Shown: positions 1-64,000 of the stretch, in pieces
How positions within the stretch are numbered: the first letter of the stretch is position 1
Layout of the letters: every line of letters begins with the position of its first letter
Position numbers and translations under genes: made by a program
Notes under the pieces: model-generated
Seen by the model: only the letters and a program-made list of their open reading frames with translations
Database searches by the model: none
What the model was told of the DNA's origin: nothing
Origin: a virus
Lineage: Duplodnaviria > Caudoviricetes
DNA length: 64,000 nucleotides
Direction: 5' to 3' (one strand)
IMG/VR virus record: IMGVR_UViG_3300033076_001354
Location: 32,001 to 96,000 of that record

Positions 1-2
1 GC

Positions 3-938
3 TCAGAGATCATCCTTCGTCCAAACCAGTTCTGCAACCTAACCGAAGTCGTGGTTCGCTCGACCGACGATGCCAAGAGTCTCGCTCGTAAAGTCAGGCT
101 CGCGGCTCGACTCGGCACAATCCAATCGACGTTGACGAAGTTCCCGTACCTCCGCAAGTCGTGGGCCACCAACACCGAGGAAGAGCGTTTGCTCGGTGTA
201 TCGCTAACTGGCATCATGGACAGCACACTCATGAATGGTCGTCAGGGTGAAGACAAGCTCGTGGCCACCCTCGGTTCACTCCGTGAAGCTGCGGTTGAAG
301 CGAACAAGGAGCTATCTGCACTCATTGGAATCCAGCAGTCGACCGCAGTGACATGCGTCAAGCCGTCGGGCACCGTGTCTCAGCTCGTCGACTCCGCTTC
401 AGGCATCCATGCCCGTCACTCACAGTACTACATCCGTACGGTGCGCGGCGACAACAAAGACCCGCTGACGAAGCTCATGAAGGACATGGGATTCCCGAAT
501 GAACCCGACGTCATGAAGCCCGACTCGACCACTGTGTTCTCATTCCCACAGAAGTCGCCGGAAGGTGCGGTGACTCGTGAAGAGATGTCGGCCATCGACC
601 AGCTCAACATGTGGATGATCTATCAGGATCACTGGTGCGAGCACAAGCCGTCGGTCACCATCTCCGTGCGTGAAGACGAGTGGATGGAAGTTGGTGCTTT
701 CGTCTACGAACACTTCGATAAGATCTCCGGCATCTCATTCTTGCCGCATAGCGATCACGTCTATCGCCAAGCTCCGTACCAAGACTGTGGTAAGTCTGAC
801 TATGACATGCTCGCTTCGGTCATGCCGAAGGAGATTGACTGGTCAGAATTGTCTAAATACGAGCAAGAAGACAATACGAAGGGTTCACAGACGTTGGCCT
901 GCGCGGCAGATGGATGTGAGATCGTCGACTTAAACTAA
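3..938 (+). CDS. nrdJ: Class II (adenosylcobalamin-dependent) ribonucleotide reductase, 5'-truncated by the window
   Basis: Frame is open from position 3 (SEIILRPNQFCNLTEVVV). Motifs ERLLGVSLTG, TCVKPSGTVSQL and WCEHKPSVT; C-terminal Cys pair in LACAADGCEI. Confidence 0.92.
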   Translation, partial: SEIILRPNQFCNLTEVVVRSTDDAKSLARKVRLAARLGTIQSTLTKFPYLRKSWATNTEEERLLGVSLTGIMDSTLMNGRQGEDKLVATLGSLREAAVEANKELSALIGIQQSTAVTCVKPSGTVSQLVDSASGIHARHSQYYIRTVRGDNKDPLTKLMKDMGFPNEPDVMKPDSTTVFSFPQKSPEGAVTREEMSAIDQLNMWMIYQDHWCEHKPSVTISVREDEWMEVGAFVYEHFDKISGISFLPHSDHVYRQAPYQDCGKSDYDMLASVMPKEIDWSELSKYEQEDNTKGSQTLACAADGCEIVDLN

Positions 939-948
939 GGAAAAAAAG

Positions 949-1761
949 ATGGCTTCTTATGAAAACATGACGATCGTCCAGTATGATCGCGGAAACATGG
1001 GTGAGTTCGTTTGTCTCGCCATGCATAAAAAGATCTTTGGCGAAGACATGTTTACTGAGAAGCGGCAGAGTGACTTGGGTTGGTACTTCATGAACATAGA
1101 CGGGTCGCTCGACTGCCTGCTCTATGACTATCATCGGCCTTTTGTTGAGTCTGTAAAACTTCAGAAGATAGTGCTTGGGTCCTGCGCGTATGAATCAATT
1201 CTCGACGGAGACTTCGAAGAAGCGCGCAGGAACATGCACGCGATGATCAACTATAGAAAGATCAATCCAAATACTCCACCAGAAAAAATTGACATCGTAG
1301 AACTACCTGCCCCAGATTATTCATATGATCCAACACAGAAAGTTTTGACCAGAATCCACAACTTCGACAACATCGACATCGCGTCCGTTTTTCCTGGCGC
1401 TGAGATCATCAACATCTACTGTCCTCCTGAAAAACGTTGGATATTCAAGTTCTTATACTTATATAAGAAACATCAAGATTCAACTAGAACAATAAATGAA
1501 AGATTCAATCTTGGTATAGAAGAATTTTGGAACTTCAACTGGATAAGAAATCTCGAGCCGAAAGACGGACTAACAAACGTCAACTGCTACGAAGTCTTTC
1601 TTGGAAACTCAATCGGCTTTGGATCTGAGTACACAGCGATCTTTGGTGAGAATTTTGAAAACAACAAATCTATGCTCGATAGATATAATTTAGATTATAC
1701 GAGAAACAATGTTTCAAGTGATGAGCTTCTTTCTGTAGTTAGAAGCGTTTATGGTGAATAG
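949..1761 (+). CDS. Hypothetical protein with N-terminal Y-x-x-G-x-x-G-x-F loop (possibly sulfotransferase/P-loop-like)
   Basis: 270 aa ORF with AAGGA RBS. IVQYDRGNMGEFV resembles the start of ORF 52211. Confidence 0.55.
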   Translation: MASYENMTIVQYDRGNMGEFVCLAMHKKIFGEDMFTEKRQSDLGWYFMNIDGSLDCLLYDYHRPFVESVKLQKIVLGSCAYESILDGDFEEARRNMHAMINYRKINPNTPPEKIDIVELPAPDYSYDPTQKVLTRIHNFDNIDIASVFPGAEIINIYCPPEKRWIFKFLYLYKKHQDSTRTINERFNLGIEEFWNFNWIRNLEPKDGLTNVNCYEVFLGNSIGFGSEYTAIFGENFENNKSMLDRYNLDYTRNNVSSDELLSVVRSVYGE

Positions 1762-1781
1762 TAAATCAAAGGAACACTTCA

Positions 1782-2060
1782 ATGGACATCAACAACATCG
1801 TCACGATCCTTTCCGAGCTCATCAAGGATGAGGGAACGCGCAAAGAGATCTACACCAGAATCTTAGAAGAATCCGATGAGTATGACCTCGAAGACGTTGA
1901 GCTTGGCATCGACGACGCTTTCGATGAAGTGTATGAAGAGTACGCCGAGGAAGAAGAGGAAGACGAGTTCGAAGAAGACGAAGACTACGAGGACGACGAC
2001 GAAGACGAGTCGTCTGAGTGGGACGACTTCGACAGCTCCGATGAATCTGGGGACGAATGA
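1782..2060 (+). CDS. Highly acidic small protein
   Basis: AAGGA RBS; D/E-rich C-terminal half. Confidence 0.75.
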   Translation: MDINNIVTILSELIKDEGTRKEIYTRILEESDEYDLEDVELGIDDAFDEVYEEYAEEEEEDEFEEDEDYEDDDEDESSEWDDFDSSDESGDE

Positions 2061-2614
2061 GAGTAGTAGGCATCGACTACAGCCTGAGTTCGCCCTGCGT
2101 ATGTGTGTTCGACGGTGACGAGTTTTCTTACGACAACTGCAGGTTCTACTACCTGACGAATAATAAGAAGCACGACGTAGACAGAGATAATATACAGGGC
2201 GACCTGCACGAAGACTACCTGTCGAACGAGCAGAGGTACTTCAATATAACTGATTGGGTATTGACAAAGCTCGATGAGTGTGATACTGTATACATTGAGG
2301 GATACTCAATGGGATCTACGGGAATGGTGTTCAACATCGCTGAGAACGCCGGACTATTGAAGCACTACCTATGGAAAGAAAACCATTCTTATCACGTCGT
2401 CCCACCGACCGTGATAAAGAAGTTCGCCACCGGCAAGGGCAACGCGAACAAAGAGAGACTCCAAGAATGCTTTATAGCAGAGACTGGGGTCGACATAAAG
2501 AAGATGCTGGACATGACTGAGAAGCAGTGGAACCCATCATCCGACATCATAGACGCCTACTACATCTGTAAATATGGTTATACACAGGAGACTGAAAATG
2601 TGGAATGCAGTTAA
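2057..2614 (+). CDS. RuvC-like Holliday junction resolvase
   Basis: VVGIDYSLSSP, VYIEGYS, PTVIKKFATGKGNANK and DIIDAYYI motifs of phage RuvC. Confidence 0.85.
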   Translation: MRVVGIDYSLSSPCVCVFDGDEFSYDNCRFYYLTNNKKHDVDRDNIQGDLHEDYLSNEQRYFNITDWVLTKLDECDTVYIEGYSMGSTGMVFNIAENAGLLKHYLWKENHSYHVVPPTVIKKFATGKGNANKERLQECFIAETGVDIKKMLDMTEKQWNPSSDIIDAYYICKYGYTQETENVECS

Positions 2615-2795
2615 GAACTTCTTTGCTTTCTTCTTCTCGCCGGAAGAAATAAACAAGGTTGAGGCTAAAGTCGAAGAAGAAGTAAAGACAGTTAAGCGCA
2701 AAGTAAAAGAGAAGCTCGACGTAAACAAAGATGGAAACATCAACGTTGAAGACGTTAAAGAAGTTGTCAAGAAAGCTACGCGGAAGAAGAAGTGA
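2598..2795 (+). CDS. Small protein with EF-hand-like loop
   Basis: AGGAG RBS at 2586; loop DVNKDGNINVED. Confidence 0.65.
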   Translation: MWNAVKNFFAFFFSPEEINKVEAKVEEEVKTVKRKVKEKLDVNKDGNINVEDVKEVVKKATRKKK

Positions 2796-3004
2796 CAACC
2801 AAGAGCGGCATACAGGTATTCCTCGACGGCAACCTTCCGGTGATCGTCGGGGAGTGCCCGAATTGCAGGAACGGCGACAGGGGCTTGGTGCTCGTCGACT
2901 ACGTTCACAACCCAGTCAATGAACACAGAAGCACAGTCTACATGAAGTGTATCGCGTGCTTATCCGTGTATCAAACAAACATAGACGATGTTGCAGAGGA
3001 ATAA
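2792..3004 (+). CDS. Zinc-ribbon protein
   Basis: CPNC and CIAC pairs; GTGA overlap with the upstream stop. Confidence 0.7.
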   Translation: MTTKSGIQVFLDGNLPVIVGECPNCRNGDRGLVLVDYVHNPVNEHRSTVYMKCIACLSVYQTNIDDVAEE

Positions 3005-3007
3005 ATC

Positions 3008-3286
3008 ATGGGTAAGAAGGCGAAAAGAAAGGCGTACACATCGAGGGGTGGTCCGCCGAGTGTCAATAAAAAAACACTGAAGGCGATGCGCTCCGACAGG
3101 ACCGAAGCCGACGCGATGATCGATAAGCTTAAAGTCTGGTCGCGCGGAAAGAAAGTCATGGTGACGATTCCCAATCCAAACAAGAATGAAACCAACAAGA
3201 GGTTCATTCGCGTCGAGGGAACACACAGCGCGGCGTTCGGGCCGTGGAAGCGCGAAGAGAGAGACAAGAGACCGACAAATGATTGA
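3008..3286 (+). CDS. Basic hypothetical protein
   Basis: GAGGA RBS; VTIPNPNKNETNKRFIRV motif recalled from T4-like phage proteins. Confidence 0.7.
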   Translation: MGKKAKRKAYTSRGGPPSVNKKTLKAMRSDRTEADAMIDKLKVWSRGKKVMVTIPNPNKNETNKRFIRVEGTHSAAFGPWKREERDKRPTND

Positions 3287-3527
3287 CGTCTACGGAAGGG
3301 AGGGCTGCAGCTACTGCACCCTCGCACAGAAGCTTCTCGAAGAGAGAAAGATCCCATACAACTACATCCAGCTCGGCGTTGACATAACGGTGCCGGAGTT
3401 TCAAGAGAAGTTTCCTGGTCAGAAGACCGTGCCGGTAGTAGTAGCACATGGAATGAAGGTCGGTGGATACACGGATTTAGTTGGTTACCTTGAAGAAACA
3501 AGCGGTGGATACGCAGATGACATCTAA
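3279..3527 (+). CDS. nrdC: Glutaredoxin
   Basis: MIDVYGREGCSYC (CxxC), TVP and GGYTDL. Confidence 0.9.
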   Translation: MIDVYGREGCSYCTLAQKLLEERKIPYNYIQLGVDITVPEFQEKFPGQKTVPVVVAHGMKVGGYTDLVGYLEETSGGYADDI

Positions 3528-3768
3528 GCAAGAGATTATGCAGGCTCTCAACGAGCGCGTGGTGACGGTAAAGTTTAAGAAGGTAAACGGTGAGGAGAGA
3601 GTCATGAAGTGCACGCTCCTCAGCTCAATCGTTCCTCAGATACACAATACACAGGACAGGATTGAGAAAGAACGCAAGGAGAACCCCGACGTAGTGGCGG
3701 CTTGGGACGTAGAGAAGAACGGCTGGCGATCTTTCAGGGTCGACTCGATTTTAGAAATAAATAAATAA
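3517..3768 (+). CDS. SH3/WYL-like beta-barrel protein
   Basis: VKFKKVNGEERVMKCT ... WDVEKNGWRSFRVDSI. Confidence 0.75.
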   Translation: MTSKQEIMQALNERVVTVKFKKVNGEERVMKCTLLSSIVPQIHNTQDRIEKERKENPDVVAAWDVEKNGWRSFRVDSILEINK

Positions 3769-3872
3769 TCTGTAATGGAATTGACAGTCGCGTAGCACTG
3801 TATGTCAATATATTGACAATAGAAAAAAAACTTTTTTTGATATATAAAACAAGAACAAAAAAAGAGAGTGCG

Positions 3873-4208
3873 ATGCCCGACTTCATTTCAACGCCCCTGA
3901 TGGCGAAACTATTATCAGGTCTCGGTGGTCTAATTGGTGGAGCAGCTTTCATGGCTTTCTACAGACCGAGAAATGTATGGGACGCGGCCATACGCTCCGG
4001 ATTAAGCGTGACATCGGCCATTGTTTTTTCTCCTCTGATCATCGATCACTTTCAAATCACAAACACCATGGATAACCAAGTCGCCCTGTCAGTGGGCCTT
4101 GGCTTCGCTTCTTGGAGCGTGCTCTCGCTGGTGGCTAGATTCTTGATCAAGATCCAAGACGAGAAAGTCAACATAAAGCTTCCCAGCATTCTCGAACAAA
4201 CAAAGTAG
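3873..4208 (+). CDS. Membrane protein, holin-like (about 3 TM helices)
   Basis: Three hydrophobic segments and a charged C-terminus. Confidence 0.55.
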   Translation: MPDFISTPLMAKLLSGLGGLIGGAAFMAFYRPRNVWDAAIRSGLSVTSAIVFSPLIIDHFQITNTMDNQVALSVGLGFASWSVLSLVARFLIKIQDEKVNIKLPSILEQTK

Positions 4209-4226
4209 CAAATACAGGATTTTATT

Positions 4227-5159
4227 ATGAAAGAAGTGAATGAGTTAAACGTGAACGCTAGGGGTGGTACGGAGCTCATGCAGGAACGCCTGCATGGCAC
4301 TTTGTCGGCTGAGCTCCTCAGCAAGTTTCAGATCATCCCTTCACGTGTTCGTGAGATCGATCCAGACAAGAAAGCCATCCTCTGGCTTCACGACCTACCC
4401 AACGATCCTGAGTCCCAGCACCTCAAAGACCCTGAGTCAAGGAAGCGATTCTCAAAGATCGTCGCGGTATCCAACTGGCAGATGCAGTTGTACAACCTGA
4501 TCCTAGGCGTTCCATACAGCGAGTGCACCGTCATCAGGAACGGCATCACACCGATAGACATCGAGGAGAAAGAATTCGATGGCACTGTGCGGCTCATCTA
4601 TCACACCACACCTCACCGAGGACTTGAGATCCTCGTTCCAGTTTTTGAGAAGCTGTGCGAAATCCATGACAACATCGTACTGGACGTGTTCTCAAGCTTT
4701 AGCATATACGGCTGGAGCCAGCGTGATGCTCCCTATGAACACCTTTTTGAACGCTGTAGAAATCACCCAAAGATTAACTACCATGGAGCCGTCTCTAATG
4801 AACGCATTAGAGAGGAGCTCAAGCGATCTCACATCTTCGCTTATCCAAGCATTTGGCCCGAAACATCCTGTCTCGCAGCTATTGAGGCGATGAGCGCGAA
4901 GAACTTGGTGGTCTGCCCGAACTACGCGGCCCTGCCTGAGACGACCGCCGCGATCTCACCCATGTACCAATGGAACGAGAATCCGAACGACCACGCGCAG
5001 ATGTTCTTCAACGTGCTCGACAATACCATCAACAACATAAAACAAAACGGCCCAGACGAGAACCGTCTGGGCTTTCAGAAAGCTTATGTAGACAGCACGT
5101 TCAACTGGGAACACAATGTCTCGAAGCAGTGGGAGCACATGCTCAGGCAGCTTGCCTGA
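4227..5159 (+). CDS. GT-B (GT4-like) glycosyltransferase
   Basis: ARGGTE, LWLHD, TTPHRGL and YPSIWPETSCLAAIEAMSA. Confidence 0.9.
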   Translation: MKEVNELNVNARGGTELMQERLHGTLSAELLSKFQIIPSRVREIDPDKKAILWLHDLPNDPESQHLKDPESRKRFSKIVAVSNWQMQLYNLILGVPYSECTVIRNGITPIDIEEKEFDGTVRLIYHTTPHRGLEILVPVFEKLCEIHDNIVLDVFSSFSIYGWSQRDAPYEHLFERCRNHPKINYHGAVSNERIREELKRSHIFAYPSIWPETSCLAAIEAMSAKNLVVCPNYAALPETTAAISPMYQWNENPNDHAQMFFNVLDNTINNIKQNGPDENRLGFQKAYVDSTFNWEHNVSKQWEHMLRQLA

Positions 5160-5304
5160 GCCACTCCTTGTGGTACTTAACCAGTGTGTCGACCACTTTA
5201 GGCTCAAGCGGACCGTTGCTCACGAGCCCCTCGACGTAGAGGTCGAGCTCTAGACTACGAGAATCACAGAACTCGACCACCAGCGACCCGAGCCTCTCGG
5301 GGAT

Positions 5305-5787
5305 TTAGCCTACCAAGTTAGCGGCGCGCTTAGCGGCAACCGACTTGATGACTTCGAGGTTCTTAGCCTTGATCGCCTGAATGCGGGCAGCTGCCGCCTT
5401 GACGTCGGCAGAAGCTTGAACCTTACGCTCAGCCTTGGGCTTAGCGACCTTGTCGGCCTTAGCCTTAGCCATCGGGGCGACCGAAGTCACTGCACCGAAG
5501 ACGCGACGGAAGTCAGCAGGCGAAGCTTCGAAGACGGTGTACGACTTGTTGCGCTTAGCGAGCTGGAGGCTGAGCTTGTCAAAGATCGCGGACACGATAG
5601 CCTCGTGCATTTTAGCCGAAGCGCCTGAGCCCACGATAACGCGGCCAGACTTGTAGTTGAACTCGATCTTGCCCCAGTTCTGGGTCTTGATGAAGAGGAC
5701 TGAGTTGCCCTGCTTCTGGATGTCACCGAGGTCCGAGTTGGACTTGATGAAAGCTGCTGTATCGAACGTCACTTTTGAATTAGCCAT
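5305..5787 (-). CDS. Hypothetical protein with Lys/Ala-rich C-terminus
   Basis: AAGGAG RBS; strong sigma70-type promoter upstream. Confidence 0.8.
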   Translation of the reverse strand: MANSKVTFDTAAFIKSNSDLGDIQKQGNSVLFIKTQNWGKIEFNYKSGRVIVGSGASAKMHEAIVSAIFDKLSLQLAKRNKSYTVFEASPADFRRVFGAVTSVAPMAKAKADKVAKPKAERKVQASADVKAAAARIQAIKAKNLEVIKSVAAKRAANLVG

Positions 5788-5817
5788 GATAAACTCCTTT
5801 GATTGGCTTACTTTTAG

Positions 5818-5846
5818 ATACTATAACAACCAGAAAAAATTGTCAA
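5818..5846 (-). promoter_or_regulatory. Early sigma70-type promoter
   Basis: TTGACA-N17-TAGTAT on the minus strand. Confidence 0.75.
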
Positions 5847-6061
5847 CCGTTTTTTTCTAGTAATTTTAAGATATGCTGGAACTCCTGAATCGTCTCACGA
5901 TAGATGGAGGCCTGCACTTGGTCCACATCGACCCGTCCTGAGCCTACCCCAGGATACTGTTCGATGATGCTTTCGAGAGCGTTGACCCGCTCCTTATAGA
6001 TCCCGATCCGGTCCATCAGGAACAGTTTCGGGTCGTTTCTTATAAAGTCCGTAGGTGTCAT
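5843..6061 (-). CDS. Small early hypothetical protein
   Basis: 72 aa ORF downstream of promoter copy A. Confidence 0.7.
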   Translation of the reverse strand: MTPTDFIRNDPKLFLMDRIGIYKERVNALESIIEQYPGVGSGRVDVDQVQASIYRETIQEFQHILKLLEKNG

Positions 6062-6073
6062 ATTTCTGTTTCC

Positions 6074-6119
6074 ATTGCCATTATCTAGATCTTATACCGG
6101 TCTGGAGAAAATGTCAACC
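6074..6119 (-). promoter_or_regulatory. Repeated early promoter cassette, copy A
   Basis: GGTTGACATTT-N12-TATAAGATCTAGATAATGGCAAT. Confidence 0.85.
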
Positions 6120-6147
6120 AGAAAGTGCACTTTTTTCAAAAAAAAAA

Positions 6148-6249
6148 TTAGTCAATAGAATCAATGGGTTATGCCGTGGCCGGAAAAAACCCTTATATTT
6201 CAATGGGTTAGCCCGAAGCCCAGAAAAACCCTTATATCTCAATGGCTTA
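6148..6249. repeat. Three direct repeats with 39-bp period (core TCAATGG[G/C]TTA)
   Basis: Cores end at 6171, 6210 and 6249; copies 2 and 3 share AAACCCTTATAT. Confidence 0.8.
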
Positions 6250-6277
6250 ATTTTTTTTCAAAAAAATGCATTTTTCT

Positions 6278-6323
6278 GGTTGACATTTCCCTAGAACTGT
6301 TATAAGATCTAGATAATGGCAAT
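6278..6323 (+). promoter_or_regulatory. Repeated early promoter cassette, copy B
   Basis: Same cassette; TTGACA 6280-6285, TAAGAT 6303-6308 (17 bp spacer). Confidence 0.85.
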
Positions 6324-6336
6324 AGGGAATAAAGAC

Positions 6337-6534
6337 ATGAACGAATACGTATCGAGCTTCGTAGAAGCAATCCTTGAGAACGACACTAATCAAGAACTCA
6401 ACGCCGTGGTGGTCGCCACGATCGTAGAAAAGCACCACGTAGGCAACGGGTACTTCTCGTTTGACGGGATCCTTGACGACCTTACGGACATCTTGGGCTA
6501 CGAGCCTGCAAGTGAAATTCTTGGAAATTGCTAA
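6337..6534 (+). CDS. Small early hypothetical protein (alternative in-frame start 6316)
   Basis: ORF directly behind cassette B. Confidence 0.7.
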   Translation: MNEYVSSFVEAILENDTNQELNAVVVATIVEKHHVGNGYFSFDGILDDLTDILGYEPASEILGNC

Positions 6535-6541
6535 AAATAAC

Positions 6542-6587
6542 GGTTGACATTTCTTTCAAAATAATATAAGATCTAGATAATGGCAAT
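6542..6587 (+). promoter_or_regulatory. Repeated early promoter cassette, copy C
   Basis: Same cassette; TTGACA 6544-6549. Confidence 0.85.
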
Positions 6588-6600
6588 AGGAAATCAGACA

Positions 6601-6840
6601 ATGACAGATCAAGAATTTCAAATGTTCGGGATGTCTAAGGGGCAGATCGAGCAGGAGTACATCAAGAGCTTCACCACGATGATGTCCGGCATCGAGATGA
6701 CAGTCATCTCCATCCTGTCGGACGCTCAGCACCTCATGGAATTCGGTCAGAACGATCGCGCCCGTAAGCTCATGAACGTCGCGAAGTACATCCTCTCCGA
6801 GCAACTTGACGCGAAACTCGCAGCAAAGAAGGCAGCTTAA
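6601..6840 (+). CDS. Small early hypothetical protein (alternative in-frame start 6580)
   Basis: ORF behind cassette C. Confidence 0.75.
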   Translation: MTDQEFQMFGMSKGQIEQEYIKSFTTMMSGIEMTVISILSDAQHLMEFGQNDRARKLMNVAKYILSEQLDAKLAAKKAA

Positions 6841-6841
6841 T

Positions 6842-7042
6842 ATGACGAACTTAGAATTAGCAAACTCTATGCAACATAAACTCTTCGCCGATCGCGAAAC
6901 GGTCAAGGAAGCTTGGGACTACGCATTTGAGACCATGGGACGTCTCCCTCATCGCGATCAGCCCGCGGCCATTACCGCACTTATGGTTCTTATGAATACG
7001 ATCTCAAAACAAATCATTGAAAATGAAAAGAAAGCTAACTAA
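6842..7042 (+). CDS. Hypothetical protein
   Basis: Tightly packed ORF in the early operon. Confidence 0.7.
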   Translation: MTNLELANSMQHKLFADRETVKEAWDYAFETMGRLPHRDQPAAITALMVLMNTISKQIIENEKKAN

Positions 7043-7043
7043 T

Positions 7044-7181
7044 ATGAATACGTACACCTTCACGAGCAAGAGTCGCAGCTACATCAGCAAGCGTCTCGAC
7101 TCACTCTGTGCCAGCGGCTGGAAAGTCAAGTCTCAGCACGCTCACCCAGACGGTGGCATCACGACGACTCTAGTGAGGTAA
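7044..7181 (+). CDS. Hypothetical 45-aa protein (not in ORF track)
   Basis: MNTYTFTSKSRSYISKRLDSLCASGWKVKSQHAHPDGGITTTLVR fills the gap exactly. Confidence 0.6.
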   Translation: MNTYTFTSKSRSYISKRLDSLCASGWKVKSQHAHPDGGITTTLVR

Positions 7182-7183
7182 CC

Positions 7184-7423
7184 ATGCAGCTCAGCTACGA
7201 ACTGACACTAAAGAACGGTAAGAAGGTAGGCGTCTGGGACGAGCGCACCAGCGGAGGCATCATCGACAAGTACGTCGGCCCGTTCGCGGATACTGTAGAA
7301 GCCAACAACTACGCCAACGACTTCACGGAAGCGTACCGTATGGGCTACAACGGACGAGCCCGTCTCACGATCATGGAAGATGCAATCTACGTTGCATGCA
7401 CCCGCTGGACATCTTGCGACTAA
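7184..7423 (+). CDS. Hypothetical protein
   Basis: GAGG RBS; operon packing. Confidence 0.7.
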   Translation: MQLSYELTLKNGKKVGVWDERTSGGIIDKYVGPFADTVEANNYANDFTEAYRMGYNGRARLTIMEDAIYVACTRWTSCD

Positions 7424-7433
7424 GGAGAAAGTC

Positions 7434-7652
7434 ATGAAAGTTATGAATATGAACGTCGAACTGAAGATGTCACCGGCTATCGAGAAGATGCACGCACATC
7501 TCCTGTATGCTTACGACGACTACTACGAGCTCGAGCTCAACGACAGGATCTATGAGCTTCTGGTCTCAAACATCGGAGACATCGTTCGCCAGCTCGATCG
7601 AGACTTCAGACAGGGCATCCTCGATCCGGATCAGTATCCGATCGAGGGTTGA
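7434..7652 (+). CDS. Hypothetical protein
   Basis: TAAGGAG RBS. Confidence 0.7.
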   Translation: MKVMNMNVELKMSPAIEKMHAHLLYAYDDYYELELNDRIYELLVSNIGDIVRQLDRDFRQGILDPDQYPIEG

Positions 7653-7677
7653 CAAATAAATCAAACCATGGTAGTAT
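7649..7677 (+). promoter_or_regulatory. Sigma70-type promoter
   Basis: TTGACA-N17-TAGTAT with a TG extension. Confidence 0.7.
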
Positions 7678-7682
7678 CAACT

Positions 7683-7889
7683 ATGAAGATCAGGTTAGAA
7701 TATCTCCCGCCGCTTAGAGACACCTACGGCTCATTCGATGATCGCGACTGGGAAGTCACGGCAGCCGTCTCATACTACGGCAGGCTGGACGACGACGTCA
7801 TCCCATCGTCTTCGTTCCAGATCTATTGGCCCCTGAACCCTTGGGATGAACTTGAAAAAGTGGAAAAGAAATGGCTAAGTCGCTCCTAA
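7683..7889 (+). CDS. Hypothetical protein
   Basis: ORF immediately after the promoter. Confidence 0.55.
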   Translation: MKIRLEYLPPLRDTYGSFDDRDWEVTAAVSYYGRLDDDVIPSSSFQIYWPLNPWDELEKVEKKWLSRS

Positions 7890-8971
7890 AAGTACGCAAG
7901 ATTAAGAAGCCTAAGGTTACCAAGTCCGAGACTTATCTCGTCAACTTGAAGTATCTCGGCGAAGAACCCGACTCAACCAAGCTGTTTACGCAGGCGGATT
8001 GGGCTAAAGCGTTCAACTGGTACCACAGCATGTGTACCCGCGAAGATGCGCGTCAGTACCTCAAAGACTACTTCGCCGACAACAAGTCTATGCTGAAGAA
8101 GATCGCAAAGATCCCCGACTCCCACATGCCGTACACGGCCGCTTGGCAGTGCCGCATCTGGAAGCGAATGGGAAAGACGATCGATTATGGGTCGCTCGAG
8201 CGGGTTCAGCGTTGGATCGATGAGGCCTCGTCGTTCGCCCGCGAGGAGAAGCCGAAGGAAGACAAGCCCGAGCGACCGACGATCCAAGACCGCATGAAGG
8301 AGAAGATCTCCGAGCTCATCGGCGACATCGAGGTGCTGTACGACGCGGACATGCCTGTCGACCTGTACTCATATCTCCAGAAGAAGGAGATCCCCGCGAT
8401 GTACACCGGTCGAATCGTTGAGTACTACAAGCCGATCCTCGAGGAGATGCAGCTCGCCGCAGCCGGTGAGATCGAGGGCTATGAGTCGTACACCAAGAAG
8501 TGGCTTCGCGACCGAGTGGCCATGCTTGAGAAGATGATCGACGACGCGAAGCGCTACGGTGGCAACGTCAAGAAAGCCCGCGCGCCTCGCAAGAAGAAAG
8601 CACCCACCGCTGAGAAGCTCCTGAAGCACTTCGTCTATCAGAAAGAAAGCAATGAGTATAAACTACAATCGTGTGACCCCGCAAAGATTATCGGCGCTCA
8701 AGAACTGTGGACCTTTAACACTAAGTATAAAACTCTTAGCGTGTTTAGGGCTCGCGGCCCTGCTGGTCTCAGTGTACGGCGCACTACTATTGATGGCTTT
8801 GATAGCGATTCTTCCGTGACGAAGACCCTGCGTAAGCCCGACGAGGTATTGAAGAAGGTGCTTACCGGCGGCAAGCTGGTGCTCCGCAAGCTGATGGATG
8901 ACCTCAAGACCAAGCCCATGAAGCTGGCCGAGCGCATCAACGAGAACGTGATCCTCGTCAAGGTTTCATAA
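7871..8971 (+). CDS. Hypothetical protein (366 aa, basic)
   Basis: Long ORF with strong phage-like codon bias; function not recognised. Confidence 0.8.
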   Translation: MAKSLLKVRKIKKPKVTKSETYLVNLKYLGEEPDSTKLFTQADWAKAFNWYHSMCTREDARQYLKDYFADNKSMLKKIAKIPDSHMPYTAAWQCRIWKRMGKTIDYGSLERVQRWIDEASSFAREEKPKEDKPERPTIQDRMKEKISELIGDIEVLYDADMPVDLYSYLQKKEIPAMYTGRIVEYYKPILEEMQLAAAGEIEGYESYTKKWLRDRVAMLEKMIDDAKRYGGNVKKARAPRKKKAPTAEKLLKHFVYQKESNEYKLQSCDPAKIIGAQELWTFNTKYKTLSVFRARGPAGLSVRRTTIDGFDSDSSVTKTLRKPDEVLKKVLTGGKLVLRKLMDDLKTKPMKLAERINENVILVKVS

Positions 8972-9523
8972 TCACCTGAACGAAACTACTTCATTGAGAG
9001 GACCAAGATTTAAGTCTCTTGGAAAATCTGACACTAACTGACCCGCAACCAGAATCTTTTTCTGGTTGTGTTGTCTTATCTTCTCGTCCCACCATTCTTG
9101 AGTCTTCAAACACACGTGCATCGGGCTTCCATCGCTGAAGTTCTTTTTATCCACTTCACCGTCGATGACCATATAGACAAACTTCTCAGCCCTAGAGAAT
9201 ATCTCTTCTAAGACTCGATCAACTTCTTCTTCAGGCACATGTTCCATAACGTATATGCAGACGACGCCGTCGTACTTTTTATCAGGCAAGACTGAATATT
9301 CTTTGACGCCGGGATCATACAAATCTACTTCTACGCCCCAGTATATGTCGTAGCGATCTTTTTTGTATTGACGGGCCTTGCCGCACCCATAGTCTAAAAC
9401 CGTATCACTTTCAGTAAGACTTATAAGATTCGCTATCCTGTCTTTATGTTCATACGTACAAGTTCCGGTGAAGATGTCCGGATTATCCCTGTGAAGATCT
9501 ATGTATTCTTGCCTGTACTTCAT
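8972..9523 (-). CDS. Class I SAM-dependent methyltransferase
   Basis: VLDYGCGKA, LYDPG and YDGVVCIYVMEHVP. Confidence 0.85.
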   Translation of the reverse strand: MKYRQEYIDLHRDNPDIFTGTCTYEHKDRIANLISLTESDTVLDYGCGKARQYKKDRYDIYWGVEVDLYDPGVKEYSVLPDKKYDGVVCIYVMEHVPEEEVDRVLEEIFSRAEKFVYMVIDGEVDKKNFSDGSPMHVCLKTQEWWDEKIRQHNQKKILVAGQLVSDFPRDLNLGPLNEVVSFR

Positions 9524-9533
9524 TTCTGCCTCT

Positions 9534-9541
9534 TATAAATA
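9534..9541 (+). promoter_or_regulatory. T4-type late promoter
   Basis: TATAAATA upstream of ORF 9568. Confidence 0.6.
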
Positions 9542-9567
9542 TATTTAAGCGGCAGTGAGAAAGCGCT

Positions 9568-9912
9568 ATGACAAACATCATCCAATTCCCAAAGAACAAT
9601 ACGAATCCACACGGCCTCGAGCTGAACTCCCCCGATCTTCTAGTCGAAGTGAGGAAGGACTTCTGTGACGAAGTCGTGTCAGACGCGTTGGACGCGATAG
9701 TGGCGGTGTTCGCCAGCTACGGCATAGTCTCCCGTGGAGACGTCGCCTCGATAAAAGACATTGTGTTTCTAGAAGAATCCTTGAAAGCTTTGACCTATCG
9801 TCATAAGAACTTAGAACATAGCCTTCATGAGATAATCGATCACACGATCACGATCTCGCCAGAACTAGAGAAGCAGATCGAAGAGAAGTACACACAAAAA
9901 GATTTGACATAA
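9568..9912 (+). CDS. Hypothetical protein
   Basis: N-terminal NIIQFPK motif; lies upstream of rnh. Confidence 0.75.
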   Translation: MTNIIQFPKNNTNPHGLELNSPDLLVEVRKDFCDEVVSDALDAIVAVFASYGIVSRGDVASIKDIVFLEESLKALTYRHKNLEHSLHEIIDHTITISPELEKQIEEKYTQKDLT

Positions 9913-9932
9913 TCAGTTTACCGTTATATAAT
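9904..9932 (+). promoter_or_regulatory. Perfect consensus sigma70 promoter
   Basis: TTGACA-N17-TATAAT upstream of rnh. Confidence 0.85.
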
Positions 9933-9966
9933 CTATATAGTATAGATTGAATGGAAACCCAACATC

Positions 9967-10812
9967 ATGATTATCGTAGACTTTCATCAGGTCATGATTG
10001 CCAACCTGATGACACAGCTCGGCAACCACACAAACACCCCGATCGAAGAGGGCCTGTTTCGACACATGGTCCTCAACTCCCTTCGCTCATTTCGCCAGAA
10101 GTTCAAAGACTACGGCGAGATGGTGATCGCCTGCGACGACAAGAACTTCTGGCGCAAGCAGGTGTTTCCCTACTACAAGGCGAATCGCAAGAAAGCGCGC
10201 GACAAGTCTGAGATTGATTGGAACACGATCTTTGAGTACTTCGGTAAGATCAAGACTGAGATCCGTGAGAACTTTCCCTACCGTATGATACAGGTCGACA
10301 CAGCCGAGGCCGACGACATCATCGCGACTCTCGTCTATCGTTTTCAAGCCGAGGAGCAGATCCTCATCCTTTCGGGCGACAAAGACTTCGTTCAGCTTCA
10401 CATGCTGGCGAACGTCAAGCAGTACGATCCAGTTCGCAAGAAGTTCATCACGCACAACGACCCGTTTAAGTTTCGCTTTGAGCACATCATGAAGGGCGAC
10501 GCCGGCGACGGAGTTCCCAACGTGCTTTCAGACGACGACACCTTCGTCACCGACAAGCGTCAGAAGCCTATGACTCAGAAGCGAATCGACGAGGCGTTCA
10601 ACTCCGGAATGGGAGCGATGGTCGACCCATCGATCGAGCGCAACTTCCTTCGCAACAAGCAGCTCATCGACTTGAACTGTATCCCTGATCACATCACGAA
10701 GGAGATACTAAATAAATATGAACAGGAATCCGGCAAAGACAGAAGCAAACTGTTCAACTACTTCATATCATACAAGCTTAAAGGCATGATGGATTCTATC
10801 GGAGATTTTTAA
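9967..10812 (+). CDS. rnh: T4-type RNase H / 5'-3' exonuclease
   Basis: IIVDF, WRKQVFPYYKANR, EADDIIA, SGDKDFVQL and GDAGDGVPN. Confidence 0.95.
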   Translation: MIIVDFHQVMIANLMTQLGNHTNTPIEEGLFRHMVLNSLRSFRQKFKDYGEMVIACDDKNFWRKQVFPYYKANRKKARDKSEIDWNTIFEYFGKIKTEIRENFPYRMIQVDTAEADDIIATLVYRFQAEEQILILSGDKDFVQLHMLANVKQYDPVRKKFITHNDPFKFRFEHIMKGDAGDGVPNVLSDDDTFVTDKRQKPMTQKRIDEAFNSGMGAMVDPSIERNFLRNKQLIDLNCIPDHITKEILNKYEQESGKDRSKLFNYFISYKLKGMMDSIGDF

Positions 10813-10813
10813 T

Positions 10814-11230
10814 ATGGCTAGGTTCAGTGTATCTGAGATTCTAAAGAAGTGCAGTGAGTTCAAAAAGAAAGAGGAGCGAGTCGAAGCTCTTCGAGTAAAC
10901 TGCAACGAGGCGTGTAAGATCGTCCTTCAGTATATGTTTCACCCTGACGTAAAGTTCGCGCTGCCCGAGGGTAAACCTCCCTTCAGGTACTCACAGTTCG
11001 ACGAACAGAACATGCTTCACAGCGAAGCGCGTCGACTCTACCTCTTCCTCGAGGGAACCAATCCCGACATGAAGCCGCTTAAGAGGGAGACGCTCTTCCT
11101 CGAGATCCTTCAGTCGGTGACGCCCGACGACGCCGATCTTCTGGTCGCGATGAAGGATAAGAAGAGTCCGTACAAGGGACTCACGCAGGACGTAGTCGTG
11201 GCTGCGTTTCCGGAGCTTTTTCCCAAATGA
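10814..11230 (+). CDS. Conserved T4-like hypothetical protein
   Basis: FALPEGKPPF and KRETLFLEIL; usual neighbour of rnh. Confidence 0.8.
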   Translation: MARFSVSEILKKCSEFKKKEERVEALRVNCNEACKIVLQYMFHPDVKFALPEGKPPFRYSQFDEQNMLHSEARRLYLFLEGTNPDMKPLKRETLFLEILQSVTPDDADLLVAMKDKKSPYKGLTQDVVVAAFPELFPK

Positions 11231-11415
11231 ATCGCTATGGTAACCTTAAAAAGTTATCTACTAAGGGTAAAAAGAAAGACCCTCGCCTTTACGAAGAGGC
11301 CCCAGTCTCCTTCAAAGAAGTAAAGCGCGAACAGTACGAGAGATACTATAGGAACTACGACAACGCGCTCAGGTCGAAGAACCTAGATCGCCTCCTGTCA
11401 TACGACGAGGAATAA
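11227..11415 (+). CDS. Hypothetical protein
   Basis: ATGA overlap; operon packing. Confidence 0.65.
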   Translation: MNRYGNLKKLSTKGKKKDPRLYEEAPVSFKEVKREQYERYYRNYDNALRSKNLDRLLSYDEE

Positions 11416-11604
11416 ATGGAAAACTTCTACTTCGCCGCGGGATACACCCTCCTTCTTATGATCGTCGCGGCGTACTACTACTTTCACGGAAAGAAGGTAG
11501 GTATCGAGGAAGCCTGCTCAGTCTTCAAGGAGAAGGAGCCCAAGGCCTTCGCAAACATGAAAGCCAAACTACTGGAAGATCTAAATGTCAGAGCAGAAGA
11601 ATAA
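11416..11604 (+). CDS. Small protein with N-terminal TM helix
   Basis: GAGG RBS; hydrophobic N-terminus. Confidence 0.7.
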   Translation: MENFYFAAGYTLLLMIVAAYYYFHGKKVGIEEACSVFKEKEPKAFANMKAKLLEDLNVRAEE

Positions 11605-11770
11605 ATCGGTCGCGAGCTTCATCGATGAAGCCTACCGACTCGATCCACAGAAAGAAAATAAAATTATTTTGCCTGAGTATGTGGTCAAAGATATGGTCGC
11701 TCAGGGTTTGAATCCGTTAAATAAAGACGACATCCAAACTTACTGGATGTCCAAAGGCATAAGCGAATAA
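11585..11770 (+). CDS. Hypothetical protein
   Basis: Operon packing. Confidence 0.6.
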   Translation: MSEQKNKSVASFIDEAYRLDPQKENKIILPEYVVKDMVAQGLNPLNKDDIQTYWMSKGISE

Positions 11771-11778
11771 GTGTACTG

Positions 11779-12018
11779 ATGGCAAACTATACATTCTTAG
11801 ACACAAGAAATAATAAAGAATTCGATATTGATATGCCTATATCTGAGCTTGACACGTATAAAGCTCAAAATCCCCATCTAGAACAAATGATCAAAAGAGC
11901 GCCGGCACTCGCCGACCCATCCCGATTAGGCATTAGAAAGCCTGATGGGGGTTTTCGTGATGTTCTAAAGAGGATCAAAAAGGCTAGTGGGAGGAGTAAC
12001 AAGATCAATACGTGGTGA
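11779..12018 (+). CDS. FmdB-like small protein (lacks Cys)
   Basis: MANYTF...NPHLEQ...KPDGGFRDVLKRIK; typical position before phoH. Confidence 0.7.
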   Translation: MANYTFLDTRNNKEFDIDMPISELDTYKAQNPHLEQMIKRAPALADPSRLGIRKPDGGFRDVLKRIKKASGRSNKINTW

Positions 12019-12042
12019 CAACACCACCGAACAGGGGCCCAC

Positions 12043-12831
12043 ATGGAAAAGCTAACTCGCGCTGAAAAAAGATTACAAAAAGCACAGAGGCGACAGGAGC
12101 AGCAAGAAAAGAAGAACAACCTCCAACTAAAAGACATAACCCCAAAGACTAAGAATCAAGACGTATTCTTTAGAGAGTTCTACAACGGAAAGAACCTATT
12201 GGTTCACGGGCTTCCCGGAACCGGAAAATCATTCCTCTCGATGTACTTGGCTCTGAATGAGCTCGAGAGATACAAAGACTATAAGAAGATAGTCGTCATC
12301 AGGTCCGTCGTCCCATCGCGCGACATGGGATTCCTTCCCGGATCGATCAAAGAAAAATCAGCAGTGTACGAAGCGCCCTACGCAGGGATATGCCAAGAGC
12401 TATATGGACGAGGCGACGCGTACGAGGTGCTCAAAGCCAAGGGCGTGATTGAGTTCACCACATCTTCGTTCCTTCGCGGAACAACAATCGACAACTCCAT
12501 AGTCATAGTCGACGAGTGTCAGAACATGACCTACCACGAGCTCTGCACCGTAGTGACGCGCTTGGGTAAACACTCAAAGGTTCTCTTCTGCGGAGACTAT
12601 AGGCAGACCGACCTCAAGTACGACGATGAGAGGGAGGGAATCATACACTTTATGAAGATCATCTCGAGCATGAAGAGATACTTCTCAACCATTGAAATGG
12701 AAGCAGATGACATCGTCAGGTCCGGGCTCGTTAAAGAGTTCATCATTCGAAGAGATGCGTACGAGAACCCAAGGGTCGTTGTCGTTCCATCCTCTTACGC
12801 GGATTCTCGAGAACCGAAAGTCGTTCACTAA
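12043..12831 (+). CDS. phoH: PhoH-family ATPase
   Basis: GLPGTGKS, GFLPGS, FLRGTT, IVDECQN, GDYRQTD and DIVRSGLV. Confidence 0.95.
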   Translation: MEKLTRAEKRLQKAQRRQEQQEKKNNLQLKDITPKTKNQDVFFREFYNGKNLLVHGLPGTGKSFLSMYLALNELERYKDYKKIVVIRSVVPSRDMGFLPGSIKEKSAVYEAPYAGICQELYGRGDAYEVLKAKGVIEFTTSSFLRGTTIDNSIVIVDECQNMTYHELCTVVTRLGKHSKVLFCGDYRQTDLKYDDEREGIIHFMKIISSMKRYFSTIEMEADDIVRSGLVKEFIIRRDAYENPRVVVVPSSYADSREPKVVH

Positions 12832-13489
12832 GACGTCTCTCGAGCTCCTCGCCGTCGAGCTCGAGCAAGTCAACACCGAGGCCGGCAGGTTCTATAAGAC
12901 ACCCGCCGGTCTCCTCTACCCATCGGTCACGACCGTAACCGGACTCCTCGGCCGCGCGAGCATCCAAGCGTGGCGCAAGAAGGTGGGCGAGGATAAAGCG
13001 AACGAGATCTCACAGCAGGCCGCGAACCGTGGGACGCGAATCCATCAGCTCGCTGAAGACTACATCAACGGCGACGAGATCGACGTCAGCAAGTATACGC
13101 ACTACGACGCCGAGATGTTTGAGGACCTCAAGCAAGTTCTAGATGAGTCCGTCAACAACATCTTCATGCAAGAAACGAGGATGTACTCGGACTACGTCCG
13201 CATGGCGGGCACCGTCGACATGGTCGCGGAGTTCGAAGGCAAGCGCTGCGTAGTCGACTTCAAGACTTCAAGAAAGCTGAAGCGTTCCGAGGACATCCTC
13301 AACTACTACTGCCAAGCAACTGCGTACGCGATCATGTTCGAGGAGATGACGGGTGTTCCGGTCTCTAGGTTCGCCATCATCATAGCGGTCGACGGCGAGG
13401 GAATCCAGATCTTTCGCGGAAAGAGGGACGACTACGTAGACACCCTGATGATGCTTAGAAAACAGTACGACGACGAAAATGGCTATTGA
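12755..13489 (+). CDS. PD-(D/E)XK exonuclease (start uncertain)
   Basis: YPSVTTV, RGTRIH, AGTVD, VVDFKTS and QATAYA. Confidence 0.88.
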   Translation: MRTRTQGSLSFHPLTRILENRKSFTKTSLELLAVELEQVNTEAGRFYKTPAGLLYPSVTTVTGLLGRASIQAWRKKVGEDKANEISQQAANRGTRIHQLAEDYINGDEIDVSKYTHYDAEMFEDLKQVLDESVNNIFMQETRMYSDYVRMAGTVDMVAEFEGKRCVVDFKTSRKLKRSEDILNYYCQATAYAIMFEEMTGVPVSRFAIIIAVDGEGIQIFRGKRDDYVDTLMMLRKQYDDENGY

Positions 13490-13516
13490 CAAATTATTCT
13501 ACATGTGGTATAAATA
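13486..13516 (+). promoter_or_regulatory. Composite promoter: sigma70 -35/-10 overlapping a T4 late TATAAATA
   Basis: TTGACA 13486-13491, 17 bp spacer, TATAAATA 13509-13516. Confidence 0.8.
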
Positions 13517-13520
13517 ATAA

Positions 13521-13826
13521 TGCTGATGTCGTTGACGGAAGTAGAATAGACATTCTGGACGCGGGGGCAGTACCCGCCGCCTCCACCAAAATTAAAGCGC
13601 GCTGCGCGTCTAAAGCTAAAGTTAAAGCATACTTTAATTTTTATAAAAGACGCTTAAATTAAAGTATGCTTTAATTTTGATGGGGGCGAAACAGGATCGA
13701 CAGGTGTGGTAAAGACTGGCCTGAGACTGAAGCGACAAAACTAAATGCAAACGATAACTTTGCACCTAGCTTAGCACTCGCTGCCTAAGCATGAGCCCGA
13801 GGGGAGCTTGGAAACAGAATCCCCTC
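13521..13826 (+). ncRNA. ssrA: Circularly permuted (two-piece) tmRNA, alphaproteobacterial type
   Basis: Acceptor piece ends GCGGG-GGCAGTA-CCCGC-CGCCTCCACCA at 13588. Coding piece starts GGGGGCG at 13682 and gives the G3:U70 pair. Tag ANDNFAPSLALAA* at 13747-13788. 3' hairpin with CTTGGAAACAGAA. Outer ends approximate. Confidence 0.95.
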
Positions 13827-13845
13827 ACTTTCTTTTTGGAATCAC

Positions 13846-15168
13846 ATGAAAACATTCTGCCCACTACCTTGGAACGGTGTATCCGTACGGAACAACGGCG
13901 ACCTGCGAGTCTGCTGCAACGCGAATTCATATACTAAGAACCAAGGCATCCTTCGCAAGAAGGACGGCAAACCCTACAACGTAGGACGCGACGACATAGG
14001 TGAGTCGCGCAACTCAGACGTTCTCAAGGACATCCGCGTCTCGATGCTGCACGGAGAGTGGCACGAGGAGTGCACGAGGTGTAGGCTCGAGGAAGAAGCC
14101 GGCATCAAGTCGCGCCGCGAGTATGAGAACGAGATCTGGCCGGACGTCAAGCACGAGGTTCTCAATAAGACCGACGACGACGGGACGATCGACACCGACG
14201 ACATCAACCTCGACTACTTCGACCTTCGCTACGGAAACTTCTGCAACCTCAAGTGCAGGATGTGCGGACCAACCGACTCACACATGTGGTACGGCGATCA
14301 CGTAGCGACGACTGGATACACGGGATTCACAGACTCACACGGCCGCGTTCAACTCACAAAGAACGCAAAGGGCAAGTGGTCGACCAACGACTACGACTGG
14401 TTTCAGGGATCCAACTTCTACTGGGATCAGTTTGAGAAGCACACGAAGAACGCCACGAAGTTCTACATCGTGGGCGGTGAGCCGCTCATCATCGAGGAGC
14501 ACATTCAGTCTCTCGAGCGGCTCATAGCCTCAGGCAGGGCGCATGAGGTTGAGATAGAGTACAACACAAACCTAACGAACGTCACCGACAGGATCATCGA
14601 GCTTTGGAAGCACTTCAAGGAGATTCGAGTCGGCGCGTCGATCGACGGCTTCGGTGAAGTGTTTGAGTACCAAAGGTTCCCAGCCAATTGGGACCAAGTA
14701 TATAAGAATATGCAGAAGCTCGATTCGACGCCGGGACTCAATGTTGTAGCTTGGTTCGCGTACACCGTGACGCCTTTCAACATACTTCACCTTCCTGAGT
14801 TCATGAAGTGGAAGCTGACCGACTCTGGACTGAAGAGCTTCAACTCAATAAAGCAGGCTCGCAAGATCGTCAGCCACCACATGTGTCACAGACCTAAGCA
14901 CTACAACGTCAAGTGTCTGCCCGACGACTTCAAGCGCGTAGTCGATAAGAAGTTCGCTGAGTACAAAGACTGGGCTATTCGCAACCAACCCGAGTTTATA
15001 TCCGCACAGTTCATCAAGCTCCTCGACGGGGTTTCGAGCTTCATGAACGCCGAGAGCTACTACGACGAGCACTTCGACAAGTTCGTCGGTCTTACTAAGA
15101 AGCTTGATGAGCTGCGCGGTCAAAGCATTCTAGACGTCGTCCCAGAGTTCGAGGAGTATTTCAAGTGA
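13846..15168 (+). CDS. Radical SAM protein with N-terminal twitch/SPASM-like domain
   Basis: FCPLPW...VCC, CTRC, CNLKCRMC, GGEP, YNTN and SIDG. Confidence 0.9.
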   Translation: MKTFCPLPWNGVSVRNNGDLRVCCNANSYTKNQGILRKKDGKPYNVGRDDIGESRNSDVLKDIRVSMLHGEWHEECTRCRLEEEAGIKSRREYENEIWPDVKHEVLNKTDDDGTIDTDDINLDYFDLRYGNFCNLKCRMCGPTDSHMWYGDHVATTGYTGFTDSHGRVQLTKNAKGKWSTNDYDWFQGSNFYWDQFEKHTKNATKFYIVGGEPLIIEEHIQSLERLIASGRAHEVEIEYNTNLTNVTDRIIELWKHFKEIRVGASIDGFGEVFEYQRFPANWDQVYKNMQKLDSTPGLNVVAWFAYTVTPFNILHLPEFMKWKLTDSGLKSFNSIKQARKIVSHHMCHRPKHYNVKCLPDDFKRVVDKKFAEYKDWAIRNQPEFISAQFIKLLDGVSSFMNAESYYDEHFDKFVGLTKKLDELRGQSILDVVPEFEEYFK

Positions 15169-15401
15169 AGATCAATAAACTCAAAGTTCCGATCGAGATG
15201 ATTCAGGAGATCGAAGCTCTCGTCAAGAAGAGAAACCTTGAGTACATCGACGCGGTGATCTACTACTGCGAGAAGAACGACCTCGAGGTTGAGACTATGG
15301 CGGAGATCATCAAGCAGAACTCCGCGATCAAGTCAAAGATCCAGTTCGAGGCAGAGAACTTAAAGATGGTAAAGAGGACGTCGGCCCGCCTTCCAATATG
15401 A
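15165..15401 (+). CDS. 33: Late transcription coactivator gp33
   Basis: IEALVK...YIDAVIYYCEKNDLEVE...KSKIQFEAENL; position before gp59. Confidence 0.9.
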   Translation: MKINKLKVPIEMIQEIEALVKKRNLEYIDAVIYYCEKNDLEVETMAEIIKQNSAIKSKIQFEAENLKMVKRTSARLPI

Positions 15402-16003
15402 CACAGTTTGAAGCTTTTCAACTATACAATGCACTCCACCTGCACTTCACGCAGGACAGCTACGACTACCACAAGTACCGCGGCAAGACTCGAGTGACCG
15501 AGCACTCGCTTGATGTTCGACCCGATAAGTACATGTTCTATAAGCTGTCGAAGCACGAGGATCCCCTGATCTACCTCGTGTCAAACTTCTCTGAGAACTC
15601 TAAGTTCTACTCTCGCGATATGTTCAGCGTCGCGTCCGACCTCAACTACAATGAGTTCTTGAGGCGACAACAATCCTTGACATATCAGTTCGAGTGTGAT
15701 ATAGATAATCTATTGGAAGACTTCGACAAGAACTTCGAGGTGCCGGCTGGAGACTATCCCCACCTTCTCAAGCTGCTTACCCGCAAGAAGATCACCAAAG
15801 AAACTTTCATCATCATCCAAGACTGCGTACGCTTCTTCGGTGCATGGAACAAACGGATCACCGACCCGGTGCTCTGGCCTAAGATCGCGATGAATTGCAA
15901 GAAGCTTTACCCCTTCTTGAGTTATGATCTCGATAAATACCGTGGGATCTTGAAGAACAAGTTCTCACACACATCGTATACACCGCAACACAACGGAGAA
16001 TAA
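15398..16003 (+). CDS. 59: Helicase loader gp59
   Basis: LHFTQDSYDYHKYRGK; synteny 33-59-32. Confidence 0.9.
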   Translation: MTQFEAFQLYNALHLHFTQDSYDYHKYRGKTRVTEHSLDVRPDKYMFYKLSKHEDPLIYLVSNFSENSKFYSRDMFSVASDLNYNEFLRRQQSLTYQFECDIDNLLEDFDKNFEVPAGDYPHLLKLLTRKKITKETFIIIQDCVRFFGAWNKRITDPVLWPKIAMNCKKLYPFLSYDLDKYRGILKNKFSHTSYTPQHNGE

Positions 16004-16004
16004 A

Positions 16005-16916
16005 ATGGCAACATCATTCGACTCACTCAAACAGAATCGTAAGTCTGCATTCGATAAACTTACGAGCGAGCTCAACAAGCTCAGCACCAACCAGCAAGAC
16101 TCCTCAGACGACAGCTATTGGAAGCCCGAGGTCGACAAGGCCGGCAACGGCTACGCGGTCATCCGCTTCCTCCCGCCCCCGCAGGGCGAGGACGTTCCAT
16201 TCGTTCGCATCTGGGATCATGGCTTCCAAGGCGACGGTGGTTGGTACATTGAGAAGTCGCTGACGACTATCGGCAAGCCCGATCCCGTCGGTGAGCTCAA
16301 CAGCAAGCTTTGGAATTCTGGCGTCGAAGCCGACAAAGAAATCGCGCGCAAGCAGAAGCGCCGCCTCGCTTATCACTCGAACATCTACGTCGTCAAGGAT
16401 TCTGCGAATCCCGCGAACGAGGGCAAGGTGTTCCTGTATAAGTACGGCAAGAAGATCTTCGACAAGATCAACGAAGCCATGCACCCACAGTTCGAGGGTG
16501 AAGTGGCGATCAACCCGTTCGATCTTTGGGAAGGTGCGAACTTCAAGCTGAAGATTCGCAACGTCGAGGGCTATCGCAACTACGATAAGTCCGAGTTCGA
16601 CGATCCGGCACCGCTGCTGAACGACGACGATAAGCTTGAAGCGATTTGGAAGTCTGAGCACTCGCTTAGCGAACTCATCGATCCTAAGAACTTCAAGTCT
16701 TACGATGAGCTCAAAGCGCGCTTGTCTCGTGCACTCGGTGTCGGTGTTGAAGCTGCACGCGCAGCGGCACCCCGCATCGATGAAGACGAAGCCTTCCCAG
16801 TCCCGCAGAAAGCGGCGGCTGCACCTAAGGTTGAGTCCGCCGCTCCTTCATGGAACAACTCCATGGATGACGACGACGATGACTTGAGCTTCTTTAAGAA
16901 GATGGCGAACGACTAA
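16005..16916 (+). CDS. 32: ssDNA-binding protein gp32
   Basis: DKAGNGYAVIRFLP, YKYGKKIFDKI, NYDKSEF and an acidic tail. Confidence 0.97.
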   Translation: MATSFDSLKQNRKSAFDKLTSELNKLSTNQQDSSDDSYWKPEVDKAGNGYAVIRFLPPPQGEDVPFVRIWDHGFQGDGGWYIEKSLTTIGKPDPVGELNSKLWNSGVEADKEIARKQKRRLAYHSNIYVVKDSANPANEGKVFLYKYGKKIFDKINEAMHPQFEGEVAINPFDLWEGANFKLKIRNVEGYRNYDKSEFDDPAPLLNDDDKLEAIWKSEHSLSELIDPKNFKSYDELKARLSRALGVGVEAARAAAPRIDEDEAFPVPQKAAAAPKVESAAPSWNNSMDDDDDDLSFFKKMAND

Positions 16917-18955
16917 TAAGCGTTTCGCCTCAACGAACTTCCGTACAGTCTCTCATCGTAGGGACCCGGAGGGCCACTAGGACTACCGACGCCGGCGGAG
17001 ACTTGGTTTCCACCGGCGTTTCCGTTTGAAACGTTGTTGTTGACGGTGTCGCCTTGATTGATCACGGTCACGTTGGCGGCTGAGTTGGCTGGACCGTTGC
17101 TGACTTTAGCTATGCTGTCGTTCTTGAGCTTCTGCTCAGCGGCTATCTTTTTTTCTAAGTCGCTTTCGCGCTTCTTCCTAGCGGCTTCGGTCTCAGCCAT
17201 AACTTTTTTATAGTTCTTTTGAGCCTCTTCGAACTGAGGAGTCACCGGTGTGAAAGCTGCCGTCTCAGGCCCATACATGGAGCGCTCGCGCAGATCGGCG
17301 TCGGCTGCTTCATCGTACATCTTTTTAGCTTCTGCCCTGCGAGCTTCTTCTTCTTTCGTAAACCTAGCGCTCAATATATCCTGCTTACGTACTTCGGCGG
17401 CTGAACTTACGGTTCCCGGAAGAAGTGGACTCAATTCGTCGCGAGCGCGATTGATGAATCTCTGTGTATATTCACCGCCGACTTCACCGACTTTTTGGAG
17501 AACACCTTTAGCTCCGGTCTTTTCAGCGGCGTATTCTAAACCTTCACTGGTCGCCATGCCAACGCCTGTACCGATCGCGAATCCACCGACTGGAGTGGCC
17601 ACTGGAGATGAAGCGACACCCGCAAAAGTACCGACCGCGCCGGCGATACCTTCTTTAACGCCGGTGTAAGTTACGGCTTCACCTCGAGCGCGCGCCGCGA
17701 TCATATCGAGCTCTTCAAAAGCTTTAGACGCCTGCGCAAAAGTTATCTTACCGCTGGCGAGCTGCTCTTGCACCTTTGATTTTGCTTTTTCAACTTCTTC
17801 GAGCTTTGGGTTAGAAGATAAATCGGTGATGATACCCAACGCAGCTCCGAGCAGAGCGCCGCCCTTGATTCCATATCCAGCCTTGGGTGATACCTTAGGC
17901 TCAGGTCTACCAAAGAAACCACCCTCCACACCCGGCTTTATATCACCGATGCTTGGAGTCACGGTTCCCGGTTTAGTCAAACCTAATTCCGCAGCGACCT
18001 TGTTTGAAACAAATTTATTCTTATTATTAAGATCCTGCCACCTGCCAGTTTTCTCATTCCAAACTATATTCGGCTCAGCCGCTTGAGGAGTGATCGCAGG
18101 TGCTTCCGGCGCAGCGCCCAGTGTAGGTTCGATGCGCTGCTTAACGCCAGAGATTTCTCGAGAAGCGGGTTTGGGTTCCGGCGTCGGCTTAACTTCAGGT
18201 TCGGCCGAGACGGTAGGTTCAACCCTTCCTTTGCCTTTGGCTTCTTCAGCCATCTGCTCAAAGGTAGTCTTTTGACGCTCTTTCGTTTTACCCGAACTAG
18301 CTTTGTCGACTTCTTCTGTTTTGATTTTTGATGAAGCTTTATCGACTTCTTCTGTTTTGATTTTTGAAGAAGCTTTATCTGGAGCCTCTTCCGCTTTGGC
18401 CTTTGAAGAAGCTTTATCTTCTCTACCGGTGGTCAGCTTCTTAGCAATCTCGGCAAGAGCGGCCGCGCCTAATACGTCACCGATTACACTTGGCGATGGG
18501 GCTTCGTCTTTCTTGACCGTGGCGTTGGTCGTGGCGCCCTTCTGCTTGCTAAAGATGTCCTGCAGCTTGTCGTTGAGCTTGTCGCTGTGAAGCGAGTTCT
18601 TCAGCAGGAGATTCTGCAGGAGCTCGTTGTTTGACTCATAGTACTTGCTGCTGGCCGTCAGAAGGTTGTTGAGCAGTCCATTGGTCTGCTTCGCCAGAGT
18701 CACGAGCTCCTTCTGACCCTCTTTGATGTCTTTGATGTTTTGATTGGCGACCTTTGAGATCTCGACGCTCTCTTTCGAGGAGTCAGCGGACTGCTTTGAG
18801 ATCTTACCCGTAGCTTTAGTAGTCTCAAGAGTATCCTTCATCGTCTTCGACAGCTCAGTCTTGAGCTCCTCGATGGCTTTCGCCGCGGGACCCCCGCGCA
18901 AACCACCTTCGCGCATAAGCTGCTCAAGAATCTGTTCGCCTGTCTGTTTAGCCAT
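16913..18955 (-). CDS. Tape-measure / baseplate hub candidate (gp29-like position)
   Basis: ATG at 18955 overlaps the gp51 stop. Coiled-coil N-terminus, Gly/Ala hydrophobic segments, Asn-rich tail; follows gp26/gp51. Confidence 0.6.
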   Translation of the reverse strand: MAKQTGEQILEQLMREGGLRGGPAAKAIEELKTELSKTMKDTLETTKATGKISKQSADSSKESVEISKVANQNIKDIKEGQKELVTLAKQTNGLLNNLLTASSKYYESNNELLQNLLLKNSLHSDKLNDKLQDIFSKQKGATTNATVKKDEAPSPSVIGDVLGAAALAEIAKKLTTGREDKASSKAKAEEAPDKASSKIKTEEVDKASSKIKTEEVDKASSGKTKERQKTTFEQMAEEAKGKGRVEPTVSAEPEVKPTPEPKPASREISGVKQRIEPTLGAAPEAPAITPQAAEPNIVWNEKTGRWQDLNNKNKFVSNKVAAELGLTKPGTVTPSIGDIKPGVEGGFFGRPEPKVSPKAGYGIKGGALLGAALGIITDLSSNPKLEEVEKAKSKVQEQLASGKITFAQASKAFEELDMIAARARGEAVTYTGVKEGIAGAVGTFAGVASSPVATPVGGFAIGTGVGMATSEGLEYAAEKTGAKGVLQKVGEVGGEYTQRFINRARDELSPLLPGTVSSAAEVRKQDILSARFTKEEEARRAEAKKMYDEAADADLRERSMYGPETAAFTPVTPQFEEAQKNYKKVMAETEAARKKRESDLEKKIAAEQKLKNDSIAKVSNGPANSAANVTVINQGDTVNNNVSNGNAGGNQVSAGVGSPSGPPGPYDERLYGSSLRRNAY
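18290..18420 (-). repeat. In-frame tandem repeat (36-39 bp units) encoding DKASSK(IKTEEV)
   Basis: Four DKASS units; two near-identical 36-mers. Confidence 0.8.
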
Positions 18956-19122
18956 TATTGATTCTTCTGGTTTTGTTCTTCTATGTAGTTGGCCAGCATA
19001 TCGATGAAGAGATCCCGCTCGTAGGGATACATGTCGTTCCAATCGGACATACTGTATTTATGGTGCTGCATCATAGAAAACATAGTCTTATAATAGACCG
19101 GAATGCTGCTATATCCGGTCAA
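18955..19122 (-). CDS. 51: Baseplate hub assembly catalyst gp51 (not in ORF track; in the -1 frame of gp26)
   Basis: LTGYSSIPVYYKTMFSMMQHHKYSMSDWNDMYPYERDLFIDMLANYIEEQNQKNQ matches the gp51 pattern. Confidence 0.85.
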   Translation of the reverse strand: MTGYSSIPVYYKTMFSMMQHHKYSMSDWNDMYPYERDLFIDMLANYIEEQNQKNQ

Positions 19123-19134
19123 AATATAAAAAAA
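19096..19134 (-). other. Putative -1 programmed ribosomal frameshift signal
   Basis: T TTT TTT heptamer (19134-19128), 7-nt spacer, hairpin GACCGGA...TCCGGTC (19120-19096). Confidence 0.7.
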
Positions 19135-19853
19135 TCCTTGAGACCCTTCATAACTACGGTTCTTTTGACACCGTTCGGTAGTACCACTTCGATCTCATGC
19201 TCGAGCGACGGGAGGGTGTCAAAGAACTTACGGATTTGGACCATGATGTCCGCTGGCAGGGATGAGATGAACTTGTCAAGCTCCTCTTTGGTGAACTCCG
19301 ACCGACCGTACATCTTCTCGGCGTCGTAGACTGCATCGACACAGTCGAGGAACATGTCATAGATGTACTCGTCGACTTTCGTGCTGGTAAACTCTTCTTT
19401 CTGTATCATGTCCTCGAGCTTCAAGATGTGGCCCACGTTCGGGTAGTTCATCTTGATGACCATGTCGTCGTTGATCTTGATCGTGCTTGAGTGCTCGGGA
19501 TTGAACTTGACTTTGACCTGCTCGAGGTCGACCGTGAACGGGACGCGAACTGACTTACCTTCGACTTCTTCCGTGTAGTTCAACTCAACCACGTTGCTGA
19601 CCGACACCTTGCGGATGTTTAAGAATAGGTACTCGATGTCGAACATCGCGAGCTTATCGACGTTGATGTCGTCGAAGACGCAGTTCTTGATGATCTGCTT
19701 GATCGTTCCGATGATCTCGTCGACGTCGGTCGACATCTTCATGATGAGAAGAAGCTTCTCCTCCTGCACCGTATATGGTCTGTATGAAACGGTCGTGCCT
19801 GTCGACGGCACGGTGATCTTGAATACCGGATGCTTAATCACGGGTAAGGGCAT
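19119..19853 (-). CDS. 26: Baseplate hub chaperone gp26
   Basis: MPLPVI...VPSTG...YRPYTVQEEKLLL...FDIEYLFLNIR...GLKDFF. Confidence 0.92.
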   Translation of the reverse strand: MPLPVIKHPVFKITVPSTGTTVSYRPYTVQEEKLLLIMKMSTDVDEIIGTIKQIIKNCVFDDINVDKLAMFDIEYLFLNIRKVSVSNVVELNYTEEVEGKSVRVPFTVDLEQVKVKFNPEHSSTIKINDDMVIKMNYPNVGHILKLEDMIQKEEFTSTKVDEYIYDMFLDCVDAVYDAEKMYGRSEFTKEELDKFISSLPADIMVQIRKFFDTLPSLEHEIEVVLPNGVKRTVVMKGLKDFFIF

Positions 19854-19864
19854 AATCTACTCCA

Positions 19865-20629
19865 TTATCTAAGTGTTGATGCGAACGCGGTGACCCCTGA
19901 AATGAGTGCGGCTGGGTTTCGCCTGCCGTTCTGAAGAAGGTTGAGGCCAAAAGCATAAGCCCCACCTATGTTGAACCTATTCTGTGCGTAGTAAGAAGCT
20001 TGAAGCCTCTGCGACTCTGAGTAGTCCATCACCGACGCAGGGATCGCTTTCGTGTCCCAGTTGTTGTAGGCGAAAGCCACGGGAAGTCTAGTGAGTGAGT
20101 CGTTCTGTTCCCAGCCAACGTTGACGTTGCCGAGCGTCATAGGAAACGCTTTGGTCAGTGTGTACTTCATGATCTCCCTGCCGGCTCTTCCGGCGTTTGG
20201 ATCTAAGAAGTGAATCTCGATGACGCCTTCGTATTCTTCTGGGTAGGCATACTCACCATACGCTAGGTTTGAACCCTGCATCACGCCGTTCTGATCGACG
20301 CTGAAGTTGTAGACCATCGCTATCCACTTCTGAAAGAAGTCGAGCACTTTACCGTCTGAGTCGACCAAGAACGACATCTCGACGGGATTAAACGATGTGT
20401 CGTTCGGCCTGTTCTCACTCGTGCCGTAGCCGAGAGGCTTGACTGGTTGAGTTGAGAACGTAAATCCGGGAAGGACCGCGGTGTCGCAGAAGAAGTGCGC
20501 TTCCCTCGGGTAGCTCATTCCCTGAAGAGCTTTAGGCACCTTTGAGACCATAACATAGAAGTGCGACGGCTTGGCAAGACCGCCTCTCCGGTTGATAGCC
20601 GACGTCATGTCTGATATGTTGAATGCCAT
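19865..20629 (-). CDS. Tail tube initiator (gp54/gp19-like)
   Basis: GLAKPSHFYV, CDTAVLPG, FFQKW and YTLTKAFP; tube-family fold. Confidence 0.8.
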   Translation of the reverse strand: MAFNISDMTSAINRRGGLAKPSHFYVMVSKVPKALQGMSYPREAHFFCDTAVLPGFTFSTQPVKPLGYGTSENRPNDTSFNPVEMSFLVDSDGKVLDFFQKWIAMVYNFSVDQNGVMQGSNLAYGEYAYPEEYEGVIEIHFLDPNAGRAGREIMKYTLTKAFPMTLGNVNVGWEQNDSLTRLPVAFAYNNWDTKAIPASVMDYSESQRLQASYYAQNRFNIGGAYAFGLNLLQNGRRNPAALISGVTAFASTLR

Positions 20630-21219
20630 TATAGTTTTCTCATTATGCTTTGAGAGTCGTTAAAGACCGTTCTTTTATTTACATTGAATCTCTCGAGCGG
20701 CAGGAACAGAGCGATGTCCCACTCGTTCGAGGGAACCAAAAGAAACCTAGTCTTGAGGTGTGAGTATAAGTACCGCTTGACGCACGGGGCGATCAGCCTG
20801 TGCCTAGAAACGCTGTTGAGAATATCGTAGGACATCCTCAGCTTGGTCTTCTCGTCGAACTTATTGTTGGTCACCAAGCTGTACAGGGAATCCATCAGCC
20901 TCGCGCGAAGAAGGTGGGGAAGGTAGTGCATGTTGATGCCGGTGAACCCATCGTTCTGAACCGAGAATGGAAACACGAGCGGGAACCTATCGTAGTAAGG
21001 GAGCGTGTCTTTATGCTTCGCGTCGTACACGAACATGTACATGTATCCCGGCATAGGGATTCGCCTCTGAAGCTCGGCGTTGCTGTTCATCAGCTTCGTC
21101 TCGTTCATTCTCGCGACCGACCTAGCCTTCTCGCGAAACCAATCGCGTGAGTCCACGAATCCCGGTCTGACAAAGTTTTGTCTACCCTGCTCGAGAATAT
21201 CTGTAAACAGCTGAGCCAT
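20629..21219 (-). CDS. 2: DNA end protector gp2
   Basis: YDAKHKDTLPYYDRFPL and GINMHYLP. Confidence 0.93.
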   Translation of the reverse strand: MAQLFTDILEQGRQNFVRPGFVDSRDWFREKARSVARMNETKLMNSNAELQRRIPMPGYMYMFVYDAKHKDTLPYYDRFPLVFPFSVQNDGFTGINMHYLPHLLRARLMDSLYSLVTNNKFDEKTKLRMSYDILNSVSRHRLIAPCVKRYLYSHLKTRFLLVPSNEWDIALFLPLERFNVNKRTVFNDSQSIMRKL

Positions 21220-21656
21220 TACTTGATACCGATCTCTTTCTCAGTCATGATCTTAAACTTCCAGTTCCTGTCTTTACAGAACTCATTCGCCGCTTTCCAC
21301 TTTGCCTGATTAACGCCGTATTGAAACACTTCTTTGAGGTACCTGCGCGGGTGGGCAGGATTCTTCTTAGGCTCTATCGTCTGGCTGTAGGGCTTGACCT
21401 CGATCATCAGTGTCGATAGGTCGCCACTCGCCTCGCGCATCTTCACGATGAAGTCAGGAAAATACCTGTGAATCCTGTTGTCCACGGGAGATACGTACGG
21501 GATCGCGAGCTCCTCTGAGCCCCAGTTCAATACGTTGGGATGCTGATCGAAGTACCTCATCAACCTAAGCTCCCAGAGACTCCTGTAGATTATGTTTGTT
21601 GGATCACCGACGTATTTCTGTGGATACTTGGGCTTGAATCTTCCCTTGTACGACAT
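21219..21656 (-). CDS. 4: Head completion nuclease gp4
   Basis: YKGRFKP, IIYRSLWE, HRYFPDF, IEVKP and NQAKWKAA. Confidence 0.95.
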   Translation of the reverse strand: MSYKGRFKPKYPQKYVGDPTNIIYRSLWELRLMRYFDQHPNVLNWGSEELAIPYVSPVDNRIHRYFPDFIVKMREASGDLSTLMIEVKPYSQTIEPKKNPAHPRRYLKEVFQYGVNQAKWKAANEFCKDRNWKFKIMTEKEIGIK

Positions 21657-21666
21657 GCATTTTCTC

Positions 21667-21691
21667 TATAAATATCTATGAACTATTTATA
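21667..21691. promoter_or_regulatory. Pair of opposed T4 late promoters serving the divergent operons
   Basis: TATAAATA on + at 21667-21674 and on - at 21691-21684. Confidence 0.85.
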
Positions 21692-21703
21692 AGGAAAGTC
21701 AAG

Positions 21704-22636
21704 ATGCCCGAAGGCAGAGATACTCCGTCGACTCCAACAAATGGTGGTACCGTTACAAGCGGAGCGTACAACCTAACGAACGCCGACTATTTCACCAAGA
21801 TATACGCGTTCGACTACAAGAGGACTCGTCCGTCGGATCCATTGAAGATCGATCCCGTCTTTACTTTAAACATGCCTCTTCCAATACAATTTCCCGCCGA
21901 TCACTACTCGGCTTCGACGAATCCTATAGATCTTGGGATCGTGGGAAACACATATGAAACACTTACAAACTTCGGTGACTCTGACTACAGGGATAAAATG
22001 ATTGCCGGAACGATTGCAGGCGGCGCAGCCATTGCAGGTGTCATGGGAGCTATTTCCGCTTTGACGAAAAAAAGAACTGCAGCCGACGTAGGCGTTCAGG
22101 CCGGCGGCTTGGCTTTAGGCGCTTTAAACCAAGCGTCGCCATACATAGGAGCTTATAGCGGCATAGTTAAGAATCCAAAGACGGCGCTACTTTTCAACGG
22201 CATGAACCTTAGACAAATCACGTATGTTTTTAGATTGACTCCAAGAAATGAAGACGAAAGTATGGATATTCAATCCGTGTTAACTGTTACCAGAAACGCG
22301 ATGCATCCGACTTACAATAAAACTTTCAATTCTTTTGCTCTCGACTATCCTAGATTATTCACCGTATCATATGATGATAAAACAAGTAAAGTTATGGGTT
22401 ATCCAAAGATGGCGCCGTCATTCTTGATCGATATGCAGATAAACAATGCAAGTGCAGGCAACGCTTTCTTTAAGAACGGGCTTCCGGCTATTGTTGATCT
22501 AAGCTTAACATTCGCTGAAATAGACATGAAGACTCGCGAAAGCTTCAATGGACGCTACAGAAAAGAATCAGCACCTGCGGGGGAAGATCAACCCGATCTT
22601 ACGCTCTATGGTGTCTCTGGATTATCGGGTGCGTAA
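21704..22636 (+). CDS. 48: Baseplate tail-tube cap gp48-like
   Basis: NPKTALLFNGMNLRQITYVFRLTPRNEDES and LSLTFAEI. Confidence 0.8.
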   Translation: MPEGRDTPSTPTNGGTVTSGAYNLTNADYFTKIYAFDYKRTRPSDPLKIDPVFTLNMPLPIQFPADHYSASTNPIDLGIVGNTYETLTNFGDSDYRDKMIAGTIAGGAAIAGVMGAISALTKKRTAADVGVQAGGLALGALNQASPYIGAYSGIVKNPKTALLFNGMNLRQITYVFRLTPRNEDESMDIQSVLTVTRNAMHPTYNKTFNSFALDYPRLFTVSYDDKTSKVMGYPKMAPSFLIDMQINNASAGNAFFKNGLPAIVDLSLTFAEIDMKTRESFNGRYRKESAPAGEDQPDLTLYGVSGLSGA

Positions 22637-23187
22637 TGGCTTACTTCTCCAACTTCCCCAGTGTAGTATACAACGGTGTCACGGCTAGGAACATAATCCT
22701 TAAGTCTGCCATCCTCTCTTCAGTCTTCAAAAAGAAGTCCGCCTTTTATACATACATCGTGAACGAAGGTATGCGGCCAGACATGGTGGCGCACAGCGTA
22801 TACGGTGATCCAACCTATGACTGGGTAGTGTACTTCAGCAACTACGTTGTCGATCCATACTACGATTGGCCTCTCGACACCGACGACTTCAATAAGTACT
22901 TAGAGAAGAAGTACTCTCAGTCGATCTATCAGCTGCAGGGAACCACGAGTCACTACAAGTACACCGGTCTCACCAGTCAGTCCGACGCCGACATCGCGCG
23001 CGTGAGCTGGAAGATGACGACGAACACCTACAACAACCTCTCGGCGGAAGAGAGATCGGGTTGGACCGCGGTCAGCGTATACGACTATGAGAATGAGTTG
23101 AACGACGCCAAGAGGTCTATCCAGCTTTTAAGCTCGAACTACCTCGCCCAGATCGAAAATGAACTCGCCGAAATCTTTAGCAAATGA
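22636..23187 (+). CDS. 53: Baseplate wedge gp53
   Basis: YFSNFP, RPDMVAHSVYGD, DPYYDWPL and YDYENELNDAKRSI. Confidence 0.92.
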   Translation: MAYFSNFPSVVYNGVTARNIILKSAILSSVFKKKSAFYTYIVNEGMRPDMVAHSVYGDPTYDWVVYFSNYVVDPYYDWPLDTDDFNKYLEKKYSQSIYQLQGTTSHYKYTGLTSQSDADIARVSWKMTTNTYNNLSAEERSGWTAVSVYDYENELNDAKRSIQLLSSNYLAQIENELAEIFSK

Positions 23188-24578
23188 TTGAGAACAACAA
23201 TCCATTCAGCGTCGGGATGTATGATATCTCGATGGCTAAGCACGACGGCTCAGACCCTATGAGCATCGCTGAGCAGGTGGTTGAATTCTCTCTCTTTCAA
23301 TCCATCTTCTCTCCGGTACTCAAGGGCAACTTAGTTGTCGACGACTACGTTGGTCTCATCAACAACTATCCTATGATAGGAGAGGAGATCATAACTGTCT
23401 TCTTAAAACAGATGACAGACGAGGGCGAGAATAAGTACAAGGTTGAATTCGTCATAACGGCGATCAAAGATGTTCTTATCTCAGAAGACAATCGCCACAC
23501 CGTATACAACATCGAGCTCGCTTCAAAAGAAGCCTATCTCAACTCACTCGAGCTTGTGTCGAAGGCGTACGTCTGGCCGGTAGAGCGAATCATAACCGAC
23601 ATCGTCGACTTAAACTTAAAGTCAAAGAAGAAAGTTAAGTTCGTCAATCAGACGAAGAAGACGCGCAAGCTAGTGATCCCCAACATGTCTCCGCTGGCAG
23701 CGATCGACTGGCTGTGCAACTACGCCGTGTCAGAAGACGACAAGAAGTACTACACCTACGCCTTCTATGAGACTCTAGGAGCGTCGAACGCGTCCGATTT
23801 CAAAGCCACGCCTATGATCGAGCCGGAGTTCATATTTAAGGCGATCCAGAGACCCACGTGGAGAACGTCGGTCGACGACGAAGCCCTGACGCTTGCCAAG
23901 AAGAACCCGTACTACTACATATCAAACATCGAGATGATGAACCGCGACTCAGTCTTCTATAAGTCGATGATCAATCAGGGGTTCGACGTCAACAGGGTCG
24001 CAAAGAACTTTAAGTTCAACAAGCGCTTGACTATGTTCGAGAAGATCGTCGGCGGATACTTTGAGAACGAGTACGTTGAGATCAACCTTCAGCAGAAAGA
24101 TCACAAGGTAACGAAGTTCAACATACGCGACGATGAGTACAGCGCCCTCAACTTCCATCAACTCAACAGCAACAAGTACGTCGACGCGGTCATCTCACAT
24201 GAGACTAGAAACGAGAAGAGTCCCAAGACTAAGTACGTCATCAACAGCTATGACGACCAGAGTCAACCGTCGCTCAGGACTAAGTGGGGCAGGGACGCCT
24301 CGTCGTTCTTAGCTTTCGCGCAGGTCGATATATCACTCGTAGTCTACACCGACCTCAAGCTCAGGGCGGGCGACGTCATCTGGTTAAATATCCCAGAGTT
24401 TCACGGCTTCGACGCGGCGCTCGTCGATCAGAAGCTTTCAGGCTACTTCATCATATCAGAGATAAAGAACGTAGTGAGGAACGACGGGTTCACCTATACT
24501 ACGTTGAGACTCAATAAAGACTCTTACAACGCACCTGTAAATCACGCGTCGTACTTCAGGGAGCGAGGAAACCGGTGA
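23184..24578 (+). CDS. Baseplate hub protein (gp27-like)
   Basis: SIFSPVLKG, PMIGEE and LSGYFIISEI; lies between gp53 and gp5. Confidence 0.7.
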   Translation: MIENNNPFSVGMYDISMAKHDGSDPMSIAEQVVEFSLFQSIFSPVLKGNLVVDDYVGLINNYPMIGEEIITVFLKQMTDEGENKYKVEFVITAIKDVLISEDNRHTVYNIELASKEAYLNSLELVSKAYVWPVERIITDIVDLNLKSKKKVKFVNQTKKTRKLVIPNMSPLAAIDWLCNYAVSEDDKKYYTYAFYETLGASNASDFKATPMIEPEFIFKAIQRPTWRTSVDDEALTLAKKNPYYYISNIEMMNRDSVFYKSMINQGFDVNRVAKNFKFNKRLTMFEKIVGGYFENEYVEINLQQKDHKVTKFNIRDDEYSALNFHQLNSNKYVDAVISHETRNEKSPKTKYVINSYDDQSQPSLRTKWGRDASSFLAFAQVDISLVVYTDLKLRAGDVIWLNIPEFHGFDAALVDQKLSGYFIISEIKNVVRNDGFTYTTLRLNKDSYNAPVNHASYFRERGNR

Positions 24579-25507
24579 GCTTCGATTTTTACGGTGACAA
24601 CTTCAAGTGGTTCGTCGGTGTAGTCAAGGGAAGCTACTACGACAACACGCGCGTTCGCGTCAGGATCTTCGGCATTCACAGGATGGACGACACGATCGAC
24701 GTGTCGGACGACGACCTTCAGCCCGCGATCGTATTGTTTCCAACCACAGGCGGACAGACGTCGGGTGGAAACTTATCGCACGGATTGAAGACCGGATCAT
24801 GGGTGTTTGGTTTCTTCGCGGACGGCGACAACTGTCAGCAGCCCGTGGTCGTCGGCGTCTTCAACGGCGGCATCGCTTCTTCAAGCAACCTCGGCAGCGC
24901 TTCGCTTGCGGGCGGATCCGCCGGTGACGCCAGAGACACGGGCGGTGGAAGCAACGACACCAGCGTTCCATTGTCGACGCTGGGAATCAGCGGAAAGAAC
25001 AACGCCGAGCAAGCATACAACATGATCTATGAACTCATTGAAAAGAGCGGTAGGTCGGGCGGCAACATACACGTTCAAGTCTCAGGCATCATGGGGAACA
25101 TCCTTGCCGAGAGCAACTGCAACCCAAACACCGGATTCGACAAGCCGGTAGTCGACACCAACGGTGGAAAGATCTACGGCATCTGCTCATGGAACACGGC
25201 CGGCGGACGGCCACAGATAATGTTCAGGAAGTACGGCCAAAGACCGACGCTCGACCAACAGATCTCGTTCATGTGGGACGAGTTTCACAGCACGTATGAG
25301 CGCGCTTTCATGAAGATCATGGCGTCTGGCACCGTCGACGAAGCTACGCAGGCGATGTGCTTCTATGAGCAGCCCGCCTGCTTGAAGCGAAACAGCTACG
25401 TAGACGTCAATGACTCAACGTATAAGCCTAGGATAAAGTACGCGAACCAAGTGTACTCATCGTTCAAGTATACGCCTAGAGACACTTCGGCCGCGAGGGG
25501 CAGGTGA
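24575..25507 (+). CDS. 5: gp5 N-terminal OB domain fused to a phage tail lysozyme
   Basis: WFVGVV...RVRVRIFGIH...GSWVFGFFADGDNCQQPVVVG; GIMGNILAES...YGICSW...QISFMWDE. Confidence 0.85.
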   Translation: MSFDFYGDNFKWFVGVVKGSYYDNTRVRVRIFGIHRMDDTIDVSDDDLQPAIVLFPTTGGQTSGGNLSHGLKTGSWVFGFFADGDNCQQPVVVGVFNGGIASSSNLGSASLAGGSAGDARDTGGGSNDTSVPLSTLGISGKNNAEQAYNMIYELIEKSGRSGGNIHVQVSGIMGNILAESNCNPNTGFDKPVVDTNGGKIYGICSWNTAGGRPQIMFRKYGQRPTLDQQISFMWDEFHSTYERAFMKIMASGTVDEATQAMCFYEQPACLKRNSYVDVNDSTYKPRIKYANQVYSSFKYTPRDTSAARGR

Positions 25508-25881
25508 TGAGTATAGTTGGACCCAAAGCAGTCGCACAGTACGACTACCTCTACATCACCACGACGCGCACTTACAGGGATGAAGACGTCGACGTATCGA
25601 GCTTAGGTGCAGACTTCGTCATCGACCAGCGCGGGTCGGTGTATCAAAACAGGACGCCGACGCCGGGACAGGCACACGTGGTTCTGGTAGGTGGGATAGA
25701 TACTTATACTCACGCCAAAGATCCTATGGCGCCGATCTTCTACATGACTGAGAGACAGAAGATCACTCTGTACGCTATAATGAGGGAGCTCTCGATCAGG
25801 ACCGACGCCGCGCAGATAACCAGCAGCGACCAAGTTCTCGAGCAGATCGCCAAGTCAACATACATTAACTACGTGGGATGA
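25504..25881 (+). CDS. Degenerate amidase/PGRP-fold protein
   Basis: ADFVIDQRGSVYQNR, HVVLVGG and MTERQKITL echo T7-lysozyme-type amidases, but the Zn-ligand His residues are not evident. Confidence 0.5.
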   Translation: MMSIVGPKAVAQYDYLYITTTRTYRDEDVDVSSLGADFVIDQRGSVYQNRTPTPGQAHVVLVGGIDTYTHAKDPMAPIFYMTERQKITLYAIMRELSIRTDAAQITSSDQVLEQIAKSTYINYVG

Positions 25882-25882
25882 T

Positions 25883-27856
25883 ATGTCTAGGGAAGACGTT
25901 TTCAACGACCAAAAGAACACAACGAAGAACGAAACCAATCGAGAAGGCGACGGCCTGTCGGTTGGATCGGGCTGGCACACCCTCGCCGCGAACCCATATC
26001 CGGGATTCGAAGTATCGGTAAAGACCGGCGGCAAGGCGTCTGACACAACGAAGGTGTTCACCGGTCCGGGTGCCGGCATCGCGACAGGCGTTGGTAACCC
26101 AGAAGATAGCATGGGTTGGGTGACGTCTACCGGAAATAAGATCGCGATTCACGCGACACCGGGATCCGAAACAATCGAGCTCGTTCACCACTCCGGCGCG
26201 GCTATAATGATAGACGCCGACGGATCGATCTTTCTTATGCCGACCAGTAAGAAGGGCTTCGGCATGCACTCAAACAAGGGCGACGGTGTAGTCTCTGCGC
26301 AGGGAAGACTCGTGCTCAAGGGTCACTCGGACATAACGATCGAGACCGAGGGCAGCCTGACGATGAACGTCGGTCAGAATATGTTTATGAACGTTGGCGG
26401 AGACATGGTCGTCGACGTCGGTGGATCCTACTCAGAGTCGATCGACGGTGCAAAGACTACTGAAGTTGTTAAAGACTACTCGGAGACGGTCGGCGGCGTT
26501 TCACGCGAGACTGTTGCAGGTGATAAGAGAACGCAGGTCGCGGGTGAGATTCGTTTGGACGCGGGTAAATCCATCGAGTCGAGGGCTGATCACGACATCA
26601 AGCAGTACGCCTCGAAGAGCATGCTCGTCAACAGCATCGAGGATTCATTCTTTGAAGTAAGTTCAGGCAAGCTTTCACTCATATCAAACGACGACACGAC
26701 ACTCGCCTCAAAAGGCGCTTTGTATGTAACCGGTCTTCACGACGTATCCGTCGAAGCCACACAGACACTCGCGCTTCGCTCGGCCAATGCAGTATTGTCG
26801 GCAACCGACACCACATACATCGACGCTTCAAACCTCGTCGACGTTAGGTCTACCGCGACCAAGCTAAGCGCGACCGGAGAGATGAACTTCGTGTCAGGAT
26901 CCATGAAGCAGAGTTCAACGAGCACGATCGACGTCAATGCGTCGGGCGCCATCGACATGAGGGGATCGACGATCGACTTCAACAAAGCCGCCGCGTCTGC
27001 ACAGGCCGTTAGGTCCGTCGAAGTCACGACGCCTAAGTCGGTGCCTGATCCTGAGACTCCGCCGGCAGCTGAGTGGCCTCCGTCTGAGACGATCATCGAC
27101 AACATGACGACGGAGCGAGTGGCTCCAGGATTCTTCAAGAACGCGAAGAAGATGTCGCAGAACGAGATGTCGATCTATGAGAACGAGGGCGACACTCCAG
27201 ACCCGAACGCTAAGGGCGCGGCGTCTATGAACTCAGCAGGCGGATCGCCCTACAGCAGCGGCGACGGCGCGGGTGAGATCGGCGACAGCGGAAACGTTGG
27301 ATTCGACGGATCAAACAACAACTCAAAAGCCGCGAAGAGCTCGATCCCTCTTCCTGTGTCGATATACAACGGAAGCGATAAGCTCTCGAGGAACTTGAGC
27401 GTCGGCGGGTTTCCTGGACTCGGCAGCCTTCCACTCACGCAGATGGGATACAGCCGCAAGGAGATCCTTGAGAACGTTCAGCACTTGGCCTACAACATCA
27501 TCGATCCGGTGCTTGAGAAGTTTGGTGGTTCCGTTACGCTTCTTCACGGAATCAGGCTTGGACAGGGTGGATCGCGACACTACATCGGAAAGGCGATCGA
27601 CATGCGCGCGTCCAGCAGGAATCACGCACAGACGGCTGAGATCGCCAAGTGGATCGTCGAGAACCTTCCCTACGATAGGTGCTTCCTTGAAGCCAACGCT
27701 CAAGGAACGATTCACATTCACGTAGAAGCTGCACCAGCGGGCTCGAGCGGCGCTAGAACCGTTCGCACCTGTGCGGATCCAAAGTGTCAGTCGGCGGTCG
27801 GCGGACTTCAGTTGTCGTACGCACAGCAGGGTCTTAGAAAGATGGGATTCGCTTAA
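25883..27856 (+). CDS. gp5 C-terminal beta-helix spike fused to an M15-type peptidase
   Basis: IELVHHSGA, V-x-G repeats, and C-terminal SRHYIGKAIDM...HIHV. Confidence 0.8.
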   Translation: MSREDVFNDQKNTTKNETNREGDGLSVGSGWHTLAANPYPGFEVSVKTGGKASDTTKVFTGPGAGIATGVGNPEDSMGWVTSTGNKIAIHATPGSETIELVHHSGAAIMIDADGSIFLMPTSKKGFGMHSNKGDGVVSAQGRLVLKGHSDITIETEGSLTMNVGQNMFMNVGGDMVVDVGGSYSESIDGAKTTEVVKDYSETVGGVSRETVAGDKRTQVAGEIRLDAGKSIESRADHDIKQYASKSMLVNSIEDSFFEVSSGKLSLISNDDTTLASKGALYVTGLHDVSVEATQTLALRSANAVLSATDTTYIDASNLVDVRSTATKLSATGEMNFVSGSMKQSSTSTIDVNASGAIDMRGSTIDFNKAAASAQAVRSVEVTTPKSVPDPETPPAAEWPPSETIIDNMTTERVAPGFFKNAKKMSQNEMSIYENEGDTPDPNAKGAASMNSAGGSPYSSGDGAGEIGDSGNVGFDGSNNNSKAAKSSIPLPVSIYNGSDKLSRNLSVGGFPGLGSLPLTQMGYSRKEILENVQHLAYNIIDPVLEKFGGSVTLLHGIRLGQGGSRHYIGKAIDMRASSRNHAQTAEIAKWIVENLPYDRCFLEANAQGTIHIHVEAAPAGSSGARTVRTCADPKCQSAVGGLQLSYAQQGLRKMGFA

Positions 27857-29868
27857 TGTCTATAGATCCAAACACTTTAAAGAACAACAGCGACCTGCAG
27901 ACTTTAAACTCATCGGTCGCGATTCCCACCGTCGAACCGACGAACGTATCTCCATCGACGCTCGTTCAGAACTTGAATACGACCACGGCCGCGTCGACGA
28001 CCACGATCCAAGAGTTCTTGAGCGACGGCAACCTTGAGCCGCCGGCACTCACCGACGCACAGAGGGCCGCGAATAATAACAAGATAGTCGAGGGCAACCC
28101 AGCCGCACGTGAACCTCCGGTAAATTCTTCGGGCGCAACTACGATAACGAAAGACACCGCCGCGTTGAAGCAGAAGGGCGACCTACACGAAGACGGCGCT
28201 TCAGGCGATCAAGACTTAAAGAAAGCCGGTGAAGCGTTTAAGTCGGCCGTCAACACGGCGGCTGGTCTCAACGTTGCTGGTCTCGCGCTCAAAGCACTTC
28301 AACCGAACAGCCGTCCGCGCGATCCGGTAAACAACTACTACCTGACGAACTCAGAGAAGAGCTTACTTGAAAAGAGGGCAGGAGAGCTCGCGGCTCCGGG
28401 AATAGTTCCGTACGACGCGCTTGAAGAATTCTTATACGTACTCTGCACGATCAGCGAATACGAAGACCTGCGCTACATATCAAACGTAGTGGGGATTCCT
28501 GAGCTTGACGACAGGAACATGGTTAGGAATCCATCAAAGATTCTAAACATGCGCGAACTGTATAAGATAGGCTACTTGGCGAACGGCGTCTGCGCGCTTA
28601 CCAAGCAGTTTAGCACGAGCTACTACAACGCGTCTTATGCCGGTGATACTTCTTCAAGCTCGTTTGGATCACTGCTCTCCGTAGCTTCTTTCTCAAGCTC
28701 ACCGCTGGGTTCACTGTCAAACGTCATAGGAATCGCCGCGGCGGTTGAATCACTGGGATTGAGTGGAACCGAAGCTACCGCGGCCGCTGCGGCGTTGACT
28801 GCGGCCTCTTCTATCCAACAGTATCCCGGTGTCAATACAGTCAGCGGATTCATGGATTCAATACTGAGTCAGCTCAGCTTAACACAGTCTTTGGTCGCAC
28901 CGTTTGGAACTCCATCTGGCTACGGCGGGGCGAGCGGACAGATCGCGCAGCTTCCGACGGTTGAGTCTCAGTTGACTTCAGTCGCGACTGAGGCTGAGAA
29001 CACGAGCATGGAGATCGCGAGGCAGAACATAGCTTCGCTCGCGCCGGTCGCAGCTTCACTGCTGACTCTGTCTAAGAAGACTAAGAACGGATTGAACTAC
29101 GTCAATCAACTCTCACCGGTCGGATCCGTGGCTTCGACTTCGGCAAAAGCCGGCGACATCTTGGGTCAGCTTGGAAACGTTAAAGACATCGTCGACGCTC
29201 TGGTGAACGACGCTTCTGGCATCGCGTCGACACTCGGCGGTATAAGCGGTCCCGGAAATATATCGGGCCCAGCGTCTATCCTTCAGAAAGTAGGCGGCTT
29301 CGCGACTTCGGGCGTACTAGCAAACTTGGTTCTCGGTCAACAGCTTCCAACTTCTGTGATCTGCAGGAATCCTATGATGCAACCGCCTTCGTACGCCGGA
29401 AGGGCGTTCTTTGGCGAGGGCATGACTCCGAGGATGTCTGTCGACCAGATGTTCTGCAGGCGCATCGCCACGTTCCCAACCAACCCAGCGGGTTCCGGAT
29501 TGATGTCGTTTCAGATGCAGAACTTTGGGTCTTACGGCGGTGGCATGAGCATCACAAACATGCTGTCGCTGGCGACTCTAGGCGTCGCGACCGCTCCCAC
29601 TTCAGGCGCCTTAGGTACGCAGATCGCGACGATGGCGGCTTCCGTAGCAAGCATCATGGGCGGATCACCGACCTCGATCGTCGACGCAAGAAGAAGCGAC
29701 AACGCGATCCCGTTCATGATCGCCTCTTCATCTGCGATGGTCAACGACACGAAGTGTCCGTTCTCAACATCGGTGTTCTCATCGGGCTGGAGACACGCGT
29801 GCTCGGTCGGAAACGAAGTCCAGAAATACAATCCCCTATTCTTAGCGACGGCCATCAGTAGTCTATAA
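27856..29868 (+). CDS. Ser/Ala/Gly-rich virion protein of unknown function
   Basis: 670 aa ORF between gp5 and gp25. Confidence 0.7.
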   Translation: MSIDPNTLKNNSDLQTLNSSVAIPTVEPTNVSPSTLVQNLNTTTAASTTTIQEFLSDGNLEPPALTDAQRAANNNKIVEGNPAAREPPVNSSGATTITKDTAALKQKGDLHEDGASGDQDLKKAGEAFKSAVNTAAGLNVAGLALKALQPNSRPRDPVNNYYLTNSEKSLLEKRAGELAAPGIVPYDALEEFLYVLCTISEYEDLRYISNVVGIPELDDRNMVRNPSKILNMRELYKIGYLANGVCALTKQFSTSYYNASYAGDTSSSSFGSLLSVASFSSSPLGSLSNVIGIAAAVESLGLSGTEATAAAAALTAASSIQQYPGVNTVSGFMDSILSQLSLTQSLVAPFGTPSGYGGASGQIAQLPTVESQLTSVATEAENTSMEIARQNIASLAPVAASLLTLSKKTKNGLNYVNQLSPVGSVASTSAKAGDILGQLGNVKDIVDALVNDASGIASTLGGISGPGNISGPASILQKVGGFATSGVLANLVLGQQLPTSVICRNPMMQPPSYAGRAFFGEGMTPRMSVDQMFCRRIATFPTNPAGSGLMSFQMQNFGSYGGGMSITNMLSLATLGVATAPTSGALGTQIATMAASVASIMGGSPTSIVDARRSDNAIPFMIASSSAMVNDTKCPFSTSVFSSGWRHACSVGNEVQKYNPLFLATAISSL

Positions 29869-29871
29869 ATA
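29864..29871 (+). promoter_or_regulatory. T4 late promoter
   Basis: TATAAATA just before gp25. Confidence 0.7.
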
Positions 29872-29876
29872 CATCT

Positions 29877-30281
29877 ATGACCATACAGACCACCCGCACA
29901 GAGTCAAGATACACCGACATCTACACTAACTTGGACGCGCATCCGGTTAGAAAGGACATCTTTGTACTCAGCGACGCCGACGCGGTAAAGACTTCCATAA
30001 AGAACATACTGTTCACCGATAGGTTCGAGCGATTCTTTAATCCCCTCTTTGGGTCGAACATAAAGAGATCGCTTTTTGAGAACATGACGCCCAGCACCGA
30101 GATGGACGTTCGCATGTTCGTCGAGACGGCCATAAGAAACTTTGAGCCTAGGGTCGACTACTTAGAAGTATACGTCAACGCGATTCCCGACGAGAACGGA
30201 TACTACTTGAAAGTCATATTCTCGATAGTCAATAATCCACAGCTGGAAACTTTAAACTTAATTCTTAACAGAGTAAGATAA
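29877..30281 (+). CDS. 25: Baseplate wedge gp25
   Basis: AVKTSIKNILFT, ERFFNPLFGS and NFEPRV. Confidence 0.93.
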   Translation: MTIQTTRTESRYTDIYTNLDAHPVRKDIFVLSDADAVKTSIKNILFTDRFERFFNPLFGSNIKRSLFENMTPSTEMDVRMFVETAIRNFEPRVDYLEVYVNAIPDENGYYLKVIFSIVNNPQLETLNLILNRVR

Positions 30282-32089
30282 TGGCAAACAACTTCCTCAC
30301 CACTACCGAGCTGGACTTTGCCAGCCTTAAGAATAGTTTGAAGGCCTATCTGTCCGGTCAGACGAGATTCTCAGACTACGACTTCGACGGCTCAAACATG
30401 AGCGTCCTTCTCGACCTGTTGACGTACAACACATACCTCAACAACTTCTACCTGAACATGGTCGGAAGCGAGATGTTCCTCGACAGCGCGCAGCTTCGTG
30501 AGTCGATCGTCTCACACTCGAAAGAACTCAACTACATCCCTAGGTCAAAGACCTCGGCGAAAGCGATAGTCAACATAACGATCGTCCCGACCGGAACACC
30601 TACGTTTGTAACCATCCCTAAGTTCTATAAGATGTCGACTTCGATCGACAACACGACGTTCACGTTCTCGACCGACTCAGACCACATCGTCTATCCGGGA
30701 ACCAACGGGTACGTCGCATCGAACGTAGAAATCTACGAGGGATCCGTGGTGACCGAGTACTTCACCGCGTCGAACACCGCTAAGTACGTGCTGCAGTCTG
30801 AGAACGTCGATACTAACTCAATCGACGTCACCGTGATCAATTCACAGTATGACAGCGCGAACTCAACTTGGCTCAAGGCAGACAACCTCTATGGTCTGAC
30901 TTCAACGTCGAACGTGTACTTCGTTCAGGGCTACGGTTCAAATCAATACGAGCTCGCTTTTGGCAACGACGTCACGGGCAAAGCTTTGGTCGCGGGCAAC
31001 ATCGTCAAGGTGAGGTACAGGGACACCCTCGGTGAGCTCGGCAACGGTGCATATAGGTTCTCTAAGGGAACGGCGATCGACGGTTACTCAAACATCACGA
31101 TCAGCACGGTGACGACTGCGACAGAGGGATCCGAGAGGGAGTCGAACGACTCAATCAAGTTCAATGCGACTAGGTTCTTCACGACGCAGGAGAGGGCGGT
31201 CACCTCTCTCGACTACGCGAACTTGGCTAAGGCGCGCTTCCCACAGCTTCAGTCGGTCATAGCATACGGTGGCGAGGACATGACTCCTCCACAGTACGGT
31301 AAAGTCGCGGTGTCAGTCAAGCCGTTCGGCACGTCGGGATCCATATCACAAAGCTTGAAGACGAGCATCATCAACTACTTGAATACGAAGAACATCACGA
31401 CTCAGGCAGTCATCGTAGATCCCGAGTACTTCTACGTAAAGGTAGACGCCACCGTCAACTACAACACCTCGGCGACCAACATAAGCAGCGGTCAAGTTTC
31501 TTCGCTCGTCAGAAGCGCGATCATAAACTTCGCGAACACGAACCTTGTTGACTTCGGCGACGACCTGCGCTACTCAAAGCTCGTTGGAGTCATCGACGCC
31601 AGCGAGGGTTCGATCATATCGAACGAGACTGAGCTCAAGATCATCAAGCGCTGGAGCCCGACGGCCGGAGCCGACAGCACCCTCACTTTCAACTTCGACA
31701 ACCAGCTCTACTCTGAGACTGTGTTGTATGAGCTTCCGCAGGGTCACGAGCAGATCGTATATTCGAGCAGCTTCACGTACACCCACACCGACGGAGACGA
31801 CTACGACGCGTACATCGGCGACAACGGTCTAGGCGTTCTCAACATCTATACGAATCAAAACACCTCCAGCGGTCTGGTTCGAACCATCCTTTCTGCGGCG
31901 ATAGGCACGGTTGACTACGCGACCGGTGAAGTCAACTTCACGACGAACATAAAGTCTTACACCGGCAACTACATCTCGATCTACGGTAAACCTAAGAACA
32001 AAGACATCTACGCCGTACAGAATAAGTTTCTCTTGATCGAGTCGTCGGACGTCACGGTCTCGCTCGTTCCATTCGTCGGTAACAACTAA
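30281..32089 (+). CDS. 6: Baseplate wedge gp6
   Basis: LDFASLKNSL, DYDFDGS, EMFLDSAQLRES, QERAVTSLDY and PPQYGKV. Confidence 0.95.
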   Translation: MANNFLTTTELDFASLKNSLKAYLSGQTRFSDYDFDGSNMSVLLDLLTYNTYLNNFYLNMVGSEMFLDSAQLRESIVSHSKELNYIPRSKTSAKAIVNITIVPTGTPTFVTIPKFYKMSTSIDNTTFTFSTDSDHIVYPGTNGYVASNVEIYEGSVVTEYFTASNTAKYVLQSENVDTNSIDVTVINSQYDSANSTWLKADNLYGLTSTSNVYFVQGYGSNQYELAFGNDVTGKALVAGNIVKVRYRDTLGELGNGAYRFSKGTAIDGYSNITISTVTTATEGSERESNDSIKFNATRFFTTQERAVTSLDYANLAKARFPQLQSVIAYGGEDMTPPQYGKVAVSVKPFGTSGSISQSLKTSIINYLNTKNITTQAVIVDPEYFYVKVDATVNYNTSATNISSGQVSSLVRSAIINFANTNLVDFGDDLRYSKLVGVIDASEGSIISNETELKIIKRWSPTAGADSTLTFNFDNQLYSETVLYELPQGHEQIVYSSSFTYTHTDGDDYDAYIGDNGLGVLNIYTNQNTSSGLVRTILSAAIGTVDYATGEVNFTTNIKSYTGNYISIYGKPKNKDIYAVQNKFLLIESSDVTVSLVPFVGNN

Positions 32090-34050
32090 TGCTTCCTACC
32101 ATTGAGAACATATCGAATCTAGTCGAGAATCAGTTCCCAAGCTTCTACAAAGAAGAGGGACCGAAGTTCATCGCGTTCGTCAAAGCCTACTACGAGTGGC
32201 TCGAAGAGACTGGAAAGACGAATGATCTCGGCAGGAACCTGTTCTCATTGAGAGACGTCGACTCAACGACGACGCAGTTCTTAGATGAATTCCGGAAGAA
32301 GTACCAGTACGTAATTCCAAAGAACATTCCCGGTGATACGCGATTCTTACAGAAGCACATCCTCGACCTCTACAGGGCGAAGGGATCGATCGACGGACTC
32401 AAGCTCTTCTTCAGGCTCCTCTACAACGAAGACATCGACGTCTACATCCCATCATACGACATCCTCAAGCCGTCCGACGGTAAGTGGATCGAGCGGAAGT
32501 ACATCGAGGGATCGTACAGCGACTACAACCAATTCTTTGAAAACAAAGCGATAACGGGTTCTCAGTCGGGCGCGACCGCTTACGTTGAAGCTTACGTCAA
32601 GAACTTCATCAACGGTCGCGTGATCCACTTGTTCTTCTTGAGCGATATTCGCGGATCATTCGTCGTCGGTGAAAGGATAGCCTACGACGGTCTCGACTTC
32701 AACTTGGCTCCTAAGATTCAAGGATCGCCGGTTACCATCGACGTAACCGGCACTACTCCGAACAACGCGACGGGCGACACCCTGCTTCCGTCGGCCGCTA
32801 ACGGATCCGGCGTTGGACTCAAGACGCTCGCGTCTTCCGTGCGAATCGCGGGCTCGGCAAACGCCACGATCGACTTTAAGATCGTCGATGGGGGTTCTGG
32901 ATACACTACTTCACCAAGCATCACGATCTCCACTGGATCCAACACGACTGGTACGGGCGCAACGTTCTCAGGCGTCATACTGAGCAACGTCTCAAGCTTC
33001 TCGTACTCCTTGAGCTACATAAACAACCTAATCAACAGGATCGCCAACCAGTCGTTCAACGCTTTAACTTCTGTCGCGAATACGACTGAATACATCTCAT
33101 TCGCGAACAACACCTACGCCAACGGTGACTACGTTCAATACACGGCTGCGGCTGGAAACACCGCGCTCTCGGGATTATCGAACGGAAGCTACTACTTCGT
33201 CCGCGGCGCGAACTCAACCGCTCTCCAGCTCGCGGCCGGCAACACGATAACCTACAACACAAGTCCATTGAACTTGACGGCCGGTGCCAGTGAAACCGGT
33301 CACTACCTTTCTTTGGTCCCCATCACCAATCTTGCGATCAACGCGGTCACCTACGGTTCGACGCTCAACAACGCCTCGCTCAGCACCGTTCTCGACACCG
33401 CCTTGACGAGCCAAACCATATCCATCGGTAAGATCTCTCAGTTGACCGGAATCAACTTAGGTTCTGGATACGACGGGTACGTAAACATTCAGGTCACCGA
33501 GCCTAAGCTAGCGGGCTACGGGATACCTGATGGTTCGGGCGGTGTGGTCGGCAACAACGCCGTCGTCACAGGCAACGTCGTCTTGGGCACGGGTCTCGTG
33601 CAAAACGTCGTCGTTAAAAACTCAGGCTACGGCTACCATACGCTCGGTGAACCAATACAGCTCTTCAACTCCACGCAGTCGAACACGAATCAGATCACTC
33701 AGGGAACCATCAACCTAGGTGCGGTCGGCTTCAGTGAGGGTTTCTGGCAAGGAACACAGAGCTTCCTCGACAGCAATAAATACATTCAGGACAGTCACTT
33801 CTATCAAGAATACTCTTACGAAATCAAATTCGTAAAGTCGATCCATAAATACATTGATATTCTAAGAGAACTGGTGCATCCTACAGGAAACAAAGTATTT
33901 GGTAAAACCCTAATAACGGCAAAGAACGATGAACAGCAGGTCGACATTGACAACACCTTCAGTCTGTACAGGATTCTCGGCTCCGCTCTATCACCAACCA
34001 CGAACACGTCAGTCGATGTGTTTACTCTCAACGTTTCAAGGCTAGTGTAA
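32089..34050 (+). CDS. Baseplate wedge protein (gp7-like)
   Basis: FVKAYYEWLE, LYRAKGS, IQDSHFYQEYSY and LVHPTG. Confidence 0.8.
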   Translation: MLPTIENISNLVENQFPSFYKEEGPKFIAFVKAYYEWLEETGKTNDLGRNLFSLRDVDSTTTQFLDEFRKKYQYVIPKNIPGDTRFLQKHILDLYRAKGSIDGLKLFFRLLYNEDIDVYIPSYDILKPSDGKWIERKYIEGSYSDYNQFFENKAITGSQSGATAYVEAYVKNFINGRVIHLFFLSDIRGSFVVGERIAYDGLDFNLAPKIQGSPVTIDVTGTTPNNATGDTLLPSAANGSGVGLKTLASSVRIAGSANATIDFKIVDGGSGYTTSPSITISTGSNTTGTGATFSGVILSNVSSFSYSLSYINNLINRIANQSFNALTSVANTTEYISFANNTYANGDYVQYTAAAGNTALSGLSNGSYYFVRGANSTALQLAAGNTITYNTSPLNLTAGASETGHYLSLVPITNLAINAVTYGSTLNNASLSTVLDTALTSQTISIGKISQLTGINLGSGYDGYVNIQVTEPKLAGYGIPDGSGGVVGNNAVVTGNVVLGTGLVQNVVVKNSGYGYHTLGEPIQLFNSTQSNTNQITQGTINLGAVGFSEGFWQGTQSFLDSNKYIQDSHFYQEYSYEIKFVKSIHKYIDILRELVHPTGNKVFGKTLITAKNDEQQVDIDNTFSLYRILGSALSPTTNTSVDVFTLNVSRLV

Positions 34051-34051
34051 T

Positions 34052-36118
34052 ATGCCATCGACTTATACATTTACCGCGGGCCAGATCCTCACCGCCGCTG
34101 ACTTAAACGCTAAGTTCGCACAGACCGCAGTCGACGCGGCGAACTCTTCAGTGGCAAACACCGGCACACTCGCCGAAGCAAGGCTTCCGTACCGGATGAA
34201 CCAGAACGTCCGAACGACCGACAGCGTTCAGTTCGTCGATGGTGTGTTCACAGGCAACCTTACGATCTCCGGCACCACAACTTACGTAAACACCAGCGTT
34301 CTTGACATCAAAGACAAGAACATTACTCTCGCCAAGGGATCGGCGAACAGCTCAGCCGCAAACGGTGCCGGATTCAACATCGAGGGTGCTAGCGTAAACT
34401 TCACCTACGACGACAGCAGCAACATGATGATCCTTGATCACCTGTTGAGCATAGGCAATAGCACAGTCAACGCGGTCTTTGGATACAACGCATCGCAGCT
34501 TTCAGGCGGTCAGTTCATAGGTAACGTCAACAACTACTTCCAAGTCATCGCGACGAACGCGAATAATGGCACCAGCGCTTCTGGCGACTACGTTGTTGCG
34601 GATGACCAAGGTGTAGGTAGCAATAGCTACGTTGATATGGGCATCAACAGCACCCAATGGTCGAACACACAATGGACCATCAACGGGCCGTCGGACTCAT
34701 ACCTCTACTCGCATGGCGGCGCGCTGGCCATAGGTACGGCTGAGAACTACCACACAAACTTCTTCGCGAATGGTACCCTCGCCAACAACGAGGCGATGAG
34801 GATCGATTCAGGCGCGAACGTCAACATCGGCAATACGAAAGCCGGCGCGACTTCTTTGACGATCGGTAACACGACTGTCAACACCGTCATCAACTCATCT
34901 TCTTTCAACATAAACACGGTCTTTACGGCGAACTCAACGGTAGTCAACGCGGTGTCTTATCGCGTAAACACTCAGTTCATAGCCAACTCAACCGGTGTCT
35001 ATTCTACCGGAACGGTCAACGCCAACGCATTCATGACCACGACGGTCACTGTAAACACTTTGGCGATCGCGGTCGGCTCGAACGTAACGATCAACACTAC
35101 TTCTTACAAAGTAGGCAACTCGACGGTATATGCAAACGTCGTTGCCGGTGAGTTGACCCTCTCGTCGAACAGCACGAACTCAGCTCTCATCAATTCAACT
35201 TCATTTACCGGAACTGCAAACAACGCTTCGTACCTCGCGAACGTAGCAGCAGCGGTCTACGTGCAGAACACCGACTCAAGGACCCTCTCCGGAAACTTAG
35301 CTTTCTCGGGTGCGAACGTCTACTACAGCTCGGGATTGTTCGTAGGAACTAAGCTCGTCGTAAACACCAGCACGTTCTTCGTGGGTAACTCAACGGTCAA
35401 CACGATCACTACGGAAGGTCAGATCTCACTCTCCGGCCAAACGATCAACTCGACGGCGTACACCGGTCTTTCTTATACTGCGAACAACTCATCTTACTTA
35501 GGTGGAATCGCCGCGGCGAACTACGTTGCAAACACCGGCTCCGGCTTGATTGCAAACAGCACGGGTACATTCATCAACCCGAACACCGGCATCGTGGCGA
35601 ACAGCACCGGCGTGTTCGTGAACTCCTCGTACATCGCGACGATCTCATCGAACAACGCCTCTTACTTAGGTGGCGTCGCGGCAGCGAGCTACGTCAACAC
35701 CACTGGAGCCTACACCATCTCCGGCGTGCACACCCACTCCGCGAACATGGTCTTCAGCAACGGCAACGTGATCATAGCGAACGGTGGGTTCGGTACCAAT
35801 ACACAGGTCTTGATCTCCAACGGAACCTCGATGTACTGGGGAACGTTCTCTGCGAACGACGCAGTCTCGCTGGGAGGTGTCAACGCCGCCGCCTACGTGG
35901 TCAACACAGATTCTAGAACTCTGTCGGGCAACTTAGTTCTTTCCGGCGCGAACGTCACAGTAACCGGAAACATGAGATTCGCCAATGGGTCGCAGCTCAT
36001 CGCTAACAACGGGTTCGGTACGGCCGGTCAAGTTCTCGTATCCAACGGAACGAGCATGTATTGGGGTGCCGGCGGCATCACTGTCTACTACGCTAACGGA
36101 ACGCAGGCGTATCCATAA
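34052..36118 (+). CDS. Asn/Thr/Ser-rich fibre protein
   Basis: GNLTISGTTTYVNT...DKNITL fibre motif; NNASYLGG repeats. Confidence 0.8.
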   Translation: MPSTYTFTAGQILTAADLNAKFAQTAVDAANSSVANTGTLAEARLPYRMNQNVRTTDSVQFVDGVFTGNLTISGTTTYVNTSVLDIKDKNITLAKGSANSSAANGAGFNIEGASVNFTYDDSSNMMILDHLLSIGNSTVNAVFGYNASQLSGGQFIGNVNNYFQVIATNANNGTSASGDYVVADDQGVGSNSYVDMGINSTQWSNTQWTINGPSDSYLYSHGGALAIGTAENYHTNFFANGTLANNEAMRIDSGANVNIGNTKAGATSLTIGNTTVNTVINSSSFNINTVFTANSTVVNAVSYRVNTQFIANSTGVYSTGTVNANAFMTTTVTVNTLAIAVGSNVTINTTSYKVGNSTVYANVVAGELTLSSNSTNSALINSTSFTGTANNASYLANVAAAVYVQNTDSRTLSGNLAFSGANVYYSSGLFVGTKLVVNTSTFFVGNSTVNTITTEGQISLSGQTINSTAYTGLSYTANNSSYLGGIAAANYVANTGSGLIANSTGTFINPNTGIVANSTGVFVNSSYIATISSNNASYLGGVAAASYVNTTGAYTISGVHTHSANMVFSNGNVIIANGGFGTNTQVLISNGTSMYWGTFSANDAVSLGGVNAAAYVVNTDSRTLSGNLVLSGANVTVTGNMRFANGSQLIANNGFGTAGQVLVSNGTSMYWGAGGITVYYANGTQAYP

Positions 36119-37917
36119 TGTCTAATATAACTACAAAGTACTTCAGCGAAAAAATCGGCGAGTCGATCAAGCGCGAGATAGCGAACGGCGTCTACTACTT
36201 CGCCGTCGGTAGGTACACTCCTTGGCCGGATGAAGACAATCCAAACACCGCCTACGACACCACCGACTCGATCAACGAGTTCTCAAGGCACTTGGTCGCC
36301 GGCAAGCGCGTTAAGAGTGAAGACGTCACGAACTTGATCCGCAGGTACTTCTGGGGCAGCGGCAACACCTACGCCATGTATGACGACACCGACACCGAGC
36401 TGTACAACAAGCAGTTCTATGTGATCAACTCATCCGAAGCAGTGTATAAGTGTTTGTTCAACAACGGCAACACCGCTTCTACTTCAGAGCCTACTCTCGT
36501 TCAGAATAATATATTTCAGACCGCCGACGGCTACATGTGGAAATACATGTACTCGATTAGCTCATCGAACAATACGAAGTTTTCGACCGGATCATACATA
36601 CCCGTCGAACCCAACACAACCATCACCGCCGCGGCGGTTAACGGCGCGATCGATGTCGTTATACTCACGAATCCAGGCGTCGGCTACACCGGATACATCA
36701 CGGGCTCAGTCGCGCAGGTCATCTCCAATACGCTGTTCAGGTTGACTTCAACCTCGGCTCTCTCGGTCGACAGCTTCTACTACAACTCATCGGCGTTCTA
36801 CATCTATAACGGTACGGGCGAAGGCCAGCTGACGAACATCTCAAACTACGTCGTCAATGGTTCTGGTTACTACGTCTATACCGAAGACGCGTTGAACAGC
36901 CCAGCGCTCGACGCCACGTCTGAGTTCCGTATAGCTCCACAGATTCGCATCACAGGTGATGGATCGGGCGCGAAAGCCATCTGCACCGTCAATACCTCGA
37001 CAGACGCTTTGATGGGCATCGACGTCATCAGTCCAGGAAACAACTACTCCTACGCGAATGTACAGATCATATCGAACCCGTCATACGGTTCAAACGCGAC
37101 TGCGAGGGCAATCATCCCTCCCTTCGGTGGACACGGCTACGACGCCCACGCCGAACTGGGATCTAAGCTTCTCGGCTTCTCCGTCTTCTTCAACAACAAC
37201 GAGAGCGGATCGATCTCTACCGAAGTCTCGATTCGTCAGGGCGGACTCATCAGCTCACCGCAGAAGTACACAAAGCCCGCATACGCGAACGTAGCTTTCA
37301 ACGCCTTGACTGCCGTATCAAACACCGACGACACCATTGCGATCACAAACGCAAACACCTACTTCAACTACGGCGACAGGGTGATCTATAGGACCGACAC
37401 CGGAAACAACGCGATCGGCGGTCTGGCGAACGGTACACACTACTACGTGTCTTCGGCGAACTCAACGAAGATCAAGTTGGCAGCGACTCTCGATGGAACA
37501 TCCATCAACCTAACCGCAGGATCTTCTGAGACCGGTCACAGGCTCTTCACGACCAATACGTTCTCGACGAACACTTTCAACGCGCTGACGACACTCTCGA
37601 TCACCACCGGATTGAACACATTCACGAACAGCGAGATCATCACTGGAACGACTTCTGACGCGACTGCGAGGGTGGGTTTCGCCAACGCGACCACGGCGAA
37701 GGTCGTCATGATCTCAGGCAACTTCATATCGAACAGCACGTTTGGTGAAACTATTGTCGGAGAAACATCGGGCGTATCGGCAACTATCAATACAAACGGT
37801 ATAAATAATCCTGACATAGAACAATTCTCATTCAGAGTCTTGCACATAGACAACGTTGAGTACATCCAGCGCTCAGACACCGAGAATGAGCAGGGTTATT
37901 TGATAATAACGATTTAA
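36118..37917 (+). CDS. 8: Baseplate wedge gp8-like
   Basis: FYVINS...VYKCLFNN...SEPT...DGYMWKYMY and PFGGHGYD. Confidence 0.85.
   Translation: MSNITTKYFSEKIGESIKREIANGVYYFAVGRYTPWPDEDNPNTAYDTTDSINEFSRHLVAGKRVKSEDVTNLIRRYFWGSGNTYAMYDDTDTELYNKQFYVINSSEAVYKCLFNNGNTASTSEPTLVQNNIFQTADGYMWKYMYSISSSNNTKFSTGSYIPVEPNTTITAAAVNGAIDVVILTNPGVGYTGYITGSVAQVISNTLFRLTSTSALSVDSFYYNSSAFYIYNGTGEGQLTNISNYVVNGSGYYVYTEDALNSPALDATSEFRIAPQIRITGDGSGAKAICTVNTSTDALMGIDVISPGNNYSYANVQIISNPSYGSNATARAIIPPFGGHGYDAHAELGSKLLGFSVFFNNNESGSISTEVSIRQGGLISSPQKYTKPAYANVAFNALTAVSNTDDTIAITNANTYFNYGDRVIYRTDTGNNAIGGLANGTHYYVSSANSTKIKLAATLDGTSINLTAGSSETGHRLFTTNTFSTNTFNALTTLSITTGLNTFTNSEIITGTTSDATARVGFANATTAKVVMISGNFISNSTFGETIVGETSGVSATINTNGINNPDIEQFSFRVLHIDNVEYIQRSDTENEQGYLIITI
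37800..37807 (+). promoter_or_regulatory. T4 late promoter
   Basis: TATAAATA upstream of ORF 37926. Confidence 0.65.
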
Positions 37918-37925
37918 GGACCGCC

Positions 37926-40900
37926 ATGCCCACGCAGCTTAGCAACAACATCTCCACGGTAATCAGCACGACTTACCTCGATGATTTCAGTGAGTCGAAC
38001 AGGTACTATAAGATCCTGTTCAGGCCGTCTACCGCTGTGCAGGCAAGGGAACTCAACCAGATCCAGTCGATCCTTCAGAATCAGATCTCAAGGCTCGGCG
38101 ACTACAGCTTCAAAGACGGCTCGATCGTCGACGGCGTTCACATCACTTACAGGTCTAAGCTTCCGTTCGTCAGGTTGAATGATACATTCACGACGAACAC
38201 CTCTCAAGCCGTCACCGTATACGACAACAACTACCTCATCACCAACAGCTCGAACGGTACTATCGCGGTCAAAGCCTACATCGCCTACTCGGCGCGTGGA
38301 TATAAGGCCAACTATCCAGACACCAATCGCTGGTACCTCACCTACGTTCAGACGGGTAAAGACGGCTCGAACAACGACGTCAATGAGTTTCAGTCGGGCG
38401 ACACTCTCTATGTCTACGACACGACTCAGACTAAGTCGGCGGCGCTCGATGCCGGTAAGCTCATCGATACCATCACGATGCTTACGACTAACGCGACTGT
38501 CAACGCCACTGGTTACGGCTATGGATTGACTGTCTCAGACGGCGTCATCTATCAGAAGGGTTTCTTCTCGACCGTCAATACTCAGACGATCGTCGTTCGC
38601 AACTATGACCAGAACGTAAACAACTACGTGGTTGGCTTTGAGACCACTGAGACGATCGTCACCGAGAACCAAGACTCCTCACTCTACGACAACGCGATCG
38701 GTTCACCGAACTACAACGCTCCAGGTGCCCATCGCCTCAAGTTGACTCCGACACTCGTAGCAAAGCTTCGCACGGAAGCGTCGAACAACTTCTTTGCGAT
38801 CGCAGAGTTTGAGAACTCAACGACGGTTACACAGAAAGCTTCGCTCGATCCAAGCGCGCAGCTCATGGCTTCGATGGCCAAGAGGACCTACAACGAGTCG
38901 GGCGACTACGTCGTTCGTCCCTTCTTCCTCGATTCGGAAGCCGACGCTGCGAACACCTCGGCGTTCTACTACAAGCTTTCACCCGGTCTGGCTTACGTCA
39001 AGGGTTATGAAGTCGAGAAAGTCTCAGACGTATACGTCAACTCACCTCGAGCCGTCAATACAAACATTGAGCAGAACATTGGCATCACCTGCAACATGGG
39101 CAACTATGTTGTAGTCGACGAGGTCGAAGGTCTGTTCAACAACGAGACCCTCGCCGAAGTCACCCTCTACGATACTGCTCAGAACTCACTCTCGGATCGT
39201 GAAAACGCAAGCGCGTCGCCGTCTGGCTCGATCGTAGGCTACGCGAACGTTCGCGGCATGCAGCACTTCAGCGGAACCAAGGGTCTCTACACTACTCAGT
39301 ACGCCCTATACATCTTCAACATCCGCATGAACTCCGGCAAAACTTTCGCCAACGATGTTAAAGCTTTCTATCAAAGCACCGGCGTTGGATATGCAAAGGC
39401 CGACGCGGTTCTAGAATCCGGTGTAACTGTCCTTAAAGACTCAACACTCGCGGCAGCTGTGTTCCCAACGGGCTTCGGCGCGGTAAAGACTCTCGTGGTC
39501 AACGGCGCGGCTTCTTCGGACACGACCTTCAACTTCCGTCAGATCAGCTCGACCACGATGGCGTCGAACGGTTCGGCGATCTTTAACCTCGACACCGCGG
39601 CAGCGGGCGGCACGGAGCGGCTAGGGATCTCGGTCGGCAACTATACTTCGGCTGCCATCCTCAATCAATTCAACGTCGTCGCTGGAGCCGCGGCTTACAC
39701 GTCAAACATCGCAGGTTCTGTGTCTATAACCTCAGGCAGCGTAAACGTTACGGGTACTTCGACCACGTTTACAACGGCGATCGCGAACGGTGAACTCATC
39801 AGGGTCGCCAACTCATCGGCCACAGTCTACTATCAAGTCAACCAAGTCGCGAACAACACGTTCATGAACTTGATCAGCATTCCGGCCGCGACTTACGCGA
39901 CCTACAACGTCGCACACTTCTACCCTGAAGGTCACCACTTCAATGTAACGTCGATCAACGCGATCGCCGGCGGCATTTCCTTCAACATCAACACCGGTCT
40001 TACGCTCGCTTCCGGCTCAATGACTGTATACGCATCGTATCCCGTTAGCAAATCAACCGCCGTTCAAGCTAAGAAAGACGCGAACGAAGGGACTTGGGTC
40101 AAGATCGACTGCTCCAACAACGCGGCCACTTCGGTCGGACCATGGGACCTCGGTCTCGTCGACGTCTACAACATCAAGAACATCTATGTCGGCACGACGT
40201 ACGCGAACACCAATCCCGAGAGGAAGCAGTGGTTCTCGCTCGACAACGGTCAGCGCGATGATCTCTACGATCACGCTAAGATCTCGGTGAAGCCTGCATA
40301 CGCTTCAAGCATCACTGGATCGACTAAGCTTCTCATCGAGCTCGATCACTTCACGGCAAACACTTCTGCAGGCGTCGGATTCTTCACGGTCGACTCATAC
40401 CCGATCGACGATGCCAACACCGCGAATACTACCGCTATCACTACCGCTCAGATCCCAACGTTCCAGTCGAACAAGGGATACGTCGACCTTCGCAACGCCA
40501 TCGACTTCCGTCCGGTCAAGTACAACACCGCGACCGTAACGACGACCGTCGGTTCGGCCACGATCAATCCAGTCGTGTCGAACACCTCGTTCAACATTAC
40601 GTCGACGAATCAGTACATCGCCGAACCCGACTCAACCTTCTCAGGCGACTTCGAGTACTATCTGCCTCGCTACGACGTGGTCACCATGGACGTTGCAGGC
40701 AAGGTGCTCGCCAAAGCTGGTCAGTCTGCGGTTATACCTAAGGTGCCATACATCGAGAACGACGTCATGCCGATCGCGGAGGTGTTCGTTCCACCGTACC
40801 CGTCGCTGACAGTCAAAGAAGCTGAGACTTATAATCGCAAAGATCTCTCGATGAGGATCTCGGTCAAGACGACCAAGCGCTACACGATGAAGGACTTAAC

Positions 40901-43712
40901 TAAGTTCGATGATCGAATCAAGCGCCTTGAGTACTACGTCGTGTTGAACGCCCTTGAGCAGCAAGCCAAGGACATGAACGTTCCTTCGGCCGCCGATCCA
41001 ACGCTGAATAGGTTTAAGAACGGTATCTTCGCTGATCCATTCAACTCATTCAACAGCGCCGACGTAACAAACATTGAGTTCAAAGCATCGATCGACCCGC
41101 AGGCGACTGTGCTTCGTCCATTCTTCAATGCTTATCCCGTCGACTTTAAGTACGACACCGCCAACTCAACGACTGTGATCAACGGCAGCACCGTCACTGT
41201 GCCTTTCTCTCACGTCCAGTACATTCGTCAGCCGTACGCGACGAAGTACAGGAACTGCACCGAGTCGGTCTGGCAGTGGAATGGTAAGGTCGACCTCTAT
41301 CCATCATACGACTTCTTCCGCGACGAAAAGCAAGCAAACAACATCAACGTCAATATCGACAATTCTGCTCCTTGGAAAGACTTTGCCAACTCTCCGTTTG
41401 GAACCAACTACGGTGACTGGAGAACAACAAAAACTTCTACTAGGGAGGAGTCAGTAAGAGGTAGAACAACTAACGAAGGTGGTGGTCAATGGTCAAGAAC
41501 TGTTACAGATTCGACTATTACTACGACTACGCAGCAGCGCACCGTATCACAGATAAAAGTCGACACCGTAAACGAGAAAGTTGACCTTGGAAACTACGTA
41601 TCAGACTTCTCAATCAACCCGTACCTTCGCAGCAGGGTAGTGGCTTTCGTTGCTACGAACCTCAAGCCAAATACGACTATGCACGTCTTCTTCGACGGAA
41701 AGAACGTCGACGCTTACTGCGCCCCCGGTGTTTTAAGCAACGTAGCAAATCCTCCTTCGGGAAAAGAAGATGGAATAGTGAATCAGAATGGCGCTTATGG
41801 TTCTCCATTGGTTACTTCGGCCGATGGAAAACTGTACGGCGTGTTTAAGATTCCGGAAGGTATGTTTAGAACCGGTGACCGCGTGCTTAGGATCGTCAAC
41901 GTAAGTGACTTGGTGACCGGAGCAGACGCGATCATCACATCGGCGACCGGCACTTATTCGGGTCAGAACATCTCAGTCACCAAGCAGTCGACCACGCTTA
42001 ATCTTTCACAGCCTAAGATAAGCTTTAGCTCTAATACTCAGACACAGACTATTGTTGATAGAGATGTAACAAACGTTCGAACTGAAACTGGCGGTCGTCC
42101 AGAGCGTGATCCTATCGCCGAAACGTTTAAGATCACTCGTCCGGAAGACGGTTCATCTGGCATCTATATGACGAAGATCGGCGTGTACTTCTATGCGAAG
42201 GACAGCAATCCAAATAACGGTATCACGATATTGATAACTGAGACGAACAACGGCTTCCCCGATACTTCGGTCATCGTCGGTGAAGGACGCATCCTCTCAG
42301 CCAACGTTACCACGAGCACGACCGGTACGGTTGAGACTCAAATAACGCTTAATCAACCTGTGATGCTTACGGCAGATAAAGAATATGCGTTCGTCGTGAT
42401 GCCTGACGGCAATTCACCCGAATGGCTCATCTGGACGGCTGAGACCGGCGGTGTCGATGTCAACACCGGCGAGAACGTCTTCAGCAACCCATACGCCGGA
42501 ATCATGTTCGTCTCGGCGAATATGTCGGCATGGACACCTATCCAGAAAGAAGACATCAAGTTCAACATCTATCGCGCTTCGTTCTCAGTCGGCACCTACT
42601 ACGCTTACTTCAACAACGAAGACGATGAGTACATCACGACTGGTGGATTCACCCGTGCAAACTCATCGGTGGCGATCGAAGTCGGTGACTTGGTCTACGG
42701 CGCCAACTCGACGGGTGGTCCAAACACGGCCGCCAACGCCGCGTTCGGTAGGGTACAGTATGTAGATGAAGCCAACGGTGTTGTCTACCTCGATGGTTCG
42801 ACGAACGGTAAGTTCTACGCGGCGAACAACATCAACGTCTACAGGACGCCAGATCCGTCAAATACGACTTACATCACGAACACCTACTTGATCGCCAACG
42901 CCACGATCAGCACCGTTGACAACCTTGTGTATCAAGCGGTGGTTCCAAAGTTCGCTACGATTCAACCGATCTTGACCGACGTATTCTACGACTACAAGGG
43001 AACCGACGGTTCATACATCAAAGACACCTCGTATCAGAGAGTCGTCGGTGAGACTGAGTACGAGTACCTCGATAAGTCAAGGTACGCGGTCAGTAAGTCG
43101 AACGAAGTGGCGAGCATGGCCGGCGGAAAGTCTTCTACGTTCCGCATCGCGCTTGGTACGTCGACTTCATACGCATCGCCGGCTATCGGTCTCGGAAGAA
43201 AGTCTTCACTCTTCGTCAAGAACATAATCAACAACGACGCGACGAATGAGTACACGAGGTACGGAAACGCCAACACGAAGTACGTGTCGAAGAAGGTAGT
43301 TCTCGCCGACGGACAAGAAGCCGAAGACTTGAAAGTCATGATTACGGCCTATCGCCCGATCGACACCGACGTCAAGGTCTATGGAAAGTTCTGGAACGCT
43401 TCAGACCCTGAGACGTTCGACAGCAAGAACTGGACTCTTCTCTCGTACCTCAACGACAGCGACCTCGTATACAGCAGCCCGACAGATCGCGAAAACTTCT
43501 ATGAGTACGAGTTCGGTATACCCGCGACGACGACTTACACCAACGACGCCTACCTCGACGCGACGAACAGCAGCATCTTGACCTACGTCAACGCGGCTGG
43601 GTCTAAGTTCTCAAGCTACAAGATCTTCGCTGTCAAGATCGTGCTTCTTTCCTCAAACGCCGTCAGGATCCCGATGATCAACGACATCAGGGCCGTCGCG
43701 CTTCAGGTATAA
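37926..43712 (+). CDS. Large virion structural protein (DUF4815/VrlC-like)
   Basis: YYKILFRP..VQARELNQIQ, APGAHRLK, RYTMKD..RIKRLEYY and RFKNGIFADPF. Confidence 0.85.
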   Translation: MPTQLSNNISTVISTTYLDDFSESNRYYKILFRPSTAVQARELNQIQSILQNQISRLGDYSFKDGSIVDGVHITYRSKLPFVRLNDTFTTNTSQAVTVYDNNYLITNSSNGTIAVKAYIAYSARGYKANYPDTNRWYLTYVQTGKDGSNNDVNEFQSGDTLYVYDTTQTKSAALDAGKLIDTITMLTTNATVNATGYGYGLTVSDGVIYQKGFFSTVNTQTIVVRNYDQNVNNYVVGFETTETIVTENQDSSLYDNAIGSPNYNAPGAHRLKLTPTLVAKLRTEASNNFFAIAEFENSTTVTQKASLDPSAQLMASMAKRTYNESGDYVVRPFFLDSEADAANTSAFYYKLSPGLAYVKGYEVEKVSDVYVNSPRAVNTNIEQNIGITCNMGNYVVVDEVEGLFNNETLAEVTLYDTAQNSLSDRENASASPSGSIVGYANVRGMQHFSGTKGLYTTQYALYIFNIRMNSGKTFANDVKAFYQSTGVGYAKADAVLESGVTVLKDSTLAAAVFPTGFGAVKTLVVNGAASSDTTFNFRQISSTTMASNGSAIFNLDTAAAGGTERLGISVGNYTSAAILNQFNVVAGAAAYTSNIAGSVSITSGSVNVTGTSTTFTTAIANGELIRVANSSATVYYQVNQVANNTFMNLISIPAATYATYNVAHFYPEGHHFNVTSINAIAGGISFNINTGLTLASGSMTVYASYPVSKSTAVQAKKDANEGTWVKIDCSNNAATSVGPWDLGLVDVYNIKNIYVGTTYANTNPERKQWFSLDNGQRDDLYDHAKISVKPAYASSITGSTKLLIELDHFTANTSAGVGFFTVDSYPIDDANTANTTAITTAQIPTFQSNKGYVDLRNAIDFRPVKYNTATVTTTVGSATINPVVSNTSFNITSTNQYIAEPDSTFSGDFEYYLPRYDVVTMDVAGKVLAKAGQSAVIPKVPYIENDVMPIAEVFVPPYPSLTVKEAETYNRKDLSMRISVKTTKRYTMKDLTKFDDRIKRLEYYVVLNALEQQAKDMNVPSAADPTLNRFKNGIFADPFNSFNSADVTNIEFKASIDPQATVLRPFFNAYPVDFKYDTANSTTVINGSTVTVPFSHVQYIRQPYATKYRNCTESVWQWNGKVDLYPSYDFFRDEKQANNINVNIDNSAPWKDFANSPFGTNYGDWRTTKTSTREESVRGRTTNEGGGQWSRTVTDSTITTTTQQRTVSQIKVDTVNEKVDLGNYVSDFSINPYLRSRVVAFVATNLKPNTTMHVFFDGKNVDAYCAPGVLSNVANPPSGKEDGIVNQNGAYGSPLVTSADGKLYGVFKIPEGMFRTGDRVLRIVNVSDLVTGADAIITSATGTYSGQNISVTKQSTTLNLSQPKISFSSNTQTQTIVDRDVTNVRTETGGRPERDPIAETFKITRPEDGSSGIYMTKIGVYFYAKDSNPNNGITILITETNNGFPDTSVIVGEGRILSANVTTSTTGTVETQITLNQPVMLTADKEYAFVVMPDGNSPEWLIWTAETGGVDVNTGENVFSNPYAGIMFVSANMSAWTPIQKEDIKFNIYRASFSVGTYYAYFNNEDDEYITTGGFTRANSSVAIEVGDLVYGANSTGGPNTAANAAFGRVQYVDEANGVVYLDGSTNGKFYAANNINVYRTPDPSNTTYITNTYLIANATISTVDNLVYQAVVPKFATIQPILTDVFYDYKGTDGSYIKDTSYQRVVGETEYEYLDKSRYAVSKSNEVASMAGGKSSTFRIALGTSTSYASPAIGLGRKSSLFVKNIINNDATNEYTRYGNANTKYVSKKVVLADGQEAEDLKVMITAYRPIDTDVKVYGKFWNASDPETFDSKNWTLLSYLNDSDLVYSSPTDRENFYEYEFGIPATTTYTNDAYLDATNSSILTYVNAAGSKFSSYKIFAVKIVLLSSNAVRIPMINDIRAVALQV

Positions 43713-43714
43713 AT

Positions 43715-43912
43715 ATGAATAGCAACGAAAACTTAAAGAGGTTAGGTTCTAACCCAGGCGCGGTGGTAAACACCGACCATCCGGGACTCAAGGCGTACCG
43801 CGAGGCTAGGGAACGGGTTAGACAGAGAAACAAAGACTTTGAACAGCTGAAGACTGAAGTCACCGAGCTCAAGTCGATGCTGAACCAAATACTAGAGAAG
43901 TTGGACAAATGA
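43715..43912 (+). CDS. Small coiled-coil protein
   Basis: GAVVNTD...LKTEVTELKSMLNQIL. Confidence 0.8.
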   Translation: MNSNENLKRLGSNPGAVVNTDHPGLKAYREARERVRQRNKDFEQLKTEVTELKSMLNQILEKLDK

Positions 43913-44523
43913 CGATAGCGATCGCAAACGTAGATACAACGACCGACTCATTCGGCCAGTGGATCACGAAGACAAACGTCTTATCGGACGCTATGTCGAA
44001 CAAAGTTGTCACCACGAACTCAAACACGGCGGTAGGCAACGCGGCGGTCTCATCGGCTTTCTCAGCGAACGCCCTCTACGCAAACACCCTCTCGGGCGGC
44101 AACAACTCGGTCACCGCTCCTCTCGCCGTCGCGACCAACACGTCTTTCACGGCGAACGTAGCTTTCAACGGGTACAGGACCAACTTAGGTCTCGGCGCAA
44201 ACGTTTCCGTAAACTCGGGCAACAGCACTTTCAGGGTGCTGACGGTCAACTCCGCCGCTTCCAACACACTCGTCGCAACTAAGATCTCGTTCGGTGACTT
44301 GTATGATATGAACGTTGCGTCGGCCGGCAACGGCGAAGTGTTGGTCTATACGTCCAACGGCAACTACTGGTACAACACCAACTCGGTCAACATAAATACT
44401 ACGACAAACACCGTGACTTTCTCTGGAAACATCGTCGTGTCGGGCATCCAATACGGGAACGGACAATCGTTCAGTTCATTGGTCGTCTACTACGCGAACG
44501 GTGTCCAAGCATTTCCAACATAA
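43909..44523 (+). CDS. Short fibre/adaptor protein
   Basis: TDSFGQWITKTN N-terminal motif. Confidence 0.75.
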   Translation: MTIAIANVDTTTDSFGQWITKTNVLSDAMSNKVVTTNSNTAVGNAAVSSAFSANALYANTLSGGNNSVTAPLAVATNTSFTANVAFNGYRTNLGLGANVSVNSGNSTFRVLTVNSAASNTLVATKISFGDLYDMNVASAGNGEVLVYTSNGNYWYNTNSVNINTTTNTVTFSGNIVVSGIQYGNGQSFSSLVVYYANGVQAFPT

Positions 44524-44532
44524 GCGTAAACG

Positions 44533-45630
44533 ATGGCAGCGCTACTTAAAATCAATACCGCTACGAGTCCAGTCTCCCTCAAGCAAGCTTCTGGGACCGA
44601 CTACGACTATGCTGTGAACCTGATACTTACGCAGTTCACGACCTCGACGTCGAACGCGAACATCACGGTTAATCCGGCGAACACCACGGGTTTGACGCTG
44701 ATCGGTACGTTTACTGATACGTACTTGAACGCCACGCCGGGACAACACCCGATTGGTACCACGCCGCTGTCCGTGACCTATAACTTCTACCAAGATCAGC
44801 AGGCTGCGTCAGAATCGATCACGCGTCCAATCGAGTTTGACACGACGATCAAAGAACAGAACGACACGACTTTGAACGCCGACTTGATCGCGACCGCTTT
44901 GGCTAACTTAGCGTCGACCGGCGTAGGTGCTTATGCCCTTCAGCCAACTTCACCGACGGGCGGCACTTGGGTTTCAATAAGCACGATTACCAACACACTC
45001 GACGCGGTCACAACGAACACCACTCAGCTTTGGAAAAAGACGGCGGCTGCTTCTACGCCATCTACCCTTAGGCCGATCAAGCTCAACACCGGTACTTCTC
45101 CAATCTCATTGAAGGAGATGTCGGACGCCGAGATCCAGTCGCTCGCCGCGCGCTTAAAGAATCGATTGATCGCGACCGGCATCGGTACGTACAAGATTCA
45201 AGGCACCACACCGGTAGGTGGAACATGGGTTACGTCAGGCGCCTCGTTCCTTGACACGACTAGAACCTCGTCGTCGGTTTCTTACTCCGGAACGTATACC
45301 GGCACCTACACCGGAAGCTACACAGGAAGCTACAGTGGAACGTATTCCGGTACGTACACCGGAAGCTACATCGGCACCTATAGTGGCAACTATACTGGAA
45401 CCTATCGCCCATCGTTCAACGGATACCTTGGCGGCTTCTTTACCGGTACATACACGGGCTTCTATAGCGGGACTTACATCGGAAGCTATACGGGCGGCTA
45501 CACCGGAAGCTACACTGGAAGTTATACTGGAAGCTACACAGGAAACTATACGGGTGGATACGCTGGCGATACGTTAAATAACGACAGCAGCACAGTCTCA
45601 ACAGTCTACTTATGGGTAAGGACGGCATAA
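44533..45630 (+). CDS. Virion protein with Y-[TS]-G-x tetrapeptide repeats
   Basis: Duplicated N-terminal module; about 21 tetrapeptide units. Confidence 0.85.
   Translation: MAALLKINTATSPVSLKQASGTDYDYAVNLILTQFTTSTSNANITVNPANTTGLTLIGTFTDTYLNATPGQHPIGTTPLSVTYNFYQDQQAASESITRPIEFDTTIKEQNDTTLNADLIATALANLASTGVGAYALQPTSPTGGTWVSISTITNTLDAVTTNTTQLWKKTAAASTPSTLRPIKLNTGTSPISLKEMSDAEIQSLAARLKNRLIATGIGTYKIQGTTPVGGTWVTSGASFLDTTRTSSSVSYSGTYTGTYTGSYTGSYSGTYSGTYTGSYIGTYSGNYTGTYRPSFNGYLGGFFTGTYTGFYSGTYIGSYTGGYTGSYTGSYTGSYTGNYTGGYAGDTLNNDSSTVSTVYLWVRTA
45283..45567 (+). repeat. 12-bp coding tandem repeat (consensus near TACACCGGAAGC)
   Basis: Encodes the YTGS-type arrays. Confidence 0.85.
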
Positions 45631-45631
45631 T

Positions 45632-46066
45632 ATGGCAAGGAAGATTATAAATCCTAGGTGGGGCAACGACGAGAAGACGGCTATTCTCGCTACGTTTAAG
45701 TACGACGACGGTCGCGAACTCGTCGCATCGATCAGCAACGTCGACGACACGATGAATCCTGATTGGAAAGAAATCATGGATACTTTCGGCGTTGAAATGT
45801 TGGATCAGAACACGGGCGACGCGCTTGAAAGCCACATGAAAAGAAAAGCTGAACGGGCCGAACGCGCTAAGATCGACCAAGATCGCGCGATGAAAGAAAA
45901 CTTGTTCAACTTGAAAGCCGAAGCCTTCGACATGGAAATCGTGAAGAACTCTAAGAACAGAGACGTCAAGAACAAGATCCGCAGGGCAGCCACTCCGACG
46001 GAAGTTCTCGTCTATACAGCTCTCCTTCACATGCTCGAGGATCCGTTGGCTAAACCCATGGCCTAA
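45632..46066 (+). CDS. Hypothetical protein, possible fibre chaperone
   Basis: NPRWGNDEKTAI resembles the N-termini of tail-fibre assembly proteins. Confidence 0.6.
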   Translation: MARKIINPRWGNDEKTAILATFKYDDGRELVASISNVDDTMNPDWKEIMDTFGVEMLDQNTGDALESHMKRKAERAERAKIDQDRAMKENLFNLKAEAFDMEIVKNSKNRDVKNKIRRAATPTEVLVYTALLHMLEDPLAKPMA

Positions 46067-46068
46067 TC

Positions 46069-46818
46069 ATGAACGGCTTTCTTTATGTGGCTTCACAGAG
46101 CGCCGCTTTCTATAAGTCAGCGGTGAACTCTGCAATATCCCTCCGTGATAATTATCCTGAAGCAAACATTACGCTCTTCACGCACGCCGACTTCGTTCAA
46201 GAGTCGGACCGCAAGTTCTTTGATAAGATTGAGACTGGGATCCCGATCCATAAGCGCGCCAAGATGTACGGCATGGCTAGGACGCCTTACGAGAAGACTT
46301 TCTACCTAGACGCCGATACTGAAATTAGATCTGAGAATATCAAAAAAGTATTTGACATCCTAGGAAACAATGATATAATGTTTACTAGGATTATATCAAA
46401 AGTTTCTAAAGATCGATTGATTGATTCCAACAATAATCTAGAGTATCACGGCGGTGTGGTTCTTTATAATTCAAAGAAGCTTACTCTTCAGTTGATGCAG
46501 GATTGGTATGAGACTTACCTGATCCAAGACCGTACGCCGTGGAGTCAAAGTCCGTTCGCCAGATTCAATCCTAAGATGAGACCATGGGATCAGTTCACCA
46601 TCTGGTACTTATTGAACGTAGATCCTAAATATAAAAAGATCAAGCACGACTTTTTTCCAGACGGCGGACACTCGTTCAACTATATAAGTCTGTTTGAAAA
46701 CTATGAAGAATTCAAAGAAATCGAACAGATCGTTTATCATCATACTATTCCACGTGACAGGATAGAAAATGCAGTCCTTATCAGACCTAAATCCGGACTT
46801 ACTGAAGACTTTAACTGA
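46069..46818 (+). CDS. GT-A nucleotide-diphospho-sugar transferase
   Basis: TPYEKTFYLDADT (DxD), HGGVVLY and WDQF. Confidence 0.85.
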   Translation: MNGFLYVASQSAAFYKSAVNSAISLRDNYPEANITLFTHADFVQESDRKFFDKIETGIPIHKRAKMYGMARTPYEKTFYLDADTEIRSENIKKVFDILGNNDIMFTRIISKVSKDRLIDSNNNLEYHGGVVLYNSKKLTLQLMQDWYETYLIQDRTPWSQSPFARFNPKMRPWDQFTIWYLLNVDPKYKKIKHDFFPDGGHSFNYISLFENYEEFKEIEQIVYHHTIPRDRIENAVLIRPKSGLTEDFN

Positions 46819-47428
46819 GTTCAGCAACTTCTTCTATGGGCGTGACTTCTCACACCTTGAGTCCTTGATCGGTTCAGACGAAAAAAGAAAAAACGTCAGT
46901 GTCAAGTCGATGGCTCTGGAAGCGGTCGGCGAGGAGTACTTGAGAAACGCTCTCAAAGAACCCCCGATGAAGTACGGATTCCCTAGACACTCTTGGGGAC
47001 TGGAGCTCGTGATGGATCGCCGATACATCGACGACAGGGAGCTCTTGGATAAGTCGCAGGCTGCCAACGATAAGCTGATGAACTTCTTCGGCGCGCGAAA
47101 CAACGCCCTTCAGATGTTTTATCCGTCCGGCGGCTACATCGGCTGGCACACGAACTGCAACGCTCCGGGATTCAACATCGTCCTCTCCTGCAACCCAGGA
47201 GCCAAGGGATACTTTGAGCACTACGACCACGTCAACGATAAGTTCGTTAGGTACGAAGATAAGCCGGGATGGAACTGCAAGGTCGGGTACTTCGGCCCCG
47301 ACACCGAACCGGAGAAGATGTATTGGCACTGCGCCTACACCGACACCCCTCGATTGACGTTCAGCTACGTCATATACGACAAGAACATTTGGGAAGACAT
47401 GGTGGATGACATCGGAAGAGCCGATTAA
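46769..47428 (+). CDS. Fe(II)/2OG-type (cupin) oxygenase-like protein
   Basis: YPSGGYIGWHTN...YWHCA...RLTFSY. Confidence 0.65.
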   Translation: MQSLSDLNPDLLKTLTEFSNFFYGRDFSHLESLIGSDEKRKNVSVKSMALEAVGEEYLRNALKEPPMKYGFPRHSWGLELVMDRRYIDDRELLDKSQAANDKLMNFFGARNNALQMFYPSGGYIGWHTNCNAPGFNIVLSCNPGAKGYFEHYDHVNDKFVRYEDKPGWNCKVGYFGPDTEPEKMYWHCAYTDTPRLTFSYVIYDKNIWEDMVDDIGRAD

Positions 47429-48164
47429 GTTCATATGTTTGAAGTGGGGAACTAAGTATGGACCCGAGTACGTCAACAGGCTTCATGAATCAGTACGGAG
47501 GCTATATCTTAAGCCTCACCGCTTTCTTTGTTATACTGATGATCCTCGAGGCCTTAGACCCGAAATCGAAGTAAAGAACATTGAGGAGCTTCGCAGGGTT
47601 AAGAACACCTGCTTCACTATGGAGAAGCTCTTCTTATTCGACGGTCTCGACTTCGAGGGACCGTACTGCCTTCTCGACATAGACATACTTATACAGTCCG
47701 ACATCACGTCTTACTTCGATGAGTATAAGTTCGTAGAACCTAGGTTCACGATTTCATCGGCGATGCATTCATACATTAAAGTCGCGCCTATATTCTCGCA
47801 AGAAGGAATGTGCTACGTCAACAGCTCGTTCGTGACTTGGACCGGCGATCAGCTTAAGTGGCTCCCCGACTTCTACATGGCGAACAAAGATATTATCGAC
47901 TATAAGTATAGAGACTTAGATACTTTCTTGTTTCACACCGTCTTAAAGAAGATGCGTTTTCACCCACAGGATATGATCTATTCTTTTAATCACGAAAAGA
48001 AGCGCTTAGACTCGCCGATAGTCATGTTCAATACTTCCCACGGTCGCGGCGTCGAGCTGCACGAGGGACCTACTTGGGCAAAGGAGTTGTGGGAATCGTA
48101 TGATAGTGAATCAGGATCCGCTCGTCTTCTAAGCGAACCTGTCGCTGCGCCGCGGTCGTCATGA
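47406..48164 (+). CDS. GT-A glycosyltransferase
   Basis: CLKWGTKYGPEYVNRL, CYTDD, LDIDI and NSSFV. Confidence 0.85.
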   Translation: MTSEEPIKFICLKWGTKYGPEYVNRLHESVRRLYLKPHRFLCYTDDPRGLRPEIEVKNIEELRRVKNTCFTMEKLFLFDGLDFEGPYCLLDIDILIQSDITSYFDEYKFVEPRFTISSAMHSYIKVAPIFSQEGMCYVNSSFVTWTGDQLKWLPDFYMANKDIIDYKYRDLDTFLFHTVLKKMRFHPQDMIYSFNHEKKRLDSPIVMFNTSHGRGVELHEGPTWAKELWESYDSESGSARLLSEPVAAPRSS

Positions 48165-48717
48165 TCTTCTTCTTGAGATACATAACCCTTCCATACTTAT
48201 TGATGAAGGTATCGTCCCCATAGTGTTCGCTCGTGTGCTTGAATATGTCGTCCATAAGCATCTGATACAGGTAGTGGTGTGAGTCTCCCACCCATCCCAT
48301 CACCGAAGAGTTTCCGTTGCAGAAGAACCTCTCCTTGTTCTTATAGTCGAGCTTATCAACGAGCCTCCACCATTCGTCGTTCTTCCATACCGTGTCCACC
48401 ACTTTCAACACGCCCTGCTGAACGTCTTCCACTAAAAAATCGATGTTCTTCTTTATGAGTATGTCAAGGTCGAAGTACAGGTTTATTCCCGGACTACATA
48501 TATCTTTGTTGAACAACAGTATCTTATTCCACCAAGTGTCGAGCTCGAACCGTGTTACGTCTATGAACTCAATGGGTCGATCCGTCTTCCAATCGGAGTC
48601 TGTCAGGCAAGTCATCTTGAATTCATGCGTTAAATACTTACGCACTTGGTCGTACAAGTTCTCGACGTGCTCTATAGAATACCTTGGCTTTACGAGTACA
48701 CAATAAACGTTTATCAT
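48070..48717 (-). CDS. GT-A glycosyltransferase (inverted family member)
   Basis: CLTDS, WWNKILLF, YFDLDI, NSSVM and GDDTFI. Confidence 0.85.
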   Translation of the reverse strand: MINVYCVLVKPRYSIEHVENLYDQVRKYLTHEFKMTCLTDSDWKTDRPIEFIDVTRFELDTWWNKILLFNKDICSPGINLYFDLDILIKKNIDFLVEDVQQGVLKVVDTVWKNDEWWRLVDKLDYKNKERFFCNGNSSVMGWVGDSHHYLYQMLMDDIFKHTSEHYGDDTFINKYGRVMYLKKKIMTTAAQRQVRLEDERILIHYHTIPTTPLPK

Positions 48718-49426
48718 GGATCAGACCGTTAAGTTTATAGTTTTGAAGTGGGGAACCAAGTATGGTCCCGAGTACGTCAACAGGCTATTTAGGACTTTAA
48801 AAGCGACTTACTCCGGTCCCTTTGAGTTCTACTGCTTCACCGACAACAGTCGTGGTGTCGAGTGCAGGACGTATCCCATTGAGATGCTTCCGCTCTTTAA
48901 GTCAAACGTATTTACCGCGTGCAAGCTCGATCTATTCAATAAGCTTCCGTTCAAGGGACCATATTGTTTTCTCGACCTCGACCTACTCATCCTTAAAGAC
49001 CTCAAGCCGTACTTCGATGAATACGGCTTCAATGAGCCTAGGATGATATACAACTATTGGACTGAGACCGAAAGGATCTATAGGTCGTACTATACGGGCG
49101 ACTGCTACGTCAATAGTTCATTCGTGACGTGGGACGCCGACCAGCTAAGGTGGATGCGCGAGAGATTCATTGAGAACCAAGAAGTGATCTCTTTCAGGTT
49201 TAAGACTCTCGATAAGTTCATATACTATAGCAGTCGCAAGGATATGAAGTACCACCCGCGCGGGGTGGCGTACGCCTACAGCTTTGGCTCCGACCACCCA
49301 TTTGACGTCGAACCCTATAAGCTAAGGGATCAATACATATCGATATTCAACACTTCACATAAGAAAGGCGTCGAGCTACACGACGCAAACGGATGGGCTA
49401 GAGATGTTTGGACCCGGTACGACTGA
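48716..49426 (+). CDS. GT-A glycosyltransferase, paralog of 47406
   Basis: LKWGTKYGPEYVNRL, LDLDL, YVNSSFVTW and FNTSH. Confidence 0.85.
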   Translation: MDQTVKFIVLKWGTKYGPEYVNRLFRTLKATYSGPFEFYCFTDNSRGVECRTYPIEMLPLFKSNVFTACKLDLFNKLPFKGPYCFLDLDLLILKDLKPYFDEYGFNEPRMIYNYWTETERIYRSYYTGDCYVNSSFVTWDADQLRWMRERFIENQEVISFRFKTLDKFIYYSSRKDMKYHPRGVAYAYSFGSDHPFDVEPYKLRDQYISIFNTSHKKGVELHDANGWARDVWTRYD

Positions 49427-50036
49427 ACTTGACTACATCGTAGAATTAAACAGGATTCTAAATGAACTGTTTAAGCATCTTCAAAGCAGGAATCTAGACT
49501 ACGTCTATAGGTTCTATGCTATGCACAACGAAGAAAAGATGCGAAATCGCAACTTCATCGCGATGGAGGCTATAAGGAAGAACTTTAAACAACTAAACAA
49601 CGTCGCGATCGTGAACAGCAGCAGTCCCGTCGCCCTAACACACTTCTTAAAGAAGGAGTACAAATCTTCAGTGACACTGATTTCAGACCACCCGTCTTTT
49701 GAAATGTCGCTGGGATTCTTTCAGAGATTCTTTAAGGCGAACACCATAGTCAAAAGCGTCTTCTTTGAAGACGTCGATCTATCTTCATACGACTTGGTGA
49801 TCTTGTCTGAGTTTGAATACTTGGTTCCTCTCGATATGCTCAAGCACGTTAACTTCGGTGATTCACCTATAATGGCTCTTCAGCATATCCAGCACGTCAA
49901 CGATCACAACAGTCGACACATAGTCATGTGCATCGAAGACTTACTTGAGCTGTGCAACTTTAAGACTCTACTCGACTCAGGCGAGACCCTCAATATAGAC
50001 AATAGGTTCGTCTATCACGCCTTGGGAGTGAAGTGA
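49404..50036 (+). CDS. Hypothetical protein, possibly a degenerate Rossmann/MTase fold
   Basis: YDLVILSEFEYL; context in the modification island. Confidence 0.5.
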   Translation: MFGPGTTELDYIVELNRILNELFKHLQSRNLDYVYRFYAMHNEEKMRNRNFIAMEAIRKNFKQLNNVAIVNSSSPVALTHFLKKEYKSSVTLISDHPSFEMSLGFFQRFFKANTIVKSVFFEDVDLSSYDLVILSEFEYLVPLDMLKHVNFGDSPIMALQHIQHVNDHNSRHIVMCIEDLLELCNFKTLLDSGETLNIDNRFVYHALGVK

Positions 50037-50659
50037 TCCGGAGGAGTCAAGATGATCTTGACGTGCTCGTCGAGCCACCATGGGTCTGCAGCGTGAATGT
50101 ATTTCTCGTTAGCATCTTGCTTTAAGATCTCGTCGACCTGAGGATCTTCCCACGCCATAGGGAAGTCGAGCCAGTGACCGAGCGACTTGATGTATTGGCG
50201 TCTGTACAAGTATAGAAGTTCTTGGCTGATGAAGAAGGGCGGCACCTTCATCCATTGAATGAGCTGAGGCATGTTGCCCCAAGTCGGACCGCCGCGAAGC
50301 CTCGTCTGCTGGTGCGTCAAGATGTTCTTATCTCTGCCTATGACGACCGGTTGAACCTCGATGCCTAGACTCTGACACTTCTCCATGAACTCATAAATCG
50401 GTGGGACTTTAGGCAGCCACTTCTCAATGTATGGGTTGCTGATGCTCGTAACGGCGTACTTCTTGCCGCCCATGATGTTTAAGTCAATCTTATCGATGTT
50501 GTTCCAGTAGTAGTTGAACGGCTCTTTGTAGTGAGGGATGAAGTATCCATCGGGCTTGAGCGCGTCTTTCCAACCGTGAACTTCAGGGTGCATGCTGAAG
50601 ATCTTACCGAAGAGGTGATTGCCCGAACCCTGTGGACCGAATAGAACTATAATCTTCAT
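50015..50659 (-). CDS. Sulfotransferase-like P-loop protein
   Basis: IVLFGPQGSGNHLFGKIFSMHPEV (PSB-loop-like) and VIGRD. Confidence 0.6.
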   Translation of the reverse strand: MKIIVLFGPQGSGNHLFGKIFSMHPEVHGWKDALKPDGYFIPHYKEPFNYYWNNIDKIDLNIMGGKKYAVTSISNPYIEKWLPKVPPIYEFMEKCQSLGIEVQPVVIGRDKNILTHQQTRLRGGPTWGNMPQLIQWMKVPPFFISQELLYLYRRQYIKSLGHWLDFPMAWEDPQVDEILKQDANEKYIHAADPWWLDEHVKIILTPPDHFTPKA

Positions 50660-51411
50660 CAGTTCTTCCTCAGCTCAAAGTAGAGCCTGTTGCCGTTGTC
50701 TTTCTTGAACGACTCAAGCTTACAGTCGTGGATGCTGGCGATCTTATACGCGGTCTCAAAGTCCCATGGATAGATGTCGACCCATGGACCATTCTTGTGC
50801 ACTTCACCGGGATTCGCCCTGACGTAGATCGTGCCTCCGCGCATAGTCAAGTCGATGACTTTCTTGAACCTTGCGTTGATGTCGTCGAAGTCGCCGAAGT
50901 TGATGCTGCCGAAGACGATGACGTGGTCATAGGATTCGTTGGGAACGTTGTAGTCTAGAATGTCTACCATGAAGTCGGCTGAGTTGTTGAAGGCGTCGAT
51001 GCCTACCAAGTTAGGGATCCTAGCTTTAAACTGATTGAACCCACATCCTACGTCGAGGACTGCCTTTGGGTTCGACTTATTGATTCGCTCAACTATGTTC
51101 CATCCGGTGTATTGATACACCTCGGTGCGCGGCTGCCAGATTCCTCCCCAGAACCTAGCGCTGTACTTAGTGTCTATGTCAGCTGTTAGCATAGAGACTG
51201 ACACGCCGTCGATGTTGATGTCTACGTCGAAAGTATCACTGAGCAACGCCATGAACTTCTCCTGCTTCTTTGGAGTCCATGGAAGCGATGAAACTATCGT
51301 GTGCGGATTGATATTTTCATAGACCTCAATATACTTCGGGAGATTGAAGCAGTCTTTCAAGTTTTTCAGAACGAAGTTAAAAATTTTGTGATTCACAATA
51401 AAAATTCCCAT
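50659..51411 (-). CDS. SAM-dependent methyltransferase with small N-terminal domain
   Basis: VLDVGCGFNQFK, FGSINFG and RANPG. Confidence 0.85.
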   Translation of the reverse strand: MGIFIVNHKIFNFVLKNLKDCFNLPKYIEVYENINPHTIVSSLPWTPKKQEKFMALLSDTFDVDINIDGVSVSMLTADIDTKYSARFWGGIWQPRTEVYQYTGWNIVERINKSNPKAVLDVGCGFNQFKARIPNLVGIDAFNNSADFMVDILDYNVPNESYDHVIVFGSINFGDFDDINARFKKVIDLTMRGGTIYVRANPGEVHKNGPWVDIYPWDFETAYKIASIHDCKLESFKKDNGNRLYFELRKN

Positions 51412-51473
51412 TTGAGTAATTTTTTTCCTTATTGATTATATATATAGATCAACAAGGATTTTTTCTTTAGAGG

Positions 51474-52214
51474 ATGAAAAAAATGACGACTTATCAAGAC
51501 TGGGGCGACAGCCGCTGGGAATTCACCAAGAGTCAAAGTAAGTGGCACTTTGATCCATCCCGACCTCCGGTTCCCGGTCTAGACAGCTACACACACGTGT
51601 GTAGGTTCGACGCCGACTTTACCGACGCGATCGCCAAGTGTATGCCTCGAGCTAAAGCGAGCAGCTGGAGCAGCAGAAATAATTTCAACGAAAAGATAGC
51701 GGAGCAGGGACTTTATTCCGCGAGCCTTGAGGAGAAAGACCTCATCAGGGCTGGAGCAGATCCTAAACAAGAAGTGTTTCATCGCACGGCGGCCGAGGAC
51801 ATCGACGTCTTTCAAAAGATCGCAGCTTGGCTCGGCATCGATGAGCCGATGATTAAGTTCCACAACCAGACTACTGGTCAGATGCTTCACACTCACTTGG
51901 ACAACTTCGCCGCGCGCCCCGAGCGCGAGAACAGCTTCAAGGAGACTGAGATCGACAAGAACCCCGACATCATGAGAAGGTTCGCAATCATGCTTGCGGA
52001 CTGGGAGCTCGGTCAGATCTTTCAGATCGGCAACGCGAACTTCACCCAGTGGAAAGCGGGCGACTGCATCACTTGGGAATGGAAGGACATGCCGCACAGC
52101 ACGGCTAACATGGGATGGTGGGATCGCCCGATGCTTCAGATCACGGGATACACCACCGACAGAACCAAAGAAGTTCTCGGCGGTGCCGGAAAGAATCTGG
52201 TCGTAAAGATATGA
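51474..52214 (+). CDS. Fe(II)/2OG oxygenase (AspH/cupin-like)
   Basis: GQMLHTHLD (HxD), WKAGD, PHSTANMG and RPMLQITG. Confidence 0.8.
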   Translation: MKKMTTYQDWGDSRWEFTKSQSKWHFDPSRPPVPGLDSYTHVCRFDADFTDAIAKCMPRAKASSWSSRNNFNEKIAEQGLYSASLEEKDLIRAGADPKQEVFHRTAAEDIDVFQKIAAWLGIDEPMIKFHNQTTGQMLHTHLDNFAARPERENSFKETEIDKNPDIMRRFAIMLADWELGQIFQIGNANFTQWKAGDCITWEWKDMPHSTANMGWWDRPMLQITGYTTDRTKEVLGGAGKNLVVKI

Positions 52215-52954
52215 ATCAAGTCATCGCCGTCGCTTATATGCCGGGTGCCTATGGCAGCTTTCTCTGTTGGGCACTCGAGAGATTCTCAAAAGTAAGGAAG
52301 TCTTACCACCCACCGGTCACCGATAACCCTCTTCTTCCGGACGGCAGCAGCCACGCCTACGCGAGCTTCTGTAAAGTCAAGCAGGAAGACCAGTTCATCG
52401 ATGGCCTCAACGTTGCCAGAAACTCAGTCGTCCCATGGAACCACAACGTATACGCGGGATGGCCGTGCGGCAAGAGCGAGAACTTACAGAAGACCGTAGA
52501 GAACATAGGTTCTTGGATGAACACGATGGACAGGCTTATAGTGGTAGTTCCTCAGACTCCCGTGGATCATTACATCTGCTACATTAGGAATGAGTTTACC
52601 CTTGACAAAACCCGCTGGTATGATATATTGGGTATTGAAAAAGATGAACAGCTTTACGAGAGAATGATCGAAGACATCGAGGCTGACTACTCGCTCAACG
52701 TCGAAGACCCTAGGATCTTAAAGCTGACGATCTCTGAGATCCTATATGATCCACCGTACGTATTGTTCGGTAAGATCGCCAAGCTCGTGGGTTGGCCTAC
52801 CTGCGACTTTGGTCTCTTTGAGACTACTCTCTATGAGATGAGAAAAAGGCAAGAGAAGTATTTCAATATGATCACTGACGCCAACAAGGGCGACAGCTTA
52901 ACGCAGCGTGCAATAACTAAATTTAGACTGGAGTACAATAATGGATTTAACTAA
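52211..52954 (+). CDS. Hypothetical P-loop/sulfotransferase-like protein
   Basis: IAVAYMPGAYGSFL; ATGA overlap. Confidence 0.55.
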   Translation: MNQVIAVAYMPGAYGSFLCWALERFSKVRKSYHPPVTDNPLLPDGSSHAYASFCKVKQEDQFIDGLNVARNSVVPWNHNVYAGWPCGKSENLQKTVENIGSWMNTMDRLIVVVPQTPVDHYICYIRNEFTLDKTRWYDILGIEKDEQLYERMIEDIEADYSLNVEDPRILKLTISEILYDPPYVLFGKIAKLVGWPTCDFGLFETTLYEMRKRQEKYFNMITDANKGDSLTQRAITKFRLEYNNGFN

Positions 52955-54395
52955 AATCTTTCCGTTGTTCACTCCGGATACGGGCATCACAGTTCTAGCT
53001 GTGTATGCCGCAATCGTGTTCGGACTGACATGGGTATTTGCTAGCGGATACGCTTGGAATAAAGAAAGCTTCTTCGTCGCAAGACGCGAAGTCAGCACGC
53101 TGCAGGGTGCGATGAGCACGGGTGCCGCGTGGATGTGGGCACCGGGAATGTTCATCTCGGCGCAGCAGGCATATATGAACGGACTCGTCGGTTTGTTCTG
53201 GTTCTGTATCGGTAACTTCCTCAGCTTGATCTTGTTCAGTTGGTTCGCCAATCGCCTACGCGATCGCAAGCCCGATGGATTCACGATCTCAGGCTACTTG
53301 AGAGAGAAGTTTGGCAAGCGCGTTCAGGTGCTGTTCATGATCGAACTGCTCTCGCTCGCGGTGTGCAGCTTCGCCATCAACGCGCTGGCAGGAAGCAAGA
53401 GCGTCGAGGTGATCACTGGCATGAGCTACCACACGGTTAGCTTGATCCTCGCGGCGATCGCATTGGTCTATACCATTCGCGGCGGCCTCAAGGCATCCGT
53501 CATCACCGAGATGTTTAAGCTCTCTGTGTTGGTATTGGGTCTTGCGTTCATCGTTCCATGGGCGATCAACACCGCCGGTGGTCTCAGCATCGTCGACCTA
53601 GGACTCGGTGGAATCACCGGCAACGGTCGCGACATCATCGGCACGCCCTTCGCGCTCGGTGTGTTCATGGGCTTCGGCTTCTCCACCGCCATCGGTCACC
53701 TCGGTGCACCTTGGGGAGACAACGCCTTCTATCAGCGCGCCTTCGCAGTTCGTAAAGAGTCCGTGATCAAGGCATTCGTCGGTGGCGCGTTCATCTTCAT
53801 CTTGACGCCGCTGATGACGGGTCTCCTTGGATTCTTGGCCGCTGGTCTCCAGTACCAAGTTCCTAAAGAGCTGCTCGGCTACGTGAACATCCTCACCGTC
53901 GGAAGCCTGCTTCCTTCTTGGGTTGTCGTGCTCTACTTGTTCATGCTGTTCGCAGGCCTCGTGTCTGTGCTTGACTCGCAGCTGAGCTCGGTCAGCAACA
54001 TCTTTGGTCACGATGTCAAGAACTTGGTCGCAGCGGATCAAGACGAAACCAGCAGCATCAAGATCGGTCGCCTTGGTATGATCCTCTTGATCCTTGGCGG
54101 TCTCACCATCGCAAACTGGCCGGGAATGACACTCGTCACGATCTTCCTGTTCTTTGGTATCCTCAGAGCAACCGTTTGGTTCCCTCTCATGTTCAGCCTT
54201 TGGAATGAAAAGCTTGTGAATGAGAAGGGTATGTTCTGGGGTGTGTTGATCGCATACGTGGTTGGATTCACCACCTACGTCTACGGTCAAAACTTCGGAG
54301 GCGGTCCAAACATCGCGGTGCTTGGAACTTGTCTCGCGGTCTTCGGCTCGGGCGCTTTGGCACTCGGCATCACAAGAGTGACAGATGCCCGTTAA
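52941..54395 (+). CDS. Sodium:solute symporter (SSS family)
   Basis: About 13 TM helices; ESFFVARR, GGLKASVITE, YQRAFA and SVLDSQL. Confidence 0.9.
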   Translation: MDLTKIFPLFTPDTGITVLAVYAAIVFGLTWVFASGYAWNKESFFVARREVSTLQGAMSTGAAWMWAPGMFISAQQAYMNGLVGLFWFCIGNFLSLILFSWFANRLRDRKPDGFTISGYLREKFGKRVQVLFMIELLSLAVCSFAINALAGSKSVEVITGMSYHTVSLILAAIALVYTIRGGLKASVITEMFKLSVLVLGLAFIVPWAINTAGGLSIVDLGLGGITGNGRDIIGTPFALGVFMGFGFSTAIGHLGAPWGDNAFYQRAFAVRKESVIKAFVGGAFIFILTPLMTGLLGFLAAGLQYQVPKELLGYVNILTVGSLLPSWVVVLYLFMLFAGLVSVLDSQLSSVSNIFGHDVKNLVAADQDETSSIKIGRLGMILLILGGLTIANWPGMTLVTIFLFFGILRATVWFPLMFSLWNEKLVNEKGMFWGVLIAYVVGFTTYVYGQNFGGGPNIAVLGTCLAVFGSGALALGITRVTDAR

Positions 54396-54846
54396 GAAGA
54401 TCTTAATAATGGGCTTGCCGGGATCGGGAAAAACGACTCTGGCAAGAGCCTTGGCACCAAAGCTCGGTGCGGTTCACTGGAACGCGGATGCAGTAAGGGC
54501 TGAGATAAACTCTCACCTCGGCTTCAGCGAGAAAGACCGCATCGAGCAGGCGCGAAGGATGGGGTGGCTCTGTGATCAAGTCGTCAAGGCTGGTCACTGG
54601 GCCATCGCCGACTTCGTGTGTCCGACCAAAGAGACGCGGGACGCTTTCGGCGAATGCATCACCATCTGGGTCGACACTATAAAAGAGGGTAGGTTCGAAG
54701 ATACAAACAAGTTGTTTGAGCCGCCCGTTAAATACGACTACAAGGTGACTGAACAGAACTCAGACTTCTGGGCTAAGTTCTTAGCGGAAGACCTTGACTT
54801 CTATGAGAAGCCTACCTTCTTTAAAGCCATATTAAAGGGTTTGTGA
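54385..54846 (+). CDS. cysC: Adenylylsulfate (APS) kinase-like protein
   Basis: GLPGSGKTT, NADAVR..LGFSEKDRIEQARR and FEPP. Confidence 0.8.
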   Translation: MPVKKILIMGLPGSGKTTLARALAPKLGAVHWNADAVRAEINSHLGFSEKDRIEQARRMGWLCDQVVKAGHWAIADFVCPTKETRDAFGECITIWVDTIKEGRFEDTNKLFEPPVKYDYKVTEQNSDFWAKFLAEDLDFYEKPTFFKAILKGL

Positions 54847-55196
54847 TGTTTGATTATAACAAGCCGACCGTGCAGATGTTGGGCAGGTACCAACCGTGGC
54901 ACGCCGGACACCATGAATTGTTTAAGCGCGCTTACGCGAAGACCGGACAAGTCTGCATCATGGTTAGAGACGTCGACGAAGCTTTCAACTACAGGGAAGT
55001 GGAGTCGAGGATCATCGACGACCTTTACATACACGGCTATGAAAACGGCGTCGACTTCATCGTGCTTCGTGTACCAAACATCGTCAACATCACTTATGGT
55101 CGCGACGTTGGGTATAAGATCGAGCAGGAGCACCTAGGTGAAGAGATCGAGAGCATCTCAGCCACGAAGATTCGCAGAGAGATGGGAATCGAATAG
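54843..55196 (+). CDS. HxGH-superfamily nucleotidyltransferase
   Basis: GRYQPWHAGH and ISATKIR. Confidence 0.85.
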   Translation: MMFDYNKPTVQMLGRYQPWHAGHHELFKRAYAKTGQVCIMVRDVDEAFNYREVESRIIDDLYIHGYENGVDFIVLRVPNIVNITYGRDVGYKIEQEHLGEEIESISATKIRREMGIE

Positions 55197-55200
55197 GTGA

Positions 55201-55815
55201 ATGCATAAGTACATATTCATCGCCGGCGCGCCGGGATCCGGATGGAGCAGGGTCGCGCTGAGCATACACAATAGTCCAAGCATTGACTACAGCGACTGGT
55301 CGAAAGACCAGTCGTGGACTTTTATAAACGACAAGAATCTAGAAGAAAAAAGCTATCACTCCGGCGCTTACTTTGGACCCGATCAAAAATACGGAAAGAA
55401 ATTCGATCGTCTCGATGAATTAACTAAAGACGAGATCGAAGAAGAGTTTGCCCGCCCATTCAAGGGATCCGGCACTAAGATAATAAAGTGCCACGACTTT
55501 GCTTATCAACTCGACTTTATAAAAGAACACTGGCCTGATTGTCCTATAATAACTTGTCATAGGCCGACTGAAATATGCTATAGTTGGTGGATGTATGTCG
55601 GAGGTGCTGACATAGCTTTCCCGTCTTATAAAATGTTGAAGACGATTGATCCCAAGAAATACATGGACAAGTGCAACCAAGGGATAGAGAATTTCTTGGC
55701 AGAGAATAAAACGATCGGGCTTGAAAACAACATTGAGCTGTGTGAGATCTTAGAGCTCGACTATCCTAAAAATATAATCTACTTTGACCACGCGAACGTA
55801 TGTATAAAGGTTTGA
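55201..55815 (+). CDS. P-loop sulfotransferase-like protein
   Basis: IFIAGAPGSGWS and IIKCH. Confidence 0.6.
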   Translation: MHKYIFIAGAPGSGWSRVALSIHNSPSIDYSDWSKDQSWTFINDKNLEEKSYHSGAYFGPDQKYGKKFDRLDELTKDEIEEEFARPFKGSGTKIIKCHDFAYQLDFIKEHWPDCPIITCHRPTEICYSWWMYVGGADIAFPSYKMLKTIDPKKYMDKCNQGIENFLAENKTIGLENNIELCEILELDYPKNIIYFDHANVCIKV

Positions 55816-55816
55816 T

Positions 55817-56449
55817 ATGGAAAAGATCTTCTCCCTAATCAAAGAAGCCAACGATGAAACTCTATGGATGTTTTCCAGAGACGTTCACGACCTCATACTC
55901 GAGAAGTACTACAGCACGTATTGGCCCGACGTTCCCAATGGCTTCGACGAAAGTAAGACCAAGTCGATCGAGATGATCGTCAACCTACACGAATGTAAGA
56001 ACATACTCGACGTCGGATGCGGCTACAATCACTTCAAAGATAAGTTCCCCGATGCAAAGTTCACCAGCATCGAGCCGTACATCGACGGTGCAGACTATAA
56101 GATGACTGTGACTGAGTACCAACGAAACTTTCCGGATCGCCAGTACGACTGCGTCATGGCTCTTGGTTCGATCAACTTTGGTCCCAAGGCAAAGATCCTT
56201 GAAGAAGTCGAGGCGATGGATAAGCTCACTCGACCAGAAGGCATTCAAATCTGGCGCGTCAATCCTAGGGACAAACCCTTCGTCGACGACAGATTTCCCA
56301 TATCAGAACTCATTCAATACTACGGTTGGGATGAGCCGTTCATTCGCCACATCAGCGAAGTGTACAACTATAGGTTGATCGAATACAAAGAAGAGATGAA
56401 CTACTCCAACGATCGAAGGATCTTTTTTATCATGAAGAAAGGCCTGTAA
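55817..56449 (+). CDS. SAM-dependent methyltransferase, paralog of 50659
   Basis: ILDVGCGYNHFK, ALGSINFG and RVNP. Confidence 0.85.
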   Translation: MEKIFSLIKEANDETLWMFSRDVHDLILEKYYSTYWPDVPNGFDESKTKSIEMIVNLHECKNILDVGCGYNHFKDKFPDAKFTSIEPYIDGADYKMTVTEYQRNFPDRQYDCVMALGSINFGPKAKILEEVEAMDKLTRPEGIQIWRVNPRDKPFVDDRFPISELIQYYGWDEPFIRHISEVYNYRLIEYKEEMNYSNDRRIFFIMKKGL

Positions 56450-57096
56450 TGAAGTACATATTCATGGCCGGCGCACCCGGATCAAAGTGGAGCTCGGTCG
56501 CCCGCAGCATCTACTTCAGCAGCGACATCAATCAGAGCGACTTCTCGCTCAATCGCAGGTACTTCCACGACGCGTCGGGTAAGCGCCAGCTCATGCACCT
56601 TGGGTCCTACTTCGATCCGGGAATGGAGTTCGGAAACGAGTTCAACATGCTCAACCTATTAAGCAAAGAAGAATGCGAGCAAGAGTTCGATCGACCGTTC
56701 ACCCACGACATGGGAACAAAGATTATAAAGAGCCACTTCTTTACGTACTACTTAGATTATCTCAAAGAAACGTGGAAAGACCCGATAGTCTTGGTAAGTC
56801 GTGACTCGGACGCCTGTATAGGGTGGTGGATCAGGTGCGGTCACTTTAACATCACCTATCCTAAGTACGACTTCTATAAAAACATCGACGATATGGTCAA
56901 GTACGTCGATGCCCAGAATAAGTTCATAAAGAGGTTCATCGATGAGAACGAGACCCTTCAGGTATGGAACAGCCTCGAGCTGGCCCAAGCCCTAGGAATC
57001 AACGACGAGGGCGTCTACCACCAAGACTACAAGCGAAACGACATCAAGGTCCACCTCTACTGGGGCAAATACGACGGGAGTCAGGCTTTCCTCTGA
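56449..57096 (+). CDS. P-loop sulfotransferase-like protein, paralog of 55201
   Basis: IFMAGAPGSKWS and IIKSH. Confidence 0.6.
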   Translation: MKYIFMAGAPGSKWSSVARSIYFSSDINQSDFSLNRRYFHDASGKRQLMHLGSYFDPGMEFGNEFNMLNLLSKEECEQEFDRPFTHDMGTKIIKSHFFTYYLDYLKETWKDPIVLVSRDSDACIGWWIRCGHFNITYPKYDFYKNIDDMVKYVDAQNKFIKRFIDENETLQVWNSLELAQALGINDEGVYHQDYKRNDIKVHLYWGKYDGSQAFL

Positions 57097-57099
57097 GAA

Positions 57100-57107
57100 T
57101 ATAAATA
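57100..57107 (+). promoter_or_regulatory. T4 late promoter
   Basis: TATAAATA where the structural genes resume. Confidence 0.75.
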
Positions 57108-57131
57108 GTTTGAAGCTTAGTCGAGGTTACC

Positions 57132-57458
57132 ATGGCAACGAAACTCAATCTGGTCATAGACCAAGGCGCGACCTATTCAAACGCGATTCTCGTGAAAGAT
57201 TCTAGCAACAACGCGATCAATCTTTCGACCTACACCGTAGCGGGACAGATAAGGAAGTACTACACTTCTTCGAACAGCACCGCTTTCACGGCGACCGGAA
57301 ACAGCACCGGTTACGTCAACATCTCACTTACAGCAAACGCGACGGCGAACCTCTCTTCGGGCAGGTACGTCTACGACGTTGAGATCACCAGCAACACGGG
57401 CATAGTGACACGTGTTACGGAAGGCATAGTCACGATCACACCTCAAGTGACACGATAA
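57132..57458 (+). CDS. Small virion adaptor protein
   Basis: NLVIDQGAT, GRYVYDVEI and RVTEGIVTITPQVTR. Confidence 0.8.
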   Translation: MATKLNLVIDQGATYSNAILVKDSSNNAINLSTYTVAGQIRKYYTSSNSTAFTATGNSTGYVNISLTANATANLSSGRYVYDVEITSNTGIVTRVTEGIVTITPQVTR

Positions 57459-57464
57459 CTCAGC

Positions 57465-60400
57465 ATGGATGAGAAGAAGCTTCTTGAGGGATTCGCCAAA
57501 GCCTTAGGTTCGGCAGGCGAGAAAGCGCTCAAAGACATCGAAGAAAAGAAGCTTAAGGAGCAGAAGTACCTTGAGGGTCTGGCTTCAATGCTGGGTCCTG
57601 AGGCAAAGCGGAAGCTCGAAGAGATCGAGAACGAGCAGGCTGAAAAGAAGAAAGCTTTAGAAGCTAAGAAAGAAGAGATCCGAGCGAAGAAGGAGAAGGA
57701 GCAGAGGCTCCTCGATGAGATCAATAAGTCTCTCACCGCGCTCGTTACTGGCAATCCACAATACATTGAAGCGATCGAGCAAGAAGTCGCTGAGACGATA
57801 GCCGAGCTTCCGATAGAAGAAACGATTGCCGCTGCGGTTGAAGAAACGGTTGCTGAAGTCATTGAAGAAGCACCTGTAGAAGAGATCGAAGAAAACGCGG
57901 CTCAGCCTCAACCTGAGCTTCCTAAAGACGACATCATCACACTCGCAGTCAAAGACATTTCCAAATCGGCACCCGGAAAGATACAAGACGTTGTCGATGA
58001 ACTTCCGCGAGGCCTTCGCCGTGAACTCGACATTCTTAAGAAGTCGATCGCAGACCTTCATAGGTTCGCCACGAATCACTCGCAGATGGGTGGAGGCGGC
58101 GAAGTCAAGCTCGCGCGCTTAGACGACGTCGACGCCAGCACGATTGAAGATGGCTACTACCTGCAGTACGACGCCGCTTCTGGAAAGTTCATATTCGCTG
58201 CGGGTGGCGGCGGAGGAGGTACGGGTCCAAGAGGTGCAAACGGTATTAGTATAACCAACGCCGCTGTCAACGGCAACGGCTACCTCATCATAACTTATTC
58301 AAACTCCGCCACGTCGAACGCAGGCTACGTGGTCGGTGCCACAGGTCCGACAGGCGCCAATGGTGCAAATGGAGCCGCTGGAGCAAACGGCGCAAATGGA
58401 ACGAATGGCACTAATGGAACAGATGGCATAGGAATATCCAGCGCTACCGTCAATGGCGATGGTTATCTGACCATAACGTATTCAAATACATATGTGGCAA
58501 ATGCCGGATACGTTGTAGGCCCAGCTGGTTCAGGAAACGGCGGTGTGTCGCAGATCCAATCTAATTGGACGCAGACCAATAACACCGCCGTTGATTTCAT
58601 AAAGAATAAACCCTACGTCCCTACTAATACAGATATAGAAACTGCATATAACAATGTCGTAGCGTACGCTGCGTCAAACACATACGTTAATTCTACGTTT
58701 GCCACTAACACCTATGTCAACGGCACTTTCCAGACTATGTCCGGATTGAGTGCTAATGTTGCAACGCTTGCGGCAAACGCGGCGACTTATTTGAATGGTA
58801 AGACAGAATCTAATCTCAATGTCAACAACGCTTTGACGTCTAATAATTCTACGTATGCTTTTGGTAAGTCTGAATCGGCTCTCAATGTAAACAATGCGCT
58901 TACATCTAACAATTCATCTTACCTTGGTGGAGTCGCTGCTAATGGTTACTTAACGACTACCGGCGTCAATACTTCCAACGGTAGCTTTACTTATTATTCC
59001 AACGCTTCTAATACAGCGTTTAGCATCGTCTTAACGCCTTATACACCTACAGGAAATCAAACTTTTGCGTTTTATACAACAGGATCTATATACGGTCCAC
59101 AAGCGTGGATGTCTTGGCCAGATGGAACTCTGCAAAGAACCGCTTGGACTGGAGCTGCCGATGGTCTGATTGCAAATAGTTCTGGTACATTTGTCAACAA
59201 TTCTTACATAGCCACGCTATCCGCGAATGCTTCGACTTATTTGAATGGTAAGACAGAATCTAATCTAAATGTCAACAATGCATTGACTTCTAACAACGCT
59301 TCTTACTTGGGTGGAAACACTGCTTCTGATCTAAGAACTTATGCAAGTGATTTAGCTGGAAACGCGTATTCAAACGCGATAGCATACGCAGCTTCTAACT
59401 CCACCGTATATTCTACGTTTGCTACCAATACATACGTCAATAGTACTTTCCAGACGATGGCTGGGTTAAGTGCGAACGTTGCAACACTTGCTGCAAATGC
59501 ATCTACGTATCTCAACGGTAAGACGGAAAGTAATCTCAACGTCAACAACTCATTTACATCGAACAACGCCTCTTATTTAGGAGGCAACACGGCTTTAGAC
59601 TTAAGAGCGTATTCTGACACGGCCGCGGGAATCGCATACTCTAACGCGATCAGTTACGCCGCTTCAAACAATGCTGTATACTCGACATTTGCAACTAACA
59701 CTTATGTTAATTCTACGTTTGCGACCAATACCTATGTAAATTCTACGTTTGCTACAAATACCTATGTCAACGACACTTTCCAAACAATGGCTGGGTTAAG
59801 TGCCAACGTAGCGAAACTTTCTGCGAACGCAGCCACTTACTTGAATGGTAAGACTGAACCTAACTTGAACGTCAACAATGCATTGACTTCAAATAACGCC
59901 TCTTACCTCAATGGAAACACAGCAAGCGACATCTTAACCTATGTCGACAATAAATCCGGAAACGCATATACGAACGCGACGGCGTTTTCTTCCAACGCTT
60001 CTAACATCTCCAGTGGAACCGTCGGTGAGCCTAGACTTCCCTACAGAATGGATCAAAACGTAAGAACGACCGACGCGGTTTCGTTCGGTAACATGACGAT
60101 CACGGGTAACCTTACTGTGACCGGCAACGTTGCGGTGATAGGTGCAAACAACCTAACAGTCGTCGACAACATGATATACCTGAATAGTAACAACACCGTT
60201 ACTAATCCGGACTTAGGTTTCGCGGGCAACTACAACGACGGAAGCTACCATCACGCAGGATTCTTTAGGGACGCAACCGATGGGTTCTGGAAAGTATTTG
60301 ATAACTACGCGCCCGAACCCGACGCTTCACCTTACATCGATACGTCAAACAACACTTTCCACATCGCCGACTTCCATGCAAATACGTTTAGAGTAGGCAA

Positions 60401-60662
60401 CACTACTGTCTACTCCACTATCAATAGCACAGCGTTTTCTGGAAGCGCAAATTCCGCATCTTACCTCGGCGGGAATACGGCTTCAGACTTAAGGACCTAC
60501 ACCGACAATAAATCCGGCAACGCTTTCTCCAACGCTGTTTCTACGATGATAGCGAACAGCACGAGCTACACGGGTAACAATACGTTTGGTGGAACGACTA
60601 CCACCTTCAACAGCAACATAGTATTCAACGGGACTTTCACGATCGACGGCGGAACATTCTGA
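57465..60662 (+). CDS. Fibre protein: coiled-coil/acidic N-terminus, collagen-like segment, Asn-rich repeats
   Basis: GGGEVKLARLDDVD; (G-x-x)n near 58335-58433; repeats TFATNTYVNS and YLNGKTESNLNVNN; IDGGTF end. Confidence 0.85.
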   Translation: MDEKKLLEGFAKALGSAGEKALKDIEEKKLKEQKYLEGLASMLGPEAKRKLEEIENEQAEKKKALEAKKEEIRAKKEKEQRLLDEINKSLTALVTGNPQYIEAIEQEVAETIAELPIEETIAAAVEETVAEVIEEAPVEEIEENAAQPQPELPKDDIITLAVKDISKSAPGKIQDVVDELPRGLRRELDILKKSIADLHRFATNHSQMGGGGEVKLARLDDVDASTIEDGYYLQYDAASGKFIFAAGGGGGGTGPRGANGISITNAAVNGNGYLIITYSNSATSNAGYVVGATGPTGANGANGAAGANGANGTNGTNGTDGIGISSATVNGDGYLTITYSNTYVANAGYVVGPAGSGNGGVSQIQSNWTQTNNTAVDFIKNKPYVPTNTDIETAYNNVVAYAASNTYVNSTFATNTYVNGTFQTMSGLSANVATLAANAATYLNGKTESNLNVNNALTSNNSTYAFGKSESALNVNNALTSNNSSYLGGVAANGYLTTTGVNTSNGSFTYYSNASNTAFSIVLTPYTPTGNQTFAFYTTGSIYGPQAWMSWPDGTLQRTAWTGAADGLIANSSGTFVNNSYIATLSANASTYLNGKTESNLNVNNALTSNNASYLGGNTASDLRTYASDLAGNAYSNAIAYAASNSTVYSTFATNTYVNSTFQTMAGLSANVATLAANASTYLNGKTESNLNVNNSFTSNNASYLGGNTALDLRAYSDTAAGIAYSNAISYAASNNAVYSTFATNTYVNSTFATNTYVNSTFATNTYVNDTFQTMAGLSANVAKLSANAATYLNGKTEPNLNVNNALTSNNASYLNGNTASDILTYVDNKSGNAYTNATAFSSNASNISSGTVGEPRLPYRMDQNVRTTDAVSFGNMTITGNLTVTGNVAVIGANNLTVVDNMIYLNSNNTVTNPDLGFAGNYNDGSYHHAGFFRDATDGFWKVFDNYAPEPDASPYIDTSNNTFHIADFHANTFRVGNTTVYSTINSTAFSGSANSASYLGGNTASDLRTYTDNKSGNAFSNAVSTMIANSTSYTGNNTFGGTTTTFNSNIVFNGTFTIDGGTF

Positions 60663-60711
60663 CGTTAAATAGGTTATAACCCGCAGTATATACTGCATAA
60701 AAGGTTGCCAG

Positions 60712-62184
60712 ATGGCTAGCACTATTCAGATCAAGCGAACCGCGGTTGCGGGACGCGCACCCAACACAACCAACTCATCTAATTCGCAGTACATAGCCGC
60801 GGGTGAGCTCGCTCTCAATATGACGGACGGCGTGCTGTATTCTTCGGACGGCACCAACCTGATCTCCATCGGTGCATCGCAGCAGGCTTTCTCAGCTTTT
60901 TCGGTTGCGTCAGAATCCATAAGCACGAATACTGTCACCGCATCCACGGGCTCTTTCAATAACATCTCCACCGATCAAGGCATATCGATCGGCAACTCTA
61001 CTGTCAATGCTTCTGTTAATTCCACCACTTTGTTTGCGGGCAACGGAAGCGTCAATACGTTCGTCAATACGAACTTCATCGCCGTCAGCAACTCGACCGC
61101 GAATATGCAGATCAGCCCGCTCTCACTCTTCAGTGGAAATTCAACGGCGAATCTTTTTATAGACATGGCCGGCGGAACCATCAGTGCAAACATCTCGGCC
61201 GCCTCTCTCGATGCTACAGGTACTGCTACTATTCAAACCTCGACTAATCACAATTTAACATTGACAGCAGGTCTTACCATCAACGTAAGCGGTTCTTCTG
61301 CCCAAGTTTTTAATTCTTCAAACTACACCAAAGCTTTCTCAGTAGTTTCACTGCCTACACCGAATACCATAAAGTTTACTATATCTTCGTCTTCCAGCAC
61401 ACAGACGCCGTCTTCATTTAAGAGCGATGGAAGAAAGCTTTTGAAGCTAGGAAGAAGCAACGGCGTGGCGACCGCAGTGACGTCGAACGCTCACCTTTTC
61501 TCAAATGGTGACACGATCTTTATCAACGACAACATTTTAGTGAATGGAAAGGCTCCAGCTTATAGCTTCAACATTCCCTCGGCTTCTCCAGTCACCGTAA
61601 CGACTGTTAACTCAACTGCATTTACATTCAACAGCCAGAGTCCTACTTCAGTCGTTACATTGAACGGTAAAGCCTACAACATCGCTGCGGTAGCCGCAAC
61701 TGTCACTGCCGACGTGTTCATGAGAATCACGGCGAATAATTCATTTACCGTAGGATCCACTATTAAATTTAATACGATGGTTCCATCCAATGTGGCGTGG
61801 AGTTCAACTAAGACTACGCTCAGCAACGCGTCGTTCTTGGTCACGGCTTCTAACTCTACTTCATTTACGTTGAAGCTTGGATCACATAGGGCTGGAACGC
61901 CGGCAGTCGTAAATACAAACGCCACGATTACTTCGGGTTCCATCGGAACGAGCTTCGATGAAGTTACGGGAAACGTTACCTCGACCGCTTATGTAAATCA
62001 AGTTGTAGCCAACACTTCTGTCGGTGGATCGATTGGAACACAGACGCCCGTCGGCATAACTATTCAAACCGGAAACGGGCAGCTTATGAAGATAACGTCT
62101 TCATTCATCTACGTTGGTTCTGCTTCTAATCTAAACAGTGGTACGTATATTTCTGGCAATCAAATACGTCCTGGGACTATCTAA
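60712..62184 (+). CDS. Fibre protein
   Basis: IQIKRT...GELALNMTDGVLY N-terminal fibre motif. Confidence 0.8.
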   Translation: MASTIQIKRTAVAGRAPNTTNSSNSQYIAAGELALNMTDGVLYSSDGTNLISIGASQQAFSAFSVASESISTNTVTASTGSFNNISTDQGISIGNSTVNASVNSTTLFAGNGSVNTFVNTNFIAVSNSTANMQISPLSLFSGNSTANLFIDMAGGTISANISAASLDATGTATIQTSTNHNLTLTAGLTINVSGSSAQVFNSSNYTKAFSVVSLPTPNTIKFTISSSSSTQTPSSFKSDGRKLLKLGRSNGVATAVTSNAHLFSNGDTIFINDNILVNGKAPAYSFNIPSASPVTVTTVNSTAFTFNSQSPTSVVTLNGKAYNIAAVAATVTADVFMRITANNSFTVGSTIKFNTMVPSNVAWSSTKTTLSNASFLVTASNSTSFTLKLGSHRAGTPAVVNTNATITSGSIGTSFDEVTGNVTSTAYVNQVVANTSVGGSIGTQTPVGITIQTGNGQLMKITSSFIYVGSASNLNSGTYISGNQIRPGTI

Positions 62185-64000
62185 TGGTTGATATTTCTTC
62201 GGTACAGCAAGACAGCATCACAGTTCAATCTCTGCAGAACATAGGCGGGTCAATCGTCGACGCGTCTAATAACTTCTTCGTGAACACAAGCATAATGTTT
62301 ATGGGGAACACGACGACCTCAGTCATTATTCAATCTTCTGGAATATACACGCCGTCTATTGAGCTCGATGGAACGACCGCTAATCTTTCGATAAACACCA
62401 CATCGTTGATGCTAAAGACGACCACCGCGAACTTATACATCGACGTCAACGAAGCTAATTTTCCCGGCGACGTAACGGTGCTCGGCAGCATACTTCTGAC
62501 AGGAAGTTTTGTGTCGAACGGTACCAACGGCAACACCGGTGACGTTTTAGTCTCTGATGGTACAATATCATACTGGTCTTCGGCGGCCAACAACTCTACA
62601 TACGCCTATGGTAAGACCGAAGGCAACCTCAACGTTAACAACTCCCTGACGTCGAACAACGCTTCTTACCTTGGTGGTATAGCGGCGAACCAATATGCCT
62701 ATGCAAATCAGGCTGCGTCTTCCGCTAATAACGCGTCGTATCTTGGTGGTGTTGCAGCCGCAAGCTACATTCAGAACACTGACTCAAGGACTCTATCTGG
62801 CAACTTAAACTTCACCGGATCAAACGTACAATTTAGTTCTTATTACTTAGGTAACGACAGTCAGATTAGGTTTAGAACTGTAAATAGCGCCGCCTACGCA
62901 TACTTCGTTCAGCAGTCAGATGATAACTTCGTCTTCTACACAACTAACGCTTCCTATGCTGCACGACCAGTTTGGTCAATATATGCAAATAGTTCTACAA
63001 GCGCTTTAGGATTTGGTGTTCCCGTAAACTTTAATTCCAACGTCGGTGCTTTGACTGCTAACGGCTCGGTCGGCGCCACAAACCAAGTCTTAACGTCTAA
63101 CGGTTCAACAGTTTATTGGTCTTCACCTGGTGCTGCTTCAGTCAACTCTGCGGCGCAGTATACGTGGACCAATACACATACATTCCAAGCAAACGTTGCG
63201 TTTACTGGAAACAACATAAGCGTTGTGTCGAATACTGGATCAGTTATGTTTGCTGGTGCAAGCGACACAAACTGGAGAATTGGAAGGTCTACCGGTTCTG
63301 TCACAAAGTTCTACTACACCAACAATTCACTTGACTTCATAAGCGGCGGTTCAAACCTTGAAGGGTTTACGTTTGGCGCACCTGGTGTCAACACATACCT
63401 TGAGACTGGTTCAGCTGGAACTTTTACAAAGAACCCAATCTACGTTGGAAACTCAAGCGTCAACGTCACTATCAACTCAACATCGTTCACAGGATCTTCA
63501 AACAACGCTTCTTACCTTGGAGGTGTCGCAGCCGCAGGCTACTTAAGATCTAATACGTCGGGTACTTACAGCGGTGGTGTTTTAAGGTTTACTAATGACA
63601 CTGGTGTTTTAGGTTCATCGACGGGTGAAGCAAACACTCTTCAAATATATCAAGCAAACGTCAATGCCGACGCGTTTCAGACGTTTCATGTATCTGGTGA
63701 TACGGCAGTTCACTTTGGTTTAGATGGAACAACAAACGACTTATTTGTTGGTGGCTGGTCTTTAGGCGCTAACAAATATAAGGTATGGCATCAAAACAAT
63801 GACGGAAGTGGGTCGGGATTAGACGCGGATCTATTGGATGGTGTCAATGGTGCTAACTACGTTCAAAATACTGATTCTAGAACACTGTCCGGCAACTTAA
63901 ACTTTACAGGCGCAAACACATCAATATCTGGCAATCTAACTATTCAATCTACGGGTGAGTTGATTATATCAAACGGTGCCGGCATATACGCGAATGCATC
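62184..64000 (+). CDS. Fibre protein, 3'-truncated by the window (not in ORF track)
   Basis: TAATG overlap; frame open at all spot checks. NNASYLGG, QNTDSRTLSGNL and WHQNNDGSGSGLDADLLDG. Confidence 0.85.
   Translation, partial: MVDISSVQQDSITVQSLQNIGGSIVDASNNFFVNTSIMFMGNTTTSVIIQSSGIYTPSIELDGTTANLSINTTSLMLKTTTANLYIDVNEANFPGDVTVLGSILLTGSFVSNGTNGNTGDVLVSDGTISYWSSAANNSTYAYGKTEGNLNVNNSLTSNNASYLGGIAANQYAYANQAASSANNASYLGGVAAASYIQNTDSRTLSGNLNFTGSNVQFSSYYLGNDSQIRFRTVNSAAYAYFVQQSDDNFVFYTTNASYAARPVWSIYANSSTSALGFGVPVNFNSNVGALTANGSVGATNQVLTSNGSTVYWSSPGAASVNSAAQYTWTNTHTFQANVAFTGNNISVVSNTGSVMFAGASDTNWRIGRSTGSVTKFYYTNNSLDFISGGSNLEGFTFGAPGVNTYLETGSAGTFTKNPIYVGNSSVNVTINSTSFTGSSNNASYLGGVAAAGYLRSNTSGTYSGGVLRFTNDTGVLGSSTGEANTLQIYQANVNADAFQTFHVSGDTAVHFGLDGTTNDLFVGGWSLGANKYKVWHQNNDGSGSGLDADLLDGVNGANYVQNTDSRTLSGNLNFTGANTSISGNLTIQSTGELIISNGAGIYANA

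Follow-up and report, generated by a model that had tools for sequence, protein, structure and literature searches.

Genes at the gp26/gp51 locus

The window, a 64-kb stretch from the genome (157.6 kb, 98% complete) of an uncultured T4-like phage, carries on its minus strand four consecutive reading frames in an order that relatives share: tube-like gene, gp26, gp51, tape-measure candidate. A nucleotide search of GenBank phages returned a match of 6% at best and no close cultured relative. The first of the four genes (19865-20629, (-)), located directly upstream of gp26, encodes a tube-like protein of the gp54-type tail tube initiator kind, as indicated by matches to phrog_45 (E 4.6e-34) and PF23849 (E 1.4e-9); its counterparts in relatives carry the annotation baseplate tail tube initiator. 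It is followed by gp26 (19119-19853, (-)), whose zero-frame product of 244 aa, hereafter the short form, is a predicted hub or tape-measure assembly chaperone. This protein matches PF12322 (T4_baseplate) over residues 11-242 with 175.6 bits and an E-value of 1.5e-51, the curated cut-off being 24.5 bits, and phrog_150 with an E-value of 9e-59. The small open reading frame behind it (18955-19122, (-); 55 aa) matches positions 61-112 of the 121 positions of phrog_634, 'baseplate hub assembly catalyst', with an E-value of 6e-17. The fourth gene (16913-18955, (-)) encodes 680 aa, and its ATG overlaps the stop codon of gp51 (TAATG). Its position corresponds to that of the tape measure annotated in HTVC008M and of equivalent reading frames in relatives, and its product contains a hydrophobic Gly/Ala-rich stretch and tandem repeats; the product matched no family in Pfam or PHROG, and BLAST showed no resemblance to T4 gp29 or to the tape measure of HTVC008M. 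By position and composition only, we consider it a tape-measure candidate. The names that the original prediction had given to gp26, gp51 and the tube-like protein are upheld by these profile matches, and that of the tape measure lacks a family match.

A T4-type late promoter, TATAAATA (21684-21691, (-)), lies ahead of the gp4-gp2-tube-gp26-gp51-TMP operon. This motif occurs 8 times in the window compared with 0.86 matches expected, and the motif search of the window placed none between gp26 and gp51. The genome contains a single PF12322 gene, so that a fusion of gp26 to gp51 would be the sole route to a long form of the gp51 type.

The structure of gp26 was predicted with AF2 at a pLDDT of 87. 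When residues 1-94 were compared with 48,161 PDB chains using an exhaustive aligner, the top three matches were 3fgx (Z 7.5), 2ob9 (Z 7.3) and 3klu, YqbN (Z 6.5), each covered over most of its chain. These Z-scores, 6.5-7.5, are moderate. All three proteins are described as tail assembly chaperones, 2ob9 being that of HK97 (PMC9603447). Foldseek gave no match of gp26 in the PDB (best E 0.097), and the N-terminal domain has no sequence match to any Pfam chaperone family. On the basis of the model, the predicted N-terminal domain of gp26 has the HK97-type tail assembly chaperone fold.

The frameshift signal and its conservation

At its 3' end, gp26 reads AAG GAT TTT TTT ATA TTT TGA on the minus strand. 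This sequence contains a slippery heptamer T_TTT_TTT (19134-19128, (-)), set in the gp26 frame as GAT TTT TTT, and the TGA stop codon (19121-19119, (-)) 6 nt past it. A -1 slip at the heptamer would continue as TAT ATT TTG ACC GGA ... into the gp51 frame; the original prediction had described both the zero-frame end of gp26 and this continuation, and both are exact in the sequence. Counted from the slip, the gp51 extension comprises 57 codons in the -1 frame (18955-19128, (-)), from TAT at 19128-19126 to the stop TAA at 18957-18955. The predicted fusion would thus consist of 242 + 57 = 299 aa with the junction ...GLKDFF/YILTGYSS..., which would be spanned by the tryptic peptide DFFYILTGYSSIPVYYK.

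Two candidate stimulators flank the heptamer. Downstream, after a spacer of 7 nt (ATATTTT), lies a hairpin (19096-19120, (-)) with a loop of 11 nt and a stem of 7 bp, in which GACCGGA (19120-19114) pairs with TCCGGTC (19102-19096). This perfect stem at a distance of 7 nt, likewise part of the original prediction, has a calculated stability of -11.8 kcal/mol with RNAfold (z -3.25), and 2 of 200 shuffled sequences were equally stable. Upstream, 9 nt 5' of the heptamer, is a weak Shine-Dalgarno-like (SD-like) stretch, GAAGGG (19144-19149, (-)). The run of seven T's as such was discarded as evidence because runs of this length occur 19 times in the window compared with 10.5 expected, and by itself such a run is not rare. 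Its significance follows from its conserved place and phase in relatives.

We therefore compared 95 gp26 genes, made up of a first set of 86 readable junctions and 9 further GenBank phages; at a threshold of 50% identity they form 24 clusters. The heptamer and the -1 offset proposed for the gp26/gp51 junction are kept in 94 of the 95, as T_TTT_TTN in an identical gp26 phase, and the heptamer is present in 23 of the 24 clusters. In the first set, T_TTT_TTN stood in the gp26 frame at every junction (86/86), with T (35), C (29) or A (22) as the last base; among the further phages it was in phase in 8 of 9, the exception being Vibrio phage D506. Heptamer-bearing taxa include Kyanoviridae, Schizotequatrovirus, Angelvirus, Emdodecavirus, Menderavirus, Innesvirus and many uncultured lineages. 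Cultured relatives with the signal include KVP40 and phi-pp2 (host Vibrio), phiM12 and phiM19 (Sinorhizobium), cyanophages of the S-PM2 type (Synechococcus WH7803) and HTVC008M. The stop codon of gp26 follows 0-24 nt past the heptamer in relatives, leaving a variable zero-frame tail of 0 to 8 codons.

Synonymous sites were counted over 61 distinct junctions. The first Phe codon of the heptamer was TTT in all of them, compared with 71% at other gp26 positions, and the codon before the Phe pair ended in T in 61/61. Where this preceding residue is Ser, it was encoded by AGT or TCT in 34 of 34 cases, compared with 52% T-ending Ser codons elsewhere. Some relatives have Phe-Leu instead of Phe-Phe, and the run is still kept there, as TTTTTTA.

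The flanking elements vary more between lineages. In most marine relatives, the upstream stretch reads GGAGGG rather than the GAAGGG of the window. At this site, GAG outnumbers GAA by 34 to 1, as opposed to 292 GAG and 1062 GAA elsewhere in gp26, and the 5-mers GGAGG or GAGGG were found near 35 of the 61 junctions but in 0.3% of background windows. Downstream windows are, family-wide, more stable than control windows within gp26 (median -7.3 versus -3.8 kcal/mol, p 1.5e-6). The hairpin, whose conservation the original prediction proposed to check, is kept in the window's own clade, with stabilities of -11 to -14 kcal/mol and pairing in 85.7% of cells, but the same folding comparison showed several clades without one; it is lineage-specific, not universal. 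Three stem pairs are altered on both sides in the hairpin of one marine clade, and covariation in the hairpin of the window's clade was no higher than in shuffles.

Beyond the heptamer, the -1 frame is open for 52-71 codons in 95/95 loci. Conservation of the extension sets in at its first codon, with the alignment consensus RIxLSHxSLxNYYKTNFxLMQHHKYSL..MPWERD, and on its own it is predicted to fold into a three-helix unit with a pLDDT of 90. In 11 loci with 24-nt tails, the conserved block lies upstream of the gp26 stop codon.

The counterpart in T4 and other two-gene phages

In T4, gp26 (208 aa) and gp51 (249 aa) are baseplate hub assembly chaperones, and gene 51 is essential (PMC3004832). 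As in the window's gp26, both T4 proteins contain PF12322, and both phages have a short and a long form. Residues 1-201 of T4 gp51 correspond to PF12322 (E 4e-52) and are followed by a phrog_634 tail (residues 147-246, E 1.2e-23), which is the counterpart of the -1 extension in the window. The predicted fusion and T4 gp51 align collinearly straight across the shift point. Judged by sequence, T4 gp51 is the unbroken form of the gp26-gp51 fusion. The two phages differ in how the forms are encoded: T4 has separate, divergently transcribed genes without a slippery run, whereas the window has one gene with a frameshift signal; in RB16, the two forms are encoded in tandem. In GenBank, about 690 records show the single-gene arrangement and about 1,380 contain the long gp51. 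We found no run of six T's at the end of gene 26 in any of five two-gene phages (T4, Octan, 44RR2.8t, RB16 and Pm5461), nor at the equivalent point of their gp51.

Discussion

The conserved signal, the coding capacity of the -1 frame and the organisation of T4 gp51 argue for a programmed -1 ribosomal frameshift that joins gp26 to gp51, a reading to which we assign a probability of roughly 85% from the sequence evidence. According to this hypothetical scenario, most ribosomes would end at TGA 19121-19119 and release the short form of 244 aa, and a minority, with two tRNA-Phe on UUU UUU (19133-19128), would slip one base back onto U_UUU_UU, read UAU next and, with 57 further codons translated from this point, yield the gp26-gp51 fusion of 299 aa. 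The slip would probably be aided by the hairpin 7 nt downstream and, in many relatives, probably also by the internal GGAGG about 10 nt upstream. We propose that this short and long pair corresponds to T4 gp26 and gp51 and to lambda gpG and gpGT. The shared part with the chaperone fold would most likely hold the tape-measure protein encoded just downstream, and the three-helix extension, present on the rare long form only, would most likely bridge this complex to another component of the hub or the tube initiator. Neither form would be expected in the finished virion.

Alternatively, gp51 could be a separate small protein, made from its own start at TTG 19122 (or ATG 19083) or by restart after gp26, with the T-run merely coding for a conserved C-terminal Phe-Phe. 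Such is the view taken by existing annotation: all 14 inspected single-gene GenBank records list gp26 alone, gp51 being a separate short reading frame of 31-62 aa in 13 and absent in 1. The TTG of the window has AAGGA 11 nt upstream, and a -1 offset would equally be expected from gene overlaps of the ATGA or TAATG type. In Vibrio phage D506, which has no heptamer, an ATG overlaps the gp26 stop codon, and the extension may be a free peptide in this lineage. However, of the starts named in the original prediction, TTG 19122 is replaced by CTG or TTA within the window's own clade, and ATG 19083 is preceded by 15 conserved residues of the extension. More generally, at 41 of the 61 distinct junctions the -1 frame lacks an ATG, GTG or TTG ahead of a conserved block of about 18 residues, and the annotated gp51 starts sit within the conserved domain. 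The T-run persists in the choice of synonymous codons and where Phe-Phe has changed to Phe-Leu, and it is gone in 5/5 two-gene phages; in T4, moreover, the extension stands covalently behind a gp26-type domain. We consider independent translation of gp51 improbable.

Transcriptional slippage would have a nearly identical protein outcome. Here, RNA polymerase would add one U at the T-run, so that gp26 and gp51 would be in frame in a fraction of the mRNAs. Homopolymer runs are known sites of polymerase realignment (PMC5009743), and the window has seven T's, some relatives eight. Against this, 51 of the 86 junctions in the first set have only six (TTTTTTC or TTTTTTA after a base other than T). 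Runs of six T's are short for productive transcriptional slippage. Polymerase slippage would, in addition, be independent of phase, but the run is invariably in X_XXY_YYZ phase and is flanked by elements typical of ribosomal shifting, with an SD-like stretch some 10 nt before it and a hairpin 5-8 nt downstream. This explanation appears quite unlikely. That the signal arose by chance or survives as a relic, only gp26 being of importance and the small reading frame unexpressed, is hardly credible despite the abundance of T7 runs in the window, as this frame belongs to a conserved family, is open at every locus and folds confidently, and its T4 counterpart belongs to an essential gene (PMC3004832).

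The programmed ribosomal frameshift favoured here closely resembles that of lambda gpG/gpGT, as well as HK97 gp13 and P2 E/E+E'. In these systems, as in the window, two overlapping reading frames lie between the tube and tape-measure genes (the latter a candidate here), an X_XXY_YYZ heptamer precedes the stop codon of the first by a few codons, and the second is in the -1 frame and has no conserved start of its own. An abundant short and a rare long form are produced, as predicted here, and the N-terminal domain of gp26 shares the fold of the solved chaperones. There are also differences. At about twice the length of gpG, gp26 has an extra domain past residue 94, its heptamer is T_TTT_TTN instead of G_GGA_AAG, and T4 genetics places the action of the gp26/gp51 pair at the baseplate hub of a contractile tail. 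The lambda G/GT-like reading of the original prediction is thus supported, at the level of signal and sequence, by the conservation of the heptamer, the chaperone fold and T4 gp51 as an unbroken fusion.

With E. coli dnaX (tau/gamma), many relatives share a three-part layout in which the heptamer is preceded, at about 10 nt, by an internal SD-like stretch and followed by a hairpin. In contrast, the shift in dnaX shortens the protein, while that of gp26/gp51 would lengthen it, the dnaX heptamer is A_AAA_AAG, and the upstream element present in the window is weak. Measured with reporters in E. coli, slippage on U_UUU_UUU and U_UUU_UUA falls far below that on A_AAA_AAG (PMC5009743). The efficiency of the slip at T_TTT_TTT may therefore be low, and a low value would fit a ratio of the G/GT type.

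In long-tailed phages, a -1 frameshift in the tail assembly chaperone gene is considered nearly universal, and the exception named is T4; a 2016 review describes the G-T frameshift as conserved in these phages 'except T4' (PMC5009743). Neither database records nor the literature searched, which included few subscription journals, described a slip between gp26 and gp51. We lean slightly towards the view that the T4 superfamily as a whole inherited a G/GT-type frameshift from its ancestor. The derived state would then be that of T4 and its close relatives, in which the gene was duplicated, with the copies in tandem in RB16 and inverted in T4, and each copy became fixed in one frame state, and the ratio of short to long form would be set by interchangeable stimulators, namely the upstream SD-like stretch in marine clades and the hairpin in the freshwater-type clade of the window. 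If so, the 'catalytic' hub protein gp51, long unexplained, would be the GT-form of the tape-measure chaperone.

In summary, if the slip is real, the T4 exception would mostly vanish: the same device would operate in most T4-like lineages, including cyanophages, pelagiphages, KVP40-like vibriophages, rhizobiophages and many uncultured phages, and T4 would hard-wire both products as genes 26 and 51. A systematic annotation error, by which gp51 is given as a truncated reading frame of 31-62 aa or is missing, would be corrected. One gene with a slip, a tandem pair, a divergent pair and a free peptide would together form a natural series for the gain and loss of a recoding signal.

Results

The gp26 gene of the window (244 aa, 19853-19119, minus strand; PF12322 E 1.5e-51, phrog_150 E 9e-59) ends in AAG GAT TTT TTT ATA TTT TGA, in which seven T's at 19134-19128 form T_TTT_TTT, phased as a classical X_XXY_YYZ site. 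Ribosomes shifting by -1 at this heptamer would read on as TAT ATT TTG ACC GGA ... for 57 codons through the small gp51-like ORF, which runs to 18955 on the same strand (phrog_634 'baseplate hub assembly catalyst', E 6e-17), giving predicted products of 244 aa (short) and 242 + 57 = 299 aa (fusion). The stem GACCGGA/TCCGGTC begins 7 nt past the heptamer (-11.8 kcal/mol, z -3.25); the gp26 end, the heptamer, the -1 continuation and the 7-bp stem with its 7-nt spacer are all as the original prediction described them. The T7 run alone was rejected as evidence, with 19 such runs found in the window vs 10.5 expected; the weight of the slip signal derives instead from its conservation in relatives.

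We compared 80 uncultured viral contigs with a gp26 relative at 31-89% identity and 15 GenBank phages of the single-gene arrangement. Clustering sorts them into 24 groups at 50% identity, or 11 at 40%, and the set spans Kyanoviridae, Pelagibacter phage HTVC008M, Schizotequatrovirus (KVP40 group), Angelvirus, Emdodecavirus, Menderavirus, Innesvirus and unclassified phages. T_TTT_TTN lies in the gp26 frame 0-24 nt ahead of the gp26 stop, with the -1 frame open for 52-71 codons from the heptamer, in 94 of the 95 readable junctions. All 61 distinct junctions use TTT as the first Phe codon, compared with 71% TTT in the rest of these genes, and the preceding codon always ends in T; where it encodes Ser, it is AGT or TCT in 34/34 cases vs 52% T-ending Ser codons elsewhere. 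Even where F-L replaces F-F, the T-run is present, as TTTTTTA.

Putative stimulators flank the heptamer. The 40 nt downstream fold at a median of -7.3 kcal/mol vs -3.8 kcal/mol in control windows inside gp26, and 41% of downstream windows vs 9% of controls reach -8 kcal/mol or lower (Mann-Whitney p 1.5e-6 for downstream vs control folding, the sequences not being independent). The predicted hairpin is kept within the window's clade (-11 to -14 kcal/mol, 85.7% of cells paired; no real covariation was seen there). A marine clade forms another hairpin, of 8 bp, 5-6 nt past the heptamer; three of its pairs have changed in both partners, one of them occurring as C-G, U-A and A-U. None is evident in several clades. 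Upstream, a Glu codon 11-14 nt ahead of the heptamer is GAG in 34 cases and GAA in 1, compared with 292 : 1062 elsewhere in gp26. This choice of GAG creates GGAGG/GAGGG, found in 35/61 junctions vs 0.3% of background windows, and the resulting layout of a Shine-Dalgarno-like stretch plus heptamer in the relatives recalls dnaX; the window itself has GAAGGG only. In our reading there is one conserved slip site, which hairpin and upstream element assist in a lineage-specific way.

In T4, genes 26 and 51 are separate and divergent. T4 gp51 matches PF12322 over residues 1-201 (E 4e-52) and phrog_634 in the tail behind this domain; in the multiple alignment it is collinear through the shift point (..VDVF/...), where T4 gp26 stops (..GLKEFFELL), and it thus has the architecture predicted for the window's gp26-gp51 fusion. 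None of five two-gene phages (T4, Acinetobacter Octan, Aeromonas 44RR2.8t, RB16 and Proteus Pm5461) has a T6 run at the gene 26 end or a T-run at the equivalent point of gp51; T4 gene 26 has GAG TTC TTT there, and the F-F motif has decayed in the other four. A long single-ORF gp51 occurs in about 1,375 GenBank records, every one of them from a T-even-type phage (enterobacterial, Acinetobacter or Aeromonas). The window's genome (157,623 bp, 98% complete) has one PF12322 gene only. Unlike the divergent T4 pair, Escherichia phage RB16 (L100, HM134276.1, 110-2687) has a same-strand tandem array of gp54, the long gp51, the short gp26 and gp25, plausibly an intermediate between a single shifting gene and the T4 arrangement.

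The window's gp26 belongs to a late operon on the minus strand, which a T4-type late promoter precedes (TATAAATA, 21691-21684); the window holds 8 such sites vs 0.86 expected. A second copy at 21667-21674 (+) stands back to back with it, and the pair (21667-21691) separates a gp48-type operon from the gp4 operon. The latter encodes, all on the minus strand, the gp4 head completion protein (21656-21219), the gp2 DNA end protector (21219-20629), a gp54-type tube-like protein (20629-19865), gp26, the gp51-like ORF and a 680-aa tape-measure candidate (18955-16913), the ATG of which overlaps the stop codon of gp51. The gp4-type protein matches PF08722, a TnsA-like endonuclease N-terminal domain (E 2e-23). 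The tape-measure candidate matched no Pfam or PHROG family; it has tandem KASSK(I)KTEEVD-type repeats near residues 180-225 and, near residues 435-470, a hydrophobic stretch rich in Gly and Ala, and measures 672-693 aa among close relatives. Elsewhere, a 440-aa radical SAM-domain ORF (13846-15168, plus strand; phrog_14086 E 5e-11) lies directly upstream of the gp33, gp59 and gp32 genes.

Foldseek returned no match for the AF2 model of gp26 (pLDDT 87, pTM 0.82). Exhaustive alignment of residues 1-94 against 48,161 PDB representatives ranked 3fgx first (Z 7.5), followed by the HK97 tail assembly chaperone 2ob9 (Z 7.3), YqbN (3klu, Z 6.5), 5ir0 (Z 5.0) and unrelated chains at Z <= 4.2. The first three are treated as solved tail assembly chaperones (PMC9603447). 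As chaperones take all top three places and few such structures have been solved, chance is unlikely for this modelled fold, although the Z-scores are moderate. Modelled alone, the extension forms a three-helix unit (pLDDT 90).

Discussion

Conservation of the -1 extension begins at its first codon (consensus RIxLSHxSLxNYYKTNFxLMQHHKYSL..MPWERD.Y), and the zero-frame reading over the same bases is variable in length (0-8 codons) and sequence. This bears on the strongest alternative, namely that gp51 starts independently as a separate protein, which we consider improbable. The window does offer a TTG at 19122, named beforehand as a possible start, and the Vibrio phage D506 (L095, OZ195882.1, 1390-1640) fits such a scheme: its junction is the only one of 95 without T_TTT_TTN, its gp51-like ORF keeps the -1 frame and opens with an ATG that overlaps the stop of gp26 (TAATG), and in its lineage the extension is probably a free peptide. 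However, TTG 19122 is replaced by CTG (L009, L011, L012) or TTA (L015, L016) in relatives from the window's own clade, and in 41 of the 61 distinct junctions the -1 frame has no ATG, GTG or TTG before codon 8-19, inside the conserved block. The synonymous sites fixed at the heptamer and the T-run missing from the two-gene controls also argue against a separate start. In 11 loci with 24-nt gp26 tails the stop of gp26 comes after the conserved block, so restart after termination could not make it. Among 14 annotated single-gene GenBank records, the small gene is called from an internal Met (31-62 aa) or left unannotated, and none has a joined gp26-gp51 CDS. From these sequence comparisons, we conclude that the -1 frame is very probably translated from the heptamer and not from a start codon.

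Transcriptional slippage on the T-run would yield the same protein, but is less probable still, since the six T's in fixed codon phase and flanking elements of ribosome type point to the ribosome. A chance occurrence or dead relic without a second product is scarcely credible given the conserved small ORF.

T4 genetics places both gp26 and gp51 among the hub assembly chaperones, and gp51 is not part of the particle (PMC3004832). By analogy with lambda (PMC5009743), the shared gp26 part probably holds the tape measure, and the extension probably recruits a hub or tube-initiator protein. In the Octan record (L098, MT409116.1, 289-1756), gp26 and gp51 are both named 'tape measure protein assembly chaperone'; the chaperone role is thus already current in annotation, and the frameshift of other lineages is not.

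Tail-chaperone frameshifting is itself a known mechanism; we found no published report of a gp26/gp51 slip in the full-text papers searched, an incomplete part of the literature. If the slip is real, the tail-chaperone frameshift would extend to a protein family new to it and to a large group of phages, and this reading would also explain T4 genes 26 and 51.

Follow-up and report, generated by a model that had tools for sequence, protein, structure and literature searches.

The window analysed here is a stretch of 64,000 nucleotides from a freshwater T4-like phage, in which a 13-kb stretch comprises two gene sets inherited separately. This island contains 21 closely packed genes, flanked on one side by a 1928-aa fibre gene (phrog_358) and on the other by more fibre-like genes, within a T4-like local order: gp6-gp8, fibres, island, gp13, gp14, terminase and sheath. 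The original prediction had described a single 11-kb pathway for virion decoration, and all of its open reading frames were found at their coordinates. The first gene set, module A (44533-50036), consists of a (G-x-Y-x)n repeat protein, glycosyltransferase (GT)-like genes and o06; it is listed below together with the features bordering the island.

43708..43715, plus strand: T4-type late promoter motif, TATAAATA, ahead of o01-o02-o03
43909..44523, plus strand: o02, 204 aa, N/S/T-rich, structural-like, upstream of module A
44533..45630, plus strand: o03, tyrosine-rich repeat protein, constant partner of the GT-like genes
45632..46066, plus strand: o04, 144 aa
46069..46818, plus strand: o05, candidate GT-A-like nucleotide-sugar transferase with a DxD motif (YLDADTE)
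46769..47428, plus strand: o06, conserved partner of o05
47406..48164, plus strand: o07, GT-like paralogue ("GTa"), 43% identical to o09; phrog_1962, 7e-4
48070..48717, minus strand: o08, GT-like paralogue ("GTb"); phrog_1962, 6.5e-9
48716..49426, plus strand: o09, GT-like paralogue ("GTa"); phrog_1962, 1e-5
49404..50036, plus strand: o10, 210 aa, follows the GT-like genes in relatives
57100..57107, plus strand: late promoter motif, TATAAATA, ahead of o21
57132..57458, plus strand: o21, small late structural-type protein, closes the island in relatives

Exact copies of the late promoter motif number 8 in the window, where 0.86 would be expected, and none lies within positions 43716-57099. It was found within 120 nt upstream of o21 homologues in all 28 cases examined; o21 itself matches phrog_1084 (8e-27) and phrog_3304, labelled "L-shaped tail fiber protein assembly" (3e-20). 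Genes o03 to o07 share the same orientation and are closely spaced, downstream of the promoter at 43708. For o04 the plus-strand frame was taken as the gene, since its identity in loci L004/L012 is 89%, compared to 49% for a longer antisense frame.

Matches to known families were scarce: 14 of the 19 island proteins from o03 to o21 matched nothing in Pfam and NCBIfam, and about half of the enzyme names originally proposed are based on motifs or weak matches alone. The four predicted GT-A glycosyltransferases (o05, o07, o08 and o09) are weakly supported. In the o05 family D81 and D83 are invariant, 5 of 18 members show weak Glycos_transf_2 matches, and a relative is labelled nucleotide-diphospho-sugar transferase by one source. 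The other three are paralogues with an invariant DxD, all matching phrog_1962 ("glycosyltransferase"), and an ESM Atlas lead connects o09 to GT8/Nucleotid_trans clusters (0.95). The o06 family has the invariant pattern H127-x-N129...H187...R195-x-T197, and o10 produced no family match in profile searches; in locus L045 the order is GT-o10-GT-o10.

At its N-terminus the o03 protein has two repeat modules; these are followed by the G-x-Y-x repeats, about 20 in number, and the C-terminal end (...LWVRTA) is conserved. It shows weak Gly-zipper matches in Pfam, and no relative was found in PHROG or PDB. Upstream, o02 matches phrog_13853 weakly and has a homologue in 14 of 79 module A loci.

At least 337 IMG/VR stretches encode o05 relatives, and gene order was compared at 79 loci; the counts derive from the best 80 of several hundred, many of them fragments, and are therefore skewed towards closer relatives. 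The order is the same across these loci: the o05-type gene is accompanied by o06 in 77, by o08-type and o09-type genes in 72 each, and by o03 in 71, with the repeats kept in 69 of the 71 homologues. A large fibre or baseplate gene lies upstream in 35 of the 43 loci having at least 7 kb of upstream sequence, while o21 or neck genes lie downstream in all 33 loci having at least 7 kb on that side (o21 was found in 29 of the 79). Across a broad group of T4-like phages from aquatic habitats, module A is a fixed feature where the large fibre gene gives way to the neck genes; this is the slot which holds wac in T4.

Judging from sequence and gene order, virion decoration by module A is plausible. The late-operon protein o03, with its long tyrosine-rich repeat, is followed by o05 and o06 and by a set of one to four paralogous GT-like genes, and is a candidate substrate of the encoded enzymes. 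The transferases would use nucleotide sugars to modify Ser, Thr or Tyr of the o03 repeats, or the adjoining fibre proteins, probably in the cytoplasm ahead of assembly. Small DxD GT-A enzymes of this sort are known among the GT8/GT-A protein glycosyltransferases, such as glycogenin, which puts glucose on tyrosine; the Atlas neighbours of o09 and the tyrosine-rich partner o03 offer a lead in this direction, and no significant sequence match links GT8 to the module A proteins. The lack of a late promoter motif before the minus-strand GT-like genes counts against this proposal. Virion glycosylation has been chemically demonstrated in the mycobacteriophages Che8, Corndog and Myrna, on capsid and tail-tube C-termini (Freeman et al. 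2023, PMC10527164, as cited in PMC12801897). In that system, as there summarized, genes for phage glycosyltransferases likewise adjoin structural genes, and their products glycosylate virion proteins of that same phage in the cytoplasm, whereas the present GT-A-like families are unrelated, belong to T4-like aquatic myoviruses and have a dedicated (G-x-Y-x)n repeat protein as candidate target.

Glycosyltransferase clusters of cyanomyoviruses are usually read in another way, as remodelling the host envelope (PMC12801897). Accordingly, module A, and perhaps module B, could act during infection to modify LPS, capsule, S-layer or EPS, blocking superinfection or keeping progeny off debris, with o03 a mere structural neighbour. 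Genes for UDP-glucose dehydrogenase, an epimerase, a carbamoyltransferase and a GT4 enzyme near some module B cassettes would fit this view. It is nevertheless unlikely: transferases and one repeat protein stay almost perfectly syntenic down to 31-40% identity, while host glycans vary by host; flippase, polymerase, lipid-carrier and membrane GT genes are all absent; and o05 and o06 are co-transcribed from behind a late promoter.

DNA is a further conceivable target. The prediction that no entry enzyme for base hypermodification is present holds within the window, but the genome encodes one outside it, a gp42-like dCMP hydroxymethylase (1.3e-88, with the Asp179 equivalent kept), together with a close homologue of the T4 alpha-glucosyltransferase (8e-79). 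The island is therefore dispensable for DNA modification, as had been supposed, since the T4-type system accounts for it. Glucosylated hydroxymethylcytosine is to be expected from these two enzymes, and the GT-like proteins might add further sugars to it, like the second glucosyltransferase of T2/T6. This is very improbable, because the genes of the DNA system are clustered separately, some 45 kb downstream of the island, and the position of module A is tied to structural genes and o03. The hydroxymethylase had no match in five related partial records, which are too incomplete to weigh. Glycosylation of virion proteins remains the preferred role for module A.

The second gene set, module B (50015-57096), consists of the following genes, with counts referring to the full module B loci described below.

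50015..50659, minus strand: o11, P-loop-like protein with putative sulfotransferase-like motifs; 37/48 loci
50659..51411, minus strand: o12, class-I SAM methyltransferase, triad member; 48/48 loci
51474..52214, plus strand: o13, Fe(II)/2OG oxygenase, triad member; 47/48 loci
52211..52954, plus strand: o14, protein associated with cassettes of the SSS type (longest frame from 52115)
52941..54395, plus strand: o15, sodium:solute symporter (SSS) importer; Pfam SSF, 3.3e-26
54385..54846, plus strand: o16, APS-kinase-like P-loop kinase with a short lid; Pfam APS_kinase, 1.5e-15, above the gathering score
54843..55196, plus strand: o17, 117-aa HxGH/ISxTxIR nucleotidyltransferase; Pfam CTP_transf_like, 2e-4
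55201..55815, plus strand: o18, sulfotransferase, o20 paralogue (41% identity); Sulfotransfer_3, 0.0047
55817..56449, plus strand: o19, second methyltransferase, o12 paralogue (E 9e-18)
56449..57096, plus strand: o20, PAPS-type sulfotransferase, triad member

The sulfotransferase fold of o18/o20 and the 2OG-oxygenase fold of o13 were confirmed at the level of predicted models. For o20 (pLDDT 87), the seven best VIA-align matches are all sulfotransferases, headed by the tyrosylprotein sulfotransferases TPST1 (Z 11.2, rmsd 3.3, 166 residues aligned) and TPST2 (Z 10.6; 5wri and 3ap3), followed by OLS ST (9.5) and Stf9 (9.1). The lead of TPST1/2 over other sulfotransferases is of only 1-2 Z, identity is 14-15%, and o20 is about 70 residues shorter, with a K-S-H motif as in cytosolic SULTs. 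Of the three to four sulfotransferase-like proteins proposed, o11 and o14 remained unconfirmed, as they carry P-loop-like motifs only and show no likeness to o20 past the first strand in hhalign. A natural fusion of o11 with an o12-type methyltransferase is found in P0348 (hhalign 99.9%). The start of o14 at 52211 is suggested by relatives of 244-249 aa, and the gene is seen only alongside the SSS gene.

The o13 model (pLDDT 81) has a DSBH fold with the invariant triad H141-x-D143...H208...R218. Foldseek matches are AspH and P4H (3e-6), and the top VIA matches (Z 10.4-11.1) include free-proline 3-hydroxylase (1e5r, Z 11.1), the PBCV-1 prolyl hydroxylase vCPH (5c5t, Z 10.9), PHD2 and Dictyostelium PhyA; many small-molecule oxygenases lie within 1 Z, at 9-13% identity, so that the fold does not reveal the substrate. 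Two Fe/2OG oxygenases had been proposed: o13 stands, while o06 found no backing in profile or PDB searches. The two paralogous SAM methyltransferases o12 and o19 were recovered as predicted, with an invariant LDVGCG in the o12 family and weak PDB methyltransferase matches.

The proposed SSS transporter, APS kinase and HxGH nucleotidyltransferase also held, the latter two with some reserve. The o15 importer matches TIGR00813 (7e-38) and phrog_20720 (2e-89), but fits no named SSS equivalog, PutP (3e-14) being far under cut-off. For o16, which carries LGFSxxDR and DFVCP, the match to the equivalog TIGR00455 (4.9e-15, 55.7 bits) falls under the 138.7-bit cut-off. The CTP_transf_like score of o17, 22 bits, just passes the cut-off of 21, and its best named matches are NMNAT N-termini rather than ATP sulfurylase families; it is a candidate minimal ATP sulfurylase. 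APS kinase and a nucleotidyltransferase-fold enzyme likewise adjoin PAPS-dependent sulfotransferases in NodPQ/NodH of rhizobia, in CyrN/CyrJ/CyrI of the cylindrospermopsin cluster and in metazoan PAPS synthase, with a 2OG hydroxylase in the cluster; fused kinase-transferase forms corresponding to o16 and o17 exist as phrog_10255. The present cassette differs in being viral and mobile, and in having its own importer.

At least 3500 o20 relatives were found in metagenomes and at least 557 IMG/VR stretches carry one; 82 sulfotransferase loci were compared, 48 of them full. The triad of sulfotransferase, oxygenase and methyltransferase is complete in 47-48 of the 48 full loci, and a solute importer is present in 35: o14 and SSS here, TctA (1.6e-87) with TctC (9e-20), or TctC alone, elsewhere. 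These importers fall in the TctCBA/Bug (tripartite tricarboxylate) and SSS (PutP, PanF) families, with TctB missing from the cassette. In locus L027, TctA/TctC replace the SSS gene at the same site, with a sulfotransferase 83% identical to o20 and the same o21 next to it. Elsewhere the neighbours are DNA polymerase, ribonucleotide reductase, PhoH, radical-SAM and replication genes, and genes for a peptidase C26/GATase, a cupin and a ferritin-like protein travel with the cassette. Module B is a portable cassette whose site varies among phages, rarely near fibres.

The sulfation, hydroxylation and methylation half had been expected to stay with fibre genes in relatives. It does not: a fibre-like frame lies within eight genes of module B in 7 of 82 loci, and o21 is found in 8 of the 82, or as o21-like neighbour in 3 of the 48 full loci. 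Location within the tail cluster thus speaks for virion decoration by module A, not by module B. The modules also part company, as 10 of 79 o05-type loci contain a sulfotransferase and 4 of 82 sulfotransferase loci a GT-like family.

In a single pathway over 11-13 kb, the transferases would build a glycan on fibre proteins, and module B would then hydroxylate, sulfate and methylate either this glycan or the protein, with PAPS made from imported sulfate. The modules adjoin in four marine loci as well as in G000, L004/L012 and L045/L053, and at least three arrangements are seen: that of G000, that of L045 and a reversed one, ST-ST-MT-OX-MT. This may reflect a functional link and not a common hot spot, and so tells against two units. 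As the nearest structures are tyrosylprotein sulfotransferases and, among the oxygenase matches, peptidyl-prolyl hydroxylases, the viral PBCV-1 enzyme included, the target of module B may be a protein, and o03 is tyrosine-rich. The sequon-dense neighbours of the original prediction point the same way, with a modest excess (z 2.3-4.1 in four fibre proteins, against composition-matched shuffles); an NGT-type enzyme was looked for and not found. Even so, a single pathway is rather improbable. About 90% of module B loci have no module A or fibre neighbour, 69 of 79 module A loci lack module B, sulfate carriage is not known for SSS or TTT importers, and adjacency in 8 of 82 loci is near random-site expectation for a 200-gene genome.

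Since module B is varied in place and seldom near fibres, while module A is fixed there, the island is better read as a mosaic of two units of separate history: a virion-protein glycosylation unit and a portable small-molecule cassette, with a probability of roughly 0.55. An imported small substrate (or sulfate) fits the frequency of importers in module B better than a virion glycan, and the carboxylate-type importers and metabolic co-travellers also favour a small molecule. The solute would be imported through interchangeable importers, hydroxylated by the prolyl-hydroxylase-like oxygenase, O-sulfated at the hydroxyl so formed, using PAPS made by the phage, and methylated; o16, with o17 acting as ATP sulfurylase, would be an optional PAPS supply. 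In this phage lineage the cassette may merely have come to rest in a variable slot beside module A.

PAPS might alternatively serve the host: cysC genes of freshwater phages have been reported, are transcribed, and were interpreted as boosting host sulfate activation for cysteine synthesis (PMC10914622). Such auxiliary sulfur assimilation has hardly any probability here, since a search of the genome revealed no PAPS reductase, and the kinase is optional, being present in 19 of the 48 full loci, against the constant sulfotransferase, oxygenase and methyltransferase.

The source record, IMGVR_UViG_3300033076_001354, is 157.6 kb long and judged 98% complete; the window covers its bases 32001-96000. 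PHROG matches to baseplate wedge proteins of the gp6, gp7 and gp8 types, and to a hub protein, identify a T4-like myovirus, whose gp6 homologue shares about 40% identity with its counterparts in Stenotrophomonas phage DLP6 and in T4-like phages of Rhizobium, Sinorhizobium and Caulobacter. Downstream of the island, an endolysin-like gene, gp13, gp14, large terminase and tail sheath were assigned by the same method. By the T4-like gene order, the island therefore occupies the position of T4 gp9-12/wac, with fibres on one side and the neck on the other. Twenty-one closely spaced ORFs, named o01 to o21, fill positions 43715-57458, and most of them were assigned to two modules.

44533-50036, module A (o03-o10; o03, o05 and o06 on the same strand): G-x-Y-x repeat protein (o03), glycosyltransferase (GT)-like proteins (o05, o07-o09), partner of o05 (o06)
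50015-57096, module B (o11-o20; o12 and o13 divergent): P-loop-like motif proteins (o11, o14), methyltransferases (o12, o19), oxygenase (o13), SSS transporter (o15), APS-kinase-like protein (o16), HxGH nucleotidyltransferase (o17), sulfotransferases (o18, o20)

Within the island, Pfam recognises only o15 (SSS, 3.3e-26), o16 (APS-kinase-like, 1.5e-15), o17 (cytidylyltransferase-like HxGH) and, below threshold, o18 (Sulfotransfer_3). NCBIfam contributes no further assignment beyond the o16 and o17 results given below. An all-against-all comparison grouped o07/o09(/o08), o12/o19 and o18/o20, bearing out the paralogies originally proposed. No megablast or blastn match to the island was found among 50,697 phage records, and tblastn with o09, o20, o05 and o03 reached no cultured phage, its matches being limited to metagenomic records without annotation and to "Phage C48C1". 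Searches of the PDB by sequence or profile were unproductive for the o20, o13, o07-o09, o05, o06 and o03 families, and a scan of the island for sigma-70 promoters and terminators gave results not above shuffles.

The o05 profile identified at least 337 IMG/VR stretches, of which 79 loci, with identities down to 37%, were fetched. The families accompanying o05 are reported below.

Families found at the 79 fetched o05-type loci (number of loci)
o06: 77/79
o08 type: 72/79
o09 type: 72/79
o03: 71/79
sulfotransferase: 10/79

The usual order is f1, o03, o05, o06, an o08-type gene (reversed), an o07/o09-type gene, sometimes o21 (a small late structural-type protein), then gp13 and gp14. A large fibre or baseplate gene lies upstream in 35 of the 43 loci with enough upstream DNA, and o21 or neck genes follow in all 33 with enough downstream DNA. 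The expected association of the island with fibre genes across T4-like relatives thus holds for module A, but not for module B. Of the 71 o03 homologues, 69 contain the (G-x-Y/F-x)n repeat, together with a C-terminal end that is conserved. This pattern would be best explained by transferases whose substrates are o03 or the adjacent fibre proteins. Clusters of glycosyltransferases in aquatic T4-like phages are usually ascribed to modification of the host surface or of DNA; a widespread GT set, tied to a single repeat protein where fibre and neck genes meet, offers a concrete candidate for virion-protein glycosylation outside actinobacteriophages.

The T4 late-promoter motif is enriched in the window (8 occurrences vs 0.86 expected); it is found at 43708, before o01-o03, and at 57100, before o21, with none within the island. 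The latter, TATAAATA (window 57100-57107), was found at most 120 nt upstream in 28/28 o21 homologues examined (loci L106-L184), against a background of 0.008 per 125 nt, and o21 is accordingly predicted from its promoter to be a strictly late gene. As o05 and o06 directly follow o03 on the same strand, they are probably late genes too.

The glycosyltransferase assignment was evaluated on each family. The DxD motif does not vary in either family (D81-x-D83 in o05, D87-x-D89 in o07-o09), and relatedness between the two families was not detectable. The window proteins o05, o07, o08 and o09 have no Pfam match; o07-o09 match phrog_1962, "glycosyltransferase", at 7e-4 to 6.5e-9, 5 of 18 o05 relatives show weak GT2 matches, and an ESM Atlas lead, for o09, points to GT8. 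The four GT-A glycosyltransferases of the original prediction are candidates with an invariant DxD and weak leads, and have no significant match to a curated family. Of the two Fe/2OG oxygenases proposed there, o06 has H127-x-N129...H187, invariant in 17 sequences, in place of the HxD/E...H triad, and it has no profile or PDB likeness to anything of known function; o13, described below, was retained. At o04 (window 45440-46066) two ORFs overlap, one of them antisense (196 aa); relatives conserve the + strand frame at 89% and the antisense frame at 49%, so that o04 is the gene. The G+C content of the module A enzyme part (window 46001-50000) is 0.458, vs 0.51-0.54 in the flanking fibre genes, which fits a mosaic origin.

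Modification of the phage DNA is an alternative role for such enzymes. A T4-type hypermodification cluster lies outside the window, at positions 124998-127734 of the genome (loci L025 and L026): it encodes a dCMP hydroxymethylase closely homologous to T4 gp42 (1.3e-88 to PDB 1b49), which retains the Asp that specifies dCMP; a dCMP deaminase; and a T4-type alpha-glucosyltransferase (PF11440, 8e-79). From these genes, the phage DNA probably contains glucosyl-hmC. The base-hypermodification entry enzyme not visible in the window is thus encoded elsewhere in the genome, and this canonical system explains DNA modification without the island, lowering the DNA-modification alternative. A search for the T4 beta-glucosyltransferase family gave no match anywhere, controls included, and so carries no information. 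The GT-like genes and the hydroxymethylase had no match in five cassette-bearing records, which are 5-37% complete, so that these blanks carry no weight.

In module B, the o20 model (pLDDT 87) was ambiguous by Foldseek, which did not separate kinases from sulfotransferases, whereas VIA-align did. The best matches were tyrosylprotein sulfotransferases (Z 11.2, 10.6 and 10.5), and the top seven included sulfotransferases only (Z 11.2-8.4, with 153-176 residues aligned at rmsd 3.3-4.4), with the first kinases below them, at Z 8.2. The modelled fold of o20 is P-loop kinase-like, of the sulfotransferase variant. A PAPS-dependent sulfotransferase is expected to have a 5'-phosphosulfate-binding loop that lacks the Walker Lys-Ser/Thr pair, a strand with the catalytic Lys/His and, for the 3'-phosphate, the motif R-x-x-x-D/S; in the o18/o20 family, where equivalence to SULT residues was judged by eye, G8, P10, G11, S12, W14, K94, H96 and R118 show no variation, and D121 almost none. 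The Pfam gathering score was missed by o18 (Sulfotransfer_3, 17.6 bits vs a cut-off of 27) and o20 had no match; PF13469 is assigned to two relatives in precomputed tables. The role of phage sulfotransferases was called unclear in a 2023 paper (PMC10580990).

Of the 3-4 sulfotransferase-like proteins originally proposed, o18 and o20 stand, but for o11 and o14 the likeness is by eye only: neither matches Pfam, NCBIfam or PHROG, and hhalign to the o20 family gave an alignment of the first strand only (8.9%) or none. In a metagenome protein, P0348, an o11-type domain is naturally fused to an o12-type methyltransferase (hhalign 99.9%), which ties o11 to the module B pathway. A second o11 fusion, P0351, has a 270-aa partner, and its C-terminal half matches no cassette family. 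The longest ORF of o14 (window 52115-52954) overlaps o13 by 100 nt; as relatives measure 244-249 aa, translation probably begins at the ATG at 52211.

For o13 (model pLDDT 81), 110 Foldseek matches were obtained at E<=1e-3, AspH and P4H first, and the best 50 VIA matches were all 2OG oxygenases (Z 11.1-8.0). H141, D143, H208 and R218, invariant in 27 sequences, correspond to the HxD...H metal triad and to a 2OG-binding Arg about 10 residues past the distal His. The model thus places o13 among the double-stranded beta-helix Fe(II)/2OG oxygenases, nearest to prolyl hydroxylases and AspH. In o12/o19, motif I (hh-D-h-G-x-G, here L119, D120, V121, G122, C123, G124) is invariant, Pfam gives no match, and PDB profile matches, mostly methyltransferases, are weak throughout (E 0.01-0.1). 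The SSS transporter was confirmed, with o15 scoring 92.6 bits vs a cut-off of 22.8 for PF00474 over residues 44-437; it reaches no substrate-specific NCBIfam equivalog. A proline route for module B, combining a PutP-like importer and a proline-hydroxylase-like oxygenase, was set aside as a lead only, the PutP score being far below cut-off and the oxygenase matches tied with many others.

The APS kinase assignment of o16 is supported by Pfam (PF01583, 58 bits vs a cut-off of 21.1, residues 6-91 only), but its NCBIfam apsK score (TIGR00455, 55.7 bits) is below the equivalog cut-off of 138.7. The lid segment is shortened, as read from the sequence, and the APS-binding motifs, which we take to be DGDxxR, LGFSxxDR and FISP in CysC, read NADAVR, LGFSEKDR and DFVCP. 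That o17 is an HxGH nucleotidyltransferase agrees with its match to CTP_transf_like; it belongs to no sulfate adenylyltransferase family, its other matches covering just the first 40 residues of NMNAT-type models. We infer from its adjacency and fusion to the kinase that o17 is a candidate ATP sulfurylase. Freshwater phage cysC has been published as a sulfur assimilation gene (PMC10914622). PAPS reductase (cysH) is absent from this genome, and its "cysC" therefore serves sulfotransferases rather than assimilation; splitting the island corrects the reading, assigning the gene to the sulfotransferase cassette.

A search with the transporter first gave 12 IMG/VR loci in which o11-o15 and o20 recur with mostly different flanks. 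The settings on metagenome contigs include a huge phage, where the cassette is flanked by radical-SAM and carbamoyltransferase/epimerase genes, a PolA/DnaB/primase phage, and phages with a TctA permease in place of the SSS gene. A sweep with the sulfotransferase profile found relatives encoded in at least 557 IMG/VR stretches. Genes were clustered across 80 loci, and counts were taken from the 48 flanked on both sides by five genes or more.

Families found at 48 module B loci (number of loci)
methyltransferase: 48/48
oxygenase: 47/48
o11: 37/48
any importer part: 35/48 (SSS 14, TctA 8, TctC-type binding protein 21)
APS kinase: 19/48
small nucleotidyltransferase: 7/48
o21-like gene: 3/48
GT-like family: 2/48

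Four interchangeable cassette middles were observed: o14 with SSS; TctA with TctC; TctC alone; and a ferritin-like protein with peptidase C26/GATase and cupin. Pfam matched the importers at 1.6e-87 (TctA) and 9e-20 (TctC); the 354-aa family of the TctA variant is TctC-like by eye, without confirmation by Pfam, and hhalign linked neither o14 nor o11 to the 248-aa and 354-aa proteins of that variant. At the related locus L027, a sulfotransferase 83% identical to o20 occupies the same site before o21, and TctA/TctC replace the SSS gene; the two importers are therefore functionally interchangeable. Module B is a separate mobile cassette, with an imported small molecule as its probable target. The cassette has its own importers, and its product could be of importance to the flow of sulfur and carbon in fresh water.

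Modules A and B adjoin in three arrangements, and in 8 of 82 cases overall, about the rate for random sites; a functional link between them is possible. The single virion-decoration island of the original prediction is supported for its glycosyltransferase half, with o03 as a specific candidate substrate, but not for its sulfation half, which belongs to the separate cassette; the ORFs, the sulfotransferase and oxygenase folds and the paralogies stand, the GT-A name of the GT-like proteins is weakly supported, and the names given to o06 and o11/o14 were not confirmed. The sequon-dense neighbours were also found, N-x-S/T density in four fibre proteins exceeding composition-matched shuffles, but at z 2.3-4.1 the excess, although real, is modest and partly expected in Asn/Ser/Thr-rich beta-fibres, and no NGT-type enzyme was seen. 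In a far-reaching scheme, which we consider very improbable, the tyrosine-rich o03 repeat would be a purpose-built acceptor, O-glycosylated on its Tyr or Thr by glycogenin-like GT-A enzymes and, in phages that also have module B, further sulfated and methylated by the TPST-like sulfotransferases and the methyltransferases, giving a polyanionic, mucin-like neck whisker. We know of no such post-translational system in any virus of bacteria.

Some further features were recorded. The 62-nt region between the divergent o12 and o13 contains a near-palindrome, TTGATTATATATATAGATCAA (window 51420-51460); TATATATA, which differs from the late motif at one position, is readable there on both strands. 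The cassette may have a bidirectional promoter or an operator here. After o21 (window 57465-64000, on to about 98900 of the genome), three fibre-like genes of 1065, 490 and 937 aa have no PHROG match. The close relatives L004, L012 and L030 lack them, o21 leading directly to the endolysin-like gene and gp13, and different fibre-like ORFs fill the slot in L027; these genes form a swappable fibre cassette. Contig L006/L020 (IMGVR_UViG_3300027712_001108) is 158 kb long yet rated only 30% complete, so that its source is a huge phage; genes for haem oxygenase and for a ferredoxin-dependent bilin reductase accompany the cassette on it. Several radical-SAM-like paralogues are present in the genome studied here (window 13846-15168; genome 13792-16279 and 154582-155631), and their relatives adjoin the cassette in that contig.
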